Of a stretch of DNA of 64,000 bases, positions 1 to 64,000 are shown in pieces. This DNA is from a virus. The first letter of the stretch is position 1. Every line of letters starts with the position of its first letter. A program made the translations under genes and the position numbers. The stretch lies in IMG/VR virus record IMGVR_UViG_3300010396_000009, positions 11,232-75,231 of that record; one strand, 5' to 3'. The notes below the pieces were generated by a model that saw nothing but the letters and a program-made list of their open reading frames with translations, was not told the origin of the DNA and searched no databases.

Positions 1-133
1 TGTCGCAGATTCTAAGCTGCCTGGACTTTGAATCCGGGGTGACCTCATCGCACTGCTCGAGCTCAGCATATTCCTTGGCAAGGTCAGCGATCTGCTCGAG
101 TCGATCACTGTCCAATCTTCCTACAGTCGGCAT
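1..133 (-). CDS. Hypothetical protein, 3' end runs off the window (MPTVGRLDSDRLEQIADLAKEYAELEQC...)
   Basis: ATG at 133-131 preceded by AGGAGAAGCAAG RBS; frame open to the window edge. Confidence 0.6.
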   Translation of the reverse strand, partial: MPTVGRLDSDRLEQIADLAKEYAELEQCDEVTPDSKSRQLRICD

Positions 134-143
134 CTTGCTTCTC

Positions 144-401
144 CTAGAGGGACAACAATTGATTAACGAACTGCCAGGACTTGTAAACGGTCATTTGCTT
201 GATCTCATCATCGGCATCCTTGCACCAGAGCTCGAAGACCCGAAGATCATTAGCCCAGTAGTCATCTTCGCCTTCGCCCCAGACGGTTATGACCATTGGC
301 TGCCTGCTGCGGTCGCAGTACCAGATGTCTGCATCCTCGTCTCGCCCGACGAAAACACAGCTGCTACACTTGGCCCACTTGTATTTCGGTTCACACAGCA
401 T
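144..401 (-). CDS. Hypothetical protein (85 aa)
   Basis: ORF with strong AGGAG RBS identical to that of the downstream gene. Confidence 0.65.
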   Translation of the reverse strand: MLCEPKYKWAKCSSCVFVGRDEDADIWYCDRSRQPMVITVWGEGEDDYWANDLRVFELWCKDADDEIKQMTVYKSWQFVNQLLSL

Positions 402-686
402 CTTGCTTCTCCTGTTCTACGAGAGACCTGTCTCATTCAGCGGCGGTAGGTCATCTCCGCCGGATCCCGGGCTACCATGCCGGGATTTCGACTACCTGTC
501 TTGTGCTACGCCCGCTGTCACCGGGAGGTTGTCTATAGCTCACGCCGGGGATAGTGCCGGTCTACTGCCTGCTCTAGGCAGATCGTGATTGGCTGCAGTC
601 CAGTCGTACCACCTGAGATGAGAGGGGCTGCGATGTGGGAACAGATTCGCGGATGCCCGGTGTTACTGCTGCATAGGCCTGTCAAA

Positions 687-718
687 TTGTCAAAGAGCCT
701 GGCAGATGGAGCTGCCAG
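687..718 (-). promoter_or_regulatory. boxB-like hairpin followed by boxA-like antitermination signal (GCTCTTTGACAA)
   Basis: Minus strand CTGGCAG-ctccat-CTGCCAG hairpin (699-718) followed immediately by GCTCTTTGACAA (698-687), resembling rrn/lambdoid boxA (TGCTCTTTAACAA). Confidence 0.5.
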
Positions 719-811
719 CCGTCTTCGGAGGTAGTGACACCTCCTCGGTCTCTGTGAGGAGCACGGGCCGTCGGACACAACCTGGCCGTTGTGTCCTCCG
801 GTTCGGGCTCG

Positions 812-1261
812 CTACTTGAGCGGCTTGGTCCCGTTGATGGTCAGGTTGAAGCTCAGCGTGGCGGGAAGCCGCACACCGTCAACCACCACCGTGGTCTGCT
901 CCGAGATCGTCCAGCCGAGGCTCTTGTCGGGGTTCTCGTACTTCACCCTGGCCGAGTACGGCACCTTGCCGACGGCCACCTCGATGGGCTTGGCGTGCTG
1001 GGCAAACCGCTCCCTGGTCATCACCGAGGTGACGGCCTGGTGCCTGGCCTGCTTCCGCAGCTTCTTGGCCTCGCTGCTCATCAGCACAGCGATCTCCTCC
1101 ATGCTCAGTCCCATCGCCAGCCAGGCATTCCGCTTGGCGTCGACCTCCGCTGCCGCTGCGGCGTTCTGCGGGGTGATACCCGTCTGCAGCCTGGCCTCGA
1201 CCTGGGCCAGGGATTCGCCAACGCTGCTCATCTTCGATGATGCTGTGTTACGACGGCTCAT
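812..1261 (-). CDS. Hypothetical protein (149 aa), first gene after the AT-rich control region
   Basis: CAGGAGA RBS; strongly biased GC3 codon usage. Confidence 0.7.
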   Translation of the reverse strand: MSRRNTASSKMSSVGESLAQVEARLQTGITPQNAAAAAEVDAKRNAWLAMGLSMEEIAVLMSSEAKKLRKQARHQAVTSVMTRERFAQHAKPIEVAVGKVPYSARVKYENPDKSLGWTISEQTTVVVDGVRLPATLSFNLTINGTKPLK

Positions 1262-1329
1262 GACATGTCTCCTGTGTGGACCAACCGCTACGCCACCCAG
1301 GTCGCCATGCGGATACCGCTAGGTCCTAG

Positions 1330-1581
1330 GTCGGATCGTAGTATTAAAATCCGATCGCATTATAGTATAAAATTGCAAAGATTAAAAATTTTTATTTAGT
1401 TTTCACTAACTCATGTGCAGCACACAACTTAGGGACGCGGCCACTAGTATACAAATGAGCAGTAGATACTTTTTGTATATCATGACATATTTGCTACTTT
1501 TTAATTAAAAATTTGGCTAAATTTTTATACATAAAATGATGATCGTCCCTAAGTTCATACAATGAGTATATTATATTTAAT
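1330..1581. promoter_or_regulatory. AT-rich divergent intergenic control region with a perfect 12-bp inverted repeat
   Basis: Non-coding and very AT-rich; AACTTAGGGACG (1426-1437) and CGTCCCTAAGTT (1544-1555). Confidence 0.6.
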
Positions 1582-2106
1582 ATGAACAATCAATTAAAAC
1601 AATTGACGTTTAACTTCCAAGTGGACCATTTTCATGAAGGTCTACTTCTGCGAAAGATTCCTAATGAAACAGGGTTCTTCGCTAGAGAAGATGGAACTAT
1701 CTGGACTACTTGGATTAACAGGGGCAGAGGAAAACGAAGACATGAGTGGATTATGGGAGATGAGTACTTACCAGTACATTTAAGTTTATGCGGTAAGCAC
1801 CCGCATGTTAAGCTTTGGACAAAAGTCTACCATGTAGGGGTTGTCATTCTTACTACTTTCATAGGGCCATGTCCGCCAGGACTAGAGTGTTGTCACGGGC
1901 CAGACGACAATCCTATGAATAATGCTGTAAGTAATCTTAGATGGGATACTAGATCTGCTAACGTAAAAGACAGAAAATTTTCAAAGCTAGACGCTGAGCA
2001 AAGACAAGAAATTAAGTAAGAGTACGCTGATGGGACTAAAGTTGCAGAGATAGCTATATTGTTTGGAGTATCGAAGAATTCTATTTATTTAGCTCTTCGA
2101 AGTTAG
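1582..2106 (+). pseudogene. Free-standing HNH homing endonuclease with C-terminal HTH, interrupted by in-frame TAA at 2017-2019
   Basis: HNH motif FIGPCPPGLECCHGPDDNPMNNAVSNLRWDTRSAN; after the stop the same frame continues EYADGTKVAEIAILFGVSKNSIYLALRS* (HTH-like) to 2106. Low GC, opposite strand. Confidence 0.75.
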
Positions 2107-4001
2107 CCAAGCGGCTCCAAGTGCTGCTCACGCTCCTTGCTCTTGGCGTGCAGCCAGTTCTCGGTGGACCAGCCGACGGTGGCCCTGATCGGCACGCAGA
2201 ACGGCTTGCTCGGCGCGTCTAGTACTGTCACGATGCGCCTGAGTAAATTATCATCTTTCTCGAGCAGCTCGAGCGGGGCGTACCCAACGATCTCGTCATG
2301 CACTGACGCCACTTGTAGTAGCTCTGGCACTTCGTCGTTGAGCGCCACCATGCGCTCTTTCAAAAGGTCGCCGGCGCCCGACTGACATACAGCGTTGAAC
2401 GCCTTATGAGCCCACTTCTCATCGAGGATCCTGCGACGCCCATAGTGATTTCGCACATAGCCGCGCTTGCGACATGCAGCCGACGCCTGCCGCGAGGCCT
2501 GCTTGAGCTCAGGCAATAACTTATTATGGTAGTCGTTATAGATCTTCAGAGCCCGCTGCTCGCACAGCATCTGAATCATCGCGCCGCGAGACTCGGGTCT
2601 CACGCCTGATGCATCGACCTCCTTGATGATGTCACCGACGAAGTCTTCATTGATCGCCAGCGTCGCCACGGTCTTTTTCTTGCCACCGCCGTATCCCATC
2701 ATAAAGTTGATCGTCTTCGCTGGCTCGCGTGGGCACGGCACAGAATCAGCAACGTACTGGTGAAAGTCTGTCCAGGGGTTTGCTACGTAAGCATCTATGC
2801 AGTTCTTGTTCTCTGTGTAGTGCACGATTATGCGGAATTCTATTTGTGAGTAGTCAGCTACTACGATTCCGTAACCCTCTGGTGGTATGATCAGAGTCTT
2901 CGCTATTTTACTCAGCTGCTGTAGATTTGGATCACTGCAGCTCATGCGCCCGGTGCGCACGCTTTGATTATACGTCGCGTGCATTCGCCCGCGAGGATCA
3001 ACGATCTCTTGCCACTTCTCGAGAAATAGCGACCTGAGGTTCTCGCACTTGCGGTACTCAATCATCGCGTTGATGAGATCTTTAGGTGAGCCCGGATACT
3101 TCTTATAGAGCTTTAGAGCGTTCTTATCGAAGCTCGGACCAGGCACGCCGGTCTCGGTAGTGGGCTCCGTCCACGCCAGTACAGGGAGACCAAACTGGTT
3201 GCACAGGATATCATAGCAGTCCTTGCTGCTCGTCGGGAGAAAGGATCTACCCGCGAGCTTGTCCATCTGCGCATCGAGCTCATACATCTTGATGAGCGTG
3301 CGCATCTCAGCTTTCTTGAGCTCTGTGGGATTCACTAGGATGCCGCGCTGCTCCATCTCGAATAGCAGCCGGGTTACTCGATGCTCAGTATACTGGACTC
3401 CCAGCGACTCTTCGGGCATCTTATCCTTGATATAGCTATAAAGAGCCTTTGTGGCTTTTATATCTATACAAGCGTACTCGGCCAGGATATCTATCGGGAT
3501 GCGACCGTAGTCCTTGTTCCCGGCGAGGTACGGCACCATCGCCAAGCCAAATTTGTCAATATCGAAGTCACACCACTGCTTGGATAGCACATCGAGTCCA
3601 TAGCCGCCCTTGAACTGTCTGTCTGAGTCGACTAATTTAGCGTCATTGACCGTGCAGATCATTTCGGTCGACGACTTCGGAGATAATCCCAGGTCAGTCG
3701 CTGAGACATGGGCGTCGAACTTTATGTTATGATTCACCCAGCGCTTTGTAGCCATCAGCACATCAGACCACCAGCCCGTGATCATCAGGTGCCTGGGTAC
3801 GAAGTGTGTCGGGGCATCAAGACCGAATGACACAGCCGCGCCGATCGCGCTGCAGTGCCCGGTGTGTGGATTTACCGCCATGAGCTTTGGATCGCCAGAC
3901 GATGTCTCAAAGTCAGCGAACAAGTGCTCTATTGATGATGGAACAGCGGGCAGCTCGCTGAACTGCTCAACGAGCTGCCCGCCAGACTCAAATGTGATCA
4001 T
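2103..4001 (-). CDS. polA: DNA polymerase family A with 3'-5' exonuclease
   Basis: Exo motifs DFET, HNIKFD, YACID; TGRMSCSDPNLQQ; motif A DYSQIEFR; motif B REPAKTINFMMGYG; motif C VHDEI. Confidence 0.95.
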   Translation of the reverse strand: MITFESGGQLVEQFSELPAVPSSIEHLFADFETSSGDPKLMAVNPHTGHCSAIGAAVSFGLDAPTHFVPRHLMITGWWSDVLMATKRWVNHNIKFDAHVSATDLGLSPKSSTEMICTVNDAKLVDSDRQFKGGYGLDVLSKQWCDFDIDKFGLAMVPYLAGNKDYGRIPIDILAEYACIDIKATKALYSYIKDKMPEESLGVQYTEHRVTRLLFEMEQRGILVNPTELKKAEMRTLIKMYELDAQMDKLAGRSFLPTSSKDCYDILCNQFGLPVLAWTEPTTETGVPGPSFDKNALKLYKKYPGSPKDLINAMIEYRKCENLRSLFLEKWQEIVDPRGRMHATYNQSVRTGRMSCSDPNLQQLSKIAKTLIIPPEGYGIVVADYSQIEFRIIVHYTENKNCIDAYVANPWTDFHQYVADSVPCPREPAKTINFMMGYGGGKKKTVATLAINEDFVGDIIKEVDASGVRPESRGAMIQMLCEQRALKIYNDYHNKLLPELKQASRQASAACRKRGYVRNHYGRRRILDEKWAHKAFNAVCQSGAGDLLKERMVALNDEVPELLQVASVHDEIVGYAPLELLEKDDNLLRRIVTVLDAPSKPFCVPIRATVGWSTENWLHAKSKEREQHLEPLG

Positions 4002-4564
4002 ACGCTAGTTCCTTGAGTGAGCTCCCTGAACTCTTTCAAGCGAGCCCTGTATGCCCGCGCGACGCGCTCGATGAGATCACCCTCGGTGACCTTGCCGAGC
4101 ATGTCAACATTGACGATGTATGGCTGATCGCGAACGATGATAGTGCCCTTGCTCACCATTCCCATAAAAGTGTCATTCACTTTCAGGATGTGCTCAAGGT
4201 TATACATCGAGTCTCCGCGCGCTCGGAAGCGCTCCTCAATATGTTGCGCTGATGCATAGATCACCACCTGAAACCCGCATCGTCGCTTGAACTCCGCCTG
4301 TACGAGGTCCCACTTGAGTGGGGTCATCTGAGTAGATCGATCATCGCAGAAGCGATAAGCGAGCTCATCTAAATGAAACCTATCCCATATCGACGTCACG
4401 CACATCCGATCAATGTAGTCGTGATATGCGTCGAACCACTTAGGAATCCTGCTCAGGTGATGAAGCATGTGAGGCATGCAAAACGTATCATCTTGTAAGC
4501 GCTCGACCAGCTTTTGGCAGAAGGTCGTCTTGCCGACGAGGTCGGCCCCTGATACTACGATCAT
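3998..4564 (-). CDS. dNMP kinase (thymidylate-kinase family), probably for modified dCMP
   Basis: P-loop VSGADLVGKTT and WDRF motif; near the TS homolog. Confidence 0.8.
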   Translation of the reverse strand: MIVVSGADLVGKTTFCQKLVERLQDDTFCMPHMLHHLSRIPKWFDAYHDYIDRMCVTSIWDRFHLDELAYRFCDDRSTQMTPLKWDLVQAEFKRRCGFQVVIYASAQHIEERFRARGDSMYNLEHILKVNDTFMGMVSKGTIIVRDQPYIVNVDMLGKVTEGDLIERVARAYRARLKEFRELTQGTSV

Positions 4565-4567
4565 ACG

Positions 4568-4750
4568 CTACTCCCTTTCTTCAATCTCGAGGAACATTCC
4601 AGTATCCGCGTCGAGCTTCTCGAACTTCCCTTTCTTGGTGACCTGAATGATCTCGATGTCGCCGTTAGAGGCCTCCTCGAGAACTTCGTCACTCAGCGCG
4701 CTCACCACTGACAGCTTTGGCTCGTCTTCGCTCACGATTAACCACTGCAT
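4568..4750 (-). CDS. Small acidic hypothetical protein
   Basis: AGGAG RBS; overlaps the TS 3' end and fills the gap to the kinase. Confidence 0.5.
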   Translation of the reverse strand: MQWLIVSEDEPKLSVVSALSDEVLEEASNGDIEIIQVTKKGKFEKLDADTGMFLEIEERE

Positions 4751-5681
4751 TGAAAGCTCCTGATTTAAAGGACATAAGATCGATTACAGAAACACACGTC
4801 TTACTCGCGCACGCTTTCACCAAGTCTCGGCTCATGTCGCCGAGCTTTGCATATATATTTGGGTCATAATTCTTGTCCTCGCGAAGTGACCGCTCGACTT
4901 CCACGGCGTCCTGGATTGTCGCGATCGAGTCGTTGAGCAGCCACGTGTTTGGCAGCGCCCTATCGACTCCCCACACGCGATACTTGGCGGCTTCCTCGGC
5001 CTTTTCCTTAAACCGCGAGTACAGGTGCATGCTCCCGACGTTATGCGTGTAGTCGCCGATCTTGAGATCGAGCTCGCACGCCATAAGTCTCTGGATGCAC
5101 GTGAATGCAAAGACGTCGAGCGGAAAGCCCAGCCATGCGTCATTACTTCGCATGTTCACCACAAGATTAAGTCTTTCCTTGCGAGCTATAAACTGTAACG
5201 TTAAGGTGCACGGAATGTCCTTGTGAGGAGGCACCTGATCTGCTGCCCAGAGGTCCTCGGGGTGCCAAATGGTCACCACGGCCTGGCGACTATTCGGATC
5301 TTTCGCCAAGATATCACGGGCTATGTAGAGCAGCGGTGCCTCAGTTTCAACTGTCCAGAATAGCCGTGGTCCGTACGCCCCGTATGTCACCTCGCCTGAA
5401 GCATACTTTCGATAGCTCGGCGCATACTCCTGAAGCATAGCGATCGCCCCGCTGCCTCCCATATACCAGAGCACCTCGGCGGCCGCGTACGCAGCAGATA
5501 CATTTCTTACATCGTTCATTAATAAGGTGCACTGCCCAGCTGCGCTCAGCTTCGCTGAGTAGCCAATGATCTCGCCGCAGACGTCGCCATCGCGTGACGC
5601 TTGAGAGCCTATGTCCTGGTCTAGTAGCTGATCCAGGAGATGAATGAACCATGTGTCGATAGAGTTGAACATTAGTCGCAT
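4689..5681 (-). CDS. Thymidylate-synthase-superfamily enzyme, predicted dCMP hydroxymethylase (or dCMP methylase)
   Basis: YGAYGPRL, DPNSRQAV, catalytic DIPCT, MRSNDAWLGFPLD (Asp where ThyA has the dUMP-specifying Asn), GSMHLY. Start chosen at ATG 5681 with AGGAG RBS. Confidence 0.8.
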   Translation of the reverse strand: MRLMFNSIDTWFIHLLDQLLDQDIGSQASRDGDVCGEIIGYSAKLSAAGQCTLLMNDVRNVSAAYAAAEVLWYMGGSGAIAMLQEYAPSYRKYASGEVTYGAYGPRLFWTVETEAPLLYIARDILAKDPNSRQAVVTIWHPEDLWAADQVPPHKDIPCTLTLQFIARKERLNLVVNMRSNDAWLGFPLDVFAFTCIQRLMACELDLKIGDYTHNVGSMHLYSRFKEKAEEAAKYRVWGVDRALPNTWLLNDSIATIQDAVEVERSLREDKNYDPNIYAKLGDMSRDLVKACASKTCVSVIDLMSFKSGAFNAVVNRERRRAKAVSGERAE

Positions 5682-5687
5682 GCTCCT

Positions 5688-5716
5688 ATTATAACAGGGA
5701 TCCCTTCTTAGGTACA
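5688..5716 (-). promoter_or_regulatory. Promoter TGTACC-17nt-TATAAT upstream of the TS homolog
   Basis: Exact 17-nt spacing; same architecture at three other sites. Confidence 0.65.
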
Positions 5717-6975
5717 CTCTTCCAGGACCTTACCAGCTTTCCGGTGATTGGGTCAACGTTGAAGCGCCGAAACTGCTTTTGCACGCACTTCGGGTAGCGA
5801 TCCATTGAGAACTGCTGCCCAACGTAGTTGCTCACGTCGATGACCTTCTCGATCATTCCCGACGAGTCTTGTCCCTCGAAGAGCCCGGTCCTCGCGTTAT
5901 ACGTAGTGGTCCATTCTTTTACTTCATCATCGGTGTTATCCCACTCATCATTCAGGCACGACAGGCATTGCTCGGCTATCCACTCGCCGACCTCTGGGCA
6001 CACTCCCTTCGCCAGCTGGTGACACGGGTCATGCCCGACTGGGATCTTGTCACCCCAGCCCATGATCTTGGCGAGCTCACCTATAGTTAGAGGGCGATCA
6101 TGCCACGGGTGAATCAGCCTAGTTGAGCTCGACTGGAGAGTCGGACACGGGCGGAACCAGCTCGTGCGATATATGCAGTGCATGCTAAAGGGCATATTAG
6201 ACGAGCGATTAGTCCACTTTAGCTTTTGTCGAGCCGTGCAGTTCTCGAAGTCATACTGAGCTAGCGTGTTCAATCCCCAGCCCGTTGGCAGCCGCGGAAT
6301 GGCGTCCCTGTCGTCTTCTCTCAGCAGGGCATAAGAATCAGCGTCATAGTTATCAGAGACGCGATCCCACGGGTGAGTAACCCTGTCCATGTCACCGCCT
6401 ATAGCGTCAAAGAGCACGGGATAGTACGGGCTGATGTCAGGCAGCGAGATGTTGAATTTCTTGTCGCGCGGATACAGGATGTAGAAATATCTCTTGCGCT
6501 GCTGACAGTTGCCGAATGTGGCGGCGTTGATGAAGACATGGGCGACGCGGTAGCCGTAGGTCACAGCGCGCTGCGTTACTTCAGCAAATAAAGGTCGCCC
6601 GGTGCTATACGCCTGGTTCACGCTTTCAAGGACGATGATCGGAAATTGACCCATCGCCCAATTGAATACGTCGTGCGTGTCCTGGCATTGCCTCGCATGG
6701 ATGCCATGACCCGATGCGCCGTACCCAGCCGTAGTGCACGACCACGAGGTGCATCTTGGATTGGCGAAGCACACGTCACCATCAAGGCACTTCGGCCAAT
6801 CATCCGGGTGTGAGTCAATGACGTTAGGCACGCCCCACACCCGACGACTGGTCTCGAGTCCAAACCCGTGACGCTCTAGGTGGTACTCGACGTCGAAGTG
6901 CTTTTGGAATCCGCCTGAGAATCCGCCGGCGAAGACGTGGCACCCGACGGCTTTTCTCTTAGAAACTGTAACCAT
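5689..6975 (-). CDS. Divergent C5-cytosine DNA methyltransferase-like protein
   Basis: Motif I variant CHVFAGGF, motif IV ANPRC, motif VI LESV, motif VIII QQRKRYF, motif IX RPLTIGELAKIMG, motif X QLAKGVCP. Likely start ATG 6975 (AAGGA RBS). Confidence 0.75.
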   Translation of the reverse strand: MVTVSKRKAVGCHVFAGGFSGGFQKHFDVEYHLERHGFGLETSRRVWGVPNVIDSHPDDWPKCLDGDVCFANPRCTSWSCTTAGYGASGHGIHARQCQDTHDVFNWAMGQFPIIVLESVNQAYSTGRPLFAEVTQRAVTYGYRVAHVFINAATFGNCQQRKRYFYILYPRDKKFNISLPDISPYYPVLFDAIGGDMDRVTHPWDRVSDNYDADSYALLREDDRDAIPRLPTGWGLNTLAQYDFENCTARQKLKWTNRSSNMPFSMHCIYRTSWFRPCPTLQSSSTRLIHPWHDRPLTIGELAKIMGWGDKIPVGHDPCHQLAKGVCPEVGEWIAEQCLSCLNDEWDNTDDEVKEWTTTYNARTGLFEGQDSSGMIEKVIDVSNYVGQQFSMDRYPKCVQKQFRRFNVDPITGKLVRSWKSVPKKGSLL

Positions 6976-7109
6976 ACATTCCTTGCTATGGCCATGCATG
7001 CTGGGCACAGCCAAACTATCGAAGCGTTCTCGTAACTGGTCAAGGACAGCGAGTGACACTTGTACTTAGTGTCGCATCGCCCGCACTGGAACTTGTTACC
7101 CTTGATCAT
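6876..7109 (-). CDS. Small Cys-rich (zinc-ribbon-like) hypothetical protein
   Basis: CxxC...CxxC; ATGA overlap with the upstream gene. Confidence 0.45.
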   Translation of the reverse strand: MIKGNKFQCGRCDTKYKCHSLSLTSYENASIVWLCPACMAIARNVWLQFLREKPSGATSSPADSQADSKSTSTSSTT

Positions 7110-7597
7110 CTTTTCTTTTTCTTGTAATTCTTGAGGACAGTCTTCAGATCTGGCGCCCTATAATTTGCACCCTTCTGCCGGACGCGGGCGCCGTCTGGGT
7201 CAGCCACCTGACGCTCCTTGGTCATGTTACTGGCATGGACCTCCTCAAAGGCCTCGACTAGCGGCAGATCGTACGACACCGCAGTGCCCAGCAGCACGTA
7301 GAGCATGTCAGCTAAGGCATCTAGCAAGAGAAGCTCATCGCAGGTATGCAGCGCCGTAGCTTTCTCTGAAAGCTCCTCAGCGTCTAGGTGCAGGCGCAGA
7401 TAGCGAATGTCGCTCGTCTCCTTGAACTTGGCAATCATGCGCTCAGCCAGTGTAGATAGCTCCGCGGCAGCCGCCTCCAATTCAGGGCTCGGGTCGAGCT
7501 TACCGTGAAGCTTCTGCCGATAGCCGATCCCGAGCTTGATGTGAAACGCTCGCACGTGCTCGATCGCCTGCTGCAGCGTTAGGTCAGAATTTTTCAC
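7106..7597 (-). CDS. MazG-like all-alpha NTP pyrophosphatase (dUTPase/dCTPase candidate)
   Basis: EELSE...DALADMLYV...EVHASNMTK motif set. Confidence 0.85.
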   Translation of the reverse strand: MKNSDLTLQQAIEHVRAFHIKLGIGYRQKLHGKLDPSPELEAAAAELSTLAERMIAKFKETSDIRYLRLHLDAEELSEKATALHTCDELLLLDALADMLYVLLGTAVSYDLPLVEAFEEVHASNMTKERQVADPDGARVRQKGANYRAPDLKTVLKNYKKKKR

Positions 7598-10442
7598 TCA
7601 TGCCTCCTTTATCTCTTAGGTGGTCAGGTACCTGGGTTAACTCCATCTCCTTCAAGAGCGATATGAACTGCGGCGTCTTGATGTAGCCCTTCTCGGCCGG
7701 GCGACGCTTGACGGCTCGCTTCCTCACTAGTAGCGAGATCAGCTGAGCGGTCTGCTCATTGTCAAGCCCGGTCCAGTCCTTCACGTCAACCAGCGTGATG
7801 CAGTCATTGTACAGCAGCTGATCGCGCGCCTCATTAGGGAACGGCAGCCCGTCGATGAACTTGACTATCTGCTGTGGGTCGATCATGTCGCTCGTCGTTC
7901 TGATCGCCTCGGAGTAGAACTTATAGCCGAACGTCGGACTCCTATAGATCCTCAGCAGGTACTGCTCGATGTACTCTGCATGGCACGGTCTAACTACGCA
8001 CGTGAGCTCATCTCCTCCGTCCTCGCAGCTGAACGTTCGCATCGCGAGGGCAGCTGATAATCGGCTGATTTTGTGCCGCGTTGATCCGCGATCTATGATC
8101 GGAATATCATCTGAGAACTCATCTGTGAGTCTACCAGAGATCTCAGAGATCAGTCGCGAGGTCTCTGGCAGTATGACGACCTGCTTTTGCTTACGAGTCC
8201 AGCACCAGAGGATCAGCTCTTTGCACATGTCAGTCGTGTATTGGTGCTCAATTTTCGGTGGATCGCGAACAAGAGCGTTGAGAGCCCTCGCGTCTATCTC
8301 ACCGTCAGCGACGATTATATGAGCATCAAATCTTCTGATGTCCTCGGGAGCGCCGATTAAGTTCTTGATAGCCTCGACGCCGAACGCGTGCGATGACATC
8401 TTTCGATCATCGCGAGGATTAGATACGGCTATGAGCCTGGTCCTGGCTGGCGATCTGCGCTTCTCGATCTTCGTCGTCTGCGCGACGCCCGACGATCGCA
8501 TGTCAGTCAGTGAGGCGATCACCTCGACGCGGGCTCCCTTGAGCTCCTCGAGTATCACGAGGCGACGATCATGCTGCGGTATCACGCCCCACGAGACATA
8601 CCACTGCCCGCCGACTTGCTTAAGACCACCTAATAATCCAGCGACGCTCGCATTCTTGCACGGCACGATCTCGCCGAGCTGATAGTGCCGCATGAGCTTC
8701 TCGACGGTCTCTGACTTGCCGTTGGATGAATCTCCCACGATGAGCACCTCGACCCAGCCCTTCGTCAGCTTACCGTCCACGTCGAGGATCAGTGGAGAGT
8801 GATATGAGAGATCGACCATTAGGTGCATGTCGCGACGCAGGAATATCTTCGTCACATGGGTCTCAAGATCTGCATAAATATCATTTAATTTTTCGCTAAG
8901 TGATTCTACTGTCCACTCTTTGGGTCTGAATACCCGAAGGCTTGGCAGGTCCTGCGGCTTATACTTCGACAGCGAGTCATGGGTAGCCTCACTTTTGCTG
9001 AGCAGCAATGTAGCAGCCTGCGTCTTAGGGTGCGGCCACATCTTGCCGATGAACTTGTACGTGGTGTTTAGGTCGGCGTCACACTCCATGCAGATAGCAT
9101 GCTGCATCGTGCGCTCGGTATCAGTGTTAGTGATCTCGAGCGACGGGTTTATTCGCACGTCCCATGCATTGTAGTGGTCCTCGACAGAGATCCTGACCAC
9201 CTCGCACTTGCGCGGGATCACGAGCGCGGCTCGCATCGCGGAGTCTAGCTTCTCATGCGGCACGTCGATCATCTGAAGTATCGCGGGTGACTCGGCGGCG
9301 ACATGAAACGTTTTCTTATCCTGCGGATAGATGCCGCACAGCGCACAGCACTCCTGGCTCTTGTCACAGTCGATGGTGATTCGCTTCGGAACGATGAATG
9401 GCTTGTCCATCGCGGCGGAGACAACAGCGTCAAAAGACATCCGCTTGCCAACGTTCGTGCTCTGAATCGTGTCGCTGAACTTGGTCTCGGCAGGCAGCGC
9501 GTCGGGATCCTCTTCTACTTTTTTACCGGTGTCCACATACTCCGTGACCTTTGTGAGCTCGGCAAACAAGTCACCCTTCACCTTGGCGACGAAGTCGTTA
9601 ATGTCGCCTTTCGGATACGTGTCCCTGTCAAGCGGCAGATGTAGTATGCCAAGCCACTTGACCACCGGTCGCAGCACGACTGCTAATTTTATAGAGGCCT
9701 TGATACCAGCCTCGTCCACGTCCATGCATATCCACGCTCGCTTGCCAGCGAATCGCGACGTCAGGCCCGTGTGCCACTTACCCTCGCCGGATGTGGCGCT
9801 TACACAGCCAATCTTGTGCTTGTTGAGCTCCTGAGCCGCGACAAGAGCCTTCACCTCGCCGCCGCATAGCAAGATATCATCATACTCCATCTGGTCGATG
9901 GGATACAGGCGCACCGGCGTCCCGCGACCAGCGGCATTCTTGAACTTGGTTGGGCCAGGCGCACCGGGCAGATAGTACCTGATGTTGACATAAGCTCCGC
10001 TATCATTCGCGATTGGGATGGTCACCCTGTTCTCGTGACAACCCAGTCGTCGCTTGCGAATGGTGACATCTGTCACACCGCGAGCATATAGCTCCGACAA
10101 GAGATGCTTCTGCTCCCAGATAGCCTGGTGCTCGCGCTCGATCACGTCTATGTTGATCGTCTTGACCTGCTCAAGGTCATATCGCTTCTGCAGGTCAATG
10201 AATATTGCCGCTCGCGAGGTTTTCCAGACAGCGGCGAGGAACGATATGAAGTCGCCGCCCTTGTTGCACTGCGAGGCGTGGCAATAAAACTGCAGCGTTT
10301 TTAGGTTAAGGCTGCAGCTGGGAGTCGCGTCCTCATGGAATGGGCAGCGAACCTTCACCTCGTCACCCGAGAGGGGAAGAATCGGCGTCCATTTTGCTCG
10401 CTCGAGCTCAGTAAGTGCAGAGATCTGGGCCGCTTTTGCCAT
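7584..10442 (-). CDS. Primase-helicase fusion: CHC2 zinc finger, TOPRIM and MCM-like AAA+ helicase
   Basis: CPFHED...C..C zinc finger; DVD TOPRIM motif and KGDINDF; Walker A GDSSNGKS, ASVAGLLGG, Walker B LVILEE, sensor-1 RLIAVSNP, Arg finger IRRFD. Confidence 0.85.
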   Translation of the reverse strand: MAKAAQISALTELERAKWTPILPLSGDEVKVRCPFHEDATPSCSLNLKTLQFYCHASQCNKGGDFISFLAAVWKTSRAAIFIDLQKRYDLEQVKTINIDVIEREHQAIWEQKHLLSELYARGVTDVTIRKRRLGCHENRVTIPIANDSGAYVNIRYYLPGAPGPTKFKNAAGRGTPVRLYPIDQMEYDDILLCGGEVKALVAAQELNKHKIGCVSATSGEGKWHTGLTSRFAGKRAWICMDVDEAGIKASIKLAVVLRPVVKWLGILHLPLDRDTYPKGDINDFVAKVKGDLFAELTKVTEYVDTGKKVEEDPDALPAETKFSDTIQSTNVGKRMSFDAVVSAAMDKPFIVPKRITIDCDKSQECCALCGIYPQDKKTFHVAAESPAILQMIDVPHEKLDSAMRAALVIPRKCEVVRISVEDHYNAWDVRINPSLEITNTDTERTMQHAICMECDADLNTTYKFIGKMWPHPKTQAATLLLSKSEATHDSLSKYKPQDLPSLRVFRPKEWTVESLSEKLNDIYADLETHVTKIFLRRDMHLMVDLSYHSPLILDVDGKLTKGWVEVLIVGDSSNGKSETVEKLMRHYQLGEIVPCKNASVAGLLGGLKQVGGQWYVSWGVIPQHDRRLVILEELKGARVEVIASLTDMRSSGVAQTTKIEKRRSPARTRLIAVSNPRDDRKMSSHAFGVEAIKNLIGAPEDIRRFDAHIIVADGEIDARALNALVRDPPKIEHQYTTDMCKELILWCWTRKQKQVVILPETSRLISEISGRLTDEFSDDIPIIDRGSTRHKISRLSAALAMRTFSCEDGGDELTCVVRPCHAEYIEQYLLRIYRSPTFGYKFYSEAIRTTSDMIDPQQIVKFIDGLPFPNEARDQLLYNDCITLVDVKDWTGLDNEQTAQLISLLVRKRAVKRRPAEKGYIKTPQFISLLKEMELTQVPDHLRDKGGMSEKF

Positions 10443-10469
10443 ATTGGTGGAACGAGTGCATCATGCGGA

Positions 10470-10512
10470 GAATAAGAAACCCGGCGGCAGCTCTTACAAT
10501 ACTACCGCCGGG
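10470..10512 (-). terminator. Rho-independent terminator after the SSB-like gene
   Basis: CCCGGCGG...CCGCCGGG stem followed by TTTCTTATT on the minus strand. Confidence 0.65.
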
Positions 10513-10531
10513 CGGACCAGGGCAGTGCTTC

Positions 10532-11398
10532 CTAGAACTTGCTCTCCCCGCTCGTCTCCGCGGCCTGGGCCTCGGCCTCTTCCTCCTCATGGTCAGTGAC
10601 CAAGAGTCGCTCGGCGTGCTTGGCTTTCAGGTCGCGATGCGCCTGCTGAAGGGCCTGGGCCTCGCCGGGATCCATGACAAAGGGTGAAACACCCTCGACG
10701 GTCGGCGACGACACGTCGATGCCGTACCATTCGCCACCCTCCGAAGTGCGCTTCTTGGGGTTCACCCGACCCTCGTAGACCTGGCCCCACAGCGGAACTT
10801 GTTGTGACTTCATCGAGATCATGTCACAGAGCCGCTGCCCGCGAGCGTACTCGCCGCCCGAGAATGTCAGGAGCACAGGAATTCGCGACAGCTCCTCCTG
10901 GAGCGCGAGCCAGCACACGAAGTTGAAGTACTGCTTGTGCTTGATCATGAACTTATCATTCTCTGGGCACTTCTCTGTGCGCTTGTCCTTGTCGCGAGAC
11001 TTGATCGCGATGTCCGAGCCTGGGTCAAATGACTGGGCGCGGATCATCGGAAGCTTGTCCTTCATCTGGAACGGGTTGACCGTGCACCACTCGCTGAAGA
11101 ACAGCAGCGGAATGAAGTGAAACGGTACATCGTTCTCAGCGAGCAGCATATTCACAGGGGTCACGATGACCGATCCCTCCTGAAAGTCGCTGAAGATGCT
11201 CGTCCGATTGGACTGCATCACCTTCAACCGACCTGGGCGAAGGTACTTGCGCACCTCCTCGGTGCCCTCGCCGGCCGCGACCCTGAGGTGCTCAGGAATC
11301 TGCGACGCAAGCCCTGTTGGTCCACCGAGGATCAACCCATAACCTGGGCGCGGAGCCTCGGCAACTGCGACATCAGTACTCTCTTGCTTCTTAGCCAT
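10532..11398 (-). CDS. Probable single-stranded DNA-binding protein
   Basis: Lies in the replication block; beta-rich core with acidic tail ending in Phe; own promoter and terminator. Confidence 0.55.
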   Translation of the reverse strand: MAKKQESTDVAVAEAPRPGYGLILGGPTGLASQIPEHLRVAAGEGTEEVRKYLRPGRLKVMQSNRTSIFSDFQEGSVIVTPVNMLLAENDVPFHFIPLLFFSEWCTVNPFQMKDKLPMIRAQSFDPGSDIAIKSRDKDKRTEKCPENDKFMIKHKQYFNFVCWLALQEELSRIPVLLTFSGGEYARGQRLCDMISMKSQQVPLWGQVYEGRVNPKKRTSEGGEWYGIDVSSPTVEGVSPFVMDPGEAQALQQAHRDLKAKHAERLLVTDHEEEEAEAQAAETSGESKF

Positions 11399-11483
11399 TT
11401 TACATCTTCTTTCTATCAGGCCCCTCGATTAGTAAAGAATCGCTGCTAGGCCGAGGCCAGAGCCAGAAGCGATCACGAGGCGT

Positions 11484-11512
11484 ATTATACTCTGCAAGCT
11501 CTGCTCAGTACA
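11484..11512 (-). promoter_or_regulatory. Promoter TGTACT-17nt-TATAAT
   Basis: Intergenic, upstream of the SSB-like gene. Confidence 0.65.
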
Positions 11513-11519
11513 CACTAAA

Positions 11520-12230
11520 TTAAAAAATATTCTCCTCTTCATCGCTCTCGGGTTTTGGGTCGTCTGACCCCTCGGTATTTTTTGCGTCCTGATCATGCAG
11601 AAGGCCCTTGAGCATAATCGCCAGCGCGTTAAGCGCTGCGTAGTCATTCGGGTCAGTCTTAGCCGCGGCCTTCATGATGTTCTGCTGCTTCTTGAGCAGC
11701 TCTGGATCACTGATTACGCCGGGCTCGACTCCTTTCTTGTTGCGAATCGTTACCCTATACTGCGGCAGCATCTTGGATGGATCGCATCCAGGTGGAATAT
11801 TGCCGCCCTTGGCGATGTCCTCGCTGATTCGCTCGAGCATAGACGGCCAGTGCGGCCTGAACGGCACTCCTTCCGGGATCTTGAAGTACTCGCGCATCAG
11901 CTCGTACTCGGGCGACCCGTACTTCGGAGTCACGACCGTCTGCTTGACCTCGGGCGAGCCAGTGCACTTCTCTGTCCTGATCGGCTCGTAGTCACCCTTC
12001 AGGGTCCAACACATGCACGCAAGGCGCTCAAAAAACTCATAGAGCTTCTTGACCTCCCTGCGGATGTCCTCCAGGGCGGCAGCGGCCTCCTTGAGAGCGT
12101 ATATCGAGTCAACGAGTGCCTCGAGATCCGGCTTGGTGGCCCCGGTTTGTCGCAGCTCCATTAACTTGTGATAAATGTGCTCATGCGCTCGACGAGCCTC
12201 CGCATGGATATCCCTATCTAGTTGCTGCAT
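11520..12230 (-). CDS. Hypothetical protein (coiled-coil N-terminus, acidic tail)
   Basis: Long ORF collinear with the operon, RBS present. Confidence 0.7.
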   Translation of the reverse strand: MQQLDRDIHAEARRAHEHIYHKLMELRQTGATKPDLEALVDSIYALKEAAAALEDIRREVKKLYEFFERLACMCWTLKGDYEPIRTEKCTGSPEVKQTVVTPKYGSPEYELMREYFKIPEGVPFRPHWPSMLERISEDIAKGGNIPPGCDPSKMLPQYRVTIRNKKGVEPGVISDPELLKKQQNIMKAAAKTDPNDYAALNALAIMLKGLLHDQDAKNTEGSDDPKPESDEEENIF

Positions 12231-12257
12231 TGCATCACCCTTTTCTAAACATAGGAC

Positions 12258-12590
12258 TTAGGACATAGAACTGCTTAGCGCGCTCAGGTCAACCTCTCGA
12301 AAGTTTCTGACGTCCTTGTCATGATCGAAGCACAATAGCCTCACATCGCCGTACAGCCAGACCGCGACCGCCAGCATGATAGATACGTCGATCATCTTGC
12401 CGGACACGGCAATCGCGTCCTCGCTCGGATCGAAGCTATTCTCGCGGAACGCCTGATCTACTTGGCTCATGAAGCCAGGATCATGCCAAGGAAAGTGCTT
12501 AGACTCGTCGCTGAACAAGAACACAAGCGGCCCGAACTTCTTGGCCTTGAACATCGAGTACTCAGTGGGCTCGAGCACGAAGACACGCAT
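12258..12590 (-). CDS. Hypothetical protein (110 aa)
   Basis: GAGGTG RBS; downstream of a promoter. Confidence 0.65.
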   Translation of the reverse strand: MRVFVLEPTEYSMFKAKKFGPLVFLFSDESKHFPWHDPGFMSQVDQAFRENSFDPSEDAIAVSGKMIDVSIMLAVAVWLYGDVRLLCFDHDKDVRNFREVDLSALSSSMS

Positions 12591-12629
12591 CGTGATTCAC
12601 CTCATAGATATAGGACACAGGACTTTGAT

Positions 12630-12658
12630 ATTATACCAATGACCCGTGATGATGTACA
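12630..12658 (-). promoter_or_regulatory. Promoter TGTACA-17nt-TATAAT at the head of the replication operon
   Basis: Intergenic, exact spacing. Confidence 0.65.
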
Positions 12659-12660
12659 CC

Positions 12661-13557
12661 CTAACCGTCTTCCCTGCGAGTAGTGAAATACTCAGCGACT
12701 CCTCTCACGAGTCGTTGCTTATTCTTGAGTGCGTGCTCTGTCCACGACACCGCGCCGTTCTCAAGAATCTCTAGATCGGTATCCGGATCCACTTCGCGCA
12801 TCCAATAGCGACGCTCGCTGTTCTGTCGATCGCGAAGATCTCCGTGCCACATATGAACAACACTGCCCATCACGAATCCCATCTCACCCTTGACGTCTAT
12901 CTGCCAATCAGCGGCCCACCTGGCCAGGTGCCTCGCCATAGGCTTGCCGATCGACTCATCGAATCCTGGTGACTTATCTAGGGTGAACCCGCGAAGCATC
13001 GCTGAGTCGCCGCAACCAGTGATCATATATGGGTAGAGCTTATTCTTCTTAAGCAACTCTGAGCGAGCGGCCCATGCGAAGCCTGGATGTGATACTGAGA
13101 AGTCTCGCCAGCACTCGTGGCCCGTCGAGTAGTGCCAGCCAACTGAGCGCACAGTCGACGCGATCTCATCATCGCGATCCAAAAGGTGTGCCTGGCTGAA
13201 CATTTGAACTACCGGGAAGTGATCGAGCTCTCTCCTTGTCGCCTCGAGCCAGCCGTCGCGCATGAACAAGATGTCTGCATCAATCCACGCGATGGCCTCA
13301 TAGCTATCTGCGAGATGATCGATCAGGGTGTTGAGCAGCGCCTCCTTCTGCCATAGCGTGCAGCGGTCGCGAGGTACGACGATAGAGTTAAGGTCGTTCG
13401 CCTGATCATCGAACGCAAGGTGAGCCATCGCGTACGGCGCATCATACTCGTGAAGCATCCTGCGAAACCTCGCGAGATTATATGCGGGCCTCACGTAATT
13501 ACAGGGATTGAAATGAGTAAAAATGATGCAGAGCGGCTCTTTTGACATGAAAACCAA
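12661..13557 (-). CDS. GT-A fold glycosyltransferase-like protein
   Basis: WQKEALLN, WIDADILF (DxD), PGFAWAAR, GCGD, HMWHG. Confidence 0.75.
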   Translation of the reverse strand: MVFMSKEPLCIIFTHFNPCNYVRPAYNLARFRRMLHEYDAPYAMAHLAFDDQANDLNSIVVPRDRCTLWQKEALLNTLIDHLADSYEAIAWIDADILFMRDGWLEATRRELDHFPVVQMFSQAHLLDRDDEIASTVRSVGWHYSTGHECWRDFSVSHPGFAWAARSELLKKNKLYPYMITGCGDSAMLRGFTLDKSPGFDESIGKPMARHLARWAADWQIDVKGEMGFVMGSVVHMWHGDLRDRQNSERRYWMREVDPDTDLEILENGAVSWTEHALKNKQRLVRGVAEYFTTRREDG

Positions 13558-13702
13558 CCTTATAGCGGTCTCTGGTAAGGCCCAGGAATGGGATAGATTA
13601 GTTAAATGATTATTCCATCAGGTTAACTGTGGACATTAATTCGGGAAAGTAATTATGACTCATTTCCTAGTTTACCAGCCTTACCTATTTTAACAGCAAG
13701 TA

Positions 13703-14008
13703 TCACAGCTCCAGCCCAAGATTCCTGTGCCTTGCTTGGGCGACCTTCAAGCTGGGCATGGCTCGCTCAAGAGCGTGGTCCACGTCGCAGGCCCTAAGGT
13801 AGATCCTAAACTCGTCATGCGAGTACTTGTTGCTATCATCCAGGCACTCCATGACGATGACCTGATCTATACTCCAGAGTGATGTATCGAGCGCCCTGCA
13901 GACATCGACGTAACCCTTCGACGTGAGTCGCACTCTCCATAGCACCATTGGCTTAGTGAATCGCCCAAGCATGATCAGCAATCGTCGAAACCAGTTAGTA
14001 TAGATCAT
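13703..14008 (-). CDS. Hypothetical protein
   Basis: ATGA coupling to the upstream GT. Confidence 0.55.
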   Translation of the reverse strand: MIYTNWFRRLLIMLGRFTKPMVLWRVRLTSKGYVDVCRALDTSLWSIDQVIVMECLDDSNKYSHDEFRIYLRACDVDHALERAMPSLKVAQARHRNLGLEL

Positions 14009-14772
14009 GGTTTGAACCCAGTAGGAGAATGCCCTGGCACGTCTACGTGCTCGTTGAACTCGCCAGGTGATGGTCGCTCACCTCGCCAACCCTTGGTCCT
14101 TACAAGGAGTCGCATGTCCTTATCGTGATCAGCGAGCTTATCTATGATCGCGCCATCACGACGAGGGGATATGCGCCCACACCAATTAGTGTCGTGTGGT
14201 CCAAGGTGAAGAACATAGAACGGCAAATAGACTTTCTCGGCCGGTGTCCAGCGAGATTGAAAATAACCATCCCCACCTCCGGCGTGTGTGAATGTGACAT
14301 CGTACCACGGACGCTTCTTTATATGAGAGTCGTCAGCATGAAACAAGTGAAAGTAACCCGCAAAGCACACATCCTTGATCGGCGACAATTGACTCCACTC
14401 AAAGCTGGGAGTCCATGATAGCGGATCCTGCAGCACTAGGCGACGAGCGCTATACAGCGTAGACTGATTGAGCCTATGTAGTGATAGTCGCTCAGGGAGC
14501 AGAGTATCAGCGTCAAATACTATAATCCATCCATCGCGACCAAGTGCGTCAAATCCCTCCTCCATCGCCAGGCCCTTATTGAACTTGGCCCCGTGCCTAT
14601 AAAAGGCGTCTGTTTCAAAAACCTTGGCACCTGGCACCTTGGAGACTACGTCCTTGGTTCTTTGATCGTCTGGGTGAGTCACGACGACGCATTCGCTCAG
14701 GTGACGCATGTTGCGCACTAGAGTGATCTCCAGCAGGTCGTCGTATCCAACGCAGATCGTGATACCCTTCAC
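14005..14772 (-). CDS. GT-A fold glycosyltransferase
   Basis: ITICVGY, FNKG, VFDADTLL (DxD), GYFHLF, GGGD, VLHLG. Confidence 0.75.
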   Translation of the reverse strand: MKGITICVGYDDLLEITLVRNMRHLSECVVVTHPDDQRTKDVVSKVPGAKVFETDAFYRHGAKFNKGLAMEEGFDALGRDGWIIVFDADTLLPERLSLHRLNQSTLYSARRLVLQDPLSWTPSFEWSQLSPIKDVCFAGYFHLFHADDSHIKKRPWYDVTFTHAGGGDGYFQSRWTPAEKVYLPFYVLHLGPHDTNWCGRISPRRDGAIIDKLADHDKDMRLLVRTKGWRGERPSPGEFNEHVDVPGHSPTGFKP

Positions 14773-15428
14773 GCTTTTCTCCCTATGGCGTATAAAAAGC
14801 TCTCACGCTCTATGATCTTTCGCTTCGCTATGCGGCAATCCGTTAACCCGGCGTTCATCATGCAGCTAAGCAGAGTCTGCTCGTTGAAGAACCACCAATG
14901 ATCTGGGTTGCATGGATCCTCATCATCAGGGACTATGATAATCATATGCCCATCTCGCGTTACATGACGAACTAGAAGCTTGAGCTGCTCTGGAGCATCT
15001 CTCAGGTGCTCTAGCACATGAGCCGCTAGGATCAGGTCGTATGTATCGCGAAATAGCTCGATCGCCTCGCAGCTGCAAAGATACGCGTTATGACCCTGCG
15101 CAATCATCCAATCAATGGCGTACTGCCTTGTATCTATGCCGACGTAGTCATAGCTGAGACTTATTAACCACTCGGCGTATGGGCTCAGCCCGCATCCCAC
15201 CTCGAGTGCTTCTCCGCCAAGCAGATAGTCAAAGTGCGCGCCAAGCGCATCACCTAGCTCTTTGATATAGGTGCTTGGCTCAGCTTTCATCATGTCTTCA
15301 TAGTACTGTTTGCCAAACGACAATGACTCCCGCTCTTTTATGTGAAACTCACACTTCGAGAGGCATCGCTGCACACTGCTGTCGACATCTATCTCATTGA
15401 CACAACCACACTCTAGGTTGATGCTCAT
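14769..15428 (-). CDS. Class I SAM-dependent methyltransferase
   Basis: LEVGCG, VGID, YDLILAAHVLEHL; probable start MSINLEC at 15428. Confidence 0.85.
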   Translation of the reverse strand: MSINLECGCVNEIDVDSSVQRCLSKCEFHIKERESLSFGKQYYEDMMKAEPSTYIKELGDALGAHFDYLLGGEALEVGCGLSPYAEWLISLSYDYVGIDTRQYAIDWMIAQGHNAYLCSCEAIELFRDTYDLILAAHVLEHLRDAPEQLKLLVRHVTRDGHMIIIVPDDEDPCNPDHWWFFNEQTLLSCMMNAGLTDCRIAKRKIIERESFLYAIGRKA

Positions 15429-15997
15429 GCTCGCTTCCAATCTGGTCCAGGAATGCCCATCTTGTAGATGTACCATGACGGGAGCACCTCATGCGTCAGA
15501 TAGACAGTGCCGTCTATCTCATCAGCGAACTCCTGCACAGCTCGCATTACTCCTGGGTGAGTCTCATCATAGTCATGCCCGGCTAGTATTCCGCGATCGC
15601 TCAGCTTCTCCCACCATATCTTTATGTCCGTTTTTACGGCCTCATATGAATGATCCGCGTCTATGTACACCCAGTCGATCGGTGGTGGGGTGTATAGATG
15701 AATTTTCTCAGCCACGACCACAGAGGATTCGAGTATGAGCCGCGCCCTGCCTGAGTGCGCTGAGTACTTGCTGACAGCTGCGTGAAAGTCTCCCTCACGG
15801 CTAAGCGAGTGATCAAAGTGCCTGGCATAATCGTCGACGCCAAAGTAAGTGTGCCCGTACCATGAGTTGAAAAAGTGCTGGGAGTACTCACCGCGATCGA
15901 CGCCAATCTCCACACAGCAATATAACCGTCGCCAATTGCAGAGCAATGAGAGCTCTAGGCGATGGTCGACCTCATGTGACTTGACTATCTTACTCAT
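15425..15997 (-). CDS. Methyltransf_24-type O-methyltransferase
   Basis: VEIGVDRG, VYIDADHSYEAVKTDI, GILAGHDY, PGVMRAV. Confidence 0.85.
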   Translation of the reverse strand: MSKIVKSHEVDHRLELSLLCNWRRLYCCVEIGVDRGEYSQHFFNSWYGHTYFGVDDYARHFDHSLSREGDFHAAVSKYSAHSGRARLILESSVVVAEKIHLYTPPPIDWVYIDADHSYEAVKTDIKIWWEKLSDRGILAGHDYDETHPGVMRAVQEFADEIDGTVYLTHEVLPSWYIYKMGIPGPDWKRA

Positions 15998-16995
15998 ACC
16001 TTTCCGTTCTCCACATAATCGGTACCACGATTGAGAGCGTTCTCCTTAATCTGCTCCCTGTTATCGACCAGCTGTACAAGCCGATTCTTGGGCTTTGGCT
16101 TATAGATGCTCTTATGCGTCTCGCTCACTTGCTCTGCAGAGCCACCGATGGCCAAGTCTCCATACCCACGCATCGGAAACCCACAAGCCATGCAATGATA
16201 CCTGACCTGAGCGTCGAAGGCGTCTATGCCCTTGTTCCACCAACCGTCAATGACTGGAACGCCCAGATCAGGATAATCAGGCTCGTCTTGGTGCAGCACT
16301 GCCTGCGCACCAGCAATTTCGCAAAACCAACCGCGAAGCTCTCCCCTGAACTCGTTGATCATGGCCGACCAGTATTGATTGACATCGCACCTGCCGATCA
16401 GCTGCCAGCGCTCTGCCTCATCCATTATAACGTCTTGCATCGCTACGTACACTGGTGAGTGCCGAGCATCGCCGACCTGGTGGGCCCTCTGCATTGGATC
16501 AATTATCAGCTTCGCCTCGTGCCAGGATGGATCGAGGCCCTTCAGGTACGGGCGGCACTCTGGCCAGTCAGAGCAGAACTCATCATATGCCTCGCGGCTT
16601 AGATGAACGTTCAAATTAGAAACCTTTGGATCGAACGTCACCCGCATCGTCTTGGCATTACCCCTTGGATGATTGCACCAGATACCTCGCTGCTCGAACA
16701 TCGTGAGCTCACGAAGAATTTGGCACAGCTGATCAAACTGCGGATGCAGAGCCGGGTTGCCTCCAAATAGTCCGATGACGCCGAAGTAGCCCTTGAGCGA
16801 TTCAACGGCGGCGCGATAGTGCTCAGGCGTCATCATCCACTTCTTACCCTGCAAGTTAGAGCCCTGCGTGCATCCAAAGCAAGCCTGATCGCATGATCTA
16901 GTGACGCAGATCTGCAACACACCACCTCGCCAGATGCTGGGACGACGATCACGCGGAGACTTCATTGTCGCTGGGAGCGGTATCATCTGAGTCAT
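15994..16995 (-). CDS. Radical SAM-like enzyme
   Basis: CxxxCxxC (CDQACFGC), FGGNPALHP, C-terminal Cys cluster. Confidence 0.75.
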   Translation of the reverse strand: MTQMIPLPATMKSPRDRRPSIWRGGVLQICVTRSCDQACFGCTQGSNLQGKKWMMTPEHYRAAVESLKGYFGVIGLFGGNPALHPQFDQLCQILRELTMFEQRGIWCNHPRGNAKTMRVTFDPKVSNLNVHLSREAYDEFCSDWPECRPYLKGLDPSWHEAKLIIDPMQRAHQVGDARHSPVYVAMQDVIMDEAERWQLIGRCDVNQYWSAMINEFRGELRGWFCEIAGAQAVLHQDEPDYPDLGVPVIDGWWNKGIDAFDAQVRYHCMACGFPMRGYGDLAIGGSAEQVSETHKSIYKPKPKNRLVQLVDNREQIKENALNRGTDYVENGKV

Positions 16996-17624
16996 TGCAG
17001 TCGAGCCTTTGCTATTTCCGGGAGCTTCTCATACCATCCAGGTGCACCCATCGCATTCTGCATGTGATAGTGCCCAGTATGCCACTGAAATCTATAACTA
17101 GGATTTGGGTTAGCTGACAAAGTATCCATCGGCATCCCAAGCTTTGCGATCATCATCTGATCAAACGTCTCTGAGTTAGTCTCAGGCCACTTCGGTCCTC
17201 GCTGAAACGCTATTGACCCATGAAACCTACCAGACGCGTCCTCAAGCTCAACGTTTCCAGTGTAATCACTCTCGACCATGGAGGGCTTGCTAAAGCGACC
17301 GTACTTGGTAGTATTGACATGGGCACTGATGTGCCATGGCTTATACAAGTCATCATCGTCCCAGACAACTAGAACATCGCCCAGTGCGAGCTTCAGCATC
17401 TCGTTGTACTTCTCGGGCATTGACTTAAAGCGATTCTGGAACCAATAGTACCGAACAAGAGTCGAGTCTCTGTCGAGCCACGCGGCGCTATCACTATCGT
17501 CAAAGATCAGCAGCTCTCGCCGATCGGCTGGGTAGTCCTGCGACAGAAACATCTGAATCGATTTATCGAGTAGCCTGGGCCTCTGATATGTTGGGCAGAG
17601 GCACGTCACGAACGGCAGAGGCAT
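16992..17624 (-). CDS. Glycosyltransferase family 2
   Basis: VTCLCPTYQR, QDYP, ELLIFDDS, WDDDD. Confidence 0.85.
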   Translation of the reverse strand: MPLPFVTCLCPTYQRPRLLDKSIQMFLSQDYPADRRELLIFDDSDSAAWLDRDSTLVRYYWFQNRFKSMPEKYNEMLKLALGDVLVVWDDDDLYKPWHISAHVNTTKYGRFSKPSMVESDYTGNVELEDASGRFHGSIAFQRGPKWPETNSETFDQMMIAKLGMPMDTLSANPNPSYRFQWHTGHYHMQNAMGAPGWYEKLPEIAKARLQ

Positions 17625-17626
17625 AG

Positions 17627-17836
17627 CTATTCTTTCACAAAGACAGGAAACTGAATCTGATCAGCTGAGCCAGGCTGCAAAAATGTCAGCTCGCGTGTGC
17701 ACTCTGCGCACCACATTTTTAGAGTCACCGTAAGCTGACCTGCGTCTGATCTGTGCACAGACACCTCAGACCTAAACTGCTTGTGCTCGCAATCTAGTCT
17801 TTTCCATGGAGTGGTAGTAGTCTGAATATAGCTCAT
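17627..17836 (-). CDS. Small hypothetical protein
   Basis: ATGA coupling; C..H and CxxC residues. Confidence 0.55.
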   Translation of the reverse strand: MSYIQTTTTPWKRLDCEHKQFRSEVSVHRSDAGQLTVTLKMWCAECTRELTFLQPGSADQIQFPVFVKE

Positions 17837-19629
17837 GATGATTTGACAATCTCAGGCCACCGTGAGCCAAGCGGATGCGGACACTTCTCAAGAGAATAAA
17901 GAGACTTGTCCTCAACTGGGCAACCGCATTTCGAGCATGCACCGTCGTTTAGTAATGGGCACAGCATGCATGCGTCTAAGCGAGCTTTCTGCAGTTCTTC
18001 TGAGACCTTTTCACCGCCCTTAGTAGCATGTCGCAGCATGGCCTTGCCGTAGTTCCAGGCCTTAACGACCGGGGACGGAAGAGGCAACTTGTCCTCCTCG
18101 CGCTTGGACAGCACTGACATGCCATAGTTATTTTCATAGCTTCGCCACAGAGTCCACTCAGGGTGCTCCTTAACGAAGATGCGAATAGCGTGCAGGAGCC
18201 CAGGACCGCCGTCCTCACCACGCTCGCCAAACCCATTGACGGCCGTATCATGCATCACAATCCACTTATTCACCTTCGTGTGATGCAGATTAAGCTCCGC
18301 CAATAAGTGATCACGTGTATGTCGTGTATCAATGAACAGCATATCGGTCTGCTGAATGTCCGTCATCTCAGAATGACCGATGCGGAAGCGATAGTCTGTC
18401 TTGCCGCGTAGCTTCTCAAAGCCGTCTGCCTCGCGATACCGCTCCTCTGCGTAGCTTACCAGAATCTTCGGCTGCCCGGCTAGCAGGGCCGTGGTCGATA
18501 CGTTATGTCGTTTTCCCCACTCTGTCACATGTTCGCACTGCGATGAGAGCTCCCTCAACAGCCAGCAGTGCTCGTTAATATCATGCGGCGTCCTCGACAC
18601 GTGATCGTATAGCTCCTCAAGCGTCTGTGCTTCTTGCGCTCCGCAAGATGGGCAGGCCGACACTGGAATATTCTGATGCTCCAGCAGCTGCTTCGTCGTA
18701 GGTGTGGGCTCTTTGGTGAGCAGAGACCAGATATGCTCAGTGATTGACGTGAGCTTACGCAGGTCAACGCCGGGCTTCAGATACTCATGATCACCTGCAT
18801 GAGTCCATGATGAGCCATCCTCGTTGATACCCTTCACGAAATGCTTATACGCGCGGTCAAGGGGCAAGCCGAGCTCTCGATGTCCGATAACATAGTTGCG
18901 AGCCTTCTGCAGTGTATTGCTCGGATACGGAGTGGCCTCGCCGCGGAACCGGTGGAGCCACCTGAGCTGTGGTATGCAGATTACGCGATGACCGGCTTGG
19001 CGATACTTCGTGTGAATGTACCACTCCTCACCGCCGAACCCATCCATGGCTCGATTAAACCCTAGCCACGCGTCCTTCCGACAAGAGAATAGGCCGAGAC
19101 CCTGCGCCGGGATCTCAAAAGGCTCACCCGAGCATCTCTGGTCATTGATATCACCGCGATGATCCATCGCCCAGATGCCCCACATGCCGTGTCGCCAAAC
19201 GTCATCGAAGTGTGTGCCGAGTATGTTGCGACGATCGTCATAGATGATCGGCCCGCATATGAGATCGCGAGTATCCCAATGCTCATCATAATACTTCAGC
19301 AGGGACTCCAGGGCACCTCGCTGCAGAATAACGTGCGAATCAACGCACAGCACGTACTCGCCAGCAGCTCGCTTAAACACCTCGTCACGGGGCGCAGCCG
19401 TACCGATTATCTCAGAGAATGGCACATACGCGGCCTTGCCAAAGTCACCCTTGACCTGTGTCTGGATAAAGTTTCGAACGCGCTGCCCCTGTGAGCTGTT
19501 CGGATTGTTATCGACCACCATGAGTTCGCAGTCGCTGAGCAACTCTTGGTGCATTTCTCGCATGCACTGCACTGTGAAATACACGCCGTCGAAGTCGTCA
19601 AAAACGGCCATGCCGATGGTCAAGCGCAT
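17833..19629 (-). CDS. GT2 glycosyltransferase fused to a Methyltransf_24-like domain and a C-terminal Cys-rich zinc-finger-like domain
   Basis: VVDNNP, CVDSHV, GFGGEE (GT2); DMLFIDTRHT, IVMHDT (MTase); RLDACMLCP...CSKCGC...KCP..RW. Confidence 0.8.
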   Translation of the reverse strand: MRLTIGMAVFDDFDGVYFTVQCMREMHQELLSDCELMVVDNNPNSSQGQRVRNFIQTQVKGDFGKAAYVPFSEIIGTAAPRDEVFKRAAGEYVLCVDSHVILQRGALESLLKYYDEHWDTRDLICGPIIYDDRRNILGTHFDDVWRHGMWGIWAMDHRGDINDQRCSGEPFEIPAQGLGLFSCRKDAWLGFNRAMDGFGGEEWYIHTKYRQAGHRVICIPQLRWLHRFRGEATPYPSNTLQKARNYVIGHRELGLPLDRAYKHFVKGINEDGSSWTHAGDHEYLKPGVDLRKLTSITEHIWSLLTKEPTPTTKQLLEHQNIPVSACPSCGAQEAQTLEELYDHVSRTPHDINEHCWLLRELSSQCEHVTEWGKRHNVSTTALLAGQPKILVSYAEERYREADGFEKLRGKTDYRFRIGHSEMTDIQQTDMLFIDTRHTRDHLLAELNLHHTKVNKWIVMHDTAVNGFGERGEDGGPGLLHAIRIFVKEHPEWTLWRSYENNYGMSVLSKREEDKLPLPSPVVKAWNYGKAMLRHATKGGEKVSEELQKARLDACMLCPLLNDGACSKCGCPVEDKSLYSLEKCPHPLGSRWPEIVKSS

Positions 19630-19657
19630 CTAAGATATCTCCTTAACACAGGACAAA

Positions 19658-21547
19658 TTATACGCACTGACAGCTTCCGTATGACAGCTGCCCAGCATAC
19701 GAGCCGTCACCGATGGGCGGCTCGGGTGTGCAGCTGTGCGGACCTACGCATGTGCCAGTGCAATCATTAGTATTCATCTGCCAGAAGTATACACCGAACT
19801 CAAAATCACTCTGAACCCAAATCCATGTAGACGTTCCAAAGCACGAACCGCTCGGCGTCGTAGTCGTAGTCGATGTGGTTGATGTGGTCGATGTTGTCGT
19901 TGTAGTTGTAGTAGACGTGCTCGTCGTCGTTGTGGTTGTGGTGCTCGTCGTAGTAGTGCCGCATGGAGTGCTGCGGCATTCCCCAGATACGTCACCCAAG
20001 CCTTGCGGACCAACATTACACGGGCAGTCACTTGTGCAAGTCGTCGACGACAAGGTCCACGTTGTGCCATTCCATCGCCATAAACACTTTGAATTACTGC
20101 AACCTGGTGTAGTCGTCGTAGTAGTTGTACCACACAAAGACGGCGTAGTAGTGGTCTGTATTGGCGATACGCAGTCTGTTGTTGTATGCGAACCGCACGC
20201 TACGCACGGAACGCTCGGAGCATAGCACACGCACCCAGTGTTAATTGATCCGCCATCAGGAGTAAAATTACAACCTGATAAGATAATCGGATTGCCCGTA
20301 CCCGTCTGGACTATAGTAGAAACGTTAGTCGCGGGATTCCACACCGACCCATCGCACCACCAGACACAATATGCCCCGCAGCAGCCACTTGGGCATCCGC
20401 GATTTGCCGGCGTGGTAGTAGTCTGGCACGGAGTATGAACCGGATCGCATGATGGATTAGCCCCAGGAGTATCTGGCTGATTACACATGTAGCATCCCTG
20501 CTGCGCATTGCAGTCCAGGGCGCCGTGAGGCTGCCACGATACGCCATCCCACATCCAATTGCAACCAGAGCACCCAGTCCCACCTCCAGTCGTCGTACCG
20601 CACGTCGTCGTGGATGACGTCCCGCCACAGTATGGCTGAGGAGGCACTCCGGCAGCAGACGGTACGCAGTCAGTCTGAGCTGAGCTACATGTTCCATCAC
20701 CGCAGAAATTAGGCTTTAGGCACTGACAACCGGGAGTAGTAGTCGTAGACGTAGTAGATGTTGTGGTGGTGGACGTTGTGGTGTTAAGGCACGGCACGCA
20801 CCCACTTGGCGTAGTAGTGGTCGTAGTCGTGCCGCCGGTGGTGGTCGTAGTTGAAGTCGTCGACGTAGTGGTAGTTGTATTGCAGTTATTAGTCGTCAGT
20901 GTCCATACAAGGTTCACTGCGTCCCACGACCAGATGCACGTGCCAGCACACTTATAAGTATCATGTGGCGTAGTGGTACCATACACTGGTGGACCTGGCG
21001 TAGTAGTGCCGCCGCCCTGATTCGCCAGCACACCGATTCTACCAGAGTCTACTTCAGGTTGACACTCAGCATATAGCAGCTGATGCGGAACAGTACCCGG
21101 CACCATGTAGTCGCCGACTATTCCGAGGGTTTGCAAGAATGCGATAGTCCCCTTGGACCTCACGACAACTGGCTCATAAGGCGTGATTAGCTTTATCCAG
21201 CCAAACTCACCTGGGCACAGCTGATATGCCTCATTGCCGCCATACTGCGAGGCATCTGCCGTCGCTAGCCTAACCTTAAAGTAAAAGTCTACGCCGCCTG
21301 GCTCAGCATCATAGATTTCTACGATGCCGTATGGGCACACGATGTCATCAGATTTGCACGGCCACCAGAGCTGCCGCTGCCAGGTAGTCTTTTTCTGTAC
21401 TGCGCCGTGTTGATCTTGCAGCGTGTTTGGACCCAGCGGATTGCCATGATCTGACGCAGCATCGACCATCGCATTGAACGTACCGACGTCGATAGACTTA
21501 TCACGCAGAGCAGCTCGTATCAAGTTAGCTCGTGATCTCGTGATCAT
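19658..21547 (-). CDS. Distal tail/adhesin-like protein with Cys/Trp-rich modules separated by poly-Thr linkers
   Basis: Second gene after the tape measure; five C..C-x-W-x-W modules and several Thr/Ser runs. Confidence 0.7.
   Translation of the reverse strand: MITRSRANLIRAALRDKSIDVGTFNAMVDAASDHGNPLGPNTLQDQHGAVQKKTTWQRQLWWPCKSDDIVCPYGIVEIYDAEPGGVDFYFKVRLATADASQYGGNEAYQLCPGEFGWIKLITPYEPVVVRSKGTIAFLQTLGIVGDYMVPGTVPHQLLYAECQPEVDSGRIGVLANQGGGTTTPGPPVYGTTTPHDTYKCAGTCIWSWDAVNLVWTLTTNNCNTTTTTSTTSTTTTTGGTTTTTTTPSGCVPCLNTTTSTTTTSTTSTTTTPGCQCLKPNFCGDGTCSSAQTDCVPSAAGVPPQPYCGGTSSTTTCGTTTGGGTGCSGCNWMWDGVSWQPHGALDCNAQQGCYMCNQPDTPGANPSCDPVHTPCQTTTTPANRGCPSGCCGAYCVWWCDGSVWNPATNVSTIVQTGTGNPIILSGCNFTPDGGSINTGCVCYAPSVPCVACGSHTTTDCVSPIQTTTTPSLCGTTTTTTTPGCSNSKCLWRWNGTTWTLSSTTCTSDCPCNVGPQGLGDVSGECRSTPCGTTTTSTTTTTTTSTSTTTTTTTSTTSTTSTTTTTPSGSCFGTSTWIWVQSDFEFGVYFWQMNTNDCTGTCVGPHSCTPEPPIGDGSYAGQLSYGSCQCV
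19855..20880. repeat. Degenerate (GTN)n trinucleotide tracts encoding poly-Thr
   Basis: gtagtcgtagtc... tracts at about 19855-19960, 20105-20155 and 20735-20880. Confidence 0.85.
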
Positions 21548-22338
21548 GGCAAGTACGGGCTCTGCGGGTTTAGGATATTGGCGAACGAAGCTGGTGGATA
21601 GTTCTTAAATGCTGTTCCTGATCCAGCGAAGGATATCTGCTCCCATTGCTGAGTCTTGGTGCGAAAATAGCTATTCCAACCCTGTGGTTGAAAGTTAAAT
21701 CTCTTCGTAAGATCGTACTGCGTATCACCCACTGAGTTATACTTCATATGAATGACAGGCGGATTGAACAGCAGCGACTCCGCTGGAGCGACGAACCCAG
21801 GGAGCAGGCCACTGATAAACTCTGAATCGTTGACACTACCAACAAGGTTGTACAGGTCTGAGTTGATCGCGTCTGGAGACACGAACATCTCATTACGCAC
21901 AAAATTACAAGATCTCTTGATCCAGCCCGGCGCCTCATCTTCAGTGATCAGATCTCCACTGGGGAACCAGCGGAAAAACTGATACGGCATCGGCACAAAC
22001 TCTGCAATGGGCTCGATCTCTTCAGTGATGATCTCGACACGCTTAGTCGAGTATCGAATCGTCACTAGAGCTGTGCCAGGATTGATCATCTGCCCGGTAG
22101 CAGAGCCTACGTCATCCCATGGCTCGATGCCGGCGCCGTACGCTGTAGGAATGAGAGATGCAGAACCTTTTGGCCAGGCACGGTGATTTGACAATATGTC
22201 AGACGCGAGCCTGTGTCTATCTGTATAGGCGCAGAATAACTGCACAGTCGCGCTCATCAGACCGCGCTCGTCATCATACTCTTCGCGCGCAGTGCCGAAG
22301 CGCTCATAGCAAGTTACGCTAGAATATTCATTGGCCAT
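21544..22338 (-). CDS. Tail tip/distal tail protein (putative)
   Basis: Immediately downstream of the tape measure; beta-rich. Confidence 0.55.
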   Translation of the reverse strand: MANEYSSVTCYERFGTAREEYDDERGLMSATVQLFCAYTDRHRLASDILSNHRAWPKGSASLIPTAYGAGIEPWDDVGSATGQMINPGTALVTIRYSTKRVEIITEEIEPIAEFVPMPYQFFRWFPSGDLITEDEAPGWIKRSCNFVRNEMFVSPDAINSDLYNLVGSVNDSEFISGLLPGFVAPAESLLFNPPVIHMKYNSVGDTQYDLTKRFNFQPQGWNSYFRTKTQQWEQISFAGSGTAFKNYPPASFANILNPQSPYLP

Positions 22339-22341
22339 TTG

Positions 22342-24687
22342 TTAACCAGCGTTCATCGCTCGGCCCATGTTGAATATCTCACCGTTCGGATTGTCGAACG
22401 CTGCTCGAATTCTCTTAGCGTCACCAATAGTGGCGATCAAGTCGTTATGATGCTCTTCATCTTGCTTCATCTTGGCATCATTAAGCTCTTTCATAAGCTC
22501 TGATTGCTTTTCAGTAGCCTCTACCTCAGGTGATTTAGCAGCTGCTTGCTGTATACGACGATTGAGGGCCATCAGGTCCTCAATACCGACATTGGCTCCG
22601 CTGCCATGCTCATGCTCTTTCTTTTTCTTTTCGCTAGGCCAATCAAAGCCAAATGGAGGCTCCTCTGTTTCATTGCCACCGGGTCCAAAGTTGATTATGT
22701 CACGAAGTTTCTCGCGCCACTTCTCAAGCTCCTTTTGATCTACGCCAAGATTAGCGCCGAACTTATTCTTGAACCCGTCAAATGCCTTGTCGAAGTCTCC
22801 GCCCAGACCCTTAGCATCTGCTCGCAGGTCTGTGATGATCTTGTTTATGTCGGGCATCCCGACACCAGCGAACGCTGCGTTGAACTTATCCTTGATATCA
22901 GCCGCGGCAGCAGCAGCCTTGTCCCTTGCTGTGCCAAACGCTTTGCCAACCTTATCCATCGCGTCAAAGGCGGGCTTCATGGCATCATTGATCTTAATGC
23001 GAACTACGTTCATCACAGTAAAGCCGAGCATCCTCAGATACTCAAAGATCTGGCCGAATATTGAATCAGCACCCTCCTCGATGCCGCCAAACATTTCTGA
23101 GAACGCGTTGAGCCACCCTTTGCATACTGTTATGACTAGCGTCGATAGCAGCGTAAATGATCCGCTGAAAAAGTCAACCCAGTTGCTGATGGCGAATACG
23201 GCGAAGTCAAATATCGCCTTAAACACCGTTGTGAACACTACATAAAATGGCTTCAGCATCATGGCGATGGTGTTAAAAGCGACCTTAGCGACGAACACCA
23301 TAAAGTCCCACTCAGCCTTGGTAGTAGCTTTTATGATTGACCAGCTCAGCGAGACAGCCTCAACGTAGGTCTGCCACATACCGATCAGCATCACCACCGC
23401 GAATGTAACAGCACCGATCGCTACGGCGACCCAGTCAAGCACGTGCTTTCCGATATTCTCCCACACCCACTCGGACGCCGCCATGATCGCGTCCCACGCG
23501 CTGAGCGCTAGGTTTACGACTACATTAAACGCAGCCTGAGCTAACTCTACGAGTGGTTGAATAGCTGCTGCGATCTGCTTCCAGGCTCCAACTGCCATGT
23601 CGGCTAGCTCAAGCATTTTCTCGAGCACATAGGCCATCACCTCGAGCGCGAGCATCTTTGCGCCTGTCCAGATCATTGCCCACGTAGTGCCCCAGTTCTG
23701 CACTGCAGTCTGCAGCACGGCAAAGACCTTAACGCCGTAGCTTAGCAAGACCTCACCCCACTCCTTAGCCACCTCGATTGCCTTATCAAATGCATCACCG
23801 ATAAAATCACCACCCTGAGACGCCTGATCCACTAGGTAATGAACAACCTTGGCAACCTTCTCCATAATCGGGATGAGCTTATTGGTCAGGGTAGGAGCCA
23901 GCAGGCTGCCAATGGTCCTGTAGATGTCATCGAAGATGTTATTCAGGCGCTCCAGCGCGCCCCACAAAGTATTGGCCTGATTCTCAGCAGCACCGTGATA
24001 TTGCTCACTGAGCTTAGCGAGAATCATTCGCTGAAGGCCCATCATGTCGTTCGCCTTCTCCATGGCCTCGATCATGCGAAGCTGCTGCTCAGTAAACTTC
24101 GTACCGCTCTGCGCCAGGTCCTTGAGCCCCTCGATTGGATCCTGCAGCAGCTTGCCGTAGTGCTCGGCTGCTGAGCTTAATGATCCGCCCATCGTCGCAG
24201 CGAAGTCCATGGCCGACTTAATAGCGTCCTTGAACACATCGCCACGCACATTGCGAAACTGCAATAGCGTCAGCTGAGCTGCTCGTATCGCGTCCTGGCC
24301 ATTGACCGAGATTCCCTTCAGAGCGTCGCTCATCTGCTCAAGACCATTGAGCGTGTACCCGACACTGTGACCCATCGCGTGAATCATGTTGCCCAGCTGA
24401 TCAATATCGCGGGTCATCTCGATGAAGTTCTGGGTGCCCTTTTTAATGTTAGCCCAGATATCATTAAAACCCTGCTCTATGATCTCGGTAACGGCCTGCC
24501 ATGCGGAGGCGACCATTCCACCAACTTCGCGGATCGCGTCGCCAGCCTTCTGCCACGTTGACTCGGCGACGGACGCAGACTGCTCAATGTGCTCGCCGAA
24601 CTCGTCAAACAGCTGCTCGCTCTCGCCGAGGGCCTCCTCGAGGTCATCGTAGTCGCCGCCTATCTCGATTGACGACTTGTCAGCCAT
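22342..24687 (-). CDS. Tail tape measure protein
   Basis: Ala-rich helical protein, GKLLQDPIEGLKDL..SGTKFT motif, periodic Trp/Phe repeats, follows the chaperone. Confidence 0.9.
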   Translation of the reverse strand: MADKSSIEIGGDYDDLEEALGESEQLFDEFGEHIEQSASVAESTWQKAGDAIREVGGMVASAWQAVTEIIEQGFNDIWANIKKGTQNFIEMTRDIDQLGNMIHAMGHSVGYTLNGLEQMSDALKGISVNGQDAIRAAQLTLLQFRNVRGDVFKDAIKSAMDFAATMGGSLSSAAEHYGKLLQDPIEGLKDLAQSGTKFTEQQLRMIEAMEKANDMMGLQRMILAKLSEQYHGAAENQANTLWGALERLNNIFDDIYRTIGSLLAPTLTNKLIPIMEKVAKVVHYLVDQASQGGDFIGDAFDKAIEVAKEWGEVLLSYGVKVFAVLQTAVQNWGTTWAMIWTGAKMLALEVMAYVLEKMLELADMAVGAWKQIAAAIQPLVELAQAAFNVVVNLALSAWDAIMAASEWVWENIGKHVLDWVAVAIGAVTFAVVMLIGMWQTYVEAVSLSWSIIKATTKAEWDFMVFVAKVAFNTIAMMLKPFYVVFTTVFKAIFDFAVFAISNWVDFFSGSFTLLSTLVITVCKGWLNAFSEMFGGIEEGADSIFGQIFEYLRMLGFTVMNVVRIKINDAMKPAFDAMDKVGKAFGTARDKAAAAAADIKDKFNAAFAGVGMPDINKIITDLRADAKGLGGDFDKAFDGFKNKFGANLGVDQKELEKWREKLRDIINFGPGGNETEEPPFGFDWPSEKKKKEHEHGSGANVGIEDLMALNRRIQQAAAKSPEVEATEKQSELMKELNDAKMKQDEEHHNDLIATIGDAKRIRAAFDNPNGEIFNMGRAMNAG

Positions 24688-25345
24688 TTGCTGTATTCCT
24701 CTTCCGTGGCGAACTCAACTACTGGGCTAGTCTCTTTGTGATCCTCGAGAGCGTGCTCCCACTGAATTGGGGTCATCCTTGCGATCGTGTCGTAGGTCCA
24801 CCCCTTGTACTTGTCTAGCAGCCTGGCGTAGACTTCTTTCTTGGTTATTGTTCTTGGGTCTCGCTCACCTCTTTTGGGGTCCCGTCTTGCTGGGCCCCGT
24901 CCTCCTTGTCTTTGTCTTTCTTCCTGAGTCGCTCAGGCATATTGAGATCAGAAAAAATTCTTGCGAATTCCTTGATTGACTCACCATCGGGTTTTCCATC
25001 ATCGCGAAACAAGAGCTTCTTGCACTGCTCGGCAGTCATTCGCGGATGCTCGCGCTTCAAGCTCTGATAGAGCATGCGGCACTGACCCTCTGGTCCAGAG
25101 AGCTCTCGCAGCCCGCGACCGGTCATCAGATCAATCTTTGATGCTTCGCGAACCGCGGCGCCGACGACCTCATCCCTGCTCTCCTGATCCATGTCGGGAG
25201 TGAGAGAATTACGAGCGATCTTGATGAGCCGAGACCTGAGCCAGTTGTTCAGCTCATCCCAGTCACGATCGGAAAGAGGGGAGATATTGTAATCGACACC
25301 CTTCAGTGTCAGGGGCGCCGAGGCCGCAGAAATGCTAGGCGGCAT
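24660..25345 (-). CDS. Tail assembly chaperone G (25345-24845) and G-T by -1 frameshift at C CCA AAA (24878-24872)
   Basis: Slippery heptamer near the G end; -1 frame reads RGERDPRTITKKEVYARLLDKYKGWTYDTIARMTPIQW...SRQSR*, ending at 24660. Confidence 0.8.
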
Positions 25346-25373
25346 TTAAGTCTCCGCAAGAGGACAATAAAAC

Positions 25374-26255
25374 TTAGGACTGAGCAACCGGCCACCAGGT
25401 GGTGAGGTCCGGTAGCTTAATAGAACCGAGTGATCCATCAGCAGTCAGCACTCCGTTGAATTCTGTATTAACAGTCTGCTGAAGGATCTTCGCCGTTTCG
25501 CGATCAACCTGGATTCCAGTAAAATCTTTCACCTGAGCCCACTTAAGCTCCCAAAACGTAGTCGCATCGACGTACAATCGAACGGCGATATCATCGCCCT
25601 TATTAAATCTAGAGCGGTTCAAGTTCTGCTCGACGACCGATAGGGTGCAGTCCATGTTGCCGGATTTGCGACCCTTCCACAGGTGATTAACCCCCGCCGC
25701 GGCGACAATAGTGCTCGAGTTAACGTACTCCTGCACCTCGTTAGTGATAGTCAACGTGGCTGATGCCACATCTGACCACGTCGTAAATGACGTCCACGGT
25801 GACACGGTCGCGTAGCTCAGGCTGCCGAGCGCGATCGGTGGAATCGTCGGCGTGCTGACATCCAGATAAACAGCCCCGCTGACGCCCTGCGATGTGAGAT
25901 TTAGATGACCATCGAAATCGATGGCCATATTGATCATCTCACCGCCTTCGAAGTTCCAGTTCACGACGAGCTGCCTGACGATGGCAGTGCCCGAGTATTC
26001 AATACCGGCACCATATGCATCATTATCCGGTGCAGTGTAACCCTGAAATGTGAATGAGTCGCCGGGCATTACTGTTGGCTGCTTACCGTACTGGGCGAAG
26101 CTTCCAGTCCACTCCTCAACACCGCGTCGGCGGAAAGGACCAAACGCTGTGTTGGACGCTACGCCCTTGGCCAGCGTCTGGGAGTCGTTGATTGACCAGT
26201 TGCGAACCGTGGACTGGTTGTTGACCACGCCGAACTTGCCGCTGTGAACAGCCAT
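25374..26255 (-). CDS. Major tail tube protein
   Basis: Position before the chaperone; beta-rich; N-terminus MAVHSGKFG. Confidence 0.7.
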   Translation of the reverse strand: MAVHSGKFGVVNNQSTVRNWSINDSQTLAKGVASNTAFGPFRRRGVEEWTGSFAQYGKQPTVMPGDSFTFQGYTAPDNDAYGAGIEYSGTAIVRQLVVNWNFEGGEMINMAIDFDGHLNLTSQGVSGAVYLDVSTPTIPPIALGSLSYATVSPWTSFTTWSDVASATLTITNEVQEYVNSSTIVAAAGVNHLWKGRKSGNMDCTLSVVEQNLNRSRFNKGDDIAVRLYVDATTFWELKWAQVKDFTGIQVDRETAKILQQTVNTEFNGVLTADGSLGSIKLPDLTTWWPVAQS

Positions 26256-26256
26256 A

Positions 26257-26778
26257 TTATGCTCCGCTATTTTGCGTGATCAGGTCATCTGTCTTGAACC
26301 ACATCTCAACCTCGCAGCCCCATATCGAGCTAAAGCCGCGAATTCCCCTATTTTTCTCGGAGTCAGTGAGAAGAACACTGCCCGTGATAAAGTCATAGCG
26401 CTTGACGAAGGGCTGACCGCTCCACTTGAGCAAAGGAAGAACATTCTTCCAGTTCGCCATAGCGCACCAGATCGCCCACGTCACTGGTAATATACCTCGA
26501 ATGACGTTAACGTCACCAGTCGAGATCCACCACTCGTAGTTGAACACAAGCTTCGAGGCGGTCGAGTTACCCTGAAGATTAGCCTGAGACTGATTGGCGA
26601 CGAGAGTCACCTCGGGCACATCTGTCGTCGAGATCTCGATCTTGTCCGGCGGTATGAAGCTCTGCTTATTGAATTTTATCCTATTGCCCTGCTTTACCAG
26701 TGACTGGAAATAGGCTGATCCCTCCACGAGACCCCAGAGGGCATCATACACCTGAGCTGGAGGACACTCCTCAGCCAC
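26257..26778 (-). CDS. Tail terminator/completion protein (putative)
   Basis: Synteny between neck and tube genes. Confidence 0.5.
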   Translation of the reverse strand: MAEECPPAQVYDALWGLVEGSAYFQSLVKQGNRIKFNKQSFIPPDKIEISTTDVPEVTLVANQSQANLQGNSTASKLVFNYEWWISTGDVNVIRGILPVTWAIWCAMANWKNVLPLLKWSGQPFVKRYDFITGSVLLTDSEKNRGIRGFSSIWGCEVEMWFKTDDLITQNSGA

Positions 26779-27250
26779 GGAGCACCTCCGTGAACGTTTT
26801 CTTGGCAGCTTTCTTCATGTCCTTGATCGACTGGTCGTCGGGCTCGACGAGGATTTTTCTTTCAGGGTTATTGCCTAGGCCCTGCTGATGAATCTCGGCA
26901 AGGTCAGCCACTGGCATGTTAGCGGTCGGGTGATGAATCGTGGACCTGAAACCAAAGACCATTGACCTTGACGTGACCCTGATCACATCGATGATCGCTG
27001 ATAGCTTTAGGCGCAGGAACCTAGTGTCTACCAGGATGCGCCTATGACCCTTTTTCTTCGCTCTCTTATCAGAGATTGGCTTCCAGTTTCCTCCGCCAAG
27101 CGAAAACAAGGTGAACCTCTTCACGATAAAGGCCCGGTAGAGATCTGCCCAGCTTCGCTGAACATCCTTTACCGGGCCTTGCTTCGCTTGAATATCGCGC
27201 CGTAGCTTTCGCATCCGGCGAAGATCAGTCTTAACTCGAACCCTGATCAT
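26771..27250 (-). CDS. Virion morphogenesis/neck protein (Mu gpG-like)
   Basis: WKPIS...ILVDT...AEIHQQG..NPERKIL; probable start MIRVRVK at 27250. Confidence 0.65.
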   Translation of the reverse strand: MIRVRVKTDLRRMRKLRRDIQAKQGPVKDVQRSWADLYRAFIVKRFTLFSLGGGNWKPISDKRAKKKGHRRILVDTRFLRLKLSAIIDVIRVTSRSMVFGFRSTIHHPTANMPVADLAEIHQQGLGNNPERKILVEPDDQSIKDMKKAAKKTFTEVLRG

Positions 27251-27255
27251 TCGTG

Positions 27256-28335
27256 TTACGAGTAGAGTCCAGAGAACTCCAAGCCAGTGTTGAGGTTCGT
27301 GCCGGTGAGCTTGATCAAGCAGGCGGGTCGCGTGCACATATAGAGCACATTGCTCTGAACGTGCATCATGATACCCTTGTCGAAGGGCAGCCTCTCCTGC
27401 TTCGCGTAGATCAGCTGACCGCGGGTATTGACCGTCTCGACGAAGTCGCCGGGAGCGACCACTTCAAGGAACAGGTCACGGGCGCCGGTCGGGAACGCGA
27501 TCGCCTGCGTAGTCGGAATGAATCGCGTGGTTCCGACGAATCCGCGATAGTTCTCCCAGGACACATCAGCGAAGTTGAATCCACCTTCCTGAGAGCCGCC
27601 GGGGATCTGGGTCTCGCGCAAGAAGCTGTTCTGCTGATAGTACTCGTACGCCTTGCGGACGGTGCCGTGGTGCACGAAGTTGTCCCAGAACTGGTTCCCG
27701 CAGATCACCTTGACTCCGGTGAACGGGGTGTTACCGAGGGCGACCTGCATCTGGCGGATGAGACCCTGGGCGAGCATCTTCATGTCGACCGTCGGGTTCG
27801 GTAACGCGTATGTCCCCGCGTCCGTGAAGTCAACAGTAATGCTCGTCTGCGAGATGCCGAAGTCGGTGAAGAAGTTCTCGACCGTGGAGCCGTCAGCGTC
27901 CAGGATGACGCCCGTGAGAGCGCCGATGCGGTGGTACTCCCAGGTGACCTCCTGATTGGCCTTCATCTGCTCGAGGCGATCGTTGACGATCTGTGAGAAG
28001 ACCTCGGTCTGGTCCTCGCTCCCGAAGGCTCGCTTGCCCTCCAGGTCCTCAGCGAGGAGCTCAAACCACTGAGGCATGTGAGGCACCTGGAACGCTCGCT
28101 CCTTGCGGCGAGGTTGGTGCATCGTGTTCTGCAGCGAGGAGCCGCGAGTCTGGGTCTGAACCAGCTGCAGGATGCCCTGGCGCTCTTCGATGACTGCATG
28201 CCTTGTCGTAATCGGGCGCTGCTGGAACAGCCCCATTTCTCCGATTCGACCTGGCATATACGGCAGCTTGTCGATCGCCAGCGTAAGACTCTGCAAATCG
28301 AACGGCGAGCCGTCGAATATGTCTAAGAGGGCCAT
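27256..28335 (-). CDS. Major capsid protein (lambda gpE family)
   Basis: LTLAIDKLPYMPGRIGEMGLF, TWEYHRIGALTG, QSNVLYMCTRP. Confidence 0.9.
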   Translation of the reverse strand: MALLDIFDGSPFDLQSLTLAIDKLPYMPGRIGEMGLFQQRPITTRHAVIEERQGILQLVQTQTRGSSLQNTMHQPRRKERAFQVPHMPQWFELLAEDLEGKRAFGSEDQTEVFSQIVNDRLEQMKANQEVTWEYHRIGALTGVILDADGSTVENFFTDFGISQTSITVDFTDAGTYALPNPTVDMKMLAQGLIRQMQVALGNTPFTGVKVICGNQFWDNFVHHGTVRKAYEYYQQNSFLRETQIPGGSQEGGFNFADVSWENYRGFVGTTRFIPTTQAIAFPTGARDLFLEVVAPGDFVETVNTRGQLIYAKQERLPFDKGIMMHVQSNVLYMCTRPACLIKLTGTNLNTGLEFSGLYS

Positions 28336-28398
28336 TCGTGTCTTCCTTTGATTCTCTCGAGACTGGGTTAAACTGACAACAGAGAACTAGTGTCTTGA

Positions 28399-28965
28399 TT
28401 ACGTCGTCTGCGTTCCGATCGCCGCGGCAGCGGGCTCGGTCAGCATGTCGATGGGCGGATTCAAGGCCTGCAGTGAGGTGATGATAGTCGCGGCGGTATA
28501 CGCCACACCAGCGAGATCGGCAGCCTGAATCATTGATTGGTTGATCAGGGCGGGGCCACGAAACAAGATCGGATACTTGGCCGCGGTGATTGCGTTATTT
28601 GCGAGCGCCTCGGGGATATTCTGCGAGTCATCGCCAAGAAAGAGACCGACGACCGAAGCCTCGTCGCCGGAGTTTGCGGCTGTCCACTGGGTGGCGACTT
28701 TCTTAAGCGGAAGCCCGGCCTGAATTGCCCCAGCCGCGATGGAAATGCCAGACGTGTTTTTGATCGTCTGAGCCGTTCTTGTGTAGAGCTGATTCGGCTC
28801 CCAGCGCACGAGCTCATACGGTCGCACCCGGTCAGTGATCGGCCCCTGAGCCACGGCACCCAGCATACCGAGCGCAAGGATCGCCTCGGAGTACTCCGGA
28901 AAAATTGCGCATGCCAGCGCCATGATCGCGATGATAGCCAGCGTGGGCAGAAGCGAAAATTTCAT
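28399..28965 (-). CDS. Head decoration protein with a hydrophobic N-terminal leader
   Basis: Between scaffold and MCP; VRWEPNQLYTR...RGPALIN; start MKFSLL at 28965. Confidence 0.6.
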   Translation of the reverse strand: MKFSLLPTLAIIAIMALACAIFPEYSEAILALGMLGAVAQGPITDRVRPYELVRWEPNQLYTRTAQTIKNTSGISIAAGAIQAGLPLKKVATQWTAANSGDEASVVGLFLGDDSQNIPEALANNAITAAKYPILFRGPALINQSMIQAADLAGVAYTAATIITSLQALNPPIDMLTEPAAAAIGTQTT

Positions 28966-29014
28966 TTGTCGAGTCCCGTTTGTGAGTATAGAGTCGTGAG
29001 ATCGAATTAAGCGT

Positions 29015-30310
29015 TTACGAATTTCGCCGATGACGGGCAGCGTGCTGTGCGGCTCGTCGCTCGGCGTCCTTGACGATGGACGGCGTGCCGTTGTCACCAT
29101 GGTTAGGTGATTGCTGATGATTGGTTCGCTCTCCCGTCGAGGTGATCGGACTGTTCAGCGAGAGGGCTGCGACGATGTCGTCGAAGTCATCTCCTGTCTC
29201 GTTGGGATACATGGTCTCATGCGAGAGGGCGAAGGAAACGGCCTTCGGCGTCGCGTACTTTGCCTTGAGCTGCTTCATCACCGGGACCGAGATCTTCTTA
29301 CTGGTCACGAGACCCAGGAGCTCTTGTTCGCGAGCCTTGACCAGGCGATTCTGAAGGGACTTCGGAACGTCGAAGCTCATGGCCGGGGGAGGCTCGTAAT
29401 TGCGATCATGGGCTCTGTTGCGTCGCCCACCACCGAACTCATCACCCTCACCCTCGTCCTCGAAGACTTCAGGAGGAACCCCGGCGCCCATTCCCTCGGC
29501 CTCGGAGAGCTCCCCTTCCTCTTCCTCTTCCTCGAATTCAGGAAGCTCTTCTTCCTCACCCTCGCCGCCTTCGCCTTCACCTTCACCTGGAGGAGCGGAG
29601 TTGAAAGCTTGCTCGATGCACTCGCTGATCGCCTCGTCATCGGCCCCTTCGGGGCACTCAACTCCGAGCTTCTGAGCGAGATTAACAAGGGCCGGACTTG
29701 CCATATTATTTCCTTCTTCGTGATCGCAAGCGATGAATGAAAGCTCGATGCCTGATTGATTTGCTAACTGAGCCGCTACGTCAGAGAATTTACTCAGAGC
29801 TGGAACAACGGGATAATCCGTAATCGCCACGTGGCGAATTGGTCTAGCATAGCGCTTGCCGACGCCAGACGTAAATTCATGCGGCATGAATAGGGAAACG
29901 TCGCTCTCCCTAAACTGCTCCTTGTATTCTGGCCTTCGCCATTTTATGTAGGCGAATAGCGCCGGCTGACCTCGCCGATTTGGGTGCTCAGACGGCTCAA
30001 CGGCCATCTTGACCACGGTGCCTCGACGGGCCTCGGGGTCAGTAGTGTGACCGATAGGAACTGGTACTGGGATGCCGTCATGGGCCATCTGATTGAACGT
30101 GCGCACCCAGTGCTCGAGCTGGAACTCATCGACGGGAAGCTCGAATTGAGTCTCCCCGTTATCATCTACCTTGACAAAGGTTCCAGGGTACGCGAGCTCT
30201 TTTCTCGAGATAAGCTCAGGCTCATCGAGCCCGCAGGACGCGTCCACTGATAAGCAGACTGTCTTGGGAAGCTTTAGAAACCACTCAGTTCTGAGTCTAT
30301 TTTTGGCCAT
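29015..30310 (-). CDS. Mu-like prohead protease/scaffold (gpI-like)
   Basis: VPIGHT, VSLF, RHVAITDYPVVPAL; acidic scaffold C-terminal half. Confidence 0.8.
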   Translation of the reverse strand: MAKNRLRTEWFLKLPKTVCLSVDASCGLDEPELISRKELAYPGTFVKVDDNGETQFELPVDEFQLEHWVRTFNQMAHDGIPVPVPIGHTTDPEARRGTVVKMAVEPSEHPNRRGQPALFAYIKWRRPEYKEQFRESDVSLFMPHEFTSGVGKRYARPIRHVAITDYPVVPALSKFSDVAAQLANQSGIELSFIACDHEEGNNMASPALVNLAQKLGVECPEGADDEAISECIEQAFNSAPPGEGEGEGGEGEEEELPEFEEEEEEGELSEAEGMGAGVPPEVFEDEGEGDEFGGGRRNRAHDRNYEPPPAMSFDVPKSLQNRLVKAREQELLGLVTSKKISVPVMKQLKAKYATPKAVSFALSHETMYPNETGDDFDDIVAALSLNSPITSTGERTNHQQSPNHGDNGTPSIVKDAERRAAQHAARHRRNS

Positions 30311-30316
30311 GCTATG

Positions 30317-31006
30317 CTAAATATACCCTGTCACTAGTGCGCCCGCATTGAAACGAAATCCAGGGTCGACGTCCGGAGTTCCGATGAACGGCCGAGTCTT
30401 AGCCAATCGAGAGCCAAATCTGATCGGCCTACAGCGACAGCGACAATTCCACCCATTCGGGGTGAAATATGAGCGCCAGAACTTATGACGCTTGGGATAC
30501 CTGACGCCGTGAAGAGCTCTGTGACTCTTCCTGGCGTCTATCTTGGCGACGTACTCAAAGCCCCAAATACTGGGATCACTGTATCCCTGAATCCAGGTAG
30601 CCGCCGCATCAGCGATAGATGACTGAGTCCTGGCTACAGTCTGTATCAGAGACTTATCCTCGCCGTAGACACCAATTCTAGTGAGGGCCCTGCGAATATA
30701 CTGTAATCGCTTCGCCTCGGAGAGCTGTGAGGCTACTCGAATCGCCTTCAATAGATCAGCTCGCACGCGAGACATGTTCTCGTCTGTGATACTTCGCGCT
30801 ATCGAGCGAAACATCTCAGTGGCAGCTATCCTTTGGCGCTTGGGAAGCGATCTGAAGACCTTGATGCCATGATCCTGCGCCATCGCGAATACTTGGTGCT
30901 CGACTTCTGAGCAGTCGAGAGCATAGCCCACCGGATCAGAGGCCGCCTCCAGAGACCATGCGAAGTACCTGGAGGCGGCGATCGAAGATAGCTGATCTGG
31001 CGTCAT
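30317..31006 (-). CDS. Mu gpF/SPP1 gp7-like head morphogenesis protein
   Basis: EYVAKIDARKSHRALHG...PNGWNCRC, PDVDPGFRFNAG. Confidence 0.85.
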   Translation of the reverse strand: MTPDQLSSIAASRYFAWSLEAASDPVGYALDCSEVEHQVFAMAQDHGIKVFRSLPKRQRIAATEMFRSIARSITDENMSRVRADLLKAIRVASQLSEAKRLQYIRRALTRIGVYGEDKSLIQTVARTQSSIADAAATWIQGYSDPSIWGFEYVAKIDARKSHRALHGVRYPKRHKFWRSYFTPNGWNCRCRCRPIRFGSRLAKTRPFIGTPDVDPGFRFNAGALVTGYI

Positions 31007-31296
31007 TAGGCAGCGGGCGTATTGGCGACGACGGCCGCGGCCAGGGCCGCCTGACTTGTGCCGAGCTCTGTTGAGAGCGCGTTCAGCGCCGCGGAATCGT
31101 CCTGCGGAGCCGAGGCGATTGCCGCATCGAGCTTGTCCTTGAGATTCTTAAGAAGCTGAGCTGCCGAGGCCTCCGCACTTGTGTTCGCCGTGACCTGAGC
31201 TGTGAGAGCATCGAGTGCTGCTGACATCTGCTGTACCTTTTGCATGAGGTGATTGACCCGGTGCTCGAGCACCAAAGCGTTGTTCTCTAAGTGCAT
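31006..31296 (-). CDS. Ala-rich coiled-coil hypothetical protein
   Basis: Clean ORF with RBS, collinear. Confidence 0.65.
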   Translation of the reverse strand: MHLENNALVLEHRVNHLMQKVQQMSAALDALTAQVTANTSAEASAAQLLKNLKDKLDAAIASAPQDDSAALNALSTELGTSQAALAAAVVANTPAA

Positions 31297-31305
31297 AATT
31301 TACCC

Positions 31306-32277
31306 TTACTGAGGCCAGCCCCACCAGAAGGTGTCAAAGCTCATGAACCAGCTGTTATAAGACGGGATGCCCTGCAGCTCACTCACCTGATTGACCATAG
31401 ACACCTGTCCTGGACTCAGCAGTGGACCGATGGGTGATTGATATGGCTGCACTGACTGCACCGAGAATGGGTGAGTTGTGACCCCGACATCGCCATCTAC
31501 TAGTCTGCGCTGCCCTGCCCTGCACTGCTTGATAAACTTCTCGACTCGCTTTACGTCCGAGCTAAATCGATCGCGACCCTCCTCATCAGACGTGTCTCTG
31601 ATGCCCCTAGCTCGATAAAGAATCGATGCCGCGAGCATCGTGCAGTTGCGACGGAGCCCGGATGACTGCTGGGCAATCTGCGGAGTAATAATACCGCATG
31701 GACTGCCTCGAAGCTGCATCTTAAAGTCATCTGTCGCCTCGTCAACCGCAGCCCAGATGTTATTTAAAATATCTGACGTGACTCCAGTGTTAGCGGTATC
31801 GGCCCATTGAGTAATAGCATCGGCGGAATAGCGCCTATTCATCTCCCAGTGAGAGGTCCAGAATGCCGGGTAGTCGTCGTTGCTTACCCAGATCTGATAC
31901 TGCTCATTGATTACTCGATAAACGCCGTTCTGCTGCAGCGATGTAGTAACCGAGAAGCTAAACAGGTAAACAGTGCCGATGGTCCCATCTGGAAGAACTG
32001 CAGTAGGCGCAGTAGGATCCTCAGGAAGCACGCCACCAGAAACAGTGCACAAGACACCTTTGCCGATGCCAATCTGCGTAGCTGGTGATGGCGGTGTCAA
32101 CGGCCCAGAAAGATTAACAGTGAGAGTCGAGAACGAGAGATCAGTGTTCGTTGGACTTGGCAGTATCATCGTTGGATGCGGATCGCACGACGTGATCGTC
32201 TCACCGGGCGCCAGCTGCCTAGTGAAATCGAAGTAAAGTATCGGTATGGCGAGTACGCGCTTCTTTATGACTAGCAT
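31306..32277 (-). CDS. Virion protein: Ig-like N-terminal domain fused to a Mu gp36-like head-tail adaptor
   Basis: YFDFTRQLAPGETITS N-terminal domain; helical C-terminal domain AVDEATDDFKMQLR...LRRNCTMLAASILYRARG. Confidence 0.5.
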   Translation of the reverse strand: MLVIKKRVLAIPILYFDFTRQLAPGETITSCDPHPTMILPSPTNTDLSFSTLTVNLSGPLTPPSPATQIGIGKGVLCTVSGGVLPEDPTAPTAVLPDGTIGTVYLFSFSVTTSLQQNGVYRVINEQYQIWVSNDDYPAFWTSHWEMNRRYSADAITQWADTANTGVTSDILNNIWAAVDEATDDFKMQLRGSPCGIITPQIAQQSSGLRRNCTMLAASILYRARGIRDTSDEEGRDRFSSDVKRVEKFIKQCRAGQRRLVDGDVGVTTHPFSVQSVQPYQSPIGPLLSPGQVSMVNQVSELQGIPSYNSWFMSFDTFWWGWPQ

Positions 32278-32285
32278 TTAGATGC

Positions 32286-32471
32286 TCAGTTGCTCGGCGG
32301 AACGAGATATGGCTGCTGCGGTAACCTGATGACGAAGACCGTGCTCGGCGCGCCGAGCACAAATGGAGGTCCCGGCACCGGCTGCTGGGTGATGGCTCCC
32401 GTAACTGGGCGCCAGATCACCCTAGACGCGATGCCCATGGTCCTCTGCGTATGACCCCAGAATATCATCAT
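32286..32471 (-). CDS. Small hypothetical protein
   Basis: Fills the gap in the structural operon. Confidence 0.45.
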   Translation of the reverse strand: MMIFWGHTQRTMGIASRVIWRPVTGAITQQPVPGPPFVLGAPSTVFVIRLPQQPYLVPPSN

Positions 32472-32480
32472 GATAGCACA

Positions 32481-33989
32481 TCACGGCTGCGTGTACAGCG
32501 TGAAGGGAAGCTCGATGGCGCCGACGGCAGTCGCGAGGAACGTGATGCCGCCGCCGTTCATATCTGTATTGGCCAAATCTACCTTGTAGGTGCCGCTGGT
32601 GCCGATCTCTGTGATGCCGCTCATATTGGCAACGTTAGCATACGAATTACCGTCGATAGATCTCTGGAGCGTGATTTGCCCAGATAACCCAGATAAGAGC
32701 TGCTGTGGGTTCGCCGCGTTAAACATCGGGAATGTATAGCCGCTGATACCGACGTCCTTCTTGAAGACCAGCTGTCCATTCAATAAGGTGACCAGGGCGC
32801 CAGCCTGCATCGGCGTTCCGATGGCGACTAGAAGCGCCGCATAGTTAGCCGCGAGCACGCTCGCCTGGGCTGCTGTCTTGGCAGCGTCGTACGCTGATAT
32901 GAGCGCCATTGCATCGCCGGCCTTTGCGGGCGCGTAGTTAGGCTGACTGACAGATAGCGCGACTGATGCGCCCGCTTGCATCGGCGTCCCTACCGCCGTC
33001 AAGAGCAACGTCTCGTCAGCTATGTTATTTGTCGGCAGCTTGTTGTAGATGGATGTAAGATGCGACTGATCCGTGGCAGTCCACACGACGGATGCCTCGT
33101 CGACAGTCTGCGTGTATGCCGATAGAGTGTATACGACAGACGAAATTGTCGCCGATACATCCATGCGTATTTGCTCGAGTGTCGGTGAAGCGCCCGGTGT
33201 ATACGTCCAGCGGTACACACCTGTTGATGGGTTTGTGGCAGCAGACAAATTGCCCGACAAATTGCCGCTTGTGTTGCCCGTGGCCGTCAGCGTCGGAGTC
33301 GTATCGGCATTCACAGCCGTTCCGTCGACGGCGGAGTACGTGCGGCACTCGATGGTATAGGTCTCACCAGGGACATACTGCCCGATGGTAGTCAGCAACA
33401 AGTGCTTCGATGCAGACTGATTAATAGCGACGATATCAGCGTGACTGGCAACAGCGCCGCCGACGTTAAGGTTATCGAGATAGCCGGCCCTGGCGGACGT
33501 AAGTCGTGTCAAGAGCGTCGCAGCATCTACGCCGTCACCACTGGCAATAGTCGCCGGGACTTTGCCGCCGCTGGAATTCAACTGGCCCGTACCCGTTCCG
33601 ACCTGCAAGCCGTGGAGGTTGTTATTGGCGTCGACCGTGGGCACGCCTCCATTTGCGCCGGCTGTGGCATTCGGCACGCCGTCAAACCCTGCATTGTGTG
33701 CATTCGCGACTTCATACGCGTCGCCAGCGTCATTGATTGACGCCTCAGCCCCGCGCCATGCTAGCGGCCCGGTCGTGCCTGTGTCGCCGGTCCCTAGATC
33801 GAAGTAATAGAACCCGCTCGAAATTTCGGTTGCGTTTGTCACGCCGGCCGCCGGGTTCCCGAATAACCCGCCGTTCTTGCTGATCGTGATTGCAATAGTC
33901 TTCCCGGTCGCCAGCGTCTTGCCATCCGATGACAGGTAAGCCCGGAACGCCACACGCTTGGCGACTGATTGAGGTATCCGCTCTGCCAT
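32481..33989 (-). CDS. Virion structural/fibre-like protein
   Basis: Ala/Gly/Thr-rich; similar Ig-like N- and C-terminal segments; internal repeat GTPMQAGA x2. Confidence 0.6.
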   Translation of the reverse strand: MAERIPQSVAKRVAFRAYLSSDGKTLATGKTIAITISKNGGLFGNPAAGVTNATEISSGFYYFDLGTGDTGTTGPLAWRGAEASINDAGDAYEVANAHNAGFDGVPNATAGANGGVPTVDANNNLHGLQVGTGTGQLNSSGGKVPATIASGDGVDAATLLTRLTSARAGYLDNLNVGGAVASHADIVAINQSASKHLLLTTIGQYVPGETYTIECRTYSAVDGTAVNADTTPTLTATGNTSGNLSGNLSAATNPSTGVYRWTYTPGASPTLEQIRMDVSATISSVVYTLSAYTQTVDEASVVWTATDQSHLTSIYNKLPTNNIADETLLLTAVGTPMQAGASVALSVSQPNYAPAKAGDAMALISAYDAAKTAAQASVLAANYAALLVAIGTPMQAGALVTLLNGQLVFKKDVGISGYTFPMFNAANPQQLLSGLSGQITLQRSIDGNSYANVANMSGITEIGTSGTYKVDLANTDMNGGGITFLATAVGAIELPFTLYTQP

Positions 33990-33992
33990 GAT

Positions 33993-35441
33993 TTATCCTA
34001 AAGCGGAAAGACCAGATGGAAGTGCCGCACGGTTCGCGCCACCCGCCGCCGCCTGACTCTGCAACGCCCCGCCGTCCGCAAACCCCGCTGTAACCAGCCC
34101 CGGCAGCGACCCCGGAAACCCCGCCGCCTTGCACGCTGCCCCGCCGCCAGCCGTCGAGTTCAGCGAGAAGTCATTGCTAGTGCGTGCGGTAAACGGATCG
34201 GCAGTCAGCGTCACGTCTCCGCTGCCGGCGGCGAGATTATTGCGCGCCCCACTGGTGTTCGAACCGTAGGCGTTGTTGCGGTTCGCGACGATAAACGCGG
34301 CCGAGTTGGTGTCGTTTACTCCATACCCGCCGTTGCCCCAGAAAATCGAATTTTGCAGAAGCAGCCCGAAGAAATTTCCGTTGGCGATCGCACTCACGAT
34401 TCCGTCGCTGGTCTGCGAGACAAAATCACAATGACCCACGTCGATCATGCTCCCGCTCGTTGCTGATGATCCGGCCGCCGACGTGAGGTTGATTCCGGTT
34501 GCGTTGCTATAAAACACACAGTTGCGAACGGTGTAACCGTTGACGCCAGACACGCCCATCGACGGAATTTTGATGCCAGCGCCGGTGTTGCCGTGGATGT
34601 AGCAGTTCATAATCCGGCTCGTGTTCGCAATGATAATGCCATCTGCGCCGCCGGTCACTTCAAGTCCGTCGCAGATCAAATTCGAAATCGCGAATGCGAT
34701 TGAATTGTCGGAGAGAATAGCTGCTTTGTGACCCGACAGTTTGCAGTTGGAAATTCTCCAATTGGCTGTGGTCCGATTGAATCCCGGAACAAACGCATAT
34801 CCAGGTGTACCCGCAGTGGTGCTAAAGTCGATGTTGTCGAACACACGAAAGTTCAATGTCACGCTGGCGTTGTCTTTAATCATCATCAGGTTGTTCGTGG
34901 CAGTCGTAATCAGCGGTCGCGTCCCGTCGTGGTCTCCGCGAGTCGTGTGATACCCTTGCCACGTAATGACGCCGCTTGTCTGGTCGCCGGGATTACTGAG
35001 GATGATTGATGATGAAATTGTCTGGTTCGTGCCGTCAGCCTTGAGCCATGCAGTGTTCCCGGCAACGAGCACTCCCTCTGCTTTAGTAATCGTCGCCAGA
35101 GCACCGCCTACATTTGCCGTACCTGCTGCCCCGACACCAGTTGCCACGTTGCGGTCGAATGTGATTGACGATCCGACAACAACAGACGCCACATTGTAGA
35201 TGCCGGTGGTGAAGTTCGTGCCCGCTGTGATCTGTGTCCAATTTCCTACCATGTCAGATGTGGCAGAAGCAGTGGATACGGTTGCACTCGCCCCTGACGT
35301 GGTCAATCCGCTCAAGGCATATTGGGCACTCGCCTGCTGGCTGTAATCAGTGCCAGACGAACCGGTGACATAGCCACCTCCATTGTTGTCGCTTCCCGAA
35401 CCGGGGCGAACTTCTGCAACACTAGCTGCCGGAAGTGTCAT
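33993..35441 (-). CDS. Right-handed beta-helix (pectin-lyase-like) virion protein, depolymerase candidate
   Basis: Repeated I.NC.I.GN..GI rungs; ADPF....DFSLN cap. Confidence 0.7.
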   Translation of the reverse strand: MTLPAASVAEVRPGSGSDNNGGGYVTGSSGTDYSQQASAQYALSGLTTSGASATVSTASATSDMVGNWTQITAGTNFTTGIYNVASVVVGSSITFDRNVATGVGAAGTANVGGALATITKAEGVLVAGNTAWLKADGTNQTISSSIILSNPGDQTSGVITWQGYHTTRGDHDGTRPLITTATNNLMMIKDNASVTLNFRVFDNIDFSTTAGTPGYAFVPGFNRTTANWRISNCKLSGHKAAILSDNSIAFAISNLICDGLEVTGGADGIIIANTSRIMNCYIHGNTGAGIKIPSMGVSGVNGYTVRNCVFYSNATGINLTSAAGSSATSGSMIDVGHCDFVSQTSDGIVSAIANGNFFGLLLQNSIFWGNGGYGVNDTNSAAFIVANRNNAYGSNTSGARNNLAAGSGDVTLTADPFTARTSNDFSLNSTAGGGAACKAAGFPGSLPGLVTAGFADGGALQSQAAAGGANRAALPSGLSALG

Positions 35442-35702
35442 TTAGCTAACTGGATGCCTTTTCAATCTGAGGATGACTTGCTCTCTTTTGAGTCCCGGTA
35501 ATGCCTGTCGCAGAATTCTGAATGCCTTCTTCTGGTCTGGTGCATCGCACCAGACTCGCGCTTCGTCACCTGCCACGGTCCAGTGCTTCGGTTTCGCGTG
35601 CTTTCTATGTGCAACTGCCGCTGGCTTCGCCCGGTACTTTTCGCGAGTCTCCGCGATAATTTTATCGATCACTTCGGGTGTCATCGCGAGTCCCGTATGC
35701 AA
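35442..35702 (-). CDS. Basic hypothetical protein
   Basis: ORF abuts the beta-helix gene. Confidence 0.45.
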   Translation of the reverse strand: MHTGLAMTPEVIDKIIAETREKYRAKPAAVAHRKHAKPKHWTVAGDEARVWCDAPDQKKAFRILRQALPGLKREQVILRLKRHPVS

Positions 35703-35727
35703 TTGTTGTTGAGGTGAACGCCACGCA

Positions 35728-36045
35728 CTAGCCCCTCACTGGATTGACCGCGATTTTGAGCACCGTCGGCATTGCCGAATTCTGCCCCGTGGCCATACCC
35801 TGCAACGTCGTCAGCAGTGCGATTAGTGCGTTCACGTCGGCACCCTGTAGCGGCGTGCGACCGTCTGCTGGCGAACCGTCCTCGATAACAGACGAGTCGT
35901 TCGGGATCATCGCGCCCATGCCCTTCGCGGACCATGCTGCCAACGTCACGGCCAGCGTCGTCTGCAGCTGGGCAATCTGATCAGCGACGGGACGGATGTT
36001 TTGGTTGCAGAACTGTATCGCCGATGGGTCGATTACGTTGGGCAT
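35728..36045 (-). CDS. Hypothetical virion-associated protein
   Basis: GAGG RBS; DGSPADGR motif. Confidence 0.6.
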   Translation of the reverse strand: MPNVIDPSAIQFCNQNIRPVADQIAQLQTTLAVTLAAWSAKGMGAMIPNDSSVIEDGSPADGRTPLQGADVNALIALLTTLQGMATGQNSAMPTVLKIAVNPVRG

Positions 36046-36135
36046 GATCTTAGTCCTCGACTGCTAATGACTCTCGAAATCGCGAGCTATCGCGTGTGTA
36101 AACTTCGGCCGGTCTCCGGTTTGAGTAGACGGGTA

Positions 36136-36534
36136 TCACTGCCCGTCGATGGCCAGCTGCACAGTCGCGACATCCGCGTGTCTCGAGGCGTCCAGGACAT
36201 GAGTTGCCACGGCACGCGCCTGCGAAATCGTGATCGGGTTACCACCTCGCCTGGCCTTCACGCGAGCATCATGAACGACGGGACCAAGAACACCTTGAGT
36301 GTACTCGCAAGTTGACTCATCATATCCTGCGCTCAGGTGATCGTGAAACTCGACGGCTGATGTAGACGCTGGAAATCCACATAGCCCGGTGAACAGCGCA
36401 GGTAACCCTGGCAGGATCAAGTTGATGAGAGTCGCGAGCCATGCCGGCAGCATGCCTGCTAGCGCAGGATCACCTTGCGCTGATGAGAGTGCTGCTGATG
36501 CGAGCTTCTGCTGTGATGCCGAGAGAGGATTCAT
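36136..36534 (-). CDS. Hypothetical protein with a hydrophobic segment
   Basis: AAAGGAG RBS before MNPLSAS at 36534. Confidence 0.6.
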   Translation of the reverse strand: MNPLSASQQKLASAALSSAQGDPALAGMLPAWLATLINLILPGLPALFTGLCGFPASTSAVEFHDHLSAGYDESTCEYTQGVLGPVVHDARVKARRGGNPITISQARAVATHVLDASRHADVATVQLAIDGQ

Positions 36535-36580
36535 CTTATCTCCTTTGTAGATTTGCGAAATCAGCGACATCGCCTCGCAA

Positions 36581-37285
36581 CTACTGTCGTAGTTGTCTGC
36601 GAATACTATTGCACATCGCGCAGTTGGGTGATGTGCAAACCGGCTGGTTATAAAATACACCGTCCCACACAGCACCCTGAGCCGGTGCAGCAGTTGATTG
36701 AAACTGCCGCTGATAGATCCAGGTATCACCGCTCTTTGTGCAAGCTATTCCTGACGGCTGATGAAGATAACTGGCGAATGCCTTGAATGATTGCAATCGT
36801 GGCTTCAGCTTGGCGAGCACTGTTGGGTATAGATACGCCACGGCTACGTCGCCGGAGACTGGCGTGTTCGCCACGTCTCCCTCGACGATCGTGACATAGC
36901 CGTCGAGTCCGAGATTTCTGATGCGCTCGCGCGCCGCCCTGGCCCTGCTAGGATCAAGCTCAACTCCGATGCACTTACATTTCCATTTTTCTGCTGCGGC
37001 TACGCACCAGCGGGCGTCATAACCGCAGCCGAAGTCGACGAAGGCGACCTCAGGTCGTGGGAGCATGTTGATCACGCGAACTACCTCGCTCATGGGCGTG
37101 TGCGCGGCGTCATCAGTAGCCAGAGGTCGCGAGGTTAGCTCCGGCTCAGGCGCGAATGTATCGCCGCTGATTTGCGGAGTAGAGGTAGAAACGGCCGCGG
37201 GCTGAGGCGCGAATGTATCGTACTGAGCTACCGCGAGCGCCGGATACGCGATCGTGAGCAAGAGCGGAATCAAGAACGCTTTCAT
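36581..37285 (-). CDS. Signal-peptide-bearing class I SAM methyltransferase
   Basis: MKAFLIPLLLTIAYPALAVA signal; FVDFGCG, IGVELDP, IVEGD. Confidence 0.75.
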   Translation of the reverse strand: MKAFLIPLLLTIAYPALAVAQYDTFAPQPAAVSTSTPQISGDTFAPEPELTSRPLATDDAAHTPMSEVVRVINMLPRPEVAFVDFGCGYDARWCVAAAEKWKCKCIGVELDPSRARAARERIRNLGLDGYVTIVEGDVANTPVSGDVAVAYLYPTVLAKLKPRLQSFKAFASYLHQPSGIACTKSGDTWIYQRQFQSTAAPAQGAVWDGVFYNQPVCTSPNCAMCNSIRRQLRQ

Positions 37286-37314
37286 AGAGTGCTCCTTTAA
37301 AGAAGTAACTAGGA

Positions 37315-38097
37315 TCAGGCAGCTCTAACGGCCTGCAGATCGGCATTAAGAGCTGTCATATCGATGGCGTTCGGTGCAGTGTTGTTCGTGAACCAACTTG
37401 GGGCGATAATCCCATAGGCCTCGTCGATATAGGCCTCCGCCGCTGCCGGAGTCATGTCAATCAGTGCGCCCCATGTCACGACCTTGAACTTGAGGGCTCC
37501 GCCCTGATCTATGTAACCCACGACGATGACAGCGTGACCACCCCATGAGCCCGGTTGATTCTGATGATTGGACAGCGGGCCATAGACGTCCCACACATTC
37601 TTGCCCTGCCATGCAGTCGGAAGCTGAATTCCGATGTAGGAGAACGCAAAGCAATAAATAGTCTGCTGAAACGTCGGCAAATCCAATTGACTGTTGCCGG
37701 CCTCGATAGAAGCGTAGGCTCCGATCTTATAGCCAGACAATCCAATTTTGGCCATGTAATTCATGACGTCAAGCTCATTACAGCCGTTGTCATTGCGACC
37801 AGTGCGCGGATCATAGCCGCTGATCGCCGAATACATGCCAATCACGTCAGCGTCAGACGGTGTAACGATCGCGCCGTTATTGCCCGTCCAGACCTGAATA
37901 CCGTGACCGAACCCAGCACATGTGCAGTCGCCAATACTATCATTGGCCATCGCTCCCCAGCTGATTCCCGGAGGCGTCCAGTCGACGATCGACGGCGCTG
38001 GCGGCAACCCTGGTGTCAAGTACCTTGCGAGCTTAAGCGTTCGCTCATCGATGCGCGGTGCGTGTTTCCCGAGCTTAACTTTTGTGTGATCAATCAC
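37315..38097 (-). CDS. Papain-like (C1-type) cysteine peptidase
   Basis: [10 protein letters not shown] (Cys), [11 protein letters not shown] (His), VVTWG. Confidence 0.8.
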
Positions 38098-38978
38098 GGC
38101 GAGTACTTTCCAATGAGGGCGCGCATCTTATCGACTGTCTTTGGCATCTGCATATCGGCCGGCGTGATGTTTAGCCAATCTCCGGTCTGCAAGTTCTTTA
38201 CGACCACAGTGGGGTATCCGCCGTTCGCGGCGATCTGCTTTGCGTAGAGCGTCTTAATCTGTCCGCCGTCTGATATGCTCTCAGAGTTGTACCACACCCA
38301 CTTATGACCCTTGCCAAAGATCGAGTCCTTGGGAACCAGCGGACCTGAGCCAACAGCGAAGAATGGATCACGGAGAATAGCACCAACAGCCTGCTGCTGG
38401 GGCAAATTATTGGTATCAGTGATAATGACAATGAGAAGCTTAGCAGCCGTGACCGGCGGATTAGGTCCTGGCCCTGGTCCTGGCCCTGGTCCTGGTCCTG
38501 GTTCATCACCAGGTGGCCCCTGCGGACCAGGGTCACCCTTAGGCCCCTGCGGTCCAGGTGGACCCTGCGGTCCAGGTGGACCTTGCGGTCCTGGTTTTCG
38601 CGCTGAGTCACTCTCTGTGACGGTAACAGTGCACTCGTTAGAGATTACGTCGCCGCCGTACGCCCTGACGATGTACTCTCCCGGCACCATCGACCAGGCT
38701 AAGGTCTTAAGCGGCGCAGGGTTAAACTCCTCATCAAGGAGATTCAGATCATCAGAGTCATCTGACTTGACCCAGTGAACCTTTGATAGGTTCGTAGTCG
38801 CCTCTAACTTGAGAATTTTCCCGGCAGCAATAGTGAGAGTCGATGGCACTACTATCGCAGGTCCGCCATTGACGGGTTCGCCTCTGAGGCGACCCTTCGC
38901 CTTGATAGAAACCGGAGAATAAGCTCCGGCACAGCCGGTAATTACGAATAGCAGAAGTAGAGAAAGGACGCGACTCAT
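38094..38978 (-). CDS. Lipoprotein with collagen-like/Pro-Gly linker and thioredoxin-like C-terminal domain
   Basis: Lipobox LFVITG|C; (GPQGPP)n then (GP)n; YPTVVV. Confidence 0.65.
38464..38595. repeat. Tandem repeats encoding Gly-Pro-X collagen and (GP)n
   Basis: ggtcctggccct and ccctgcggtccaggtgga repeats. Confidence 0.85.
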
Positions 38979-39343
38979 TACTGCCCTCCCTCTTGCTGCT
39001 TCGCAAATGGAGTCTCGTTCAAGTGAGTCACCAGAGCCGTATTGCCCTGCGAGTACGCCTCAGACACAGCCAGCGTAAGCAACTGCCGCAACCTAGGCAC
39101 AGGCTGTCCGCTCGCTGACTTGGGCGGCTCGGGAAGCGCCTCGGCTGCCTGCTTGACGTTCTGCTTTCCGATGCGCTCACCGATGGTCTGCAGGATCAGC
39201 CCAACGAGCGCTGGGGATAAACCAAGGGCTGTCGTCAGATCAGTATTCTGAGACAACCCAAATGCGACGGCGTACAGCAAAATGCCCGAGTAGTGCAACA
39301 CGGTCTGCATGTTCACCATGACCTTCGAGGGAAGCTGGCTCAA
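38978..39343 (-). CDS. Two-TM membrane protein, holin candidate
   Basis: Two hydrophobic helices followed by a polar tail. Confidence 0.45.
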
Positions 39344-39597
39344 GATGATGCTCCCAGTACTGTCTCCAGCTGAGTCAGGAACGCCAGCGTCTTGTCGAAG
39401 TTCGCGAGAAACGAGGCGTTTGATTGCGATAAAAAATCGACGACCGCGTTCGCCTTCGCTAGGTCCGCGCCAATCTTCGGAAACTCTTCCGCGATTGCTG
39501 GGCCAAACGAGGTCAGTGCCGTTTTGGCATCGGACAGGACAATCGGCTCGACTGACTCGAATTTTTTCGCGAGCGCGACAGCATCAGAGAGCTTCAT
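39340..39597 (-). CDS. Hypothetical helical protein
   Basis: AAAGG RBS before MKLSDAV. Confidence 0.55.
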   Translation of the reverse strand: MKLSDAVALAKKFESVEPIVLSDAKTALTSFGPAIAEEFPKIGADLAKANAVVDFLSQSNASFLANFDKTLAFLTQLETVLGASS

Positions 39598-39637
39598 AAT
39601 AGGACCTTTCATAAACAGGGACACGAGTAATATACCG

Positions 39638-40021
39638 TCAGCTCTGCTCACCTTCAGTAGCAGTCATCCTATTGCTTAGGTTATGCTGCTTCTCCCTGAG
39701 GTTCTTGATCTCGGCGTCGTTGCTGTTGATCCTGGTCTCATGAACAGCCAAGTGCTCAGCGTGCTCATTGACCCGGTCGTTCAGGGTGCTCACGGTATTG
39801 GCCAAGGTAGCCACACTGCTCATCGCAGTCACCAGCTCAGCTGGCTTGGTGGTCTCAAGTCTCCTGATCCTCCATGAGAGACTCTTGAGTCGTATGTGCG
39901 TGATCTTTGTGCTGCTCCACATCTTGGCCATCCAGATGGCGAGCGGTATAGCAAAGGCGGAGCCTATTGTCACCATTAATCCCGCGAGCGTTAGCCACTC
40001 CGTTAGCCCTATCGCGCCCAT
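39638..40021 (-). CDS. N-terminal TM plus coiled-coil protein (lysis-module type)
   Basis: One TM helix then heptad repeats. Confidence 0.55.
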   Translation of the reverse strand: MGAIGLTEWLTLAGLMVTIGSAFAIPLAIWMAKMWSSTKITHIRLKSLSWRIRRLETTKPAELVTAMSSVATLANTVSTLNDRVNEHAEHLAVHETRINSNDAEIKNLREKQHNLSNRMTATEGEQS

Positions 40022-40035
40022 CTATGATGCTCCTA

Positions 40036-41433
40036 TTATATCGAGTTAATACTAGCATGCCCGTTTCTCTCAGCTCCGTTTCTCTTGGCCATGAGATATC
40101 GTTGCTTGCGACTGAGGCTAGCTCGCATGACGGCCTGACCAGGCTGTTTCTGGATGCCCTTCACCTCAGGCGCGCCGAGCTGCTCTCGAATAGCAGCCCA
40201 GTCTAGGTGAGCCTGCTCTTGAGCCTGCCCAGCCTCTGTTCCCCAGTGCTTCTCATAGAGTCCCTTGATGAACGCTCGCTTCTCATCGACGAGCGGCGAA
40301 GCCGTGACCTTGACCTTGTCCACGTATCGAGGACCGTAATTCAGCTCAAGAAGAACATTGACCACCTGGCTATTCAGCAGGGCCATGATCTCCCTGTGAG
40401 TCATCTCCAGGTTATCGACCACGAAGTCAGCGTGTGCTTCGGCCTCTGCCTTGGTGCCGAATTGACCCTCCTGAATAGCTCGCTCAGGAAAGCCAAAGCC
40501 GCGGGCCTTTAGCACATCATGATACTTAAGGCGCTCGACGAAAGCGCCCTGCTGAGTCTGCGGTGATTGGAGCTCAACTCGCCATGCCGCGTTAGCTGGG
40601 TTGAAGTTATTCATATCATCCACCTGACCAAGGATAGAGCTCGGCACGGCGACCATGCCAGATGACTGCAGCGACTTGAGAATATTCGCCGCGATCACAG
40701 CATTATCTGTCTCACCAGTGACCGCTCCGGTGACGGGATCTTTCTGTATAGAGGTCCCCATTGGGTAATAGACGATCCAGTGTGACCCTGCGATCTTGAC
40801 GTCAAATCTCCTGGCCCCGTCATCGCACTCGAGCCAAGAGTCATAGGGTCTCTCGCACCTGCGCAAGAGCGGCTCGCTGTACCAGTTCGTGCCCTCAGCA
40901 TCACGGTATAAGCAGGCGAAGTCGCCCCTGTACAGATAGACCGGGTTTGGGTTCAACACATTGTGAATTGCGCTGTTTCGCACGCCGACCATATTGCCAT
41001 GATAGTCGACGAGAATAGTCGTAAGATCCTGAAGCAGTCCCTTAAATTTCTTCACGTAGAACATACCAGTGTCTTCGTGCTGCTCCTTCACTACTTCATA
41101 CGGCTGCCAGCCGAAGTCCAGAAATCCTCGCAGAGCGTCGCGCAGAAACTGAATTCGAAAAGGGACAGTCGATTGCTTGATGCAGAGCTCGGCATCCTTG
41201 AACTCCTCATGCTCGCACTCGACTGTCCACTCGGAGCCAAGCAAGGCAGCCTGATATATGTCGCGAAGCAGTCCCAGCGTTGGATCGCGGCGCATGAGAC
41301 GCACTTTGCGAAACCACTGAGAGGTGACTACCGGGTTGAGGGCCAGCACACCAGGTGGGACAAACCCATCGGGACCAGCGCCGACGAGAATCTGGGCTAC
41401 GGTCCTGGCTTGCTTTGGTTCTTTGTCAGCCAC
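40036..41433 (-). CDS. Portal protein (Mu gp29/DUF935-like)
   Basis: GWQPYEVV, GQFGTKAEAEAH, LNSQVVNVLLELNYG. Confidence 0.85.
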   Translation of the reverse strand: MADKEPKQARTVAQILVGAGPDGFVPPGVLALNPVVTSQWFRKVRLMRRDPTLGLLRDIYQAALLGSEWTVECEHEEFKDAELCIKQSTVPFRIQFLRDALRGFLDFGWQPYEVVKEQHEDTGMFYVKKFKGLLQDLTTILVDYHGNMVGVRNSAIHNVLNPNPVYLYRGDFACLYRDAEGTNWYSEPLLRRCERPYDSWLECDDGARRFDVKIAGSHWIVYYPMGTSIQKDPVTGAVTGETDNAVIAANILKSLQSSGMVAVPSSILGQVDDMNNFNPANAAWRVELQSPQTQQGAFVERLKYHDVLKARGFGFPERAIQEGQFGTKAEAEAHADFVVDNLEMTHREIMALLNSQVVNVLLELNYGPRYVDKVKVTASPLVDEKRAFIKGLYEKHWGTEAGQAQEQAHLDWAAIREQLGAPEVKGIQKQPGQAVMRASLSRKQRYLMAKRNGAERNGHASINSI

Positions 41434-42803
41434 TAGTCACCCTTGATCTCATGACCCTGGTTAAACGTCGCCGTTCCCACCTCGTGGGCGCCCCACTCCT
41501 GAGCTGCCCAGTGCTTGATCAGCTGCATCGTGTGCTCATCGCTGCACCGCACCGCTATGACGACCTTCGGCACGTCGAGGATCTTTCGAACGGCGACCTG
41601 AAGATCAACTCCGCCACGAGCAAATCTCTTCACGTCGCGAGAGAATTTCATACCGCGCTTCTCTGGGAGCGTGAACACGGCATTAAGGCCCATCGCCTCT
41701 CTTTGATGAGGTTTCACACGAGCGGTAGGCTCTAAAGGAGACATGTCACCTCTTGAGTTGAGCGCCCTGGCCTTGCTGCGCTTGGCGACGCCGTCGATAG
41801 AGTGCAGAACGGAGACATTATCGGTCTCGACGTTCACGAGCACCCACTGTCGCCTATCCTCTGGGTCTGGATTTGGATAGCGCTGAAGCTGCACCACCAG
41901 TTTGATGTCAGGGAAACCGTACTTCAGGTCCATTATCGAGTCGCGCATCTCGGCCGCATTGCCGGCGGGGACCACGTAGTGGGCCCTCGGAAGAACCTGG
42001 CGCTGGTGCTTGGCTGCACGAGCCTTGGCGAACCTATCCTTGGGCTCACCAGCTAGTGCTACTGAGCCCGGCAAGCTTTTTTTTCGCGCTGCTTTTGAGT
42101 CTTGAGAACCAAGAACGACGTTATCAACTAGGCTCAGCGAGAAGCTCGCGAATCGCCCTTGAGCGTCCCTCTCGTACTGCCGCTGGGAGACGTGGGTCTT
42201 CCCTTGGCGGTCGAGCGCCTCGTATCTCGTGCGAACCCCTGCATGATGATGCCAAAGCCTCTTGTGCTTTGCCGCGATTGCCTTGGTCCCCGGAAAAGTG
42301 CTCTTCTTGAACTTCTCGTAGCCAGAGCGGTGAACGTCCTCGTGCGTCTTGTGATGCTTAATGATATCCTTCACCGAGATCATGTTGTTCTCGGAGATCG
42401 GTGGAAGGTCGTTGTCTCGCCGCACCTGATTGCCGTATCCTCTGCTAAGATCGCTCTTTGTCCTCTTGAAGAGCCTGCCGCTCACCAGGTCCTTGGTGTA
42501 CTGGATAGGGTGCATGACGGCCTGCTTCGTGTTCTTGATCGTCGCGGATACGAGCGGAGACACATCGCACGCTACACCCTCCATGGAGAGCGCGTAGAGC
42601 TGCTTCCTGGTCAGTGGGCGACCCTGCTCAGCGAGCGAAAGGTAATACGAGGCGGCTCGGCTGATCGGCTTTCGTCGGCGACCTTTTCGCTTTACCTTGT
42701 AGGGCAATTTTTTCCCCTTCGGAGTCTTTTTCTCGAACTCGTGGGCGATCTCGGGATGATGAATGTGCATGTAGGCTCGCTGCGCCTGAGATACAAAAGG
42801 CAT
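41433..42803 (-). CDS. Basic mosaic protein between terminase and portal (probable capsid-internal protein)
   Basis: MPFVSQAQRAYMH...KTPKGKKLP N-terminal module, ERDAQGRF motif, two C-terminal alpha/beta repeat modules. Confidence 0.65.
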   Translation of the reverse strand: MPFVSQAQRAYMHIHHPEIAHEFEKKTPKGKKLPYKVKRKGRRRKPISRAASYYLSLAEQGRPLTRKQLYALSMEGVACDVSPLVSATIKNTKQAVMHPIQYTKDLVSGRLFKRTKSDLSRGYGNQVRRDNDLPPISENNMISVKDIIKHHKTHEDVHRSGYEKFKKSTFPGTKAIAAKHKRLWHHHAGVRTRYEALDRQGKTHVSQRQYERDAQGRFASFSLSLVDNVVLGSQDSKAARKKSLPGSVALAGEPKDRFAKARAAKHQRQVLPRAHYVVPAGNAAEMRDSIMDLKYGFPDIKLVVQLQRYPNPDPEDRRQWVLVNVETDNVSVLHSIDGVAKRSKARALNSRGDMSPLEPTARVKPHQREAMGLNAVFTLPEKRGMKFSRDVKRFARGGVDLQVAVRKILDVPKVVIAVRCSDEHTMQLIKHWAAQEWGAHEVGTATFNQGHEIKGD

Positions 42804-44113
42804 TATGCCGCTCCCACCAAAACACTCGGAACCACGTCGCTCGTAGGAACAACTGGCCACACTCGATGAATAATATACCCAAGGGCGTCAGTGATGTGAC
42901 CAATGTCATCATGATCATCGACGTCGCGACTGCCGGGCTCATATGCCCTGGTCACCAGATCATGAAGCAGCCATTTGCACCGGGGATCAACGAAGACTCG
43001 TCGCTCTCCCAGGGCGTTGCAGAAGGACGCATTGCATGCCGAGAACCGCTCATGAATCGCGGGGTTCTTCGCAGGATAGAAGATCTTCTTTCTAAGGAAA
43101 CGCTGATCATTCTGGATATGTGCATAGTCGCTCTGAACAGCGCTAGTCTTCCTGGCCTTGGATGACGCATCGCCGAAGAAGATCCAGCCTGATTGGTGCA
43201 CACTTGGCCTATTATAGCGCTTATCTAATTCATTTAACGCAGCCGGCGTGTTAGTGTTGCGAATCCAGATCTCGTCGATGACATTGAGCTTCGGCCTAGA
43301 CGTCGTGTGCTGCTGGCAGATGACCCACGCCATAGGGTCTACGTTGAAGTCAGATCCGATGATCAGTGGCTTACTTGGGTCATACTTTGCTGATTCTATG
43401 TTAAGCTTCTCATCGAACGCGTAGAACACCAGCCCAGATGTTCCCTGCCAGATGGCCCCGAACTGCTCGTCAAAATCCTTCTGATCAAGACTTCTGGCGG
43501 CGTCAGCTATTTCCTCCTCGCTCAGGATGTCAGCGCTTGGCCAGGTATAGCTCTCGTATCTCGGGCCAAGCTTTCCAGAACCGTAGTCCTCCCAGCACTT
43601 CTTGAACTCGGAGGCACCTGGTCCAAACCGCTTGGGAACACCGATACGCCAACACCAGCCAGTTTTATGAGATAACGTCGGGCGAACCGAGCGATCGAAC
43701 GAGCCGGGCCATTGATCGCACGATTCATCGATGACCCCGCCGTCCCACTGAACGCCCTCGATTCTAGCCGGCTCATTCATGCCGACGAGGAAGAGCTTAG
43801 ATCCGAAGCGAGTCTTGATCGTCAGATCACTCTCGCGTATGTCATCAGGCGAGGCTATCCACTCCTTTGGAATCAGGGCCTTGATCTTCTCCCAGGCGAC
43901 TAATTTAGCCTGCGCCCTAGTGGGATACGCCAGGAAATAGATCGGATCAGGCCAGGGCTTCTTAACCGGGAGAAACCTTACCAGTCGTCGCCTAGATAGC
44001 TCCGTCTTGCCAGAGCCTCGGCCGCAAGCCAGCGCGACGAAGCGCGCCTTGGTGCGCCACACCCTAGTCTGAGCCGGGTGATAGCGAAGCGGAAACCAAG
44101 CCGGGGTGAGCAT
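42803..44113 (-). CDS. terL: Terminase large subunit
   Basis: Walker A CGRGSGKT, Walker B GVIDE, nuclease GSDFNVDP and HITDALGY. Confidence 0.95.
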   Translation of the reverse strand: MLTPAWFPLRYHPAQTRVWRTKARFVALACGRGSGKTELSRRRLVRFLPVKKPWPDPIYFLAYPTRAQAKLVAWEKIKALIPKEWIASPDDIRESDLTIKTRFGSKLFLVGMNEPARIEGVQWDGGVIDESCDQWPGSFDRSVRPTLSHKTGWCWRIGVPKRFGPGASEFKKCWEDYGSGKLGPRYESYTWPSADILSEEEIADAARSLDQKDFDEQFGAIWQGTSGLVFYAFDEKLNIESAKYDPSKPLIIGSDFNVDPMAWVICQQHTTSRPKLNVIDEIWIRNTNTPAALNELDKRYNRPSVHQSGWIFFGDASSKARKTSAVQSDYAHIQNDQRFLRKKIFYPAKNPAIHERFSACNASFCNALGERRVFVDPRCKWLLHDLVTRAYEPGSRDVDDHDDIGHITDALGYIIHRVWPVVPTSDVVPSVLVGAA

Positions 44114-44574
44114 TACTTCGCCTTAAGTTGCTCTCTTAAGGCTTTGTACCGCTTCATCCGTTCAGGTCGCACAGGGTGCAGTGACTGCAGATCCTGGATC
44201 GCCAAGGCGACCTCGCGACCAACGCCTCGCCCGGGATCAAGCATCAGGTCATGGCTCATCTTGATGAGGTCCTTGACCACGTGAACTCCCTCGGTCGGAG
44301 CGAACATCTCACCGAAGAAAGAGTCAAAGATGAGCTGCTGAAACTGCAGGACCTTTTCCCTGCGCCCGGTCACGGCGATCTTGCAGTCGGCGTAAAGCTT
44401 CGCATCCAGGCCGTGCTCCTTGGCTAGTTTGAGCGCCGGCTCGATGTTGTCCCGCTGATTCACGGAGATGATCTTCGTGAACTGATCATCGGCGCTGTCC
44501 ATGGCCAGGGAGAAGTCCCGGCGCACCTGACCACGGCGAAGCATTCGATTAGCTGCTTTGAGCATGGGATTCAT
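44113..44574 (-). CDS. Hypothetical protein containing one alpha/beta repeat module
   Basis: Overlaps the giant gene; basic leader ending DFSLAM. Confidence 0.65.
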   Translation of the reverse strand: MNPMLKAANRMLRRGQVRRDFSLAMDSADDQFTKIISVNQRDNIEPALKLAKEHGLDAKLYADCKIAVTGRREKVLQFQQLIFDSFFGEMFAPTEGVHVVKDLIKMSHDLMLDPGRGVGREVALAIQDLQSLHPVRPERMKRYKALREQLKAK

Positions 44575-47500
44575 TCTGAAGCACCTTTACGTTAATGGCG
44601 TTATTCTGCTCAGCGATTTTCTTTACCAATTCGGGATCGCTGGTAAGCACCAGGACCCGGTCGTTGTCCTTCTTCTGACCCTTGATTCCGTTCTCCCTGA
44701 GCTCCGTCAAGAATTTACCCAGAAGGTATGCGTTGGCCGCGAACGCTACGACCATGTAGGTCAGATGGGCGGCTCCCTTGACTGCTGCAGGGAAAGCTAG
44801 CTCATGCGAAGCAGCTGCCTCCTTGACCAATTTTTTAACTCTCGCGGTCCTGGCTCGTCGCTTGGCGATCTTCTCAATTTTCTCTGGTGAGCCCTGCGCC
44901 ACGACCTCGCCGTTAGGCTTTACTTTTGCCAAGATTCCGCTGGAGATCAGGTCAGCCGCGACCGTAGTCGCCACGTACGGCCCCACATCCTTGATAAGCC
45001 ACCAGCCGACACCCTTCAGGAACGGCAGGGCTGCGATGGCGGGGAAGGCCATTTCTTTGCCCTTCTTTTTCTTCATCTCCTTGATTTTGCCATGGAGCGG
45101 CTTCTCGAGGTTAGTCACCGGGGGTTTCTTCTTGGGTTTCTGGACAGGGACTCCGCCGTTTGACACCACAGCTGCTCGCTGCTGAGCCTTCGGCATTACC
45201 TTTGAGGCGGGCTTAGGCGCAGGTTTAGGCGCAGCGATAGGGGCCGGCGCAGCTCGCCTCACAGGCCGCTTCTTTGTAACTCCGCTCTTAAGAATCTTGC
45301 CTCGAAAAGCCGCGACGACGGCGTCTAATAAGCGCATCAGGGCGGCTCTCACCACCACGTGCACCCTGCCGTAGCCATCGGCGAACGAGTCAAAGATCCC
45401 GGCCTTGGCGAGCCATCGCATGGCCGCGGTCGCCCCGACGATACCGCCAAAGTCAATGATCAGCTCATGAAACACGTCGCCAATCGGTTTCTCGTGGAAG
45501 TTAGGATCAGTGCGCCGCGGGATCGGACCGGTTTCTTCATGTGGCGTGAACGCGCTGGGTTGCACCCCTGGACCAGCGCCGGGCGCCTGGTGCTTAGATC
45601 CAAATGTTCCAGTGGCCGTCGGATGCCTGGTGATAATTCCGCCGGCGGCAAATTCATTGACGGCAGGCTCGATGTCAGAGCCCTTGACACCCAGCACGAC
45701 GATCTTCTTACCCTTCATGTACAGGTTCTGGAGCGGCTTGAAGTGATACTTGTTCACCAGCTGCTGGTACGCCGCCTTGGCCGAGGCGACGCTCTTGCAG
45801 TCAAACTCCCAATTCATCGGGGACTCTTCGGCCATGAATGAGGCGGCCTTGACCTGGCCGCTGTGCTCGTCAATGATCTCCTTGACCTGATTCTCCTTGC
45901 TCGGGTCAGTGGTCTGGGCGAAGATCTTGTTGCCGATCACCTTCGCCTGGACACCCAGCTTCTTGATCAGCTGATACGCCCCGACTGCCAGAGCCCCGGT
46001 GGCGAACGTGGCGGTGATCGCCAAGAGCGCCTCACCCTTGGTCCTGGGGATGAAGCCCTTCACACCCTGCCGGGATGCCTCCTTGACAGCGCCCGGCAGG
46101 GCGCGGGCTATTCTCCCGACCTTGCCGGGCATAGAGCCTACTGTTTCTTTTGCATGCTTGGCTCCCTTGCCAAGCTTTTGCAGCTTGACCCTGGTCTCGT
46201 GCGGCAGCATGTCATGCACCATACTAGAGGGCAGGAACTCGGTGCCCGGAAGCACCATTCGCACCCCGGCCTCGAATTTTCTGTCCATCTCCTTAAAGAT
46301 TCGCCCCATGATCGCGTCCGTTTTCTCTGTGGCCTTGCACAGGATGCTCTTTTCGCCGTTGCGACGAGCGGCGAGTCCCTTCGATCTGAGATAGGCGAGG
46401 CCAGCGGCGACCGCGAGCGAATTGGCGAAGACAAACTCGACCACTTCTGCCGGACCAAGACCCATCGCATATGACATCGCCACGTCCACCCTGGCCCCGC
46501 ATCGCTGAGCGTAGCGACGCACAGCCTCCTGTCCTCGGTCGCCGTAGGCCCGAATCTTGATCTTTCGCTTCTGCATGCCGCGACCGAGCGAGGAGAGGAT
46601 CTCGCAGCCGAAGCCGCGCAATTTTTGAGCGAGCCACCCAACGTACTTCGGACTCACGGACGAGAGCACGAATTCGTAAGCCCGACCCATGTCCATCTGG
46701 AACGACGCCGCGACCTGAGATGAATTAGTCGGCTCCATCTTGCCGCCATACTTTTTGGTGATCTCCTTCACCTCGGTCTTCTTGTCGCCGCGAAGCTTCT
46801 TCACCAAGACATAGGCGCCGTACGCGGCAGCCGAGATACCAGCGGCTGTCAGGGCAACAAGGGCTGCAGACGCCGCAGCATTGGCACCGAACTTTAGAAG
46901 CATGGAGCCGATCGCCATATCAGCGGCGTCTTGGCCGGACTTAAATGCCTTTGCTCTTGTGTTCTCGTGAGCGAACTTCATCACACCGACCTGGCCGAAG
47001 TCGGGCGGGATCGGCGAGCCCTTGAACTCCTGCACGCACTTGTTGATAACTCGGCGCTCTCCAGTAGCGGTGAGCTTATGTGAGTGAGGAAACGGTCGCT
47101 TCACCTTGACACCGTTCTTGCGGAGCCACAGAGACGCCTCGTCTGCCAGGTCCTCGCCCTCAAAGTAGAGCTGCATTGCCTCTACGCCGCTGTTCCGATC
47201 CTTGGCGCCGGGCTCTGTGGGTTCACTTGAGTTTGGCCTGTACGCACTCTGCTGCTGGGCTGGCATCTGCATAGGAGGAATCACCACTCCGTTTCCGTTC
47301 ACCCCTGAGGGATAATTGCGTCGCATCATCTGCTTCTCATCATAAAGCGCCATCATTGCGTCAACCATGCTCATCCCCCTCATCCCGCCGTAGTTAAATG
47401 GTCGGCCGACATCGCGCATCTCATGGATCTTCTTGCTCGGCCGAAAATGCACATAGAAAGTCTCGGGCTTGAAGACGTCGTCCTTGGTCCTGGGATTCTT

Positions 47501-48748
47501 CTTCCACGCAGATTTTCTTCTGCGCATCTCAAAGATGCCGAAGTTCCGGAGCTCAACTCGCTGACCGTTTAATAGCGCCAGCGCGATCTTATCAAGGACA
47601 GCAGAGACAACTGGCCTTGTGCGCGCCTGTGCAAAGCCGAGCTCTTCAGAGATAGCAAGGTACAAAGCGCGCTTAGTCAAGGTCGAGCCAGCGACGGAAA
47701 CGTCGAAGTCCATGCTAATCGGCGTAAGCGATGCAGCGTACCTCAAGCCAGGTGGTTCAACGACCTTATAGTGAATAATGCCCATCTTATGAAGCTCTTG
47801 CATCACCTTGTCATGAATGAGAAGATGCACCACGGAGGGACTAGCATGCGGATCTTTTTTCCACATCTCAGTCGCTATTGGCTTCAGATGTTTCTTGTAC
47901 AGCTTTGTTATCAGCTTAGCGATTTTCTCTGAATCTTGAGGATAGTTAGGTCCAGGTTTGGCCAGGTGAGAGACACCCTTATGATTAACTGCCTCGATCG
48001 ACCTAACTCCGGGCCAGCCGACGAAAACTTGAATATCCTGGGTGCTGAATGTGCCGCCGGCTCTCTTAGAGTTACTGGGGTGATTATGAATTATCGCGTA
48101 CTTATTCTTCTTGTCTATGGCGCCAGGAACACTTAAGTGTACGCGTCCCTTGCTGCCGTCGAACCTATGAATCACGTCTCCCTCATGATTCACTATGACC
48201 GAGTGTTCCTTTTCGCTTTTCTTGCCCTTTCTGAGCACGCTTTGCCTAGCTTTGTTTGCACCCTCAGTAAAGTGATTCTTGAATCCACTAATAGAGTGCT
48301 CAAATGCGAACGCCGGCCACTGTCCAGTCATGTTCCCGGTCATGTCTCTTCGCCTGTCGGGAAACCTCATATTTCTCTTATAGGCTCTCTTGCGAGCCTG
48401 GATCGCCGGGTCAGGGTTCTCGATGGGGCTTATGGCGCTCCCAGTGCAGCAGGGTTCGCCAGTGTTCTGCACAGTCGAGTCTATAACATGCGTCACCTTC
48501 CCCTTATACGCCTTAACAGCCTGGCGAAGAAATGAGATAAAGGTCTCATGCGAGTGCATGTATCGCGGGGCACCTTCAGAACGATCCGGCATACGAATGT
48601 GAAGCTCGAGCTCGCGCTCAGAGACCCTGTCCATTTTCAGGGGAGCCGTACCAGCGATCTTAGCCTGCATCCAGTCGATGAACTGCTTAAGAGCGCCCGG
48701 TGACCTGAATATCATGGTCAGGTGAATCGGCAGCTCGTGAGTCTTCAT
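44549..48748 (-). CDS. 1399-aa multidomain (polyvalent-type) protein: JAB/MPN domain, HU/IHF domain and about 10 small alpha/beta modules
   Basis: E...IHNHP...FSTQD (JAMM); LTKRAL...VELRNFGIFE.RRRK....NPRT...F.PSK (HU/IHF, about 47417-47683). Confidence 0.8.
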   Translation of the reverse strand: MKTHELPIHLTMIFRSPGALKQFIDWMQAKIAGTAPLKMDRVSERELELHIRMPDRSEGAPRYMHSHETFISFLRQAVKAYKGKVTHVIDSTVQNTGEPCCTGSAISPIENPDPAIQARKRAYKRNMRFPDRRRDMTGNMTGQWPAFAFEHSISGFKNHFTEGANKARQSVLRKGKKSEKEHSVIVNHEGDVIHRFDGSKGRVHLSVPGAIDKKNKYAIIHNHPSNSKRAGGTFSTQDIQVFVGWPGVRSIEAVNHKGVSHLAKPGPNYPQDSEKIAKLITKLYKKHLKPIATEMWKKDPHASPSVVHLLIHDKVMQELHKMGIIHYKVVEPPGLRYAASLTPISMDFDVSVAGSTLTKRALYLAISEELGFAQARTRPVVSAVLDKIALALLNGQRVELRNFGIFEMRRRKSAWKKNPRTKDDVFKPETFYVHFRPSKKIHEMRDVGRPFNYGGMRGMSMVDAMMALYDEKQMMRRNYPSGVNGNGVVIPPMQMPAQQQSAYRPNSSEPTEPGAKDRNSGVEAMQLYFEGEDLADEASLWLRKNGVKVKRPFPHSHKLTATGERRVINKCVQEFKGSPIPPDFGQVGVMKFAHENTRAKAFKSGQDAADMAIGSMLLKFGANAAASAALVALTAAGISAAAYGAYVLVKKLRGDKKTEVKEITKKYGGKMEPTNSSQVAASFQMDMGRAYEFVLSSVSPKYVGWLAQKLRGFGCEILSSLGRGMQKRKIKIRAYGDRGQEAVRRYAQRCGARVDVAMSYAMGLGPAEVVEFVFANSLAVAAGLAYLRSKGLAARRNGEKSILCKATEKTDAIMGRIFKEMDRKFEAGVRMVLPGTEFLPSSMVHDMLPHETRVKLQKLGKGAKHAKETVGSMPGKVGRIARALPGAVKEASRQGVKGFIPRTKGEALLAITATFATGALAVGAYQLIKKLGVQAKVIGNKIFAQTTDPSKENQVKEIIDEHSGQVKAASFMAEESPMNWEFDCKSVASAKAAYQQLVNKYHFKPLQNLYMKGKKIVVLGVKGSDIEPAVNEFAAGGIITRHPTATGTFGSKHQAPGAGPGVQPSAFTPHEETGPIPRRTDPNFHEKPIGDVFHELIIDFGGIVGATAAMRWLAKAGIFDSFADGYGRVHVVVRAALMRLLDAVVAAFRGKILKSGVTKKRPVRRAAPAPIAAPKPAPKPASKVMPKAQQRAAVVSNGGVPVQKPKKKPPVTNLEKPLHGKIKEMKKKKGKEMAFPAIAALPFLKGVGWWLIKDVGPYVATTVAADLISSGILAKVKPNGEVVAQGSPEKIEKIAKRRARTARVKKLVKEAAASHELAFPAAVKGAAHLTYMVVAFAANAYLLGKFLTELRENGIKGQKKDNDRVLVLTSDPELVKKIAEQNNAINVKVLQNESHAQSS

Positions 48749-48769
48749 AAGTGGAATATACCTAAGTGA

Positions 48770-48808
48770 CAGAGACTAGTGAACGCCTAAGCAATTCACT
48801 AGTCTCTG
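48770..48808. terminator. Perfect 14-bp hairpin (terminator or end of a structured RNA)
   Basis: CAGAGACTAGTGAA / TTCACTAGTCTCTG; no clear U-tract. Confidence 0.5.
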
Positions 48809-49121
48809 GAACTCAGCCGGTGTTAGCTCATGTACAAAGAGCCGCGGCTCAATTACTTTGCTCTAGACAAGAGGTCAGGGAATTTTATCGACCTTCGCTT
48901 CACCCTCCCGGCATCGTGAGTCAAGTGTATAAAATAGCCTCTCGGCGGATCAGAGGGCCGAGGCCTGGTGGCCCTTCCATGAATTACCGCTTTGGTTCTT
49001 TCACCGGGCGCCCATCCTACCAGCAGATGAGAACTAGTGACCTGGATGATTAGGTCGCTACCCAGCGAGGGATTTACTGTTTTACCGGCTCTCGCCTTTA
49101 CCGGTCGGGCAACGTCTGTTC

Positions 49122-49520
49122 CTAACTCTGCGCTAGCACCATCCTTACCTTGCACGCGGCTGTGTTGCTCCTTCCGTAAATCGCGACGCTGGGAGCCCAC
49201 GGAAACAGCGCAGGGAGCCCGGCATTGCCGTTGCTTCCCGGATAGAGCCGGGCAAACGGGTAAAAAGTCGCCGAGACAACTAATCCAAGGTCACAGTAGT
49301 TCGCCTGGTCCAAGTTCTGGAACTTGACCATCCCCTCCTGACCGCTCGTCACGGCGCCGATCGGAATCAGAGTTCCGCCGGACGTCGTGGGAATAGAGAC
49401 GATGTCCGGGTGCGACACAGGACCGTTCGCCTGATTGGCCTGCATCGACGTGGGCCAGGACTCGATCAGAGGCGGATTGTTGATCTGCAGGTTCGCTGTT
49501 ATCGTAAGCTCGTTGGCCAC
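49122..49520 (-). CDS. Beta-rich virion structural protein (putative)
   Basis: GTG start with CAGGAGG RBS; MANELTITANLQ N-terminus. Confidence 0.6.
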   Translation of the reverse strand: MANELTITANLQINNPPLIESWPTSMQANQANGPVSHPDIVSIPTTSGGTLIPIGAVTSGQEGMVKFQNLDQANYCDLGLVVSATFYPFARLYPGSNGNAGLPALFPWAPSVAIYGRSNTAACKVRMVLAQS

Positions 49521-49880
49521 TTATACCTCCTGTATAGAAAAATCTAACTGATGAAACGCAGAGTCCTTCGAGCCGCGGCCGCGCCCCTGAGCTTTCTTGC
49601 CTCCAGGGAGAAGCCTCTGTCGTAACATCCGAGTTACTTCTCGGATGTTACTCCTGGTCATCAGCTTATAGGTGACCCTGAGCGTACTATCTGATTGTAT
49701 CTTCCCAGCGAAGCCCATGCTCGCCAATATACCGGCGATCTGCTTGTCCTGAGCAGGGTCTTCCGTAAACCAGGATATGACATAGCTGTGATCAGTGGGT
49801 GCATACCGACGACCGGACGTGTCATGGGCCTGGTATGGCTCGTACTTGTAGGGCTCGCCGGGTATTGACTTTCGCGGCAT
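49521..49880 (-). CDS. Hypothetical protein with one alpha/beta repeat module
   Basis: Collinear, abutting neighbours. Confidence 0.6.
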   Translation of the reverse strand: MPRKSIPGEPYKYEPYQAHDTSGRRYAPTDHSYVISWFTEDPAQDKQIAGILASMGFAGKIQSDSTLRVTYKLMTRSNIREVTRMLRQRLLPGGKKAQGRGRGSKDSAFHQLDFSIQEV

Positions 49881-50243
49881 TTATTTCTTCGGCTGTGATG
49901 ATGCCAGCTTAGATTCGATGAGAGCCAGGATCTGCTGCTTCTGGTCCTCGGTGAAGCCCTTGGGCGCGGGTGCAGCGGTGACTTCTGGCCAGTGCCAGCT
50001 CATTGGACGCTGCGCGGTCTGATCCTCTGGGATCCCCTGAATGCCGGGCGACGGTCCGCCCATTGGGTCCCAAAGTCCGATATTAAGCAATGTACCGTCC
50101 TTGGCCGGGTCAGAGCGATGGGCTCCCGGCGGATGAACGTATGTGACTATCGCAGGAACATGTTCCGGGCTGTTGGGGTACAGGCGAACGTGGATGATGC
50201 GACCGATTGTGGGAGTTTGAGACATTGACATAGGACCTTTCAA
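49881..50243 (-). CDS. Conserved-looking phage hypothetical protein
   Basis: PTIGRIIH...PAIVT...SWHWP pattern. Confidence 0.65.
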   Translation of the reverse strand: MKGPMSMSQTPTIGRIIHVRLYPNSPEHVPAIVTYVHPPGAHRSDPAKDGTLLNIGLWDPMGGPSPGIQGIPEDQTAQRPMSWHWPEVTAAPAPKGFTEDQKQQILALIESKLASSQPKK

Positions 50244-50689
50244 TTATAGAGATCTACTACTCGAGTACCTACTACGTGCTTTCCATCTGGGCCGCGTATA
50301 TCAAACTCTATCTTCTTGGTGTGGCTATGAGCCCAGTGACGGATAAAAGACTCTGCGTACTGCATCCCGGACGCTGTGCACTCTACGTAGATGCTCTCAT
50401 CCACCGTTAAGTCATATATTCTTATGAAGCTGTGAACGAAGGCCTCGCTCATGGCAAAGCCCCGCTTATCGAAATTTTTTGGTGTCTTCTTGGGCAGCTT
50501 GATAAGACCCATCTTTATCAGAGTCTCCCCATGATCATCACCATGACAGCTGATCCAGCTGCCTGATGGAGTTAACCATCCTGAGTCAGTGCCGATGCTC
50601 ACACCGCTAAGCGATACCTCACGCTGCTTAATAGCAGACATTACTCTGCGATGCTTATAATACTGCTGATGCCGCGAGAAGCCAGACAT
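50240..50689 (-). CDS. Hypothetical protein (GWLxPxG...H...FIRI type)
   Basis: GWLTPSG...H motif after a basic leader ending EVSLS. Confidence 0.6.
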   Translation of the reverse strand: MSGFSRHQQYYKHRRVMSAIKQREVSLSGVSIGTDSGWLTPSGSWISCHGDDHGETLIKMGLIKLPKKTPKNFDKRGFAMSEAFVHSFIRIYDLTVDESIYVECTASGMQYAESFIRHWAHSHTKKIEFDIRGPDGKHVVGTRVVDLYN

Positions 50690-50691
50690 GC

Positions 50692-51645
50692 TTAAAGTGT
50701 TACTCCGGTTACTCGACGAACGACGTGGCTGTAGGACATCTTATGATCACAGCTATTACAGTTCGGCAAATCGCGCCTCTTGTCCTGCAGATGGGCGCGG
50801 TAGCGAAACATGATCTCTGAGTTCCATACCTGATCAATAGTTTGATGATTCAAATCACCGATGAATACCGCATCGTCCTGTGTCTGGTCAATCGCGCAGC
50901 AGAGCGGCACTCGCCCATCATATTGGATGACGAGATGTCGATGCGGCCTGGCGCAGTGCGTCTGCGGGGCGCTTGCGGCGTGTCCCTTTGAGTGGAAGCT
51001 GTCGAACGAGTGAGCGTTCTCTGGGCGATCACTGCGCATGTCACTGATGCAAAGAAAGCGACCGCGAGAATTATGACGGCGATACTTATGATCAGTACGA
51101 CACCACAGATCATGAGCTCGCCCAGTGCTGTCAATGCTCTCATACAGTTCCTTCTGCTTGATCCCGGCATCACCAAGATCATAGATGTTTAGGTTGATCA
51201 CGTTGACGCCAGAGTCAAAGATATCGGTGATCCGGTCAACCATCGCTATTATTTGGTCTCGCGGGCCTCTGGTGATCGTGTCTCCGTTCGTCGAGACATA
51301 GATAGTGCAGTCAGGGCAAGCTCGGCGAAGACGCATAGCCCAGCTAGAATCATCAGACGAAAACAGTCGCTTGTCAAGAGTAGGCTCGTTTAGTAAAAAC
51401 AATTGGATGCATCCATCGAACTGATGCTCGCGCAGCTGATCACAGATGCTCGTGAACAGCTCCTCGCTCATCAATTTTTGATTGGGCCTGGGAATGTCAC
51501 CACCGAATCCGCTGATGGGACAGAAACTGCAGCGTCGATTGCAGTAGGCGCTCGTCTCAATACTGAAGCGATTTGGCCAGGGATAGAACTCCCCTTTTGA
51601 GAAGTCCACCGGCGGCTCGTGCATCACGTCGAAAAATGAAGCCAT
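50692..51645 (-). CDS. Radical SAM/SPASM domain protein
   Basis: CNRRCSFC, NEP, STNG; SPASM-type C..P....I.YDG.V..CC...C..C. Confidence 0.85.
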   Translation of the reverse strand: MASFFDVMHEPPVDFSKGEFYPWPNRFSIETSAYCNRRCSFCPISGFGGDIPRPNQKLMSEELFTSICDQLREHQFDGCIQLFLLNEPTLDKRLFSSDDSSWAMRLRRACPDCTIYVSTNGDTITRGPRDQIIAMVDRITDIFDSGVNVINLNIYDLGDAGIKQKELYESIDSTGRAHDLWCRTDHKYRRHNSRGRFLCISDMRSDRPENAHSFDSFHSKGHAASAPQTHCARPHRHLVIQYDGRVPLCCAIDQTQDDAVFIGDLNHQTIDQVWNSEIMFRYRAHLQDKRRDLPNCNSCDHKMSYSHVVRRVTGVTL

Positions 51646-51797
51646 TACTTCCCCAGAAGGATCAGCACCCCGGCAGATAAGGCTAGGAGTCCCATGATAA
51701 TGTGCTCGGCCTCGAACCGAAAGTTAGTCAACGACAAGATCCCAGTCAAGATCAGCCATACGCACAGAAGAATAACACCAAATGATCTGTTGCTCAT
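51645..51797 (-). CDS. Small two-TM membrane protein (50 aa)
   Basis: GGAG RBS; MSNRSFGVILLCVWLILTG...LALSAGVLILLGK. Confidence 0.7.
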   Translation of the reverse strand: MSNRSFGVILLCVWLILTGILSLTNFRFEAEHIIMGLLALSAGVLILLGK

Positions 51798-51806
51798 GAT
51801 AACTCC

Positions 51807-51835
51807 ATTATAATGATTATTCTTCGCTTTGTACA
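51807..51835 (-). promoter_or_regulatory. Promoter TGTACA-17nt-TATAAT
   Basis: Exact spacing, upstream of the small membrane protein gene. Confidence 0.6.
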
Positions 51836-52536
51836 GCTGCTTCCTCTGGATTAGAGGGAATCGTCTCATCCATGGCGATGGCATCTCTGTCAGGCGTAAG
51901 CGATGTGCCCTCCACGTCGATGCCCTTCACAGAGAGCTTGGTCCGGATCAGCTCCTCGAATTCCTTCACGCGATAGTCGTCGCCCCACACCTCCCAGGCC
52001 GAGTGAGCGATGGCGGAGATCACGGATGTCATGGCCTGGGCGAAGGCGCCGTTGAGCCGGGTCTTCAGCTCCTGGATGTCACCGGCTTTGCCGGCCATGT
52101 CGGCGACCTCACGAAGCTTCGATGACATCATTTGGCCAGTGAGGAGCTTCATCTCTGTGATCTTGGCCTCAGTTTCAGGAGTGACAGGCATCTCCAGTAC
52201 CTTGGCGTACTCGGCCACGGCGTCCCCGGCAGTTATGCGCATCAGGGACAATTCTTCGGTGAGGTCCAGGTTGTCGAGCGAGCCCATCTCCTCAACGACC
52301 TCCTCCATTTTCGCCGCCAGCGTGGGGCGAAGTGACTTAAGATAGAATCGAGACATGTATCTTCCCCTGTGCCCCTTATGGTCCGCCGAGTACATGTGCT
52401 GGCTGCATCTGGGCGGATCAGAGTCAGCCTCGGATTCATAGCGGCACCGGCGCCCCTTCAGAGAAGACGTCACCATGGCGGTGCAGCGCTCGACTGTGCT
52501 GTAGCGATTGTGAAGGGTCCTGGTTACGTCGCTCAT
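51817..52536 (-). CDS. Terminase small subunit (putative)
   Basis: N-terminal RC...RC...C..H finger, LDLTEELSLMR helix; upstream of the packaging/head operon. Confidence 0.5.
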   Translation of the reverse strand: MSDVTRTLHNRYSTVERCTAMVTSSLKGRRCRYESEADSDPPRCSQHMYSADHKGHRGRYMSRFYLKSLRPTLAAKMEEVVEEMGSLDNLDLTEELSLMRITAGDAVAEYAKVLEMPVTPETEAKITEMKLLTGQMMSSKLREVADMAGKAGDIQELKTRLNGAFAQAMTSVISAIAHSAWEVWGDDYRVKEFEELIRTKLSVKGIDVEGTSLTPDRDAIAMDETIPSNPEEAAVQSEE

Positions 52537-52545
52537 CTTATTTCC

Positions 52546-53067
52546 CTAGGCTAAGCACAGCTCCCTGGCTAATTCAAGAGCCTCCTGATACCGCGTCTTC
52601 ATCTGCCCTATTGTAAGGGGTGGATCGTAGTGATCTGCGATTTCTCGCAAGGTGCAGTTCTGCAGTAGGTGCCACCTGAGGATGTTAGCCGCCTCCTTAG
52701 GTAATGAGTCCAGGACAAGCGACACCTCAGCTATGGTCTCAGCTGTCTTAACTGTGGCGCCGTCGTCTCCAGAGTCATGCTCCGTCAGATCAACTGGCGG
52801 AGGAACATACTTATAGCACCTGCGATGCACCCACTTGTGAGCATACCAGCGAATATTGGCGCACAGATGCGTGATGGGGAGCACATTCCTCGACGGATCA
52901 TACGTCTCCATGATAGCGTGCGCCCTGCTGATCACCACATCGCTGTACATCTCGTCCAGTTCGTCACGACGCTCGGCTGGGAGGCGACGACGAATCTCCC
53001 TCTTGAGGAGTCGCTCGTTCTGAGCAATAAGCTGCCAGACCTCGTCCTGAGTCATGATCTCAATCAT
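52546..53067 (-). CDS. Sigma-70/ECF-like RNA polymerase sigma factor
   Basis: Region-2-like ETYDPSR..ITH....IRW; region 4 LDSLP.....IL.......TLREIA. Confidence 0.7.
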   Translation of the reverse strand: MIEIMTQDEVWQLIAQNERLLKREIRRRLPAERRDELDEMYSDVVISRAHAIMETYDPSRNVLPITHLCANIRWYAHKWVHRRCYKYVPPPVDLTEHDSGDDGATVKTAETIAEVSLVLDSLPKEAANILRWHLLQNCTLREIADHYDPPLTIGQMKTRYQEALELARELCLA

Positions 53068-53105
53068 TGAGGACCAATCATAGCCACGTCATATGGCTTA
53101 TATAC

Positions 53106-53318
53106 CTAGATTCGTTTCTTCTCCATTTGGTCAGCATACTCCCGAAGCAGTCGTGGAATCGCCTGGCGATTTATGTTCCCGGTATGGGCCATGTGCCCAG
53201 TATCATCGACGATGAGCATGAAGAACAGGTTCTCGTTGCCCATCACCGATTGTATGGCCATGGCCGTGGATGACAAGACCTTGGCCTTGTTTTCGTGAGA
53301 TAACTGCGAGAGTTTCAT
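53106..53318 (-). CDS. Small hypothetical protein
   Basis: Collinear ORF. Confidence 0.55.
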   Translation of the reverse strand: MKLSQLSHENKAKVLSSTAMAIQSVMGNENLFFMLIVDDTGHMAHTGNINRQAIPRLLREYADQMEKKRI

Positions 53319-53323
53319 TGCTA

Positions 53324-53593
53324 TTAATACCCTTTTTCGAAGATCATCTCTGTCGTGGTAAGCATTCCGATAAAGCGCCAGCCATACTTAATTCGAAGCA
53401 TGGTCAGAGCCATGGCGACTCGCTGAGTATAGGAGTGCTCAGTGGGGTCTCCCATTAGTGGGACTCCAACGTTCAGTGTCGAGATAACACCATAGCCATA
53501 GATAACACCATAGCCATAGAATGTCCTACCCTCTAAGTTATCTATTTGACACTTGTCCAGCTCATCGACTATCTTCTTAAGATTGTTGTTCAT
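53324..53593 (-). CDS. Hypothetical protein with an 18-bp tandem duplication (YGYGVI x2)
   Basis: Start MNNNLKK coupled to the thyX stop. Confidence 0.55.
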   Translation of the reverse strand: MNNNLKKIVDELDKCQIDNLEGRTFYGYGVIYGYGVISTLNVGVPLMGDPTEHSYTQRVAMALTMLRIKYGWRFIGMLTTTEMIFEKGY

Positions 53594-54525
53594 TCTGGTG
53601 CGCACTCGTTCTGAAACGTCTTCCTGTACTGCCACCAACCGCGGAAGTTTCCACTGGTCTTGACTTCGCTCATCGCCTGCGCCACGTGCTCGGTGGGAGC
53701 CCAGTGGCCGAAGCCAGAGCCGCGGCGAAGCTTTGAGGCTAGCTCCAGATCCTTGCGCCAGTCCCTGATACCGTCGTGCGTGAGATAACTGACGCGGGCC
53801 ACGCGAGCAGCTGATACGGCGCACATGAACTCTTCAATCAACGCGCCGGAGTCGCCAGCAAGTCCCTTGTCGCACGCGATCTGCGAAATCGGGAACCCGT
53901 CGAAGCACTTGTCACTGGAGTCGAATGCGGCACTCATCTCCTCACGAAGCTTTTCCTCGTCTACGCCTGTAACGTACGGCCGGTGCCACTCGCCGGTCTC
54001 CCGCGGTAGCGGGTTGCTGGCGAGCATCGCTTCGCGCCACATGTACGCGATCTTCGCAATGTGCGGCTCCGCGTCCTCGTGGCACCTCAACCTGAAGAAG
54101 TTCTGCCAGTCGGTGCCCGTGACGATGACCATGATCCACATCCAGGGCTCGACTATGCGGTTGCATAGTGACTTGTGCAGCCCGCGACTGCTCATGGCCC
54201 TGGCCCATGCTACCGCGTCGTCGCGGGCCATGAGCCAGTCCCGCTGGCAGTTGTGGGTGTCGCCAAGCGATAGCTCCGCGCCCTGCTGCATGCCCTTAGC
54301 CTCGGAACCCCACCGGATCGGGATCACGGGGTCTTCCTCGACCTGCCGGAGCATCTTCGCCAGGGGGATAGCACGGCTGCTCGCGGATGAGCGTGACAGC
54401 GCCCTGTGTGTCAGCAGCTCGCTGTGCACGAACCGCGGATACGTGAGCACCCCGGTAGTCAAGCGAACACCACACGGAGCGATGCTGTCAAGTAATACCT
54501 CAGCTTTGTAAGCCATTCTAATCAT
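53590..54525 (-). CDS. thyX: FAD-dependent thymidylate synthase ThyX-like
   Basis: PRFVHSELLTHRALSRSSASSRAIP, HKSLCNR, NFFRLRC, ARVARVSY, HWAPTEHVA. Confidence 0.85.
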   Translation of the reverse strand: MIRMAYKAEVLLDSIAPCGVRLTTGVLTYPRFVHSELLTHRALSRSSASSRAIPLAKMLRQVEEDPVIPIRWGSEAKGMQQGAELSLGDTHNCQRDWLMARDDAVAWARAMSSRGLHKSLCNRIVEPWMWIMVIVTGTDWQNFFRLRCHEDAEPHIAKIAYMWREAMLASNPLPRETGEWHRPYVTGVDEEKLREEMSAAFDSSDKCFDGFPISQIACDKGLAGDSGALIEEFMCAVSAARVARVSYLTHDGIRDWRKDLELASKLRRGSGFGHWAPTEHVAQAMSEVKTSGNFRGWWQYRKTFQNECAPE

Positions 54526-54531
54526 CCTTTC

Positions 54532-54834
54532 TCATGATATAGAGTCCTCGACTTCCTTTACTCTTCGCCTGGTATAAGTTCTCTTGATCTCCTGCCCAGG
54601 ATCACGAGGATCGTCCGGGCTCGTCATCCTCGTAGGATTCGTGTCACCTCGGCACCAGCACAGATACCAGGCATTGCTATTCTCCTCTAATTGACTTAGG
54701 TTCGGGGTGGACCCTTGGCGCTCTGCCTTGCACTGCGGGCAGCGATATACTGCGGTAACTAATTGCACAGTTCTGGCTCCAGGTGAGTCCTCGCAGATAA
54801 GACAAGGTCCATTAATGCAGCCGGCGTGATCCAC
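54532..54834 (-). CDS. Zinc-ribbon-like hypothetical protein (true start probably about 54770)
   Basis: YRCPQC...CWC. Confidence 0.45.
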   Translation of the reverse strand: MDHAGCINGPCLICEDSPGARTVQLVTAVYRCPQCKAERQGSTPNLSQLEENSNAWYLCWCRGDTNPTRMTSPDDPRDPGQEIKRTYTRRRVKEVEDSIS

Positions 54835-55328
54835 TTTGGATTGCGCCAGTTCATTCTATTATGCACCATGAGCAGTCGGGCGATGAGCGCAGAGCAGAAG
54901 ACAGAGCCGAGGTCCGGGTGCCTGAGCCCCAGTAACCGAGTCCAGTGTCTGGGTGACTCGAGAGCTCCCCTAAGATCGTAGGGCGCACCGTGCCAGTACT
55001 TTAGGAGCTCATGACAAAGCGAGAGCTCTATGAAGCGCGGCCATTGACATTCTGGGGCGATGCGACACCTGACGACTCTTCCCTGATATGACTTGCATCG
55101 CAAGGCGATGTCATGGCAGTGAACGTCGCCATTAGTAACATTACCGCAGTGCATGCAGGCTAATCGACACAGCGTTGTGCTTTCCCAGAGTGTCTGGATC
55201 GCTATTCCGTCAGTATGCATGGACTGTAACGGAGCCTCCATGGCCACGTGCGAGGGTCCGCCAGTGCCGAGCTCAATGACCCTGCTCTTCCAGTCATCGC
55301 CGTAGAAGAAGTATAAGTCTCCGGTCAC
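54759..55328 (-). CDS. Permuted papain-like NlpC/P60 (YiiX/YebB-type) enzyme
   Basis: TGDLYFF, SHVAM (His), YD, FCSALIA (Cys), ITP. Confidence 0.7.
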   Translation of the reverse strand: MTGDLYFFYGDDWKSRVIELGTGGPSHVAMEAPLQSMHTDGIAIQTLWESTTLCRLACMHCGNVTNGDVHCHDIALRCKSYQGRVVRCRIAPECQWPRFIELSLCHELLKYWHGAPYDLRGALESPRHWTRLLGLRHPDLGSVFCSALIARLLMVHNRMNWRNPKWITPAALMDLVLSARTHLEPELCN

Positions 55329-55846
55329 CCCAGGTCCTCCTTTCTGCGCCCTGACTCGAGATAGCGACGAAGATCAGTCTTAAACTCGTCATCGCGCTCT
55401 AGCAGCCACTCGAGGTACTCAGCCGGAGTGTTGTTCACGGTCTCCCCGACGTACTTGCCGAACTGCATCTTGGTGATATCGCCCCACTTATCAGCCTGGG
55501 CAATCGTCATTGGCTGCGAGGCTTTAATAGCGGCACCGGGACCAAGAAGCTCCGTGCTAAAAGCCTGGCGAAGCTCTCTCCAAAATGAGTCAATTGATCT
55601 GGGATCATCGCCCAGACCCTGCAGCACAGCGTTAATGGTGCCGATGATGCGCTCGCCGGCCTCGCGACCTGTTATGCGGGCGCGAATATGCTTCTGCTCG
55701 ATCGGTCGATCGACGACGTTGGGAATCGCCTTGAGCTGATCTACGAGAGCTACGAGCTCAAGCTTCTCTTCAGGAGTCAGGCCAGCGCGCTGCTGCTTGG
55801 TCTTCAATTCATCGAGTCTTTGTTCTGGGGTCATCGAGCACTCCAA
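55325..55846 (-). CDS. Hypothetical protein with a C-terminal FGKY (DUF3820-like) motif
   Basis: MQFGKYVGETVNNTPAEYLEWL. Confidence 0.65.
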   Translation of the reverse strand: MECSMTPEQRLDELKTKQQRAGLTPEEKLELVALVDQLKAIPNVVDRPIEQKHIRARITGREAGERIIGTINAVLQGLGDDPRSIDSFWRELRQAFSTELLGPGAAIKASQPMTIAQADKWGDITKMQFGKYVGETVNNTPAEYLEWLLERDDEFKTDLRRYLESGRRKEDLG

Positions 55847-56115
55847 GAAAGTTCACCTGGGTCAACATCAGCTGTTTTGCAGCGCTCGGGATGAGCTATT
55901 CTCCATGCTTCAACGCGCTTGATAAGCTCATCAACAGCAGTTAGCTGTGCTTCCTTTGCACCCAGTCGCGCACACTCATCCTTATAAAATTGAAGAGTAG
56001 CGAGCAGAGCATTGTCCCTCGCGACGAACACTATCCATGAGTCCGGGGGCTCAACTGCGTTATCCTTTTCACGAAGAATGACACCATAAAATTTACCATC
56101 TAATTTTGCTGGCAT
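55831..56115 (-). CDS. Hypothetical protein
   Basis: FVARDNALLATLQFY pattern. Confidence 0.6.
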   Translation of the reverse strand: MPAKLDGKFYGVILREKDNAVEPPDSWIVFVARDNALLATLQFYKDECARLGAKEAQLTAVDELIKRVEAWRIAHPERCKTADVDPGELSWSAR

Positions 56116-56543
56116 TATTTAGGTCCTTTGCTAAGCGTTACCTCCATCGGCGGGCAGTGACACAGGCAGTACAGGCACACCTTGCCTGTCAAGGGAACAT
56201 CAGCGCACATCGAGATGTCCTTGCAGTGATTGCACAAGGAGCGGCCGCTGCCCAGCCTCAGTAGAGAATAGAGCGATAGCAGGGAATTCGCGGGCATCCT
56301 GCAGCAGATCGGCTGAATGTCCAAGATGCGCCTCAGATTAGAAGTATCGCTGTTGCACATCATCCGAAAGAAGTTATTGTGCATCAGGAGCTCTGCGCCC
56401 TTGACCATGAACTCGGTGAGCTTCGTGGGGGGGTGCCCAACGAACGGTAACGAGTGAACGTAGCAGACTATTTGTCTAGGTGTCAATTCGAGGTTTTTTG
56501 AGGGATCTTGGGTCATGATTTTGAGGGTGGTAAGAGCCGCCAA
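56115..56543 (-). CDS. Cys-rich hypothetical protein
   Basis: C-terminal CxxC/CxxC; start uncertain. Confidence 0.5.
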   Translation of the reverse strand: MAALTTLKIMTQDPSKNLELTPRQIVCYVHSLPFVGHPPTKLTEFMVKGAELLMHNNFFRMMCNSDTSNLRRILDIQPICCRMPANSLLSLYSLLRLGSGRSLCNHCKDISMCADVPLTGKVCLYCLCHCPPMEVTLSKGPK

Positions 56544-56724
56544 GAATAATATGGTATAGGGAAACCAAGAACTGCCTTATTCTCCCTATATTTCATGGCC
56601 TAATTAATATATTATTTCCGTCTGTATTTTTCGCATAATACACAGAGAAGCCACAAAAGTACATAGAGAAAGCAGAAAAAACTAACAATTCGCATAAATA
56701 ATTCTGGGCTACTTATTAGCTAAT

Positions 56725-57108
56725 CTAATAGTCGCTATAAACACGTCTCCGCAAGAACTCCGCAAAGCTCATGCGGCTCCTGCAAAAGTCCTCGCGCTCT
56801 GACCAGTCCATCATGCGCTTGTATAGGCTATAGCGAAATCGCGGAATAAGTGCACTGCGACCACTTTGAGTGATCTGAATAATGAACCACTGCCGATTGA
56901 AACCCCACTCGAGAATCTTGGCATAGCCTAATTGAATCAGCGACTCAGCGCACCTATGACGCTCGCTGTTATCGCAGGCAATAGTTAACCGATTGCGTGA
57001 GTACTGTGATCTGCGAAATGATGCGTAGTCGTCCTCGCATATATCAAGGCACGTGCACATCATCGAGAATTCCTGCTGTGTTAATTTGCGTCGCCTGCGT
57101 CGCTTCAT
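56725..57108 (-). CDS. Basic hypothetical protein
   Basis: ATGA coupling to the SET gene. Confidence 0.55.
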   Translation of the reverse strand: MKRRRRRKLTQQEFSMMCTCLDICEDDYASFRRSQYSRNRLTIACDNSERHRCAESLIQLGYAKILEWGFNRQWFIIQITQSGRSALIPRFRYSLYKRMMDWSEREDFCRSRMSFAEFLRRRVYSDY

Positions 57109-57497
57109 CGCACGGCTCCTAATTTCTTTGCGGCCTCTGCGTCAAATGAATAATAGTCGCACGTGAGCTCCTCGCCGGGAGCTATGTCGCGACACGCGAT
57201 GTCAACGAGGGATGAGCTCCCGTTGCACAGATTCGGCTCGCTCGAGTGATTCATGAACCTCGCATCGTCCATGCGGAGCACCCACATCTTATGAATCGAG
57301 CACATATATGCGTATTTTCGGATGAACTGCTGAGTCAATAGACGCATGGTCCTGAGTTCGGTATCAGAGATCATCCGGTCCATGCTTGACTCATAGCACC
57401 AGACCAATTGACCAATGCGAATATGTTGCATAGAAAATAGGCCCATGCCGGCGCCATTAATCTTGGACTCGGCTACGTACGTCTTTACTCGGAGCAT
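57105..57497 (-). CDS. SET-domain protein-lysine methyltransferase
   Basis: S.I.GAGMGLFS, ARFMNHSSEPN, RDIAPGEELTCDY. Confidence 0.9.
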   Translation of the reverse strand: MLRVKTYVAESKINGAGMGLFSMQHIRIGQLVWCYESSMDRMISDTELRTMRLLTQQFIRKYAYMCSIHKMWVLRMDDARFMNHSSEPNLCNGSSSLVDIACRDIAPGEELTCDYYSFDAEAAKKLGAVR

Positions 57498-58375
57498 TAT
57501 TCTGGCCTTTCTTTTGTTCTGGGACGACCAACGCGTGGCGTTGTTTTCATCTTATTTATTAGCTCAGTGGTCCAGCAACCCATATAGCTTTCAAGGTTGC
57601 AGCCAAGCGCCTCCATGTCAAGAAGAATCTGAAAGCACTCGTTTTTTAGCTCGGTGATTCTTCTCTTATCAGCTATTCTAATTCGCTTTTTTGCTCTGGC
57701 CTCAAGATCTATGTTAAGAAAATCGGTATGTGCTGCGCACGCGACCTCACGCATCTCGGCAATGAGCCCCATGAGGATCTTCGCCTGCTCCTTGCGATCG
57801 TCAGGTGGCTTTGGGACCTCTTCCGTCATCGCGGCATAGTTGAACAATGAGAGCTTGCGCCTCTGTCGTTGGTATGCTCTGCGCATTCTCTTGGCGTTAT
57901 ATCTGTTGACCTCGTCTGTGTCTTGGCGATTAACGACGACAATGTCCTTGGCCGCCATAGAAGTTCTATCCTTGCGGGGATCAAAGCCAGACCCGGCGCC
58001 CCAACCTGGAGTTCCATGCTTGAGATTCATGGCTGTGAGAGCCTCGCGCTCGGCTATGCTGTTCCCCTCACAGTCTCTGAGCGTAGCTTGAAGCTCAAGA
58101 TTGCGCTCGCGCTCAAGATAAAGACGCTTCGCGTAATAGCGAACGCGCTTGATGATACGCTTGTCTGGGCGCATCATCGCAAACCCGTCATAGCATCTGT
58201 GCGCAGTCAAAAGCCTCGTAAAGATCAGTTGATAAAGTCTTATGCGCTCTTTTGACTGTTCAACAAGAGCTCTGAGATCCCGTGTAACGTACTCCTTTCG
58301 CTTGACTCCCTTGGTCTTTGACGTCAGATCTGTTGGAGCTTGATCAAAGTGACCTTTTTGCTTTTTCTTTGACAT
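57497..58375 (-). CDS. Basic helical hypothetical protein
   Basis: AAGGA RBS before MSKKKQ at 58375. Confidence 0.65.
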   Translation of the reverse strand: MSKKKQKGHFDQAPTDLTSKTKGVKRKEYVTRDLRALVEQSKERIRLYQLIFTRLLTAHRCYDGFAMMRPDKRIIKRVRYYAKRLYLERERNLELQATLRDCEGNSIAEREALTAMNLKHGTPGWGAGSGFDPRKDRTSMAAKDIVVVNRQDTDEVNRYNAKRMRRAYQRQRRKLSLFNYAAMTEEVPKPPDDRKEQAKILMGLIAEMREVACAAHTDFLNIDLEARAKKRIRIADKRRITELKNECFQILLDMEALGCNLESYMGCWTTELINKMKTTPRVGRPRTKERPE

Positions 58376-58396
58376 GGCAACAATTCCTTGAGAAAG

Positions 58397-58591
58397 CGGG
58401 TACAATTACATAATAGGAGAGACGGGAAAATGGTTGGGCTTTATACCGTGACCGTTTTCACCCCTGCCTATAGTAAGTATTAGTGGAGGATTTGAAAGAG
58501 GTAAATATATATATAATAAGGACTTAGGGAAACCGGTCACTGATTAAAACCGTACCATTTTCCCGATTTTCCTATTATGTAATAGTACCCG
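58397..58591. repeat. Long imperfect inverted repeat (63-bp arms) around an AT-rich core
   Basis: Arms 58397-58459 and 58529-58591 match at 52 of 63 positions by manual alignment. Confidence 0.85.
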
Positions 58592-58615
58592 TTGGGACAC
58601 AAATTTAAGCGCAAT

Positions 58616-59008
58616 TTACTCATTCATCGCACTTTTTACCTTCTTTCCAAGGAACTCCAGTAAGGCATCTCGTCGCACTACATAATGCCCATGCGGCACA
58701 TCACAATCGTCCGGGAGATGCATCGTCACCTCACACTCGACGCTATTCTCGGAAATCTCCCGCACCTCCACTCCGGTCCACACTCGTCGTCGGTTAATCT
58801 CTCGTAGGACGACAAACTGCCTGGGCGTTAGCTGCCTATCATTGCTCTTTAATTCTATGAAGCCCACCCATGGTCTACTTATCACTATCTTGTCGGGAAA
58901 GCCCGCGAGGCCGAACGACGAGGCCACATAAGAGCACACGATCGCTCCCTGCTTCTTTAATAATCGAGCGAGGTCCGCGGCAAACTTATTCTCTTTGCTC
59001 ATGCTCAC
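58616..59008 (-). CDS. VRR-NUC (PD-(D/E)xK) nuclease, resolvase candidate
   Basis: E..F, GFPD, FIELK, LTPRQ. Confidence 0.8.
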   Translation of the reverse strand: MSMSKENKFAADLARLLKKQGAIVCSYVASSFGLAGFPDKIVISRPWVGFIELKSNDRQLTPRQFVVLREINRRRVWTGVEVREISENSVECEVTMHLPDDCDVPHGHYVVRRDALLEFLGKKVKSAMNE

Positions 59009-59277
59009 TTGTCCTTCTTCGTAAAAGTATAAAAAGCGGGTCCTGATTCATTAAAGGCTGGCTGCTCATACTTGACCTGCCAGCCGACGGCCTCATAAGC
59101 TTTCTCAAAGTTAAGCCAGTATCTGGGACACGGCGAACCTATCGCGCTCTCGACCTCGCCTAATTGAAGCACGGCTCTCTTGCCGTCGAATTTGCTCCTT
59201 ATGAGCTCGTTCACTGCATCAAATACTCGATCAGGGATCTCGACAGTTACATCCTCTGGTCGTATTGGTCCAGGCAT
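59005..59277 (-). CDS. Conserved-looking phage hypothetical protein
   Basis: IPDRVFDAVNELI...WLNFE..Y...GW.V.Y..P. Confidence 0.65.
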   Translation of the reverse strand: MPGPIRPEDVTVEIPDRVFDAVNELIRSKFDGKRAVLQLGEVESAIGSPCPRYWLNFEKAYEAVGWQVKYEQPAFNESGPAFYTFTKKDK

Positions 59278-59292
59278 GTCTCACACTCCCTC

Positions 59293-59847
59293 TCAAACAG
59301 AGTCGTGCGCCGGACATAGATCAGCGTCATCCACGCAGATGAGCGGCTGCTGGCACACCCGGCAGTGCCCCATCACCTCGGTATCGTTGATCAGCGATCT
59401 GATCATCATCTCACGTGTCAAGATCCGCTCCAGATCTGTGCAGGGATCACGGTTCCACCACCTATTGCGCCCAGAAGGGTGAGGCGCCGGCACATATCGC
59501 CCCTGAATCAGAGAGCCATACCTCGCCGGCCAGTCGATGCCGAAGCACCTCGACGCTCGTCGACCGCACAAGACAATGCGCGTCCACGCCGGGTCATCCC
59601 TTATGATGGCGGCGACTTGATCGGCCAGATTGTAGTCGAATGGAATCCCGTCTCGCTCTCTGCCCGGCGGGTTAAGGTTCACGCTCTCGTCGTATGAGAG
59701 GACACCTATGCTCTTGAGCAGCTGGTGCCCACTGTGCCCATTACGAAACGCGCCTAGCTTAAGCGTCATGCCGTACCACTCATCGGCGGTGTACCAGCGC
59801 CTATAGGTGCTCGCCAGATTAGCTCGCTCAGCGACTATTAGGATCAT
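59293..59847 (-). CDS. Uracil-DNA-glycosylase-superfamily protein
   Basis: VAE, VNL, VLCGRRA, PHPSGRNRWWN. Confidence 0.7.
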   Translation of the reverse strand: MILIVAERANLASTYRRWYTADEWYGMTLKLGAFRNGHSGHQLLKSIGVLSYDESVNLNPPGRERDGIPFDYNLADQVAAIIRDDPAWTRIVLCGRRASRCFGIDWPARYGSLIQGRYVPAPHPSGRNRWWNRDPCTDLERILTREMMIRSLINDTEVMGHCRVCQQPLICVDDADLCPAHDSV

Positions 59848-60125
59848 AGCGCTCCTTTCATTGACTCTCTGAGCTCATAAAGATGCCAGACGTGATATCG
59901 GTCCACCGAGATCCATGAGTAGACGTGTTTAAAGAACATGGGAATAGGCCAACCCGTGCCGAAGACCTTGAACACCCTGCGCTCGTTCTCGTTGGTGCGG
60001 TTCACCTCAAACCATACCAGTGTCTGCCCCTCCTTTTCTCCGGCCAGGATGACCTTGGCGCCCTTAGGCAGCTCGATTGTGCACAGCTCATCTTTCAGCT
60101 CAAACTTGTAGATTGTTCTGCTCAT
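59844..60125 (-). CDS. Conserved-looking phage hypothetical protein
   Basis: MSRTIYKF...LPKGA...VFGTGW...VWHLYE. Confidence 0.65.
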   Translation of the reverse strand: MSRTIYKFELKDELCTIELPKGAKVILAGEKEGQTLVWFEVNRTNENERRVFKVFGTGWPIPMFFKHVYSWISVDRYHVWHLYELRESMKGAL

Positions 60126-60133
60126 GGTATACC

Positions 60134-60397
60134 TTATGGTAGAATTAACCCCGCGATAAATTGAACAGCGAAGAAGATCATCACTAAGATAGCATAGACT
60201 ATGAACGCGACTGAGTTTCGATGCCCTTGCTTTTGTCTCTCGTCTGTTTGCCATTCGCAGTAGACCGCGCACGCCAGATCTATCAGGCCGAACGCCGAGC
60301 AGAAGAAGCAGATTTTCCAAGGCTCATCATACCTTGGCAGAAACACGCTGAAAATCAGCATTCTTACTGCGCACTTAATTGAGTGTTCAGAGCTCAT
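60134..60397 (-). CDS. Small membrane protein
   Basis: Hydrophobic segments; RBS present. Confidence 0.5.
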   Translation of the reverse strand: MSSEHSIKCAVRMLIFSVFLPRYDEPWKICFFCSAFGLIDLACAVYCEWQTDERQKQGHRNSVAFIVYAILVMIFFAVQFIAGLILP

Positions 60398-60409
60398 AAG
60401 ACCTTTCTA

Positions 60410-61672
60410 TTAAAGGGAAAAGTATCCACCATACCGCGTATGCCACTCTGATCGGTTGTCCCAGATGAGCCCTGCATCATAGTCAGCCACAAGCTGATCT
60501 ATGACAGAGAAGTCCTGCCTGAAAAGAGATCTGAGTTGCATAAGCAATTCAGATCTTCTCTGAAGGTCGAGCTTCGCTATCTTAAGTGAGTGCTCCCAGC
60601 ACCAGCTTCGAAGAAAGTTCTTCATGTCGATGATCTCCCCGGTCGGATCCCAACTCTGCCCCAGAATCGGGAGGCACCCTCGCGAGGCGATGATCACCGG
60701 CTTATTCGTCACGAAGCCAGGCACCGGGGCGACGACTGGCGAGGCCCTGGCGACGCTGAGAGCCCTCATCAGGTGACCGTAATCGGCGGGGCCCTTGAAG
60801 ACGATCTCTCGTCGCGGATATCCGCACTTCTCATAGCCGCTCCAGTGCGCCCAGCCCTCGCCGTACATGACGCAGCTATCGTCTCTCCCCTGAGAGAACA
60901 GCTGCCCCTCATCTCCTAGCAACTGGCACCAGGCGTCATCGCGAAACTTTTTCTTAAATCCTGTACCCACGTGGCAGTGCGAGGCCCCGCAGATGTCCCA
61001 TTGTATTTCCTCATCCGGGCACGGCTCAAGCCAATCGAGATATGGCCATGACCATGACCTTGAGTCGCATGATCTTAGTCTATACTTCTTAAAGGAGATA
61101 GTCATCTCCCGGTCGAGGCCATGCTGCGTATTGTCTAATAGCGCGGCCGGGCGAAGCTCCGGCCACTTATCGCTCATCTCACCGTCGCGCGGGTATGACC
61201 TTGTATCCGTCACGAGGCAGATGCGCGGTGATCTCATCAGAGCCATGACTCCCAGCATGGGCGCGGTGTACCTGAGCGAGCTCATCAGAGGTGATACTCC
61301 GCGCGAATTGTTGATAAAGCTATAGGAGGCGCTGAGGCCGCACGACTCGATCCACAACGGCGGCGTCGCGCCGTCCCACCCCTCGTCGCTAAGCGCCTGG
61401 CAGAGGGTCTCATGAGAGTCAGCGAAGCGCTCCTGCTGCTCAGCGCTGCTCATGTACTGGTGCATGCCAGAGAGGTCCGGTCGAACGATTGCTCGGCACC
61501 ACGGCATATCATCCAAGGTCATCTTAGTGACCCCGAAGTAGATCACCCGGTGACCCTGCTCGCTCAGGTGCTTCATGAGGTCCTGCGTGCCGGCTATTTC
61601 TCCTCGCGGGTTCTTATCACCGTCGCGCGTCTGAAACGACTGACCAGACTTTGTGATGACTATAATTGCCAT
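60410..61672 (-). CDS. GT-B fold glycosyltransferase, candidate DNA (5hmC) glycosyltransferase
   Basis: N-terminal GE..G...L...GHRV.YFG, TDTRSY, MYGEGW, GFVTNKP...GCLP. Confidence 0.55.
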   Translation of the reverse strand: MAIIVITKSGQSFQTRDGDKNPRGEIAGTQDLMKHLSEQGHRVIYFGVTKMTLDDMPWCRAIVRPDLSGMHQYMSSAEQQERFADSHETLCQALSDEGWDGATPPLWIESCGLSASYSFINNSRGVSPLMSSLRYTAPMLGVMALMRSPRICLVTDTRSYPRDGEMSDKWPELRPAALLDNTQHGLDREMTISFKKYRLRSCDSRSWSWPYLDWLEPCPDEEIQWDICGASHCHVGTGFKKKFRDDAWCQLLGDEGQLFSQGRDDSCVMYGEGWAHWSGYEKCGYPRREIVFKGPADYGHLMRALSVARASPVVAPVPGFVTNKPVIIASRGCLPILGQSWDPTGEIIDMKNFLRSWCWEHSLKIAKLDLQRRSELLMQLRSLFRQDFSVIDQLVADYDAGLIWDNRSEWHTRYGGYFSL

Positions 61673-61673
61673 A

Positions 61674-62180
61674 TTATCTATTCTCCTCAGGGGCGAACAT
61701 TATGGTGCCGCAGCACCAGCACACTAGCTTTGGAGTGTCTAAATAAGTGGGGTTAGTGTCCGCTAAGCACAGCGGACACTGAAGGGCCAGCTTAGCGTCT
61801 TGTCGTCTTGGAATTGCCTCGCCGAATAGCTGATAGCGCATGACGGCGCTCAGATGCTTAGCGATGTTATACCAGTCTATCTGTCCAGGGCTCCTTTCTA
61901 TTCTTCCGGCTATCGCCTTAGCTAGGCTACATGCGCCTCTCATGTCTCCGATCTCCCATATGCTGGGCATAGTGGGTGTAGCTGGTTCAAGATCCTTCTT
62001 GAGCAGAAGAACCAGTGACCCGTGCTTTCTATAGCAGGGGGAGCAGACTAATCGCCGCACCTTGTAATCGCTATCACAGGTGCCCTTCACTGACCACTCA
62101 ACTGCCTTCGAGTATAGGTGATTATCATCTCTGGCGTCGAGCAGCTCCTTGCACACGTCGCATGAGTATTGTATGGCCAT
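61674..62180 (-). CDS. Zinc-finger hypothetical protein
   Basis: Four CxxC pairs. Confidence 0.6.
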   Translation of the reverse strand: MAIQYSCDVCKELLDARDDNHLYSKAVEWSVKGTCDSDYKVRRLVCSPCYRKHGSLVLLLKKDLEPATPTMPSIWEIGDMRGACSLAKAIAGRIERSPGQIDWYNIAKHLSAVMRYQLFGEAIPRRQDAKLALQCPLCLADTNPTYLDTPKLVCWCCGTIMFAPEENR

Positions 62181-62333
62181 TTCTTAGTTCCTATGTTAAG
62201 ATAGATAAAATGGATAAACTGAATATCTCACTTGTGACCAATTCCCAAATAAGTGTCCACTTTGACCATTATAATTCATATTAATGCTTAAGTAAACCCT
62301 CACCTGGGTCACACCAGAGATCCACAAAGGGAC

Positions 62334-62645
62334 TCAATTACCGTTTCCGAAGGCCGTCTCGATGCCCACATGCTCAGATACATGAAGATCCACTACCCTA
62401 GCGCTGCCGCGCTTTTGAGACACTAAAATATAGGCTTTGTTCCTGTGCAGGAACTTAAGAGGCTCTTTTCGCTTTTGCTGATGCTCACCGAAGACCTTGT
62501 CATGGAGCACCTTGCGTTCGAAGTCGATGCCCGCCTGCAGCTGGGCAAGCTGGGTCATGTGATTCTCGAGGTCAAGAGTCCTCTGAAGGATCTCTGCGAT
62601 GAGCCGCTCTCTTATTTCGCTATTCATTATCATCCTCTCCCTCAA
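62334..62645 (-). CDS. Hypothetical protein
   Basis: Collinear ORF; GAGG RBS near the MIM start. Confidence 0.55.
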   Translation of the reverse strand: MRERMIMNSEIRERLIAEILQRTLDLENHMTQLAQLQAGIDFERKVLHDKVFGEHQQKRKEPLKFLHRNKAYILVSQKRGSARVVDLHVSEHVGIETAFGNGN

Positions 62646-63036
62646 TAGAGCCGCCTATTGCCATGGCGTGGATTAGCTCGAGCATCTTCTTTTTCTTCTT
62701 CTCAAGCTTAAGTTTCTTACGCTCCTCCTTCTGTCGCTCGTTCTCGGCTTGGCGAGCCTGGCGCTTTTTCTTCATCTCCTCAGAGCGCTTAGCCTCGCGA
62801 GCCTGAGCTCGTCGTATCGACACCTCGTCTGCGTCACTCAGGGTGATGTGCTTGCCCTTCTCTCGGGCGTCTAGTACCAGTAGATAGCCGTCGACCTGGC
62901 TCACCAGAAGCTCGAGCTCACCTTCCGTTACCTCGAGAGGAGCCATCCGTCGCTCGAGTCGCTTTCTCTGGTCTCTTACGTATCGCCCGAGCTTTGCGAT
63001 CTGCCTTAGCTTTCTCCCGAGCCCTGTTCTGTCCAT
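62620..63036 (-). CDS. Basic coiled-coil hypothetical protein
   Basis: GGAGG RBS. Confidence 0.6.
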   Translation of the reverse strand: MDRTGLGRKLRQIAKLGRYVRDQRKRLERRMAPLEVTEGELELLVSQVDGYLLVLDAREKGKHITLSDADEVSIRRAQAREAKRSEEMKKKRQARQAENERQKEERKKLKLEKKKKKMLELIHAMAIGGSIEGEDDNE

Positions 63037-63268
63037 GTATCTCCTCCAGGATAGTCTCGTTTCTGATCACTCCGTCTTCTGGAATGGGCACCTGCGCGAA
63101 CAAGAAGCACCTCGCGCAAACCCAGTTCATGATGCGGCCATCAGGGCACTTGGCCCAGGTTAGCACATCCTCCGCAGACCGACACGCCGGACACTTGAAC
63201 ATATCCGGCGGTCGGGTGTAGTGGGCGTGCGGTGAGCTTGGATGATTTAGAAAGCTCATCGCGCTCAT
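62918..63268 (-). CDS. Zinc-ribbon hypothetical protein
   Basis: CPAC...CARC. Confidence 0.5.
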   Translation of the reverse strand: MSAMSFLNHPSSPHAHYTRPPDMFKCPACRSAEDVLTWAKCPDGRIMNWVCARCFLFAQVPIPEDGVIRNETILEEIHGQNRAREKAKADRKARAIRKRPEKATRATDGSSRGNGR

Positions 63269-63270
63269 GA

Positions 63271-63708
63271 TTAGTCAAGCGCCCGGCGGGCCTTGGCCTG
63301 GTCCCACACCTGCTGATAGATCACGGCATACTTGCCGGGAGGCAGGATCACGTCGCCGTGCTCAGGGTGATTGACCCTGAGCCCCTTCGGCGCGTCGATG
63401 CGCGGACCGTCCAATTCGGTGCCCGTGCTCGAGCGATAGAAGAACACAGTCTTCATCGACTCAGCGTCAACGCAGTGCCGTGAACCCTGCGTGTTGCCGG
63501 GCGCCAGCTGACAGTTCATCTCAGCGCGGTGCTCCTCGTCCCAGATAAGGGACAAATTGCTGAAGTCAGCATTCTCTCCCAGGAAGACCAGTCCAACGTC
63601 CCCCTGGCACCAGCAGTCGCCGGGATCCATGACGGGGATAGTATGCTCACTGTCATTCTTGATGCTCTCGGCGTGCTGCTGCACTTGCTCCAGTTCCATC
63701 GCATTCAT
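63271..63708 (-). CDS. Conserved hypothetical protein (QGDV...HPEH..I.LPPG.Y family)
   Basis: QGDV, GSRH, HPEHGDVILPPGKY. Confidence 0.75.
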   Translation of the reverse strand: MNAMELEQVQQHAESIKNDSEHTIPVMDPGDCWCQGDVGLVFLGENADFSNLSLIWDEEHRAEMNCQLAPGNTQGSRHCVDAESMKTVFFYRSSTGTELDGPRIDAPKGLRVNHPEHGDVILPPGKYAVIYQQVWDQAKARRALD

Positions 63709-63746
63709 CTCTTCACCTTACTTTCTTTAGAGAACCTCTACGATAA

Positions 63747-64000
63747 TTAACTACGCCCGATGATGTTAAGCCTCATCGGCGGCAACACTACTTCCTCATA
63801 TCTGTGCTTTGGCAGGACCACCTCCTCTCCCATCTGCGGAATGAACTTGGGCTTGTCTAAGATCACCTTATGATACACGCGCTCGAATAGCAATTCGCTG
63901 CCACCCCAAAGCCACGCCTGAGCCTCCTCGCAGCTTTTCACGGTAAATGGCACCTGGAGTGTATAGATCCTGGCGGTAGATGGGCAATGGCAGATCAGGA
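63747..64000 (-). CDS. DUF6745-like protein, 5' end outside the window
   Basis: Frame open to the edge: CHCPSTARIYTLQVPFTVKSCEEAQAW. Confidence 0.6.
   Translation of the reverse strand, partial: LICHCPSTARIYTLQVPFTVKSCEEAQAWLWGGSELLFERVYHKVILDKPKFIPQMGEEVVLPKHRYEEVVLPPMRLNIIGRS

What the first reader, a model, noticed from the sequence alone, without database searches (positions are those of the whole stretch)
44549..48748. Putative capsid-packaged polyprotein of small effector domains
Seen: 1399 aa made of discrete ~70-200 aa units (JAB/MPN, HU/IHF and about 10 alpha/beta modules). Unit boundaries repeatedly end in a similar motif: AFAF, SMDF, GMSM, MKFA, AASF, AMSY, AASF, EMAF, ELAF. It lies just upstream of terL in the head operon and is very basic. 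Known: prohead proteases process internal head proteins, and phage polyvalent proteins carry anti-host domains. Inference: one precursor is packaged, cut by the Mu-like protease into about 10 small proteins and ejected with the DNA. This is the top candidate for an undescribed system here.
Basis: partly seen in the sequence, partly recalled or inferred. Interest (0 to 1): 0.85.

Follow-up and report, generated by a model that had tools for sequence, protein, structure and literature searches.

The report
Phage cargo polyprotein with protease-type joints
A 75-kb soil phage encodes, next to its DNA-packaging genes, a very basic 1399-residue chain of about a dozen small swappable modules. Its joints carry the same short peptide signal that marks the domain borders of the phage's own head-maturation protease, so it is probably loaded into the capsid and cut into pieces there, though no cut has been measured.

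Summary
The ORF is real. It lies on the minus strand (48748->44549), encodes 1399 aa and has a net charge of +95. It sits upstream of a 153-aa ORF and TerL in a complete 75-kb siphovirus with a Mu-type head module.

Confirmed features:
- a complete HU/IHF domain;
- at least four ferredoxin-like beta-alpha-beta-beta-alpha-beta domains;
- a recurring junction motif, small-S/A-(F/Y/M)-small-(F/M/L), for example AASF, AMSYAM, EMAF.

The motif is the top de novo motif in the six-member family (LLR 197 against 109+-4 in shuffles). It is enriched in an independent homologue (12 against 2.6). Module gains and losses between homologues, and gene starts in relatives, fall on it.

The JAB/MPN call rests on a sequence signature only; no profile or fold supports it.

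New here: the same motif sits at conserved domain borders of the phage's Mu-gpI-type protease-scaffold protein and its 31 aligned homologues (26 hits against 5.4 expected). This ties the giant protein to the head protease.

Packaging, cleavage and ejection remain unmeasured. This is a new variant of the known phage polyvalent/cargo proteins. This scan has noted the same theme, with other motifs, on other DNA.

The parts
44549..48748 (-). Giant gene, 1399 aa (P0001), net charge +95; identical protein on record from three assembly sources
48461..48736 (-). Residues 5-96: N-terminal ferredoxin-like domain, 39% identical to the N-terminus of homologue P0003
   Evidence: AF2 pLDDT 60-86; VIA Z 8-9 to ferredoxin-like folds; blastp
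48302..48313 (-). Junction motif 1, AFAF (residues 146-149)
   Evidence: P0003 has AIAFDF here and lacks the next module
47720..48301 (-). Residues 150-343: module found only in P0001, with a RadC/JAB-like signature HNHPS...FSTQD (222-238); identity unproven
   Evidence: absent from P0003; PF14464 and PF04002 no match; pLDDT<50 for residues 150-269
47705..47716 (-). Junction motif 2, SMDF (345-348); its Met aligns with the start codon of homologue P0002
47420..47680 (-). Residues 357-443: complete HU/IHF DNA-binding domain
47366..47377 (-). Junction motif 3, GMSM (458-461)
47003..47185 (-). Residues 522-582: ferredoxin-like domain shared with P0003 (61% identity), P0002, P0007 and the L011 gene
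   Evidence: AF2 pLDDT 75-91
46973..46984 (-). Junction motif 4, VMKF (589-592)
46700..46711 (-). Junction motif 5, AASF (680-683), after an Ala/Gly-rich hydrophobic-helix module (about 605-650)
46460..46480 (-). Junction motif 6, AMSYAMG (757-763), conserved as EASYAMS in P0003
45836..45847 (-). Junction motif 7, AASF (968-971), directly before the confident domain 975-1046; its codons differ from those of motif 5
45611..45826 (-). Residues 975-1046: ferredoxin-like domain
   Evidence: AF2 pLDDT 76-89; VIA Z 8.8
45281..45472 (-). Residues 1093-1156: ferredoxin-like domain of moderate confidence
45044..45055 (-). Junction motif 8, EMAF (1232-1235), at the end of a Pro/Lys-rich linker and before a hydrophobic helix
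44792..44803 (-). Junction motif 9, ELAF (1316-1319), before the C-terminal hydrophobic-helix module
44113..44574 (-). 153-aa ORF between the giant gene and TerL (possibly the small terminase subunit; no family match); one motif, RDFSLAM
42803..44113 (-). Terminase large subunit
   Evidence: phrog_2, 4.8e-30
41433..42860 (-). 475-aa second motif-bearing protein between TerL and portal (RAASYYL, RFASFSL, RGMKF); its N-terminal MPFVSQAQR domain heads the giant gene of relative L011
40036..41433 (-). Portal protein (Portal_Mu)
29015..30310 (-). Mu-gpI-type head protease (1-~195; invariant H88, S139, H160), acidic linker and scaffold domain. It carries cargo-type motifs PAMSFDV (309-315) and KAVSFAL (356-362) at conserved family positions
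30317..31006 (-). MuF-type minor head protein
   Evidence: PF04233, 5.7e-11
27256..28335 (-). Major capsid protein (lambda gpE-like); no motif
   Evidence: PF03864, 9.6e-81

Best explanation
P0001 is a late-expressed phage 'polyvalent' cargo protein. It strings together about 12 small modules that fold independently: 4-6 ferredoxin-like domains, one HU/IHF DNA-binding domain, one module of unknown function with a RadC-like signature, and several Ala/Gly-rich hydrophobic-helix modules. Basic or Pro-rich linkers join them.

Each joint carries a short alternating motif, small-S/A-(F/Y/M)-small-(F/M/L). The same motif marks the N-tail, the end of the protease domain, the start of the scaffold domain and an internal scaffold site in the phage's Mu-gpI-type (assemblin-like, His-Ser-His) protease-scaffold protein.

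The most likely mechanism is as follows. The chain enters the procapsid. The head protease cuts it at these joints, by analogy with herpesvirus assemblin perhaps at Ala|Ser. The basic DNA-binding and hydrophobic fragments stay with the packaged DNA and leave with it at infection.

Shown: the modular anatomy, the motif and its statistics, module exchange at the motif, the motif's presence at protease-scaffold domain borders, and the genomic position beside terminase and portal.

Inferred: packaging, cleavage, the scissile bond, ejection and any effect on the host.
For: (1) Anatomy.

(2) Motif statistics. It is the best de novo motif in six family members (LLR 197.5 against 109+-4). It is enriched in independent P0002 (12 against 2.6, p<=0.0002). 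In the window only P0001 is strongly enriched (11 against 2.9). A strict form is nearly absent from related phages that lack giant genes.

(3) Joints are module borders. The 150-343 module is inserted between AFAF and SMDF, where P0003 has the single motif AIAFDF. P0003 has about 490 extra residues after its HU domain. The start codons of P0002 and P0007 align with the motif. The four motifs covered by the better model lie in pLDDT<50 linkers, and motif 7 abuts a confident domain.

(4) Selection acts on the protein, not the DNA: the two AASF copies use different codons.

(5) Link to the protease. The 431-aa protein has homologues carrying PF10123 and invariant H88, S139 and H160. A regex fixed beforehand gives 26 hits against 5.4+-2.3 expected in 32 homologues. 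The hits cluster at alignment positions ~17, ~180 and ~310, and V-[SAG]-F-A-L-S is conserved at ~356.

(6) Context. It is the first gene after a hairpin and gap, directly upstream of the terminase and portal genes. The syntenic neighbour in L006 carries an ADP-ribosyltransferase domain right after its motif (PF03496, 2e-6).

(7) Precedent. Polyvalent proteins are predicted or shown to be packaged, and P1 DarA and DdrB are processed and packaged (PMC5512222). Giant-phage head proteins are cut at a protease motif (PMC10052503).
Against: There is no direct evidence of virion association or cleavage. The specificity of Mu-type head proteases is not known to me and was not found in the searched literature. 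The major capsid protein shows no motif or propeptide, so no proven maturation site carries the motif. The motif is degenerate and alternates like an amphipathic beta-strand, so it could be a structural or docking element. Most of the C-terminal model is low confidence, so 'in a linker' is weakly tested there. Counts in homologous sequences are inflated by shared descent. No Pfam LPD, MuF, peptidase or recognised effector domain is present in P0001 itself. The family is tiny: 5 hits among 1.84 billion representatives.
Confidence: 0.45

Rival explanations
1. The motif is a docking peptide, not a cut site. On this reading it is a scaffold-mimicking, encapsulin-like cargo-loading peptide, repeated many times, that binds the inner capsid surface or the scaffold core. 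The protein is then packaged essentially intact.
For: The motif alternates small and hydrophobic residues, as encapsulin cargo-loading peptides such as GSLxIGSL do (own knowledge). It occurs inside the scaffold domain, conserved as V-x-F-A-L-S. Multivalency would suit loading of a long chain.
Against: In the protease-scaffold family it lies at four domain borders, including the N-tail and the end of the protease domain. That pattern is typical of processing sites (R and M sites of assemblin, PMC4498786) rather than of a single capsid-binding tail. In the cargo it lies at nearly every joint.
Confidence: 0.15
2. The protein is not a capsid cargo. It is a cytoplasmic late protein, for example a DNA-bending or condensing helper of packaging in a phage with no recognisable small terminase, or a host-takeover protein. 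The motif is then a structural N-terminal strand of the repeated module, or a fossil of former gene ends left by gene fusion.
For: HU/IHF domains assist terminases (lambda, own knowledge). No TerS family match was found nearby, and in L011 the giant gene abuts TerL. The motif often lies 3-10 residues before strand 1 of a ferredoxin-like domain and could pair with it (sequences). Junctions coincide with start codons in relatives.
Against: Most TerL relatives lack the gene altogether, so it is accessory and not a core packaging factor. The motif also precedes HU and helix modules, so it is not tied to one fold. Leu replaces Met at the motif in many protease-scaffold homologues, so it is not a start-codon relic there. 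This rival leaves unexplained why the motif is shared with the protease-scaffold borders.
Confidence: 0.25
3. The modules are made as separate proteins by internal translation starts at the Met residues of the motifs.
For: Many motifs contain or abut Met. P0002 and P0007 start at the aligned Met. Mu gene I has a nested scaffold gene Z (own knowledge).
Against: Shine-Dalgarno-like sequences are not enriched before internal Met codons (23% against 29% in controls). Several motifs lack Met (AFAF, AASF, ELAF).
Confidence: 0.05

Closest known systems
Polyvalent proteins of phages and conjugative elements (Iyer, Burroughs, Anand, de Souza, Aravind 2017, PMC5512222)
   Same: Many unrelated small domains in one polypeptide. 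Encoded beside a portal-terminase packaging module. Extensive domain shuffling between relatives. Relatives and neighbours carry ART and ParB-like (DGxHR) modules. Predicted capsid packaging and processing.
   Different: P0001 has none of the Pfam LPD or other named polyvalent domains and no built-in metallopeptidase. That paper does not describe a junction motif: 'linker' and 'interdomain' have no occurrences in its text. Processing is proposed here to be by the head protease.
Phage P1 Dar proteins (DarA, DdrB), as summarised in PMC5512222
   Same: Accessory proteins that are proteolytically processed and incorporated into the head to act with the injected DNA.
   Different: No sequence relationship was found. 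The P1 proteins are separate genes, not one chain with repeated joints.
Head proteins of T4 and of giant phages (SPN3US, phiKZ) cut by the prohead protease at a short motif (PMC10052503, PMC5694885)
   Same: A protease-defined short motif marks internal or ejection proteins that are cut inside the head.
   Different: Those motifs end in Glu (own knowledge for T4 and phiKZ) and belong to T4-type proteases of large myoviruses. Here the protease is Mu-gpI-type, the phage is a 75-kb siphovirus, and the motif is small-S-aromatic-small-hydrophobic.
Herpesvirus assemblin-scaffold polyprotein with R and M sites (PMC4498786)
   Same: The protease-scaffold fusion has His, Ser, His catalytic candidates in the same order. 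Conserved short sites lie at the end of the protease domain and within the scaffold. The assemblin sites read x-x-Ala|Ser or Thr, resembling AAS-F and GAS-M.
   Different: The relationship is only distant and fold-level (inferred). The scissile bond here is unknown. No cargo polyprotein is known in herpesviruses.
phi24B gp47, a 2811-aa large polyvalent protein detected in virions (bioRxiv 10.64898/2026.04.10.717836)
   Same: A very large multi-domain protein found by proteomics in virions, invisible in cryo-EM and proposed to be an ejection protein.
   Different: gp47 has LPD and MuF-C peptidase domains. No repeated junction motif is reported in the passages read.

Membership tests
Phage polyvalent proteins (Iyer et al. 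2017) | Two to fifteen unrelated domains in one polypeptide of a phage or mobile element | tested here: met
   HU plus at least four ferredoxin-like cores plus other modules
Phage polyvalent proteins (Iyer et al. 2017) | Encoded in a phage with a portal-terminase packaging system | tested here: met
   TerL and Portal_Mu lie directly downstream
Phage polyvalent proteins (Iyer et al. 2017) | Mosaic domain content between relatives | tested here: met
   P0001, P0003, P0002 and the L011 gene share some modules and differ in others
Phage polyvalent proteins (Iyer et al. 2017) | Carries recognised effector or LPD domains (ART, ParB, RadC, MPTase, LPD) | tested here: not met
   P0001 matches only HU in Pfam at E<=1. 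ART (PF03496) is found only in the syntenic neighbour gene of L006. ParB-like DGxHR motifs appear only in relatives, by eye.
Phage polyvalent proteins (Iyer et al. 2017) | Packaged in the virion and delivered with the DNA | not testable with these tools
   Needs virion proteomics
HU/IHF (PF00216) | Profile match over the whole domain, and the fold | tested here: met
   8.3e-17 over profile positions 1-87 of 90; Foldseek to IHF and HU, target TM 0.64-0.74
JAB/MPN, RadC clade | Metal-binding signature E...HxH...S-x-x-D | tested here: met
   E189, H222-N-H224-P-S and S235-T-Q-D238 read directly in the sequence
JAB/MPN, RadC clade | Profile-level similarity to Prok-JAB or RadC | tested here: not met
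   PF14464 and PF04002 give no match in the genome at E<=10, while the control genomes ring. The Atlas gives Prok-JAB only as a 0.85 lead carried by 13% of one cluster.
JAB/MPN, RadC clade | JAB fold | tested here: inconclusive
   Residues 150-269 modelled at pLDDT<50. No homologues were found to deepen the alignment.
Mu-like prophage protease I (PF10123), for 29015-30310 | Profile match | tested here: inconclusive
   There is no direct Pfam hit. Eight homologues at E 1e-30 to 1e-82 carry precomputed PF10123. Atlas features score 0.94, with TM 0.64-0.68 to Mu-like_Pro clusters.
Mu-like prophage protease I (PF10123), for 29015-30310 | Conserved catalytic His/Ser residues; position between MuF and capsid genes; C-terminal scaffold part | tested here: met
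   H88, S139 and H160 invariant in 32 sequences; gene order portal...MuF-protease-233 aa-MCP
Prohead-protease-processed head proteins (T4 internal proteins, phiKZ/SPN3US type) | The junction motif equals the experimentally known cutting rule of the phage's protease | not testable with these tools
   No cutting rule is known for Mu-type proteases. The only support is the shared motif at protease-scaffold borders.
Encapsulin-type cargo-loading peptides | The short peptide binds the inner face of an HK97-fold shell protein | not tested
   Resemblance recalled from memory only

The most novel reading that the evidence does not exclude
A Mu-type (assemblin-fold) head protease reads a small-S-aromatic-small-hydrophobic code. 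The phage uses this code both for the protease's own release and scaffold sites and as universal joints of exchangeable capsid-cargo polyproteins. On this reading a small siphovirus loads one chain and dices it in the head into more than ten pieces (an HU-type DNA binder, ferredoxin-like modules and hydrophobic helices) that are delivered with the DNA. Modules can then be swapped in evolution simply by recombining at joints.
Probability: 0.35. Interest if true: 0.75.

Novelty: new variant of a known kind. Interest (0 to 1): 0.6.

Why it matters
If the joints are cut by the head protease, three things follow. It would give the first cutting rule for the widespread Mu-gpI protease family. It would show that capsid-cargo polyproteins are not confined to jumbo or T4-type phages. 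It would also define a short portable tag that might be used to load chosen proteins into phage heads. The module set (HU, ferredoxin-like domains and hydrophobic helices, with ART and ParB-like modules in relatives) would be a source of unstudied early-infection factors. The claim is directly testable by virion mass spectrometry, or by co-expression with the protease.

Tried and rejected
1. Full-length homologue searches were empty: phage GenBank tblastn, the word-indexed search and IMG/VR with P0001, P0003 and P0007. Relatives came only from the exhaustive HMMER search of residues 445-1399 (5 hits) and from TerL-anchored loci.

The contigs of P0003, P0006 and P0007 could therefore not be read. 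L011's record is not held.

3. An unconstrained EM motif search drifted to composition motifs. It was repeated with a cap on the site frequency. Single tripeptide counts (ASM 4 against 0.45) are not significant after multiple testing.

4. JAB checks gave nothing: Pfam, the PF14464 and PF04002 genome searches, a PDB sequence search and a homologue search.

5. PF10123 searched directly in the genome gave nothing.

6. Complex prediction of the protease domain with residues 662-700 returned no verdict (score 0.00, controls not run). This counts neither for nor against binding.

7. A Shine-Dalgarno check at internal Met codons showed no enrichment.

8. The sequencing-run search listed only the probable source soil metagenome and no RNA holder.

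9. A literature search for a Mu-type protease cutting rule found nothing usable.

10. Kyte-Doolittle 'TM-like' segments at 767-787 and 1129-1147 turned out to be core strand and helix of small domains, so they are not claimed as membrane helices.

11. GGTATATT upstream of three motif-bearing genes was considered as a shared promoter. Two of those copies encode Gly-Tyr-Ile at the end of the preceding gene, so this was left as an observation.
Full report
**What is there.** The finding's coordinates hold a single ORF on the minus strand, ATG 48748 to stop 44549, of 1399 aa. The window is part of a complete 75,231-bp IMG/VR virus record with direct terminal repeats. All its genes run on the minus strand. 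The protein has 221 Lys+Arg against 126 Asp+Glu, net +95. The identical protein is on record from JGI, ENA and Logan assemblies, so the long frame is not a one-off assembly artefact.

**Genomic context.**
- The phage is a siphovirus: its tape measure gene lies at 22342-24687, and the DNA polymerase and primase genes lie at 2103-10442.
- It has a Mu-type head module: Portal_Mu at 40036-41433, MuF at 30317-31006, a 431-aa gene at 29015-30310 and a lambda-E-type capsid protein at 27256-28335.
- TerL lies at 42803-44113.
- A 153-aa ORF with no family match separates TerL from the giant gene.
- A 475-aa ORF lies between TerL and the portal gene.
- Upstream of the giant gene there is a gap with a perfect 14-bp hairpin.

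**Domains.** Pfam and PHROGs recognise only a complete HU/IHF domain, residues 357-443 (8.3e-17). Foldseek confirmed the fold on the AlphaFold2 model.

AlphaFold2 was run on two halves with shallow family alignments.
- Confident, separate cores lie at 5-96, 357-439, 522-582 and 975-1046.
- A moderate core lies at 1093-1156.
- Two helices lie at 270-325.
- Everything between these is below pLDDT 50.

The small cores are beta-alpha-beta-beta-alpha-beta, generic ferredoxin-like folds (VIA Z 7-9, no specific family). Several are weakly similar to one another (Z 3-5.6 against shuffles). The rest of the C-terminal half consists of Ala/Gly-rich hydrophobic helices, each followed by short beta-alpha elements, and of Pro/Lys-rich linkers.

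- Prok-JAB and RadC profiles find nothing in the genome at E<=10, although they ring in the control genomes.
- There is no PDB sequence match and no database homologue.
- The language-model atlas gives unnamed clusters at 0.93, with Prok-JAB only as a 0.85 lead.
- The region did not fold confidently.

It therefore remains a lead.

**The family.** An exhaustive HMMER search of residues 445-1399 against 1.84 billion representatives gave five hits:
- P0003 (1832 aa, 42% identity in shared parts);
- P0006 and P0007 (622 aa each);
- two fragments of the same or a near-identical protein.

TerL-anchored loci added two more members.
- P0002 is 1078 aa (L006:2559-5795); TerL in that locus is 69% identical to the window's.
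- A gene of about 1394 aa in L011 (5809-9993) abuts a TerL that is 60% identical.

Most other TerL relatives have no such gene, and there TerL is followed directly by the portal gene. The giant gene and the 475-aa gene are therefore accessory insertions flanking TerL in one sub-clade.

Module content differs between members.
- P0003 shares the N-terminal domain, HU, the 522-582 domain and the C-terminal half.
- P0003 lacks residues 126-343 of P0001.
- P0003 has about 490 extra residues after HU, including a DGRHR (ParB-like) stretch.
- L011's gene starts with the MPFVSQAQR domain that, in the window, heads the 475-aa protein.
- In L006 the gene just upstream of P0002 carries an ADP-ribosyltransferase domain (PF03496, 2e-6, above the Pfam cut-off).

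**The motif.** A pattern built from them occurs 13 times in P0001 (4.0 expected). In P0002, which played no part in defining it, it occurs 12 times against 2.6 expected (p<=0.0002, 5000 shuffles).

A de novo EM search over six family members, with the site frequency capped, returned the same thing as the best motif. It is an alternating small/hydrophobic heptad, A-S-[AMFY]-[SA]-[FMAY]-[ASGD]-[AFML]. Its LLR is 197.5, against 109+-4 (maximum 118) in 20 shuffled sets.

In plain terms the motif reads small-S/A-(F/Y/M/H)-small-(F/M/L). Examples are AASFQM, AMSYAM, EASYAMS, GASMAF, SASMGF, GASYAFG and KEMAF.

- Within the window only P0001 is strongly enriched (11 against 2.9), with single hits in the flanking 153-, 475-, 119- and 149-aa proteins.
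- A strict form is almost absent from related phages that lack giant genes. In L006 and L011 it is concentrated in the giant genes and their neighbours.
- The two AASF copies use different codons, so the conservation is at the protein level. It is not a recombination linker in the DNA.

**Are the motifs at module borders?** Several lines say yes.
- The P0001-specific module 150-343 sits exactly between AFAF and SMDF, where P0003 has the single motif AIAFDF followed by the same DV-V-G start of HU.
- The start codon of P0002 aligns with the Met of ISMDF. P0007 starts (MSLSM) where P0002 has GASMSL.
- In the better AlphaFold2 model all four motifs fall in pLDDT<50 linkers. Motif 7 lies directly before the confident 975-1046 domain.
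- The ART domain of the L006 neighbour begins right after its GMAFA motif.

The caveat is that most of the C-terminal model has low confidence, so for five motifs 'linker' rests on comparison rather than structure. In addition, the motif often lies 3-10 residues before strand 1 of a ferredoxin-like domain and could pair with it.

**Link to the head protease.** The 431-aa gene gets no direct Pfam or PHROG hit. Other evidence identifies it.
- The atlas places its first 200 residues with Mu-like_Pro clusters (0.94; ten of the ten best named hits; TM 0.64-0.68).
- A homologue search gave 46 relatives, eight of which carry a precomputed PF10123 (for example P0017, 43% identity, 1e-82).
- In an alignment of 32 of them, H88, S139 and H160 are invariant. 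This is the His...Ser...His order of the assemblin-type triad (PMC4498786; the equivalence is my inference).

An acidic linker and a C-terminal scaffold part follow the protease domain.

The cargo-type motif occupies conserved positions of this family:
- near the N-terminus (GSFALS in seven members);
- at the end of the protease domain (IAAS-FELSL);
- at the start of the scaffold part (PPAMSF/PSMSF/PSLGF, in about twenty members);
- about 70 residues before the C-terminus (V-[SAG]-F-A-L-S-[HLM]-E).

The strict regex, fixed earlier from the cargo proteins, scores 26 hits against 5.4+-2.3 expected, clustered at three of these columns.

Shared descent inflates the count. The informative point is the location. 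These are the borders at which assemblin-type protease-scaffold fusions process themselves: the R site after the protease domain and the M site near the scaffold C-terminus, reading x-x-Ala|Ser or Thr (PMC4498786). Leu often replaces Met at the scaffold-start site, so the Met is not there as a nested start codon.

**Interpretation.** The best-supported reading is that P0001, and probably the 475-aa protein, is a member of the phage polyvalent/cargo class (PMC5512222). Its joints mimic the protease-scaffold's own inter-domain sites. On that reading it is taken into the procapsid and cut there by the Mu-type protease.

I put about 0.65 on capsid association and about 0.45 on the full reading, which includes cleavage at the motifs. 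By analogy the scissile bond may be Ala|Ser in the AAS-F and GAS-M forms; this is untested.

Three rivals remain.
- The motif may be a multivalent docking peptide, like the scaffold or encapsulin cargo-loading peptides.
- The protein may be cytoplasmic, with the motif a structural strand or a relic of gene fusion.
- There may be internal translation starts, though no Shine-Dalgarno signal supports this.

None of the modules except HU has an assigned function, so 'effector domains' is not established for P0001 itself.

**Comparison with what is known.** Polyvalent proteins, the processing and packaging of P1 DarA and DdrB, and T4 Alt are described in PMC5512222. Protease-motif-defined cutting of head and ejection proteins is documented in the SPN3US and phiKZ group (PMC10052503, PMC5694885). 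A large polyvalent protein has been found in phi24B virions (bioRxiv 10.64898/2026.04.10.717836).

Several things differ here:
- the Mu-gpI-type protease;
- the small siphovirus;
- a motif of a different chemical type;
- its one-to-one match with conserved protease-scaffold border sites;
- a module set dominated by ferredoxin-like domains and an HU domain, without any LPD or peptidase domain.

This scan has already noted the same theme, with other motifs (LSSG, ESLxE, L-x-K|S/A-E and others), in other genomes. I did not check those notes.

**Verdict.** This is a new variant of a known kind, of moderate to high interest because it is cheaply testable.

Noticed in passing
window 41433-42860 (-); L011:11344-13671; L006:7880-9379: A second motif-bearing multi-module protein sits between TerL and the portal gene in the three phages that have a giant gene. 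Its joints often read R-D-x-x-G-[KR]-F-A-S-F. The window's copy shares its N-terminal MPFVSQAQRxxMH domain with the start of L011's giant gene. Relatives without giant genes have TerL directly followed by the portal gene.
   Followed up: partly
window 29015-30310 (-) and alignment A5: The protease-scaffold family has invariant H88, S139 and H160 and four conserved motif positions. Seven homologues also have a G-S-F-A-L-S site near their N-terminus, which suggests removal of an N-terminal tail.
   Followed up: partly
window 48770-48808 (-): A perfect 14-bp inverted repeat (CAGAGACTAGTGAA...TTCACTAGTCTCTG) lies about 20 nt upstream of the giant gene's ATG, in the only sizeable gap of the region. 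It is a possible terminator or regulatory hairpin ahead of the late operon.
   Followed up: no
window 26489, 30320, 39629, 42872, 48755, 49726 (all on the - strand): GGTATATT occurs six times on the coding strand (0.68 expected). Three copies lie 4-9 nt before a start codon (the giant gene at 48748, the protease gene at 30310, and a GTG 4 nt after the 39629 copy); a fourth lies 11 nt before the listed GTG (42860) of the 475-aa ORF. Two copies also encode G-Y-I at the end of the preceding gene (TerL, MuF), so the meaning is unclear.
   Followed up: partly
window 28399-29100 (-): The 233-aa ORF between the protease and capsid genes overlaps the protease gene by 86 nt. From its internal Met it reads like a lipoprotein signal (MKFSLLPTLAIIAIMALAC). 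Only residues 98-233 are conserved in relatives, so the true start and role (decoration protein?) are uncertain.
   Followed up: no
L006:1341-2549 and L006:5792-6526: The neighbours of the L006 giant gene are themselves multi-module. A 402-aa protein has an ADP-ribosyltransferase domain (PF03496) between two motifs and a C-terminal DGNH (ParB-like) stretch. A 244-aa protein between the giant gene and TerL has a similar C-terminal stretch.
   Followed up: partly
L006:6540-7845: TerL of L006 is split into two frames (244 aa and 173 aa). This is a frameshift, a sequencing error or an intervening element.
   Followed up: no
window 50692-51645 and 53590-54525 (-): Upstream early or middle genes include a radical-SAM-like protein (weak PHROG hit) and a thymidylate synthase (phrog_85, 3e-55).
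   Followed up: no
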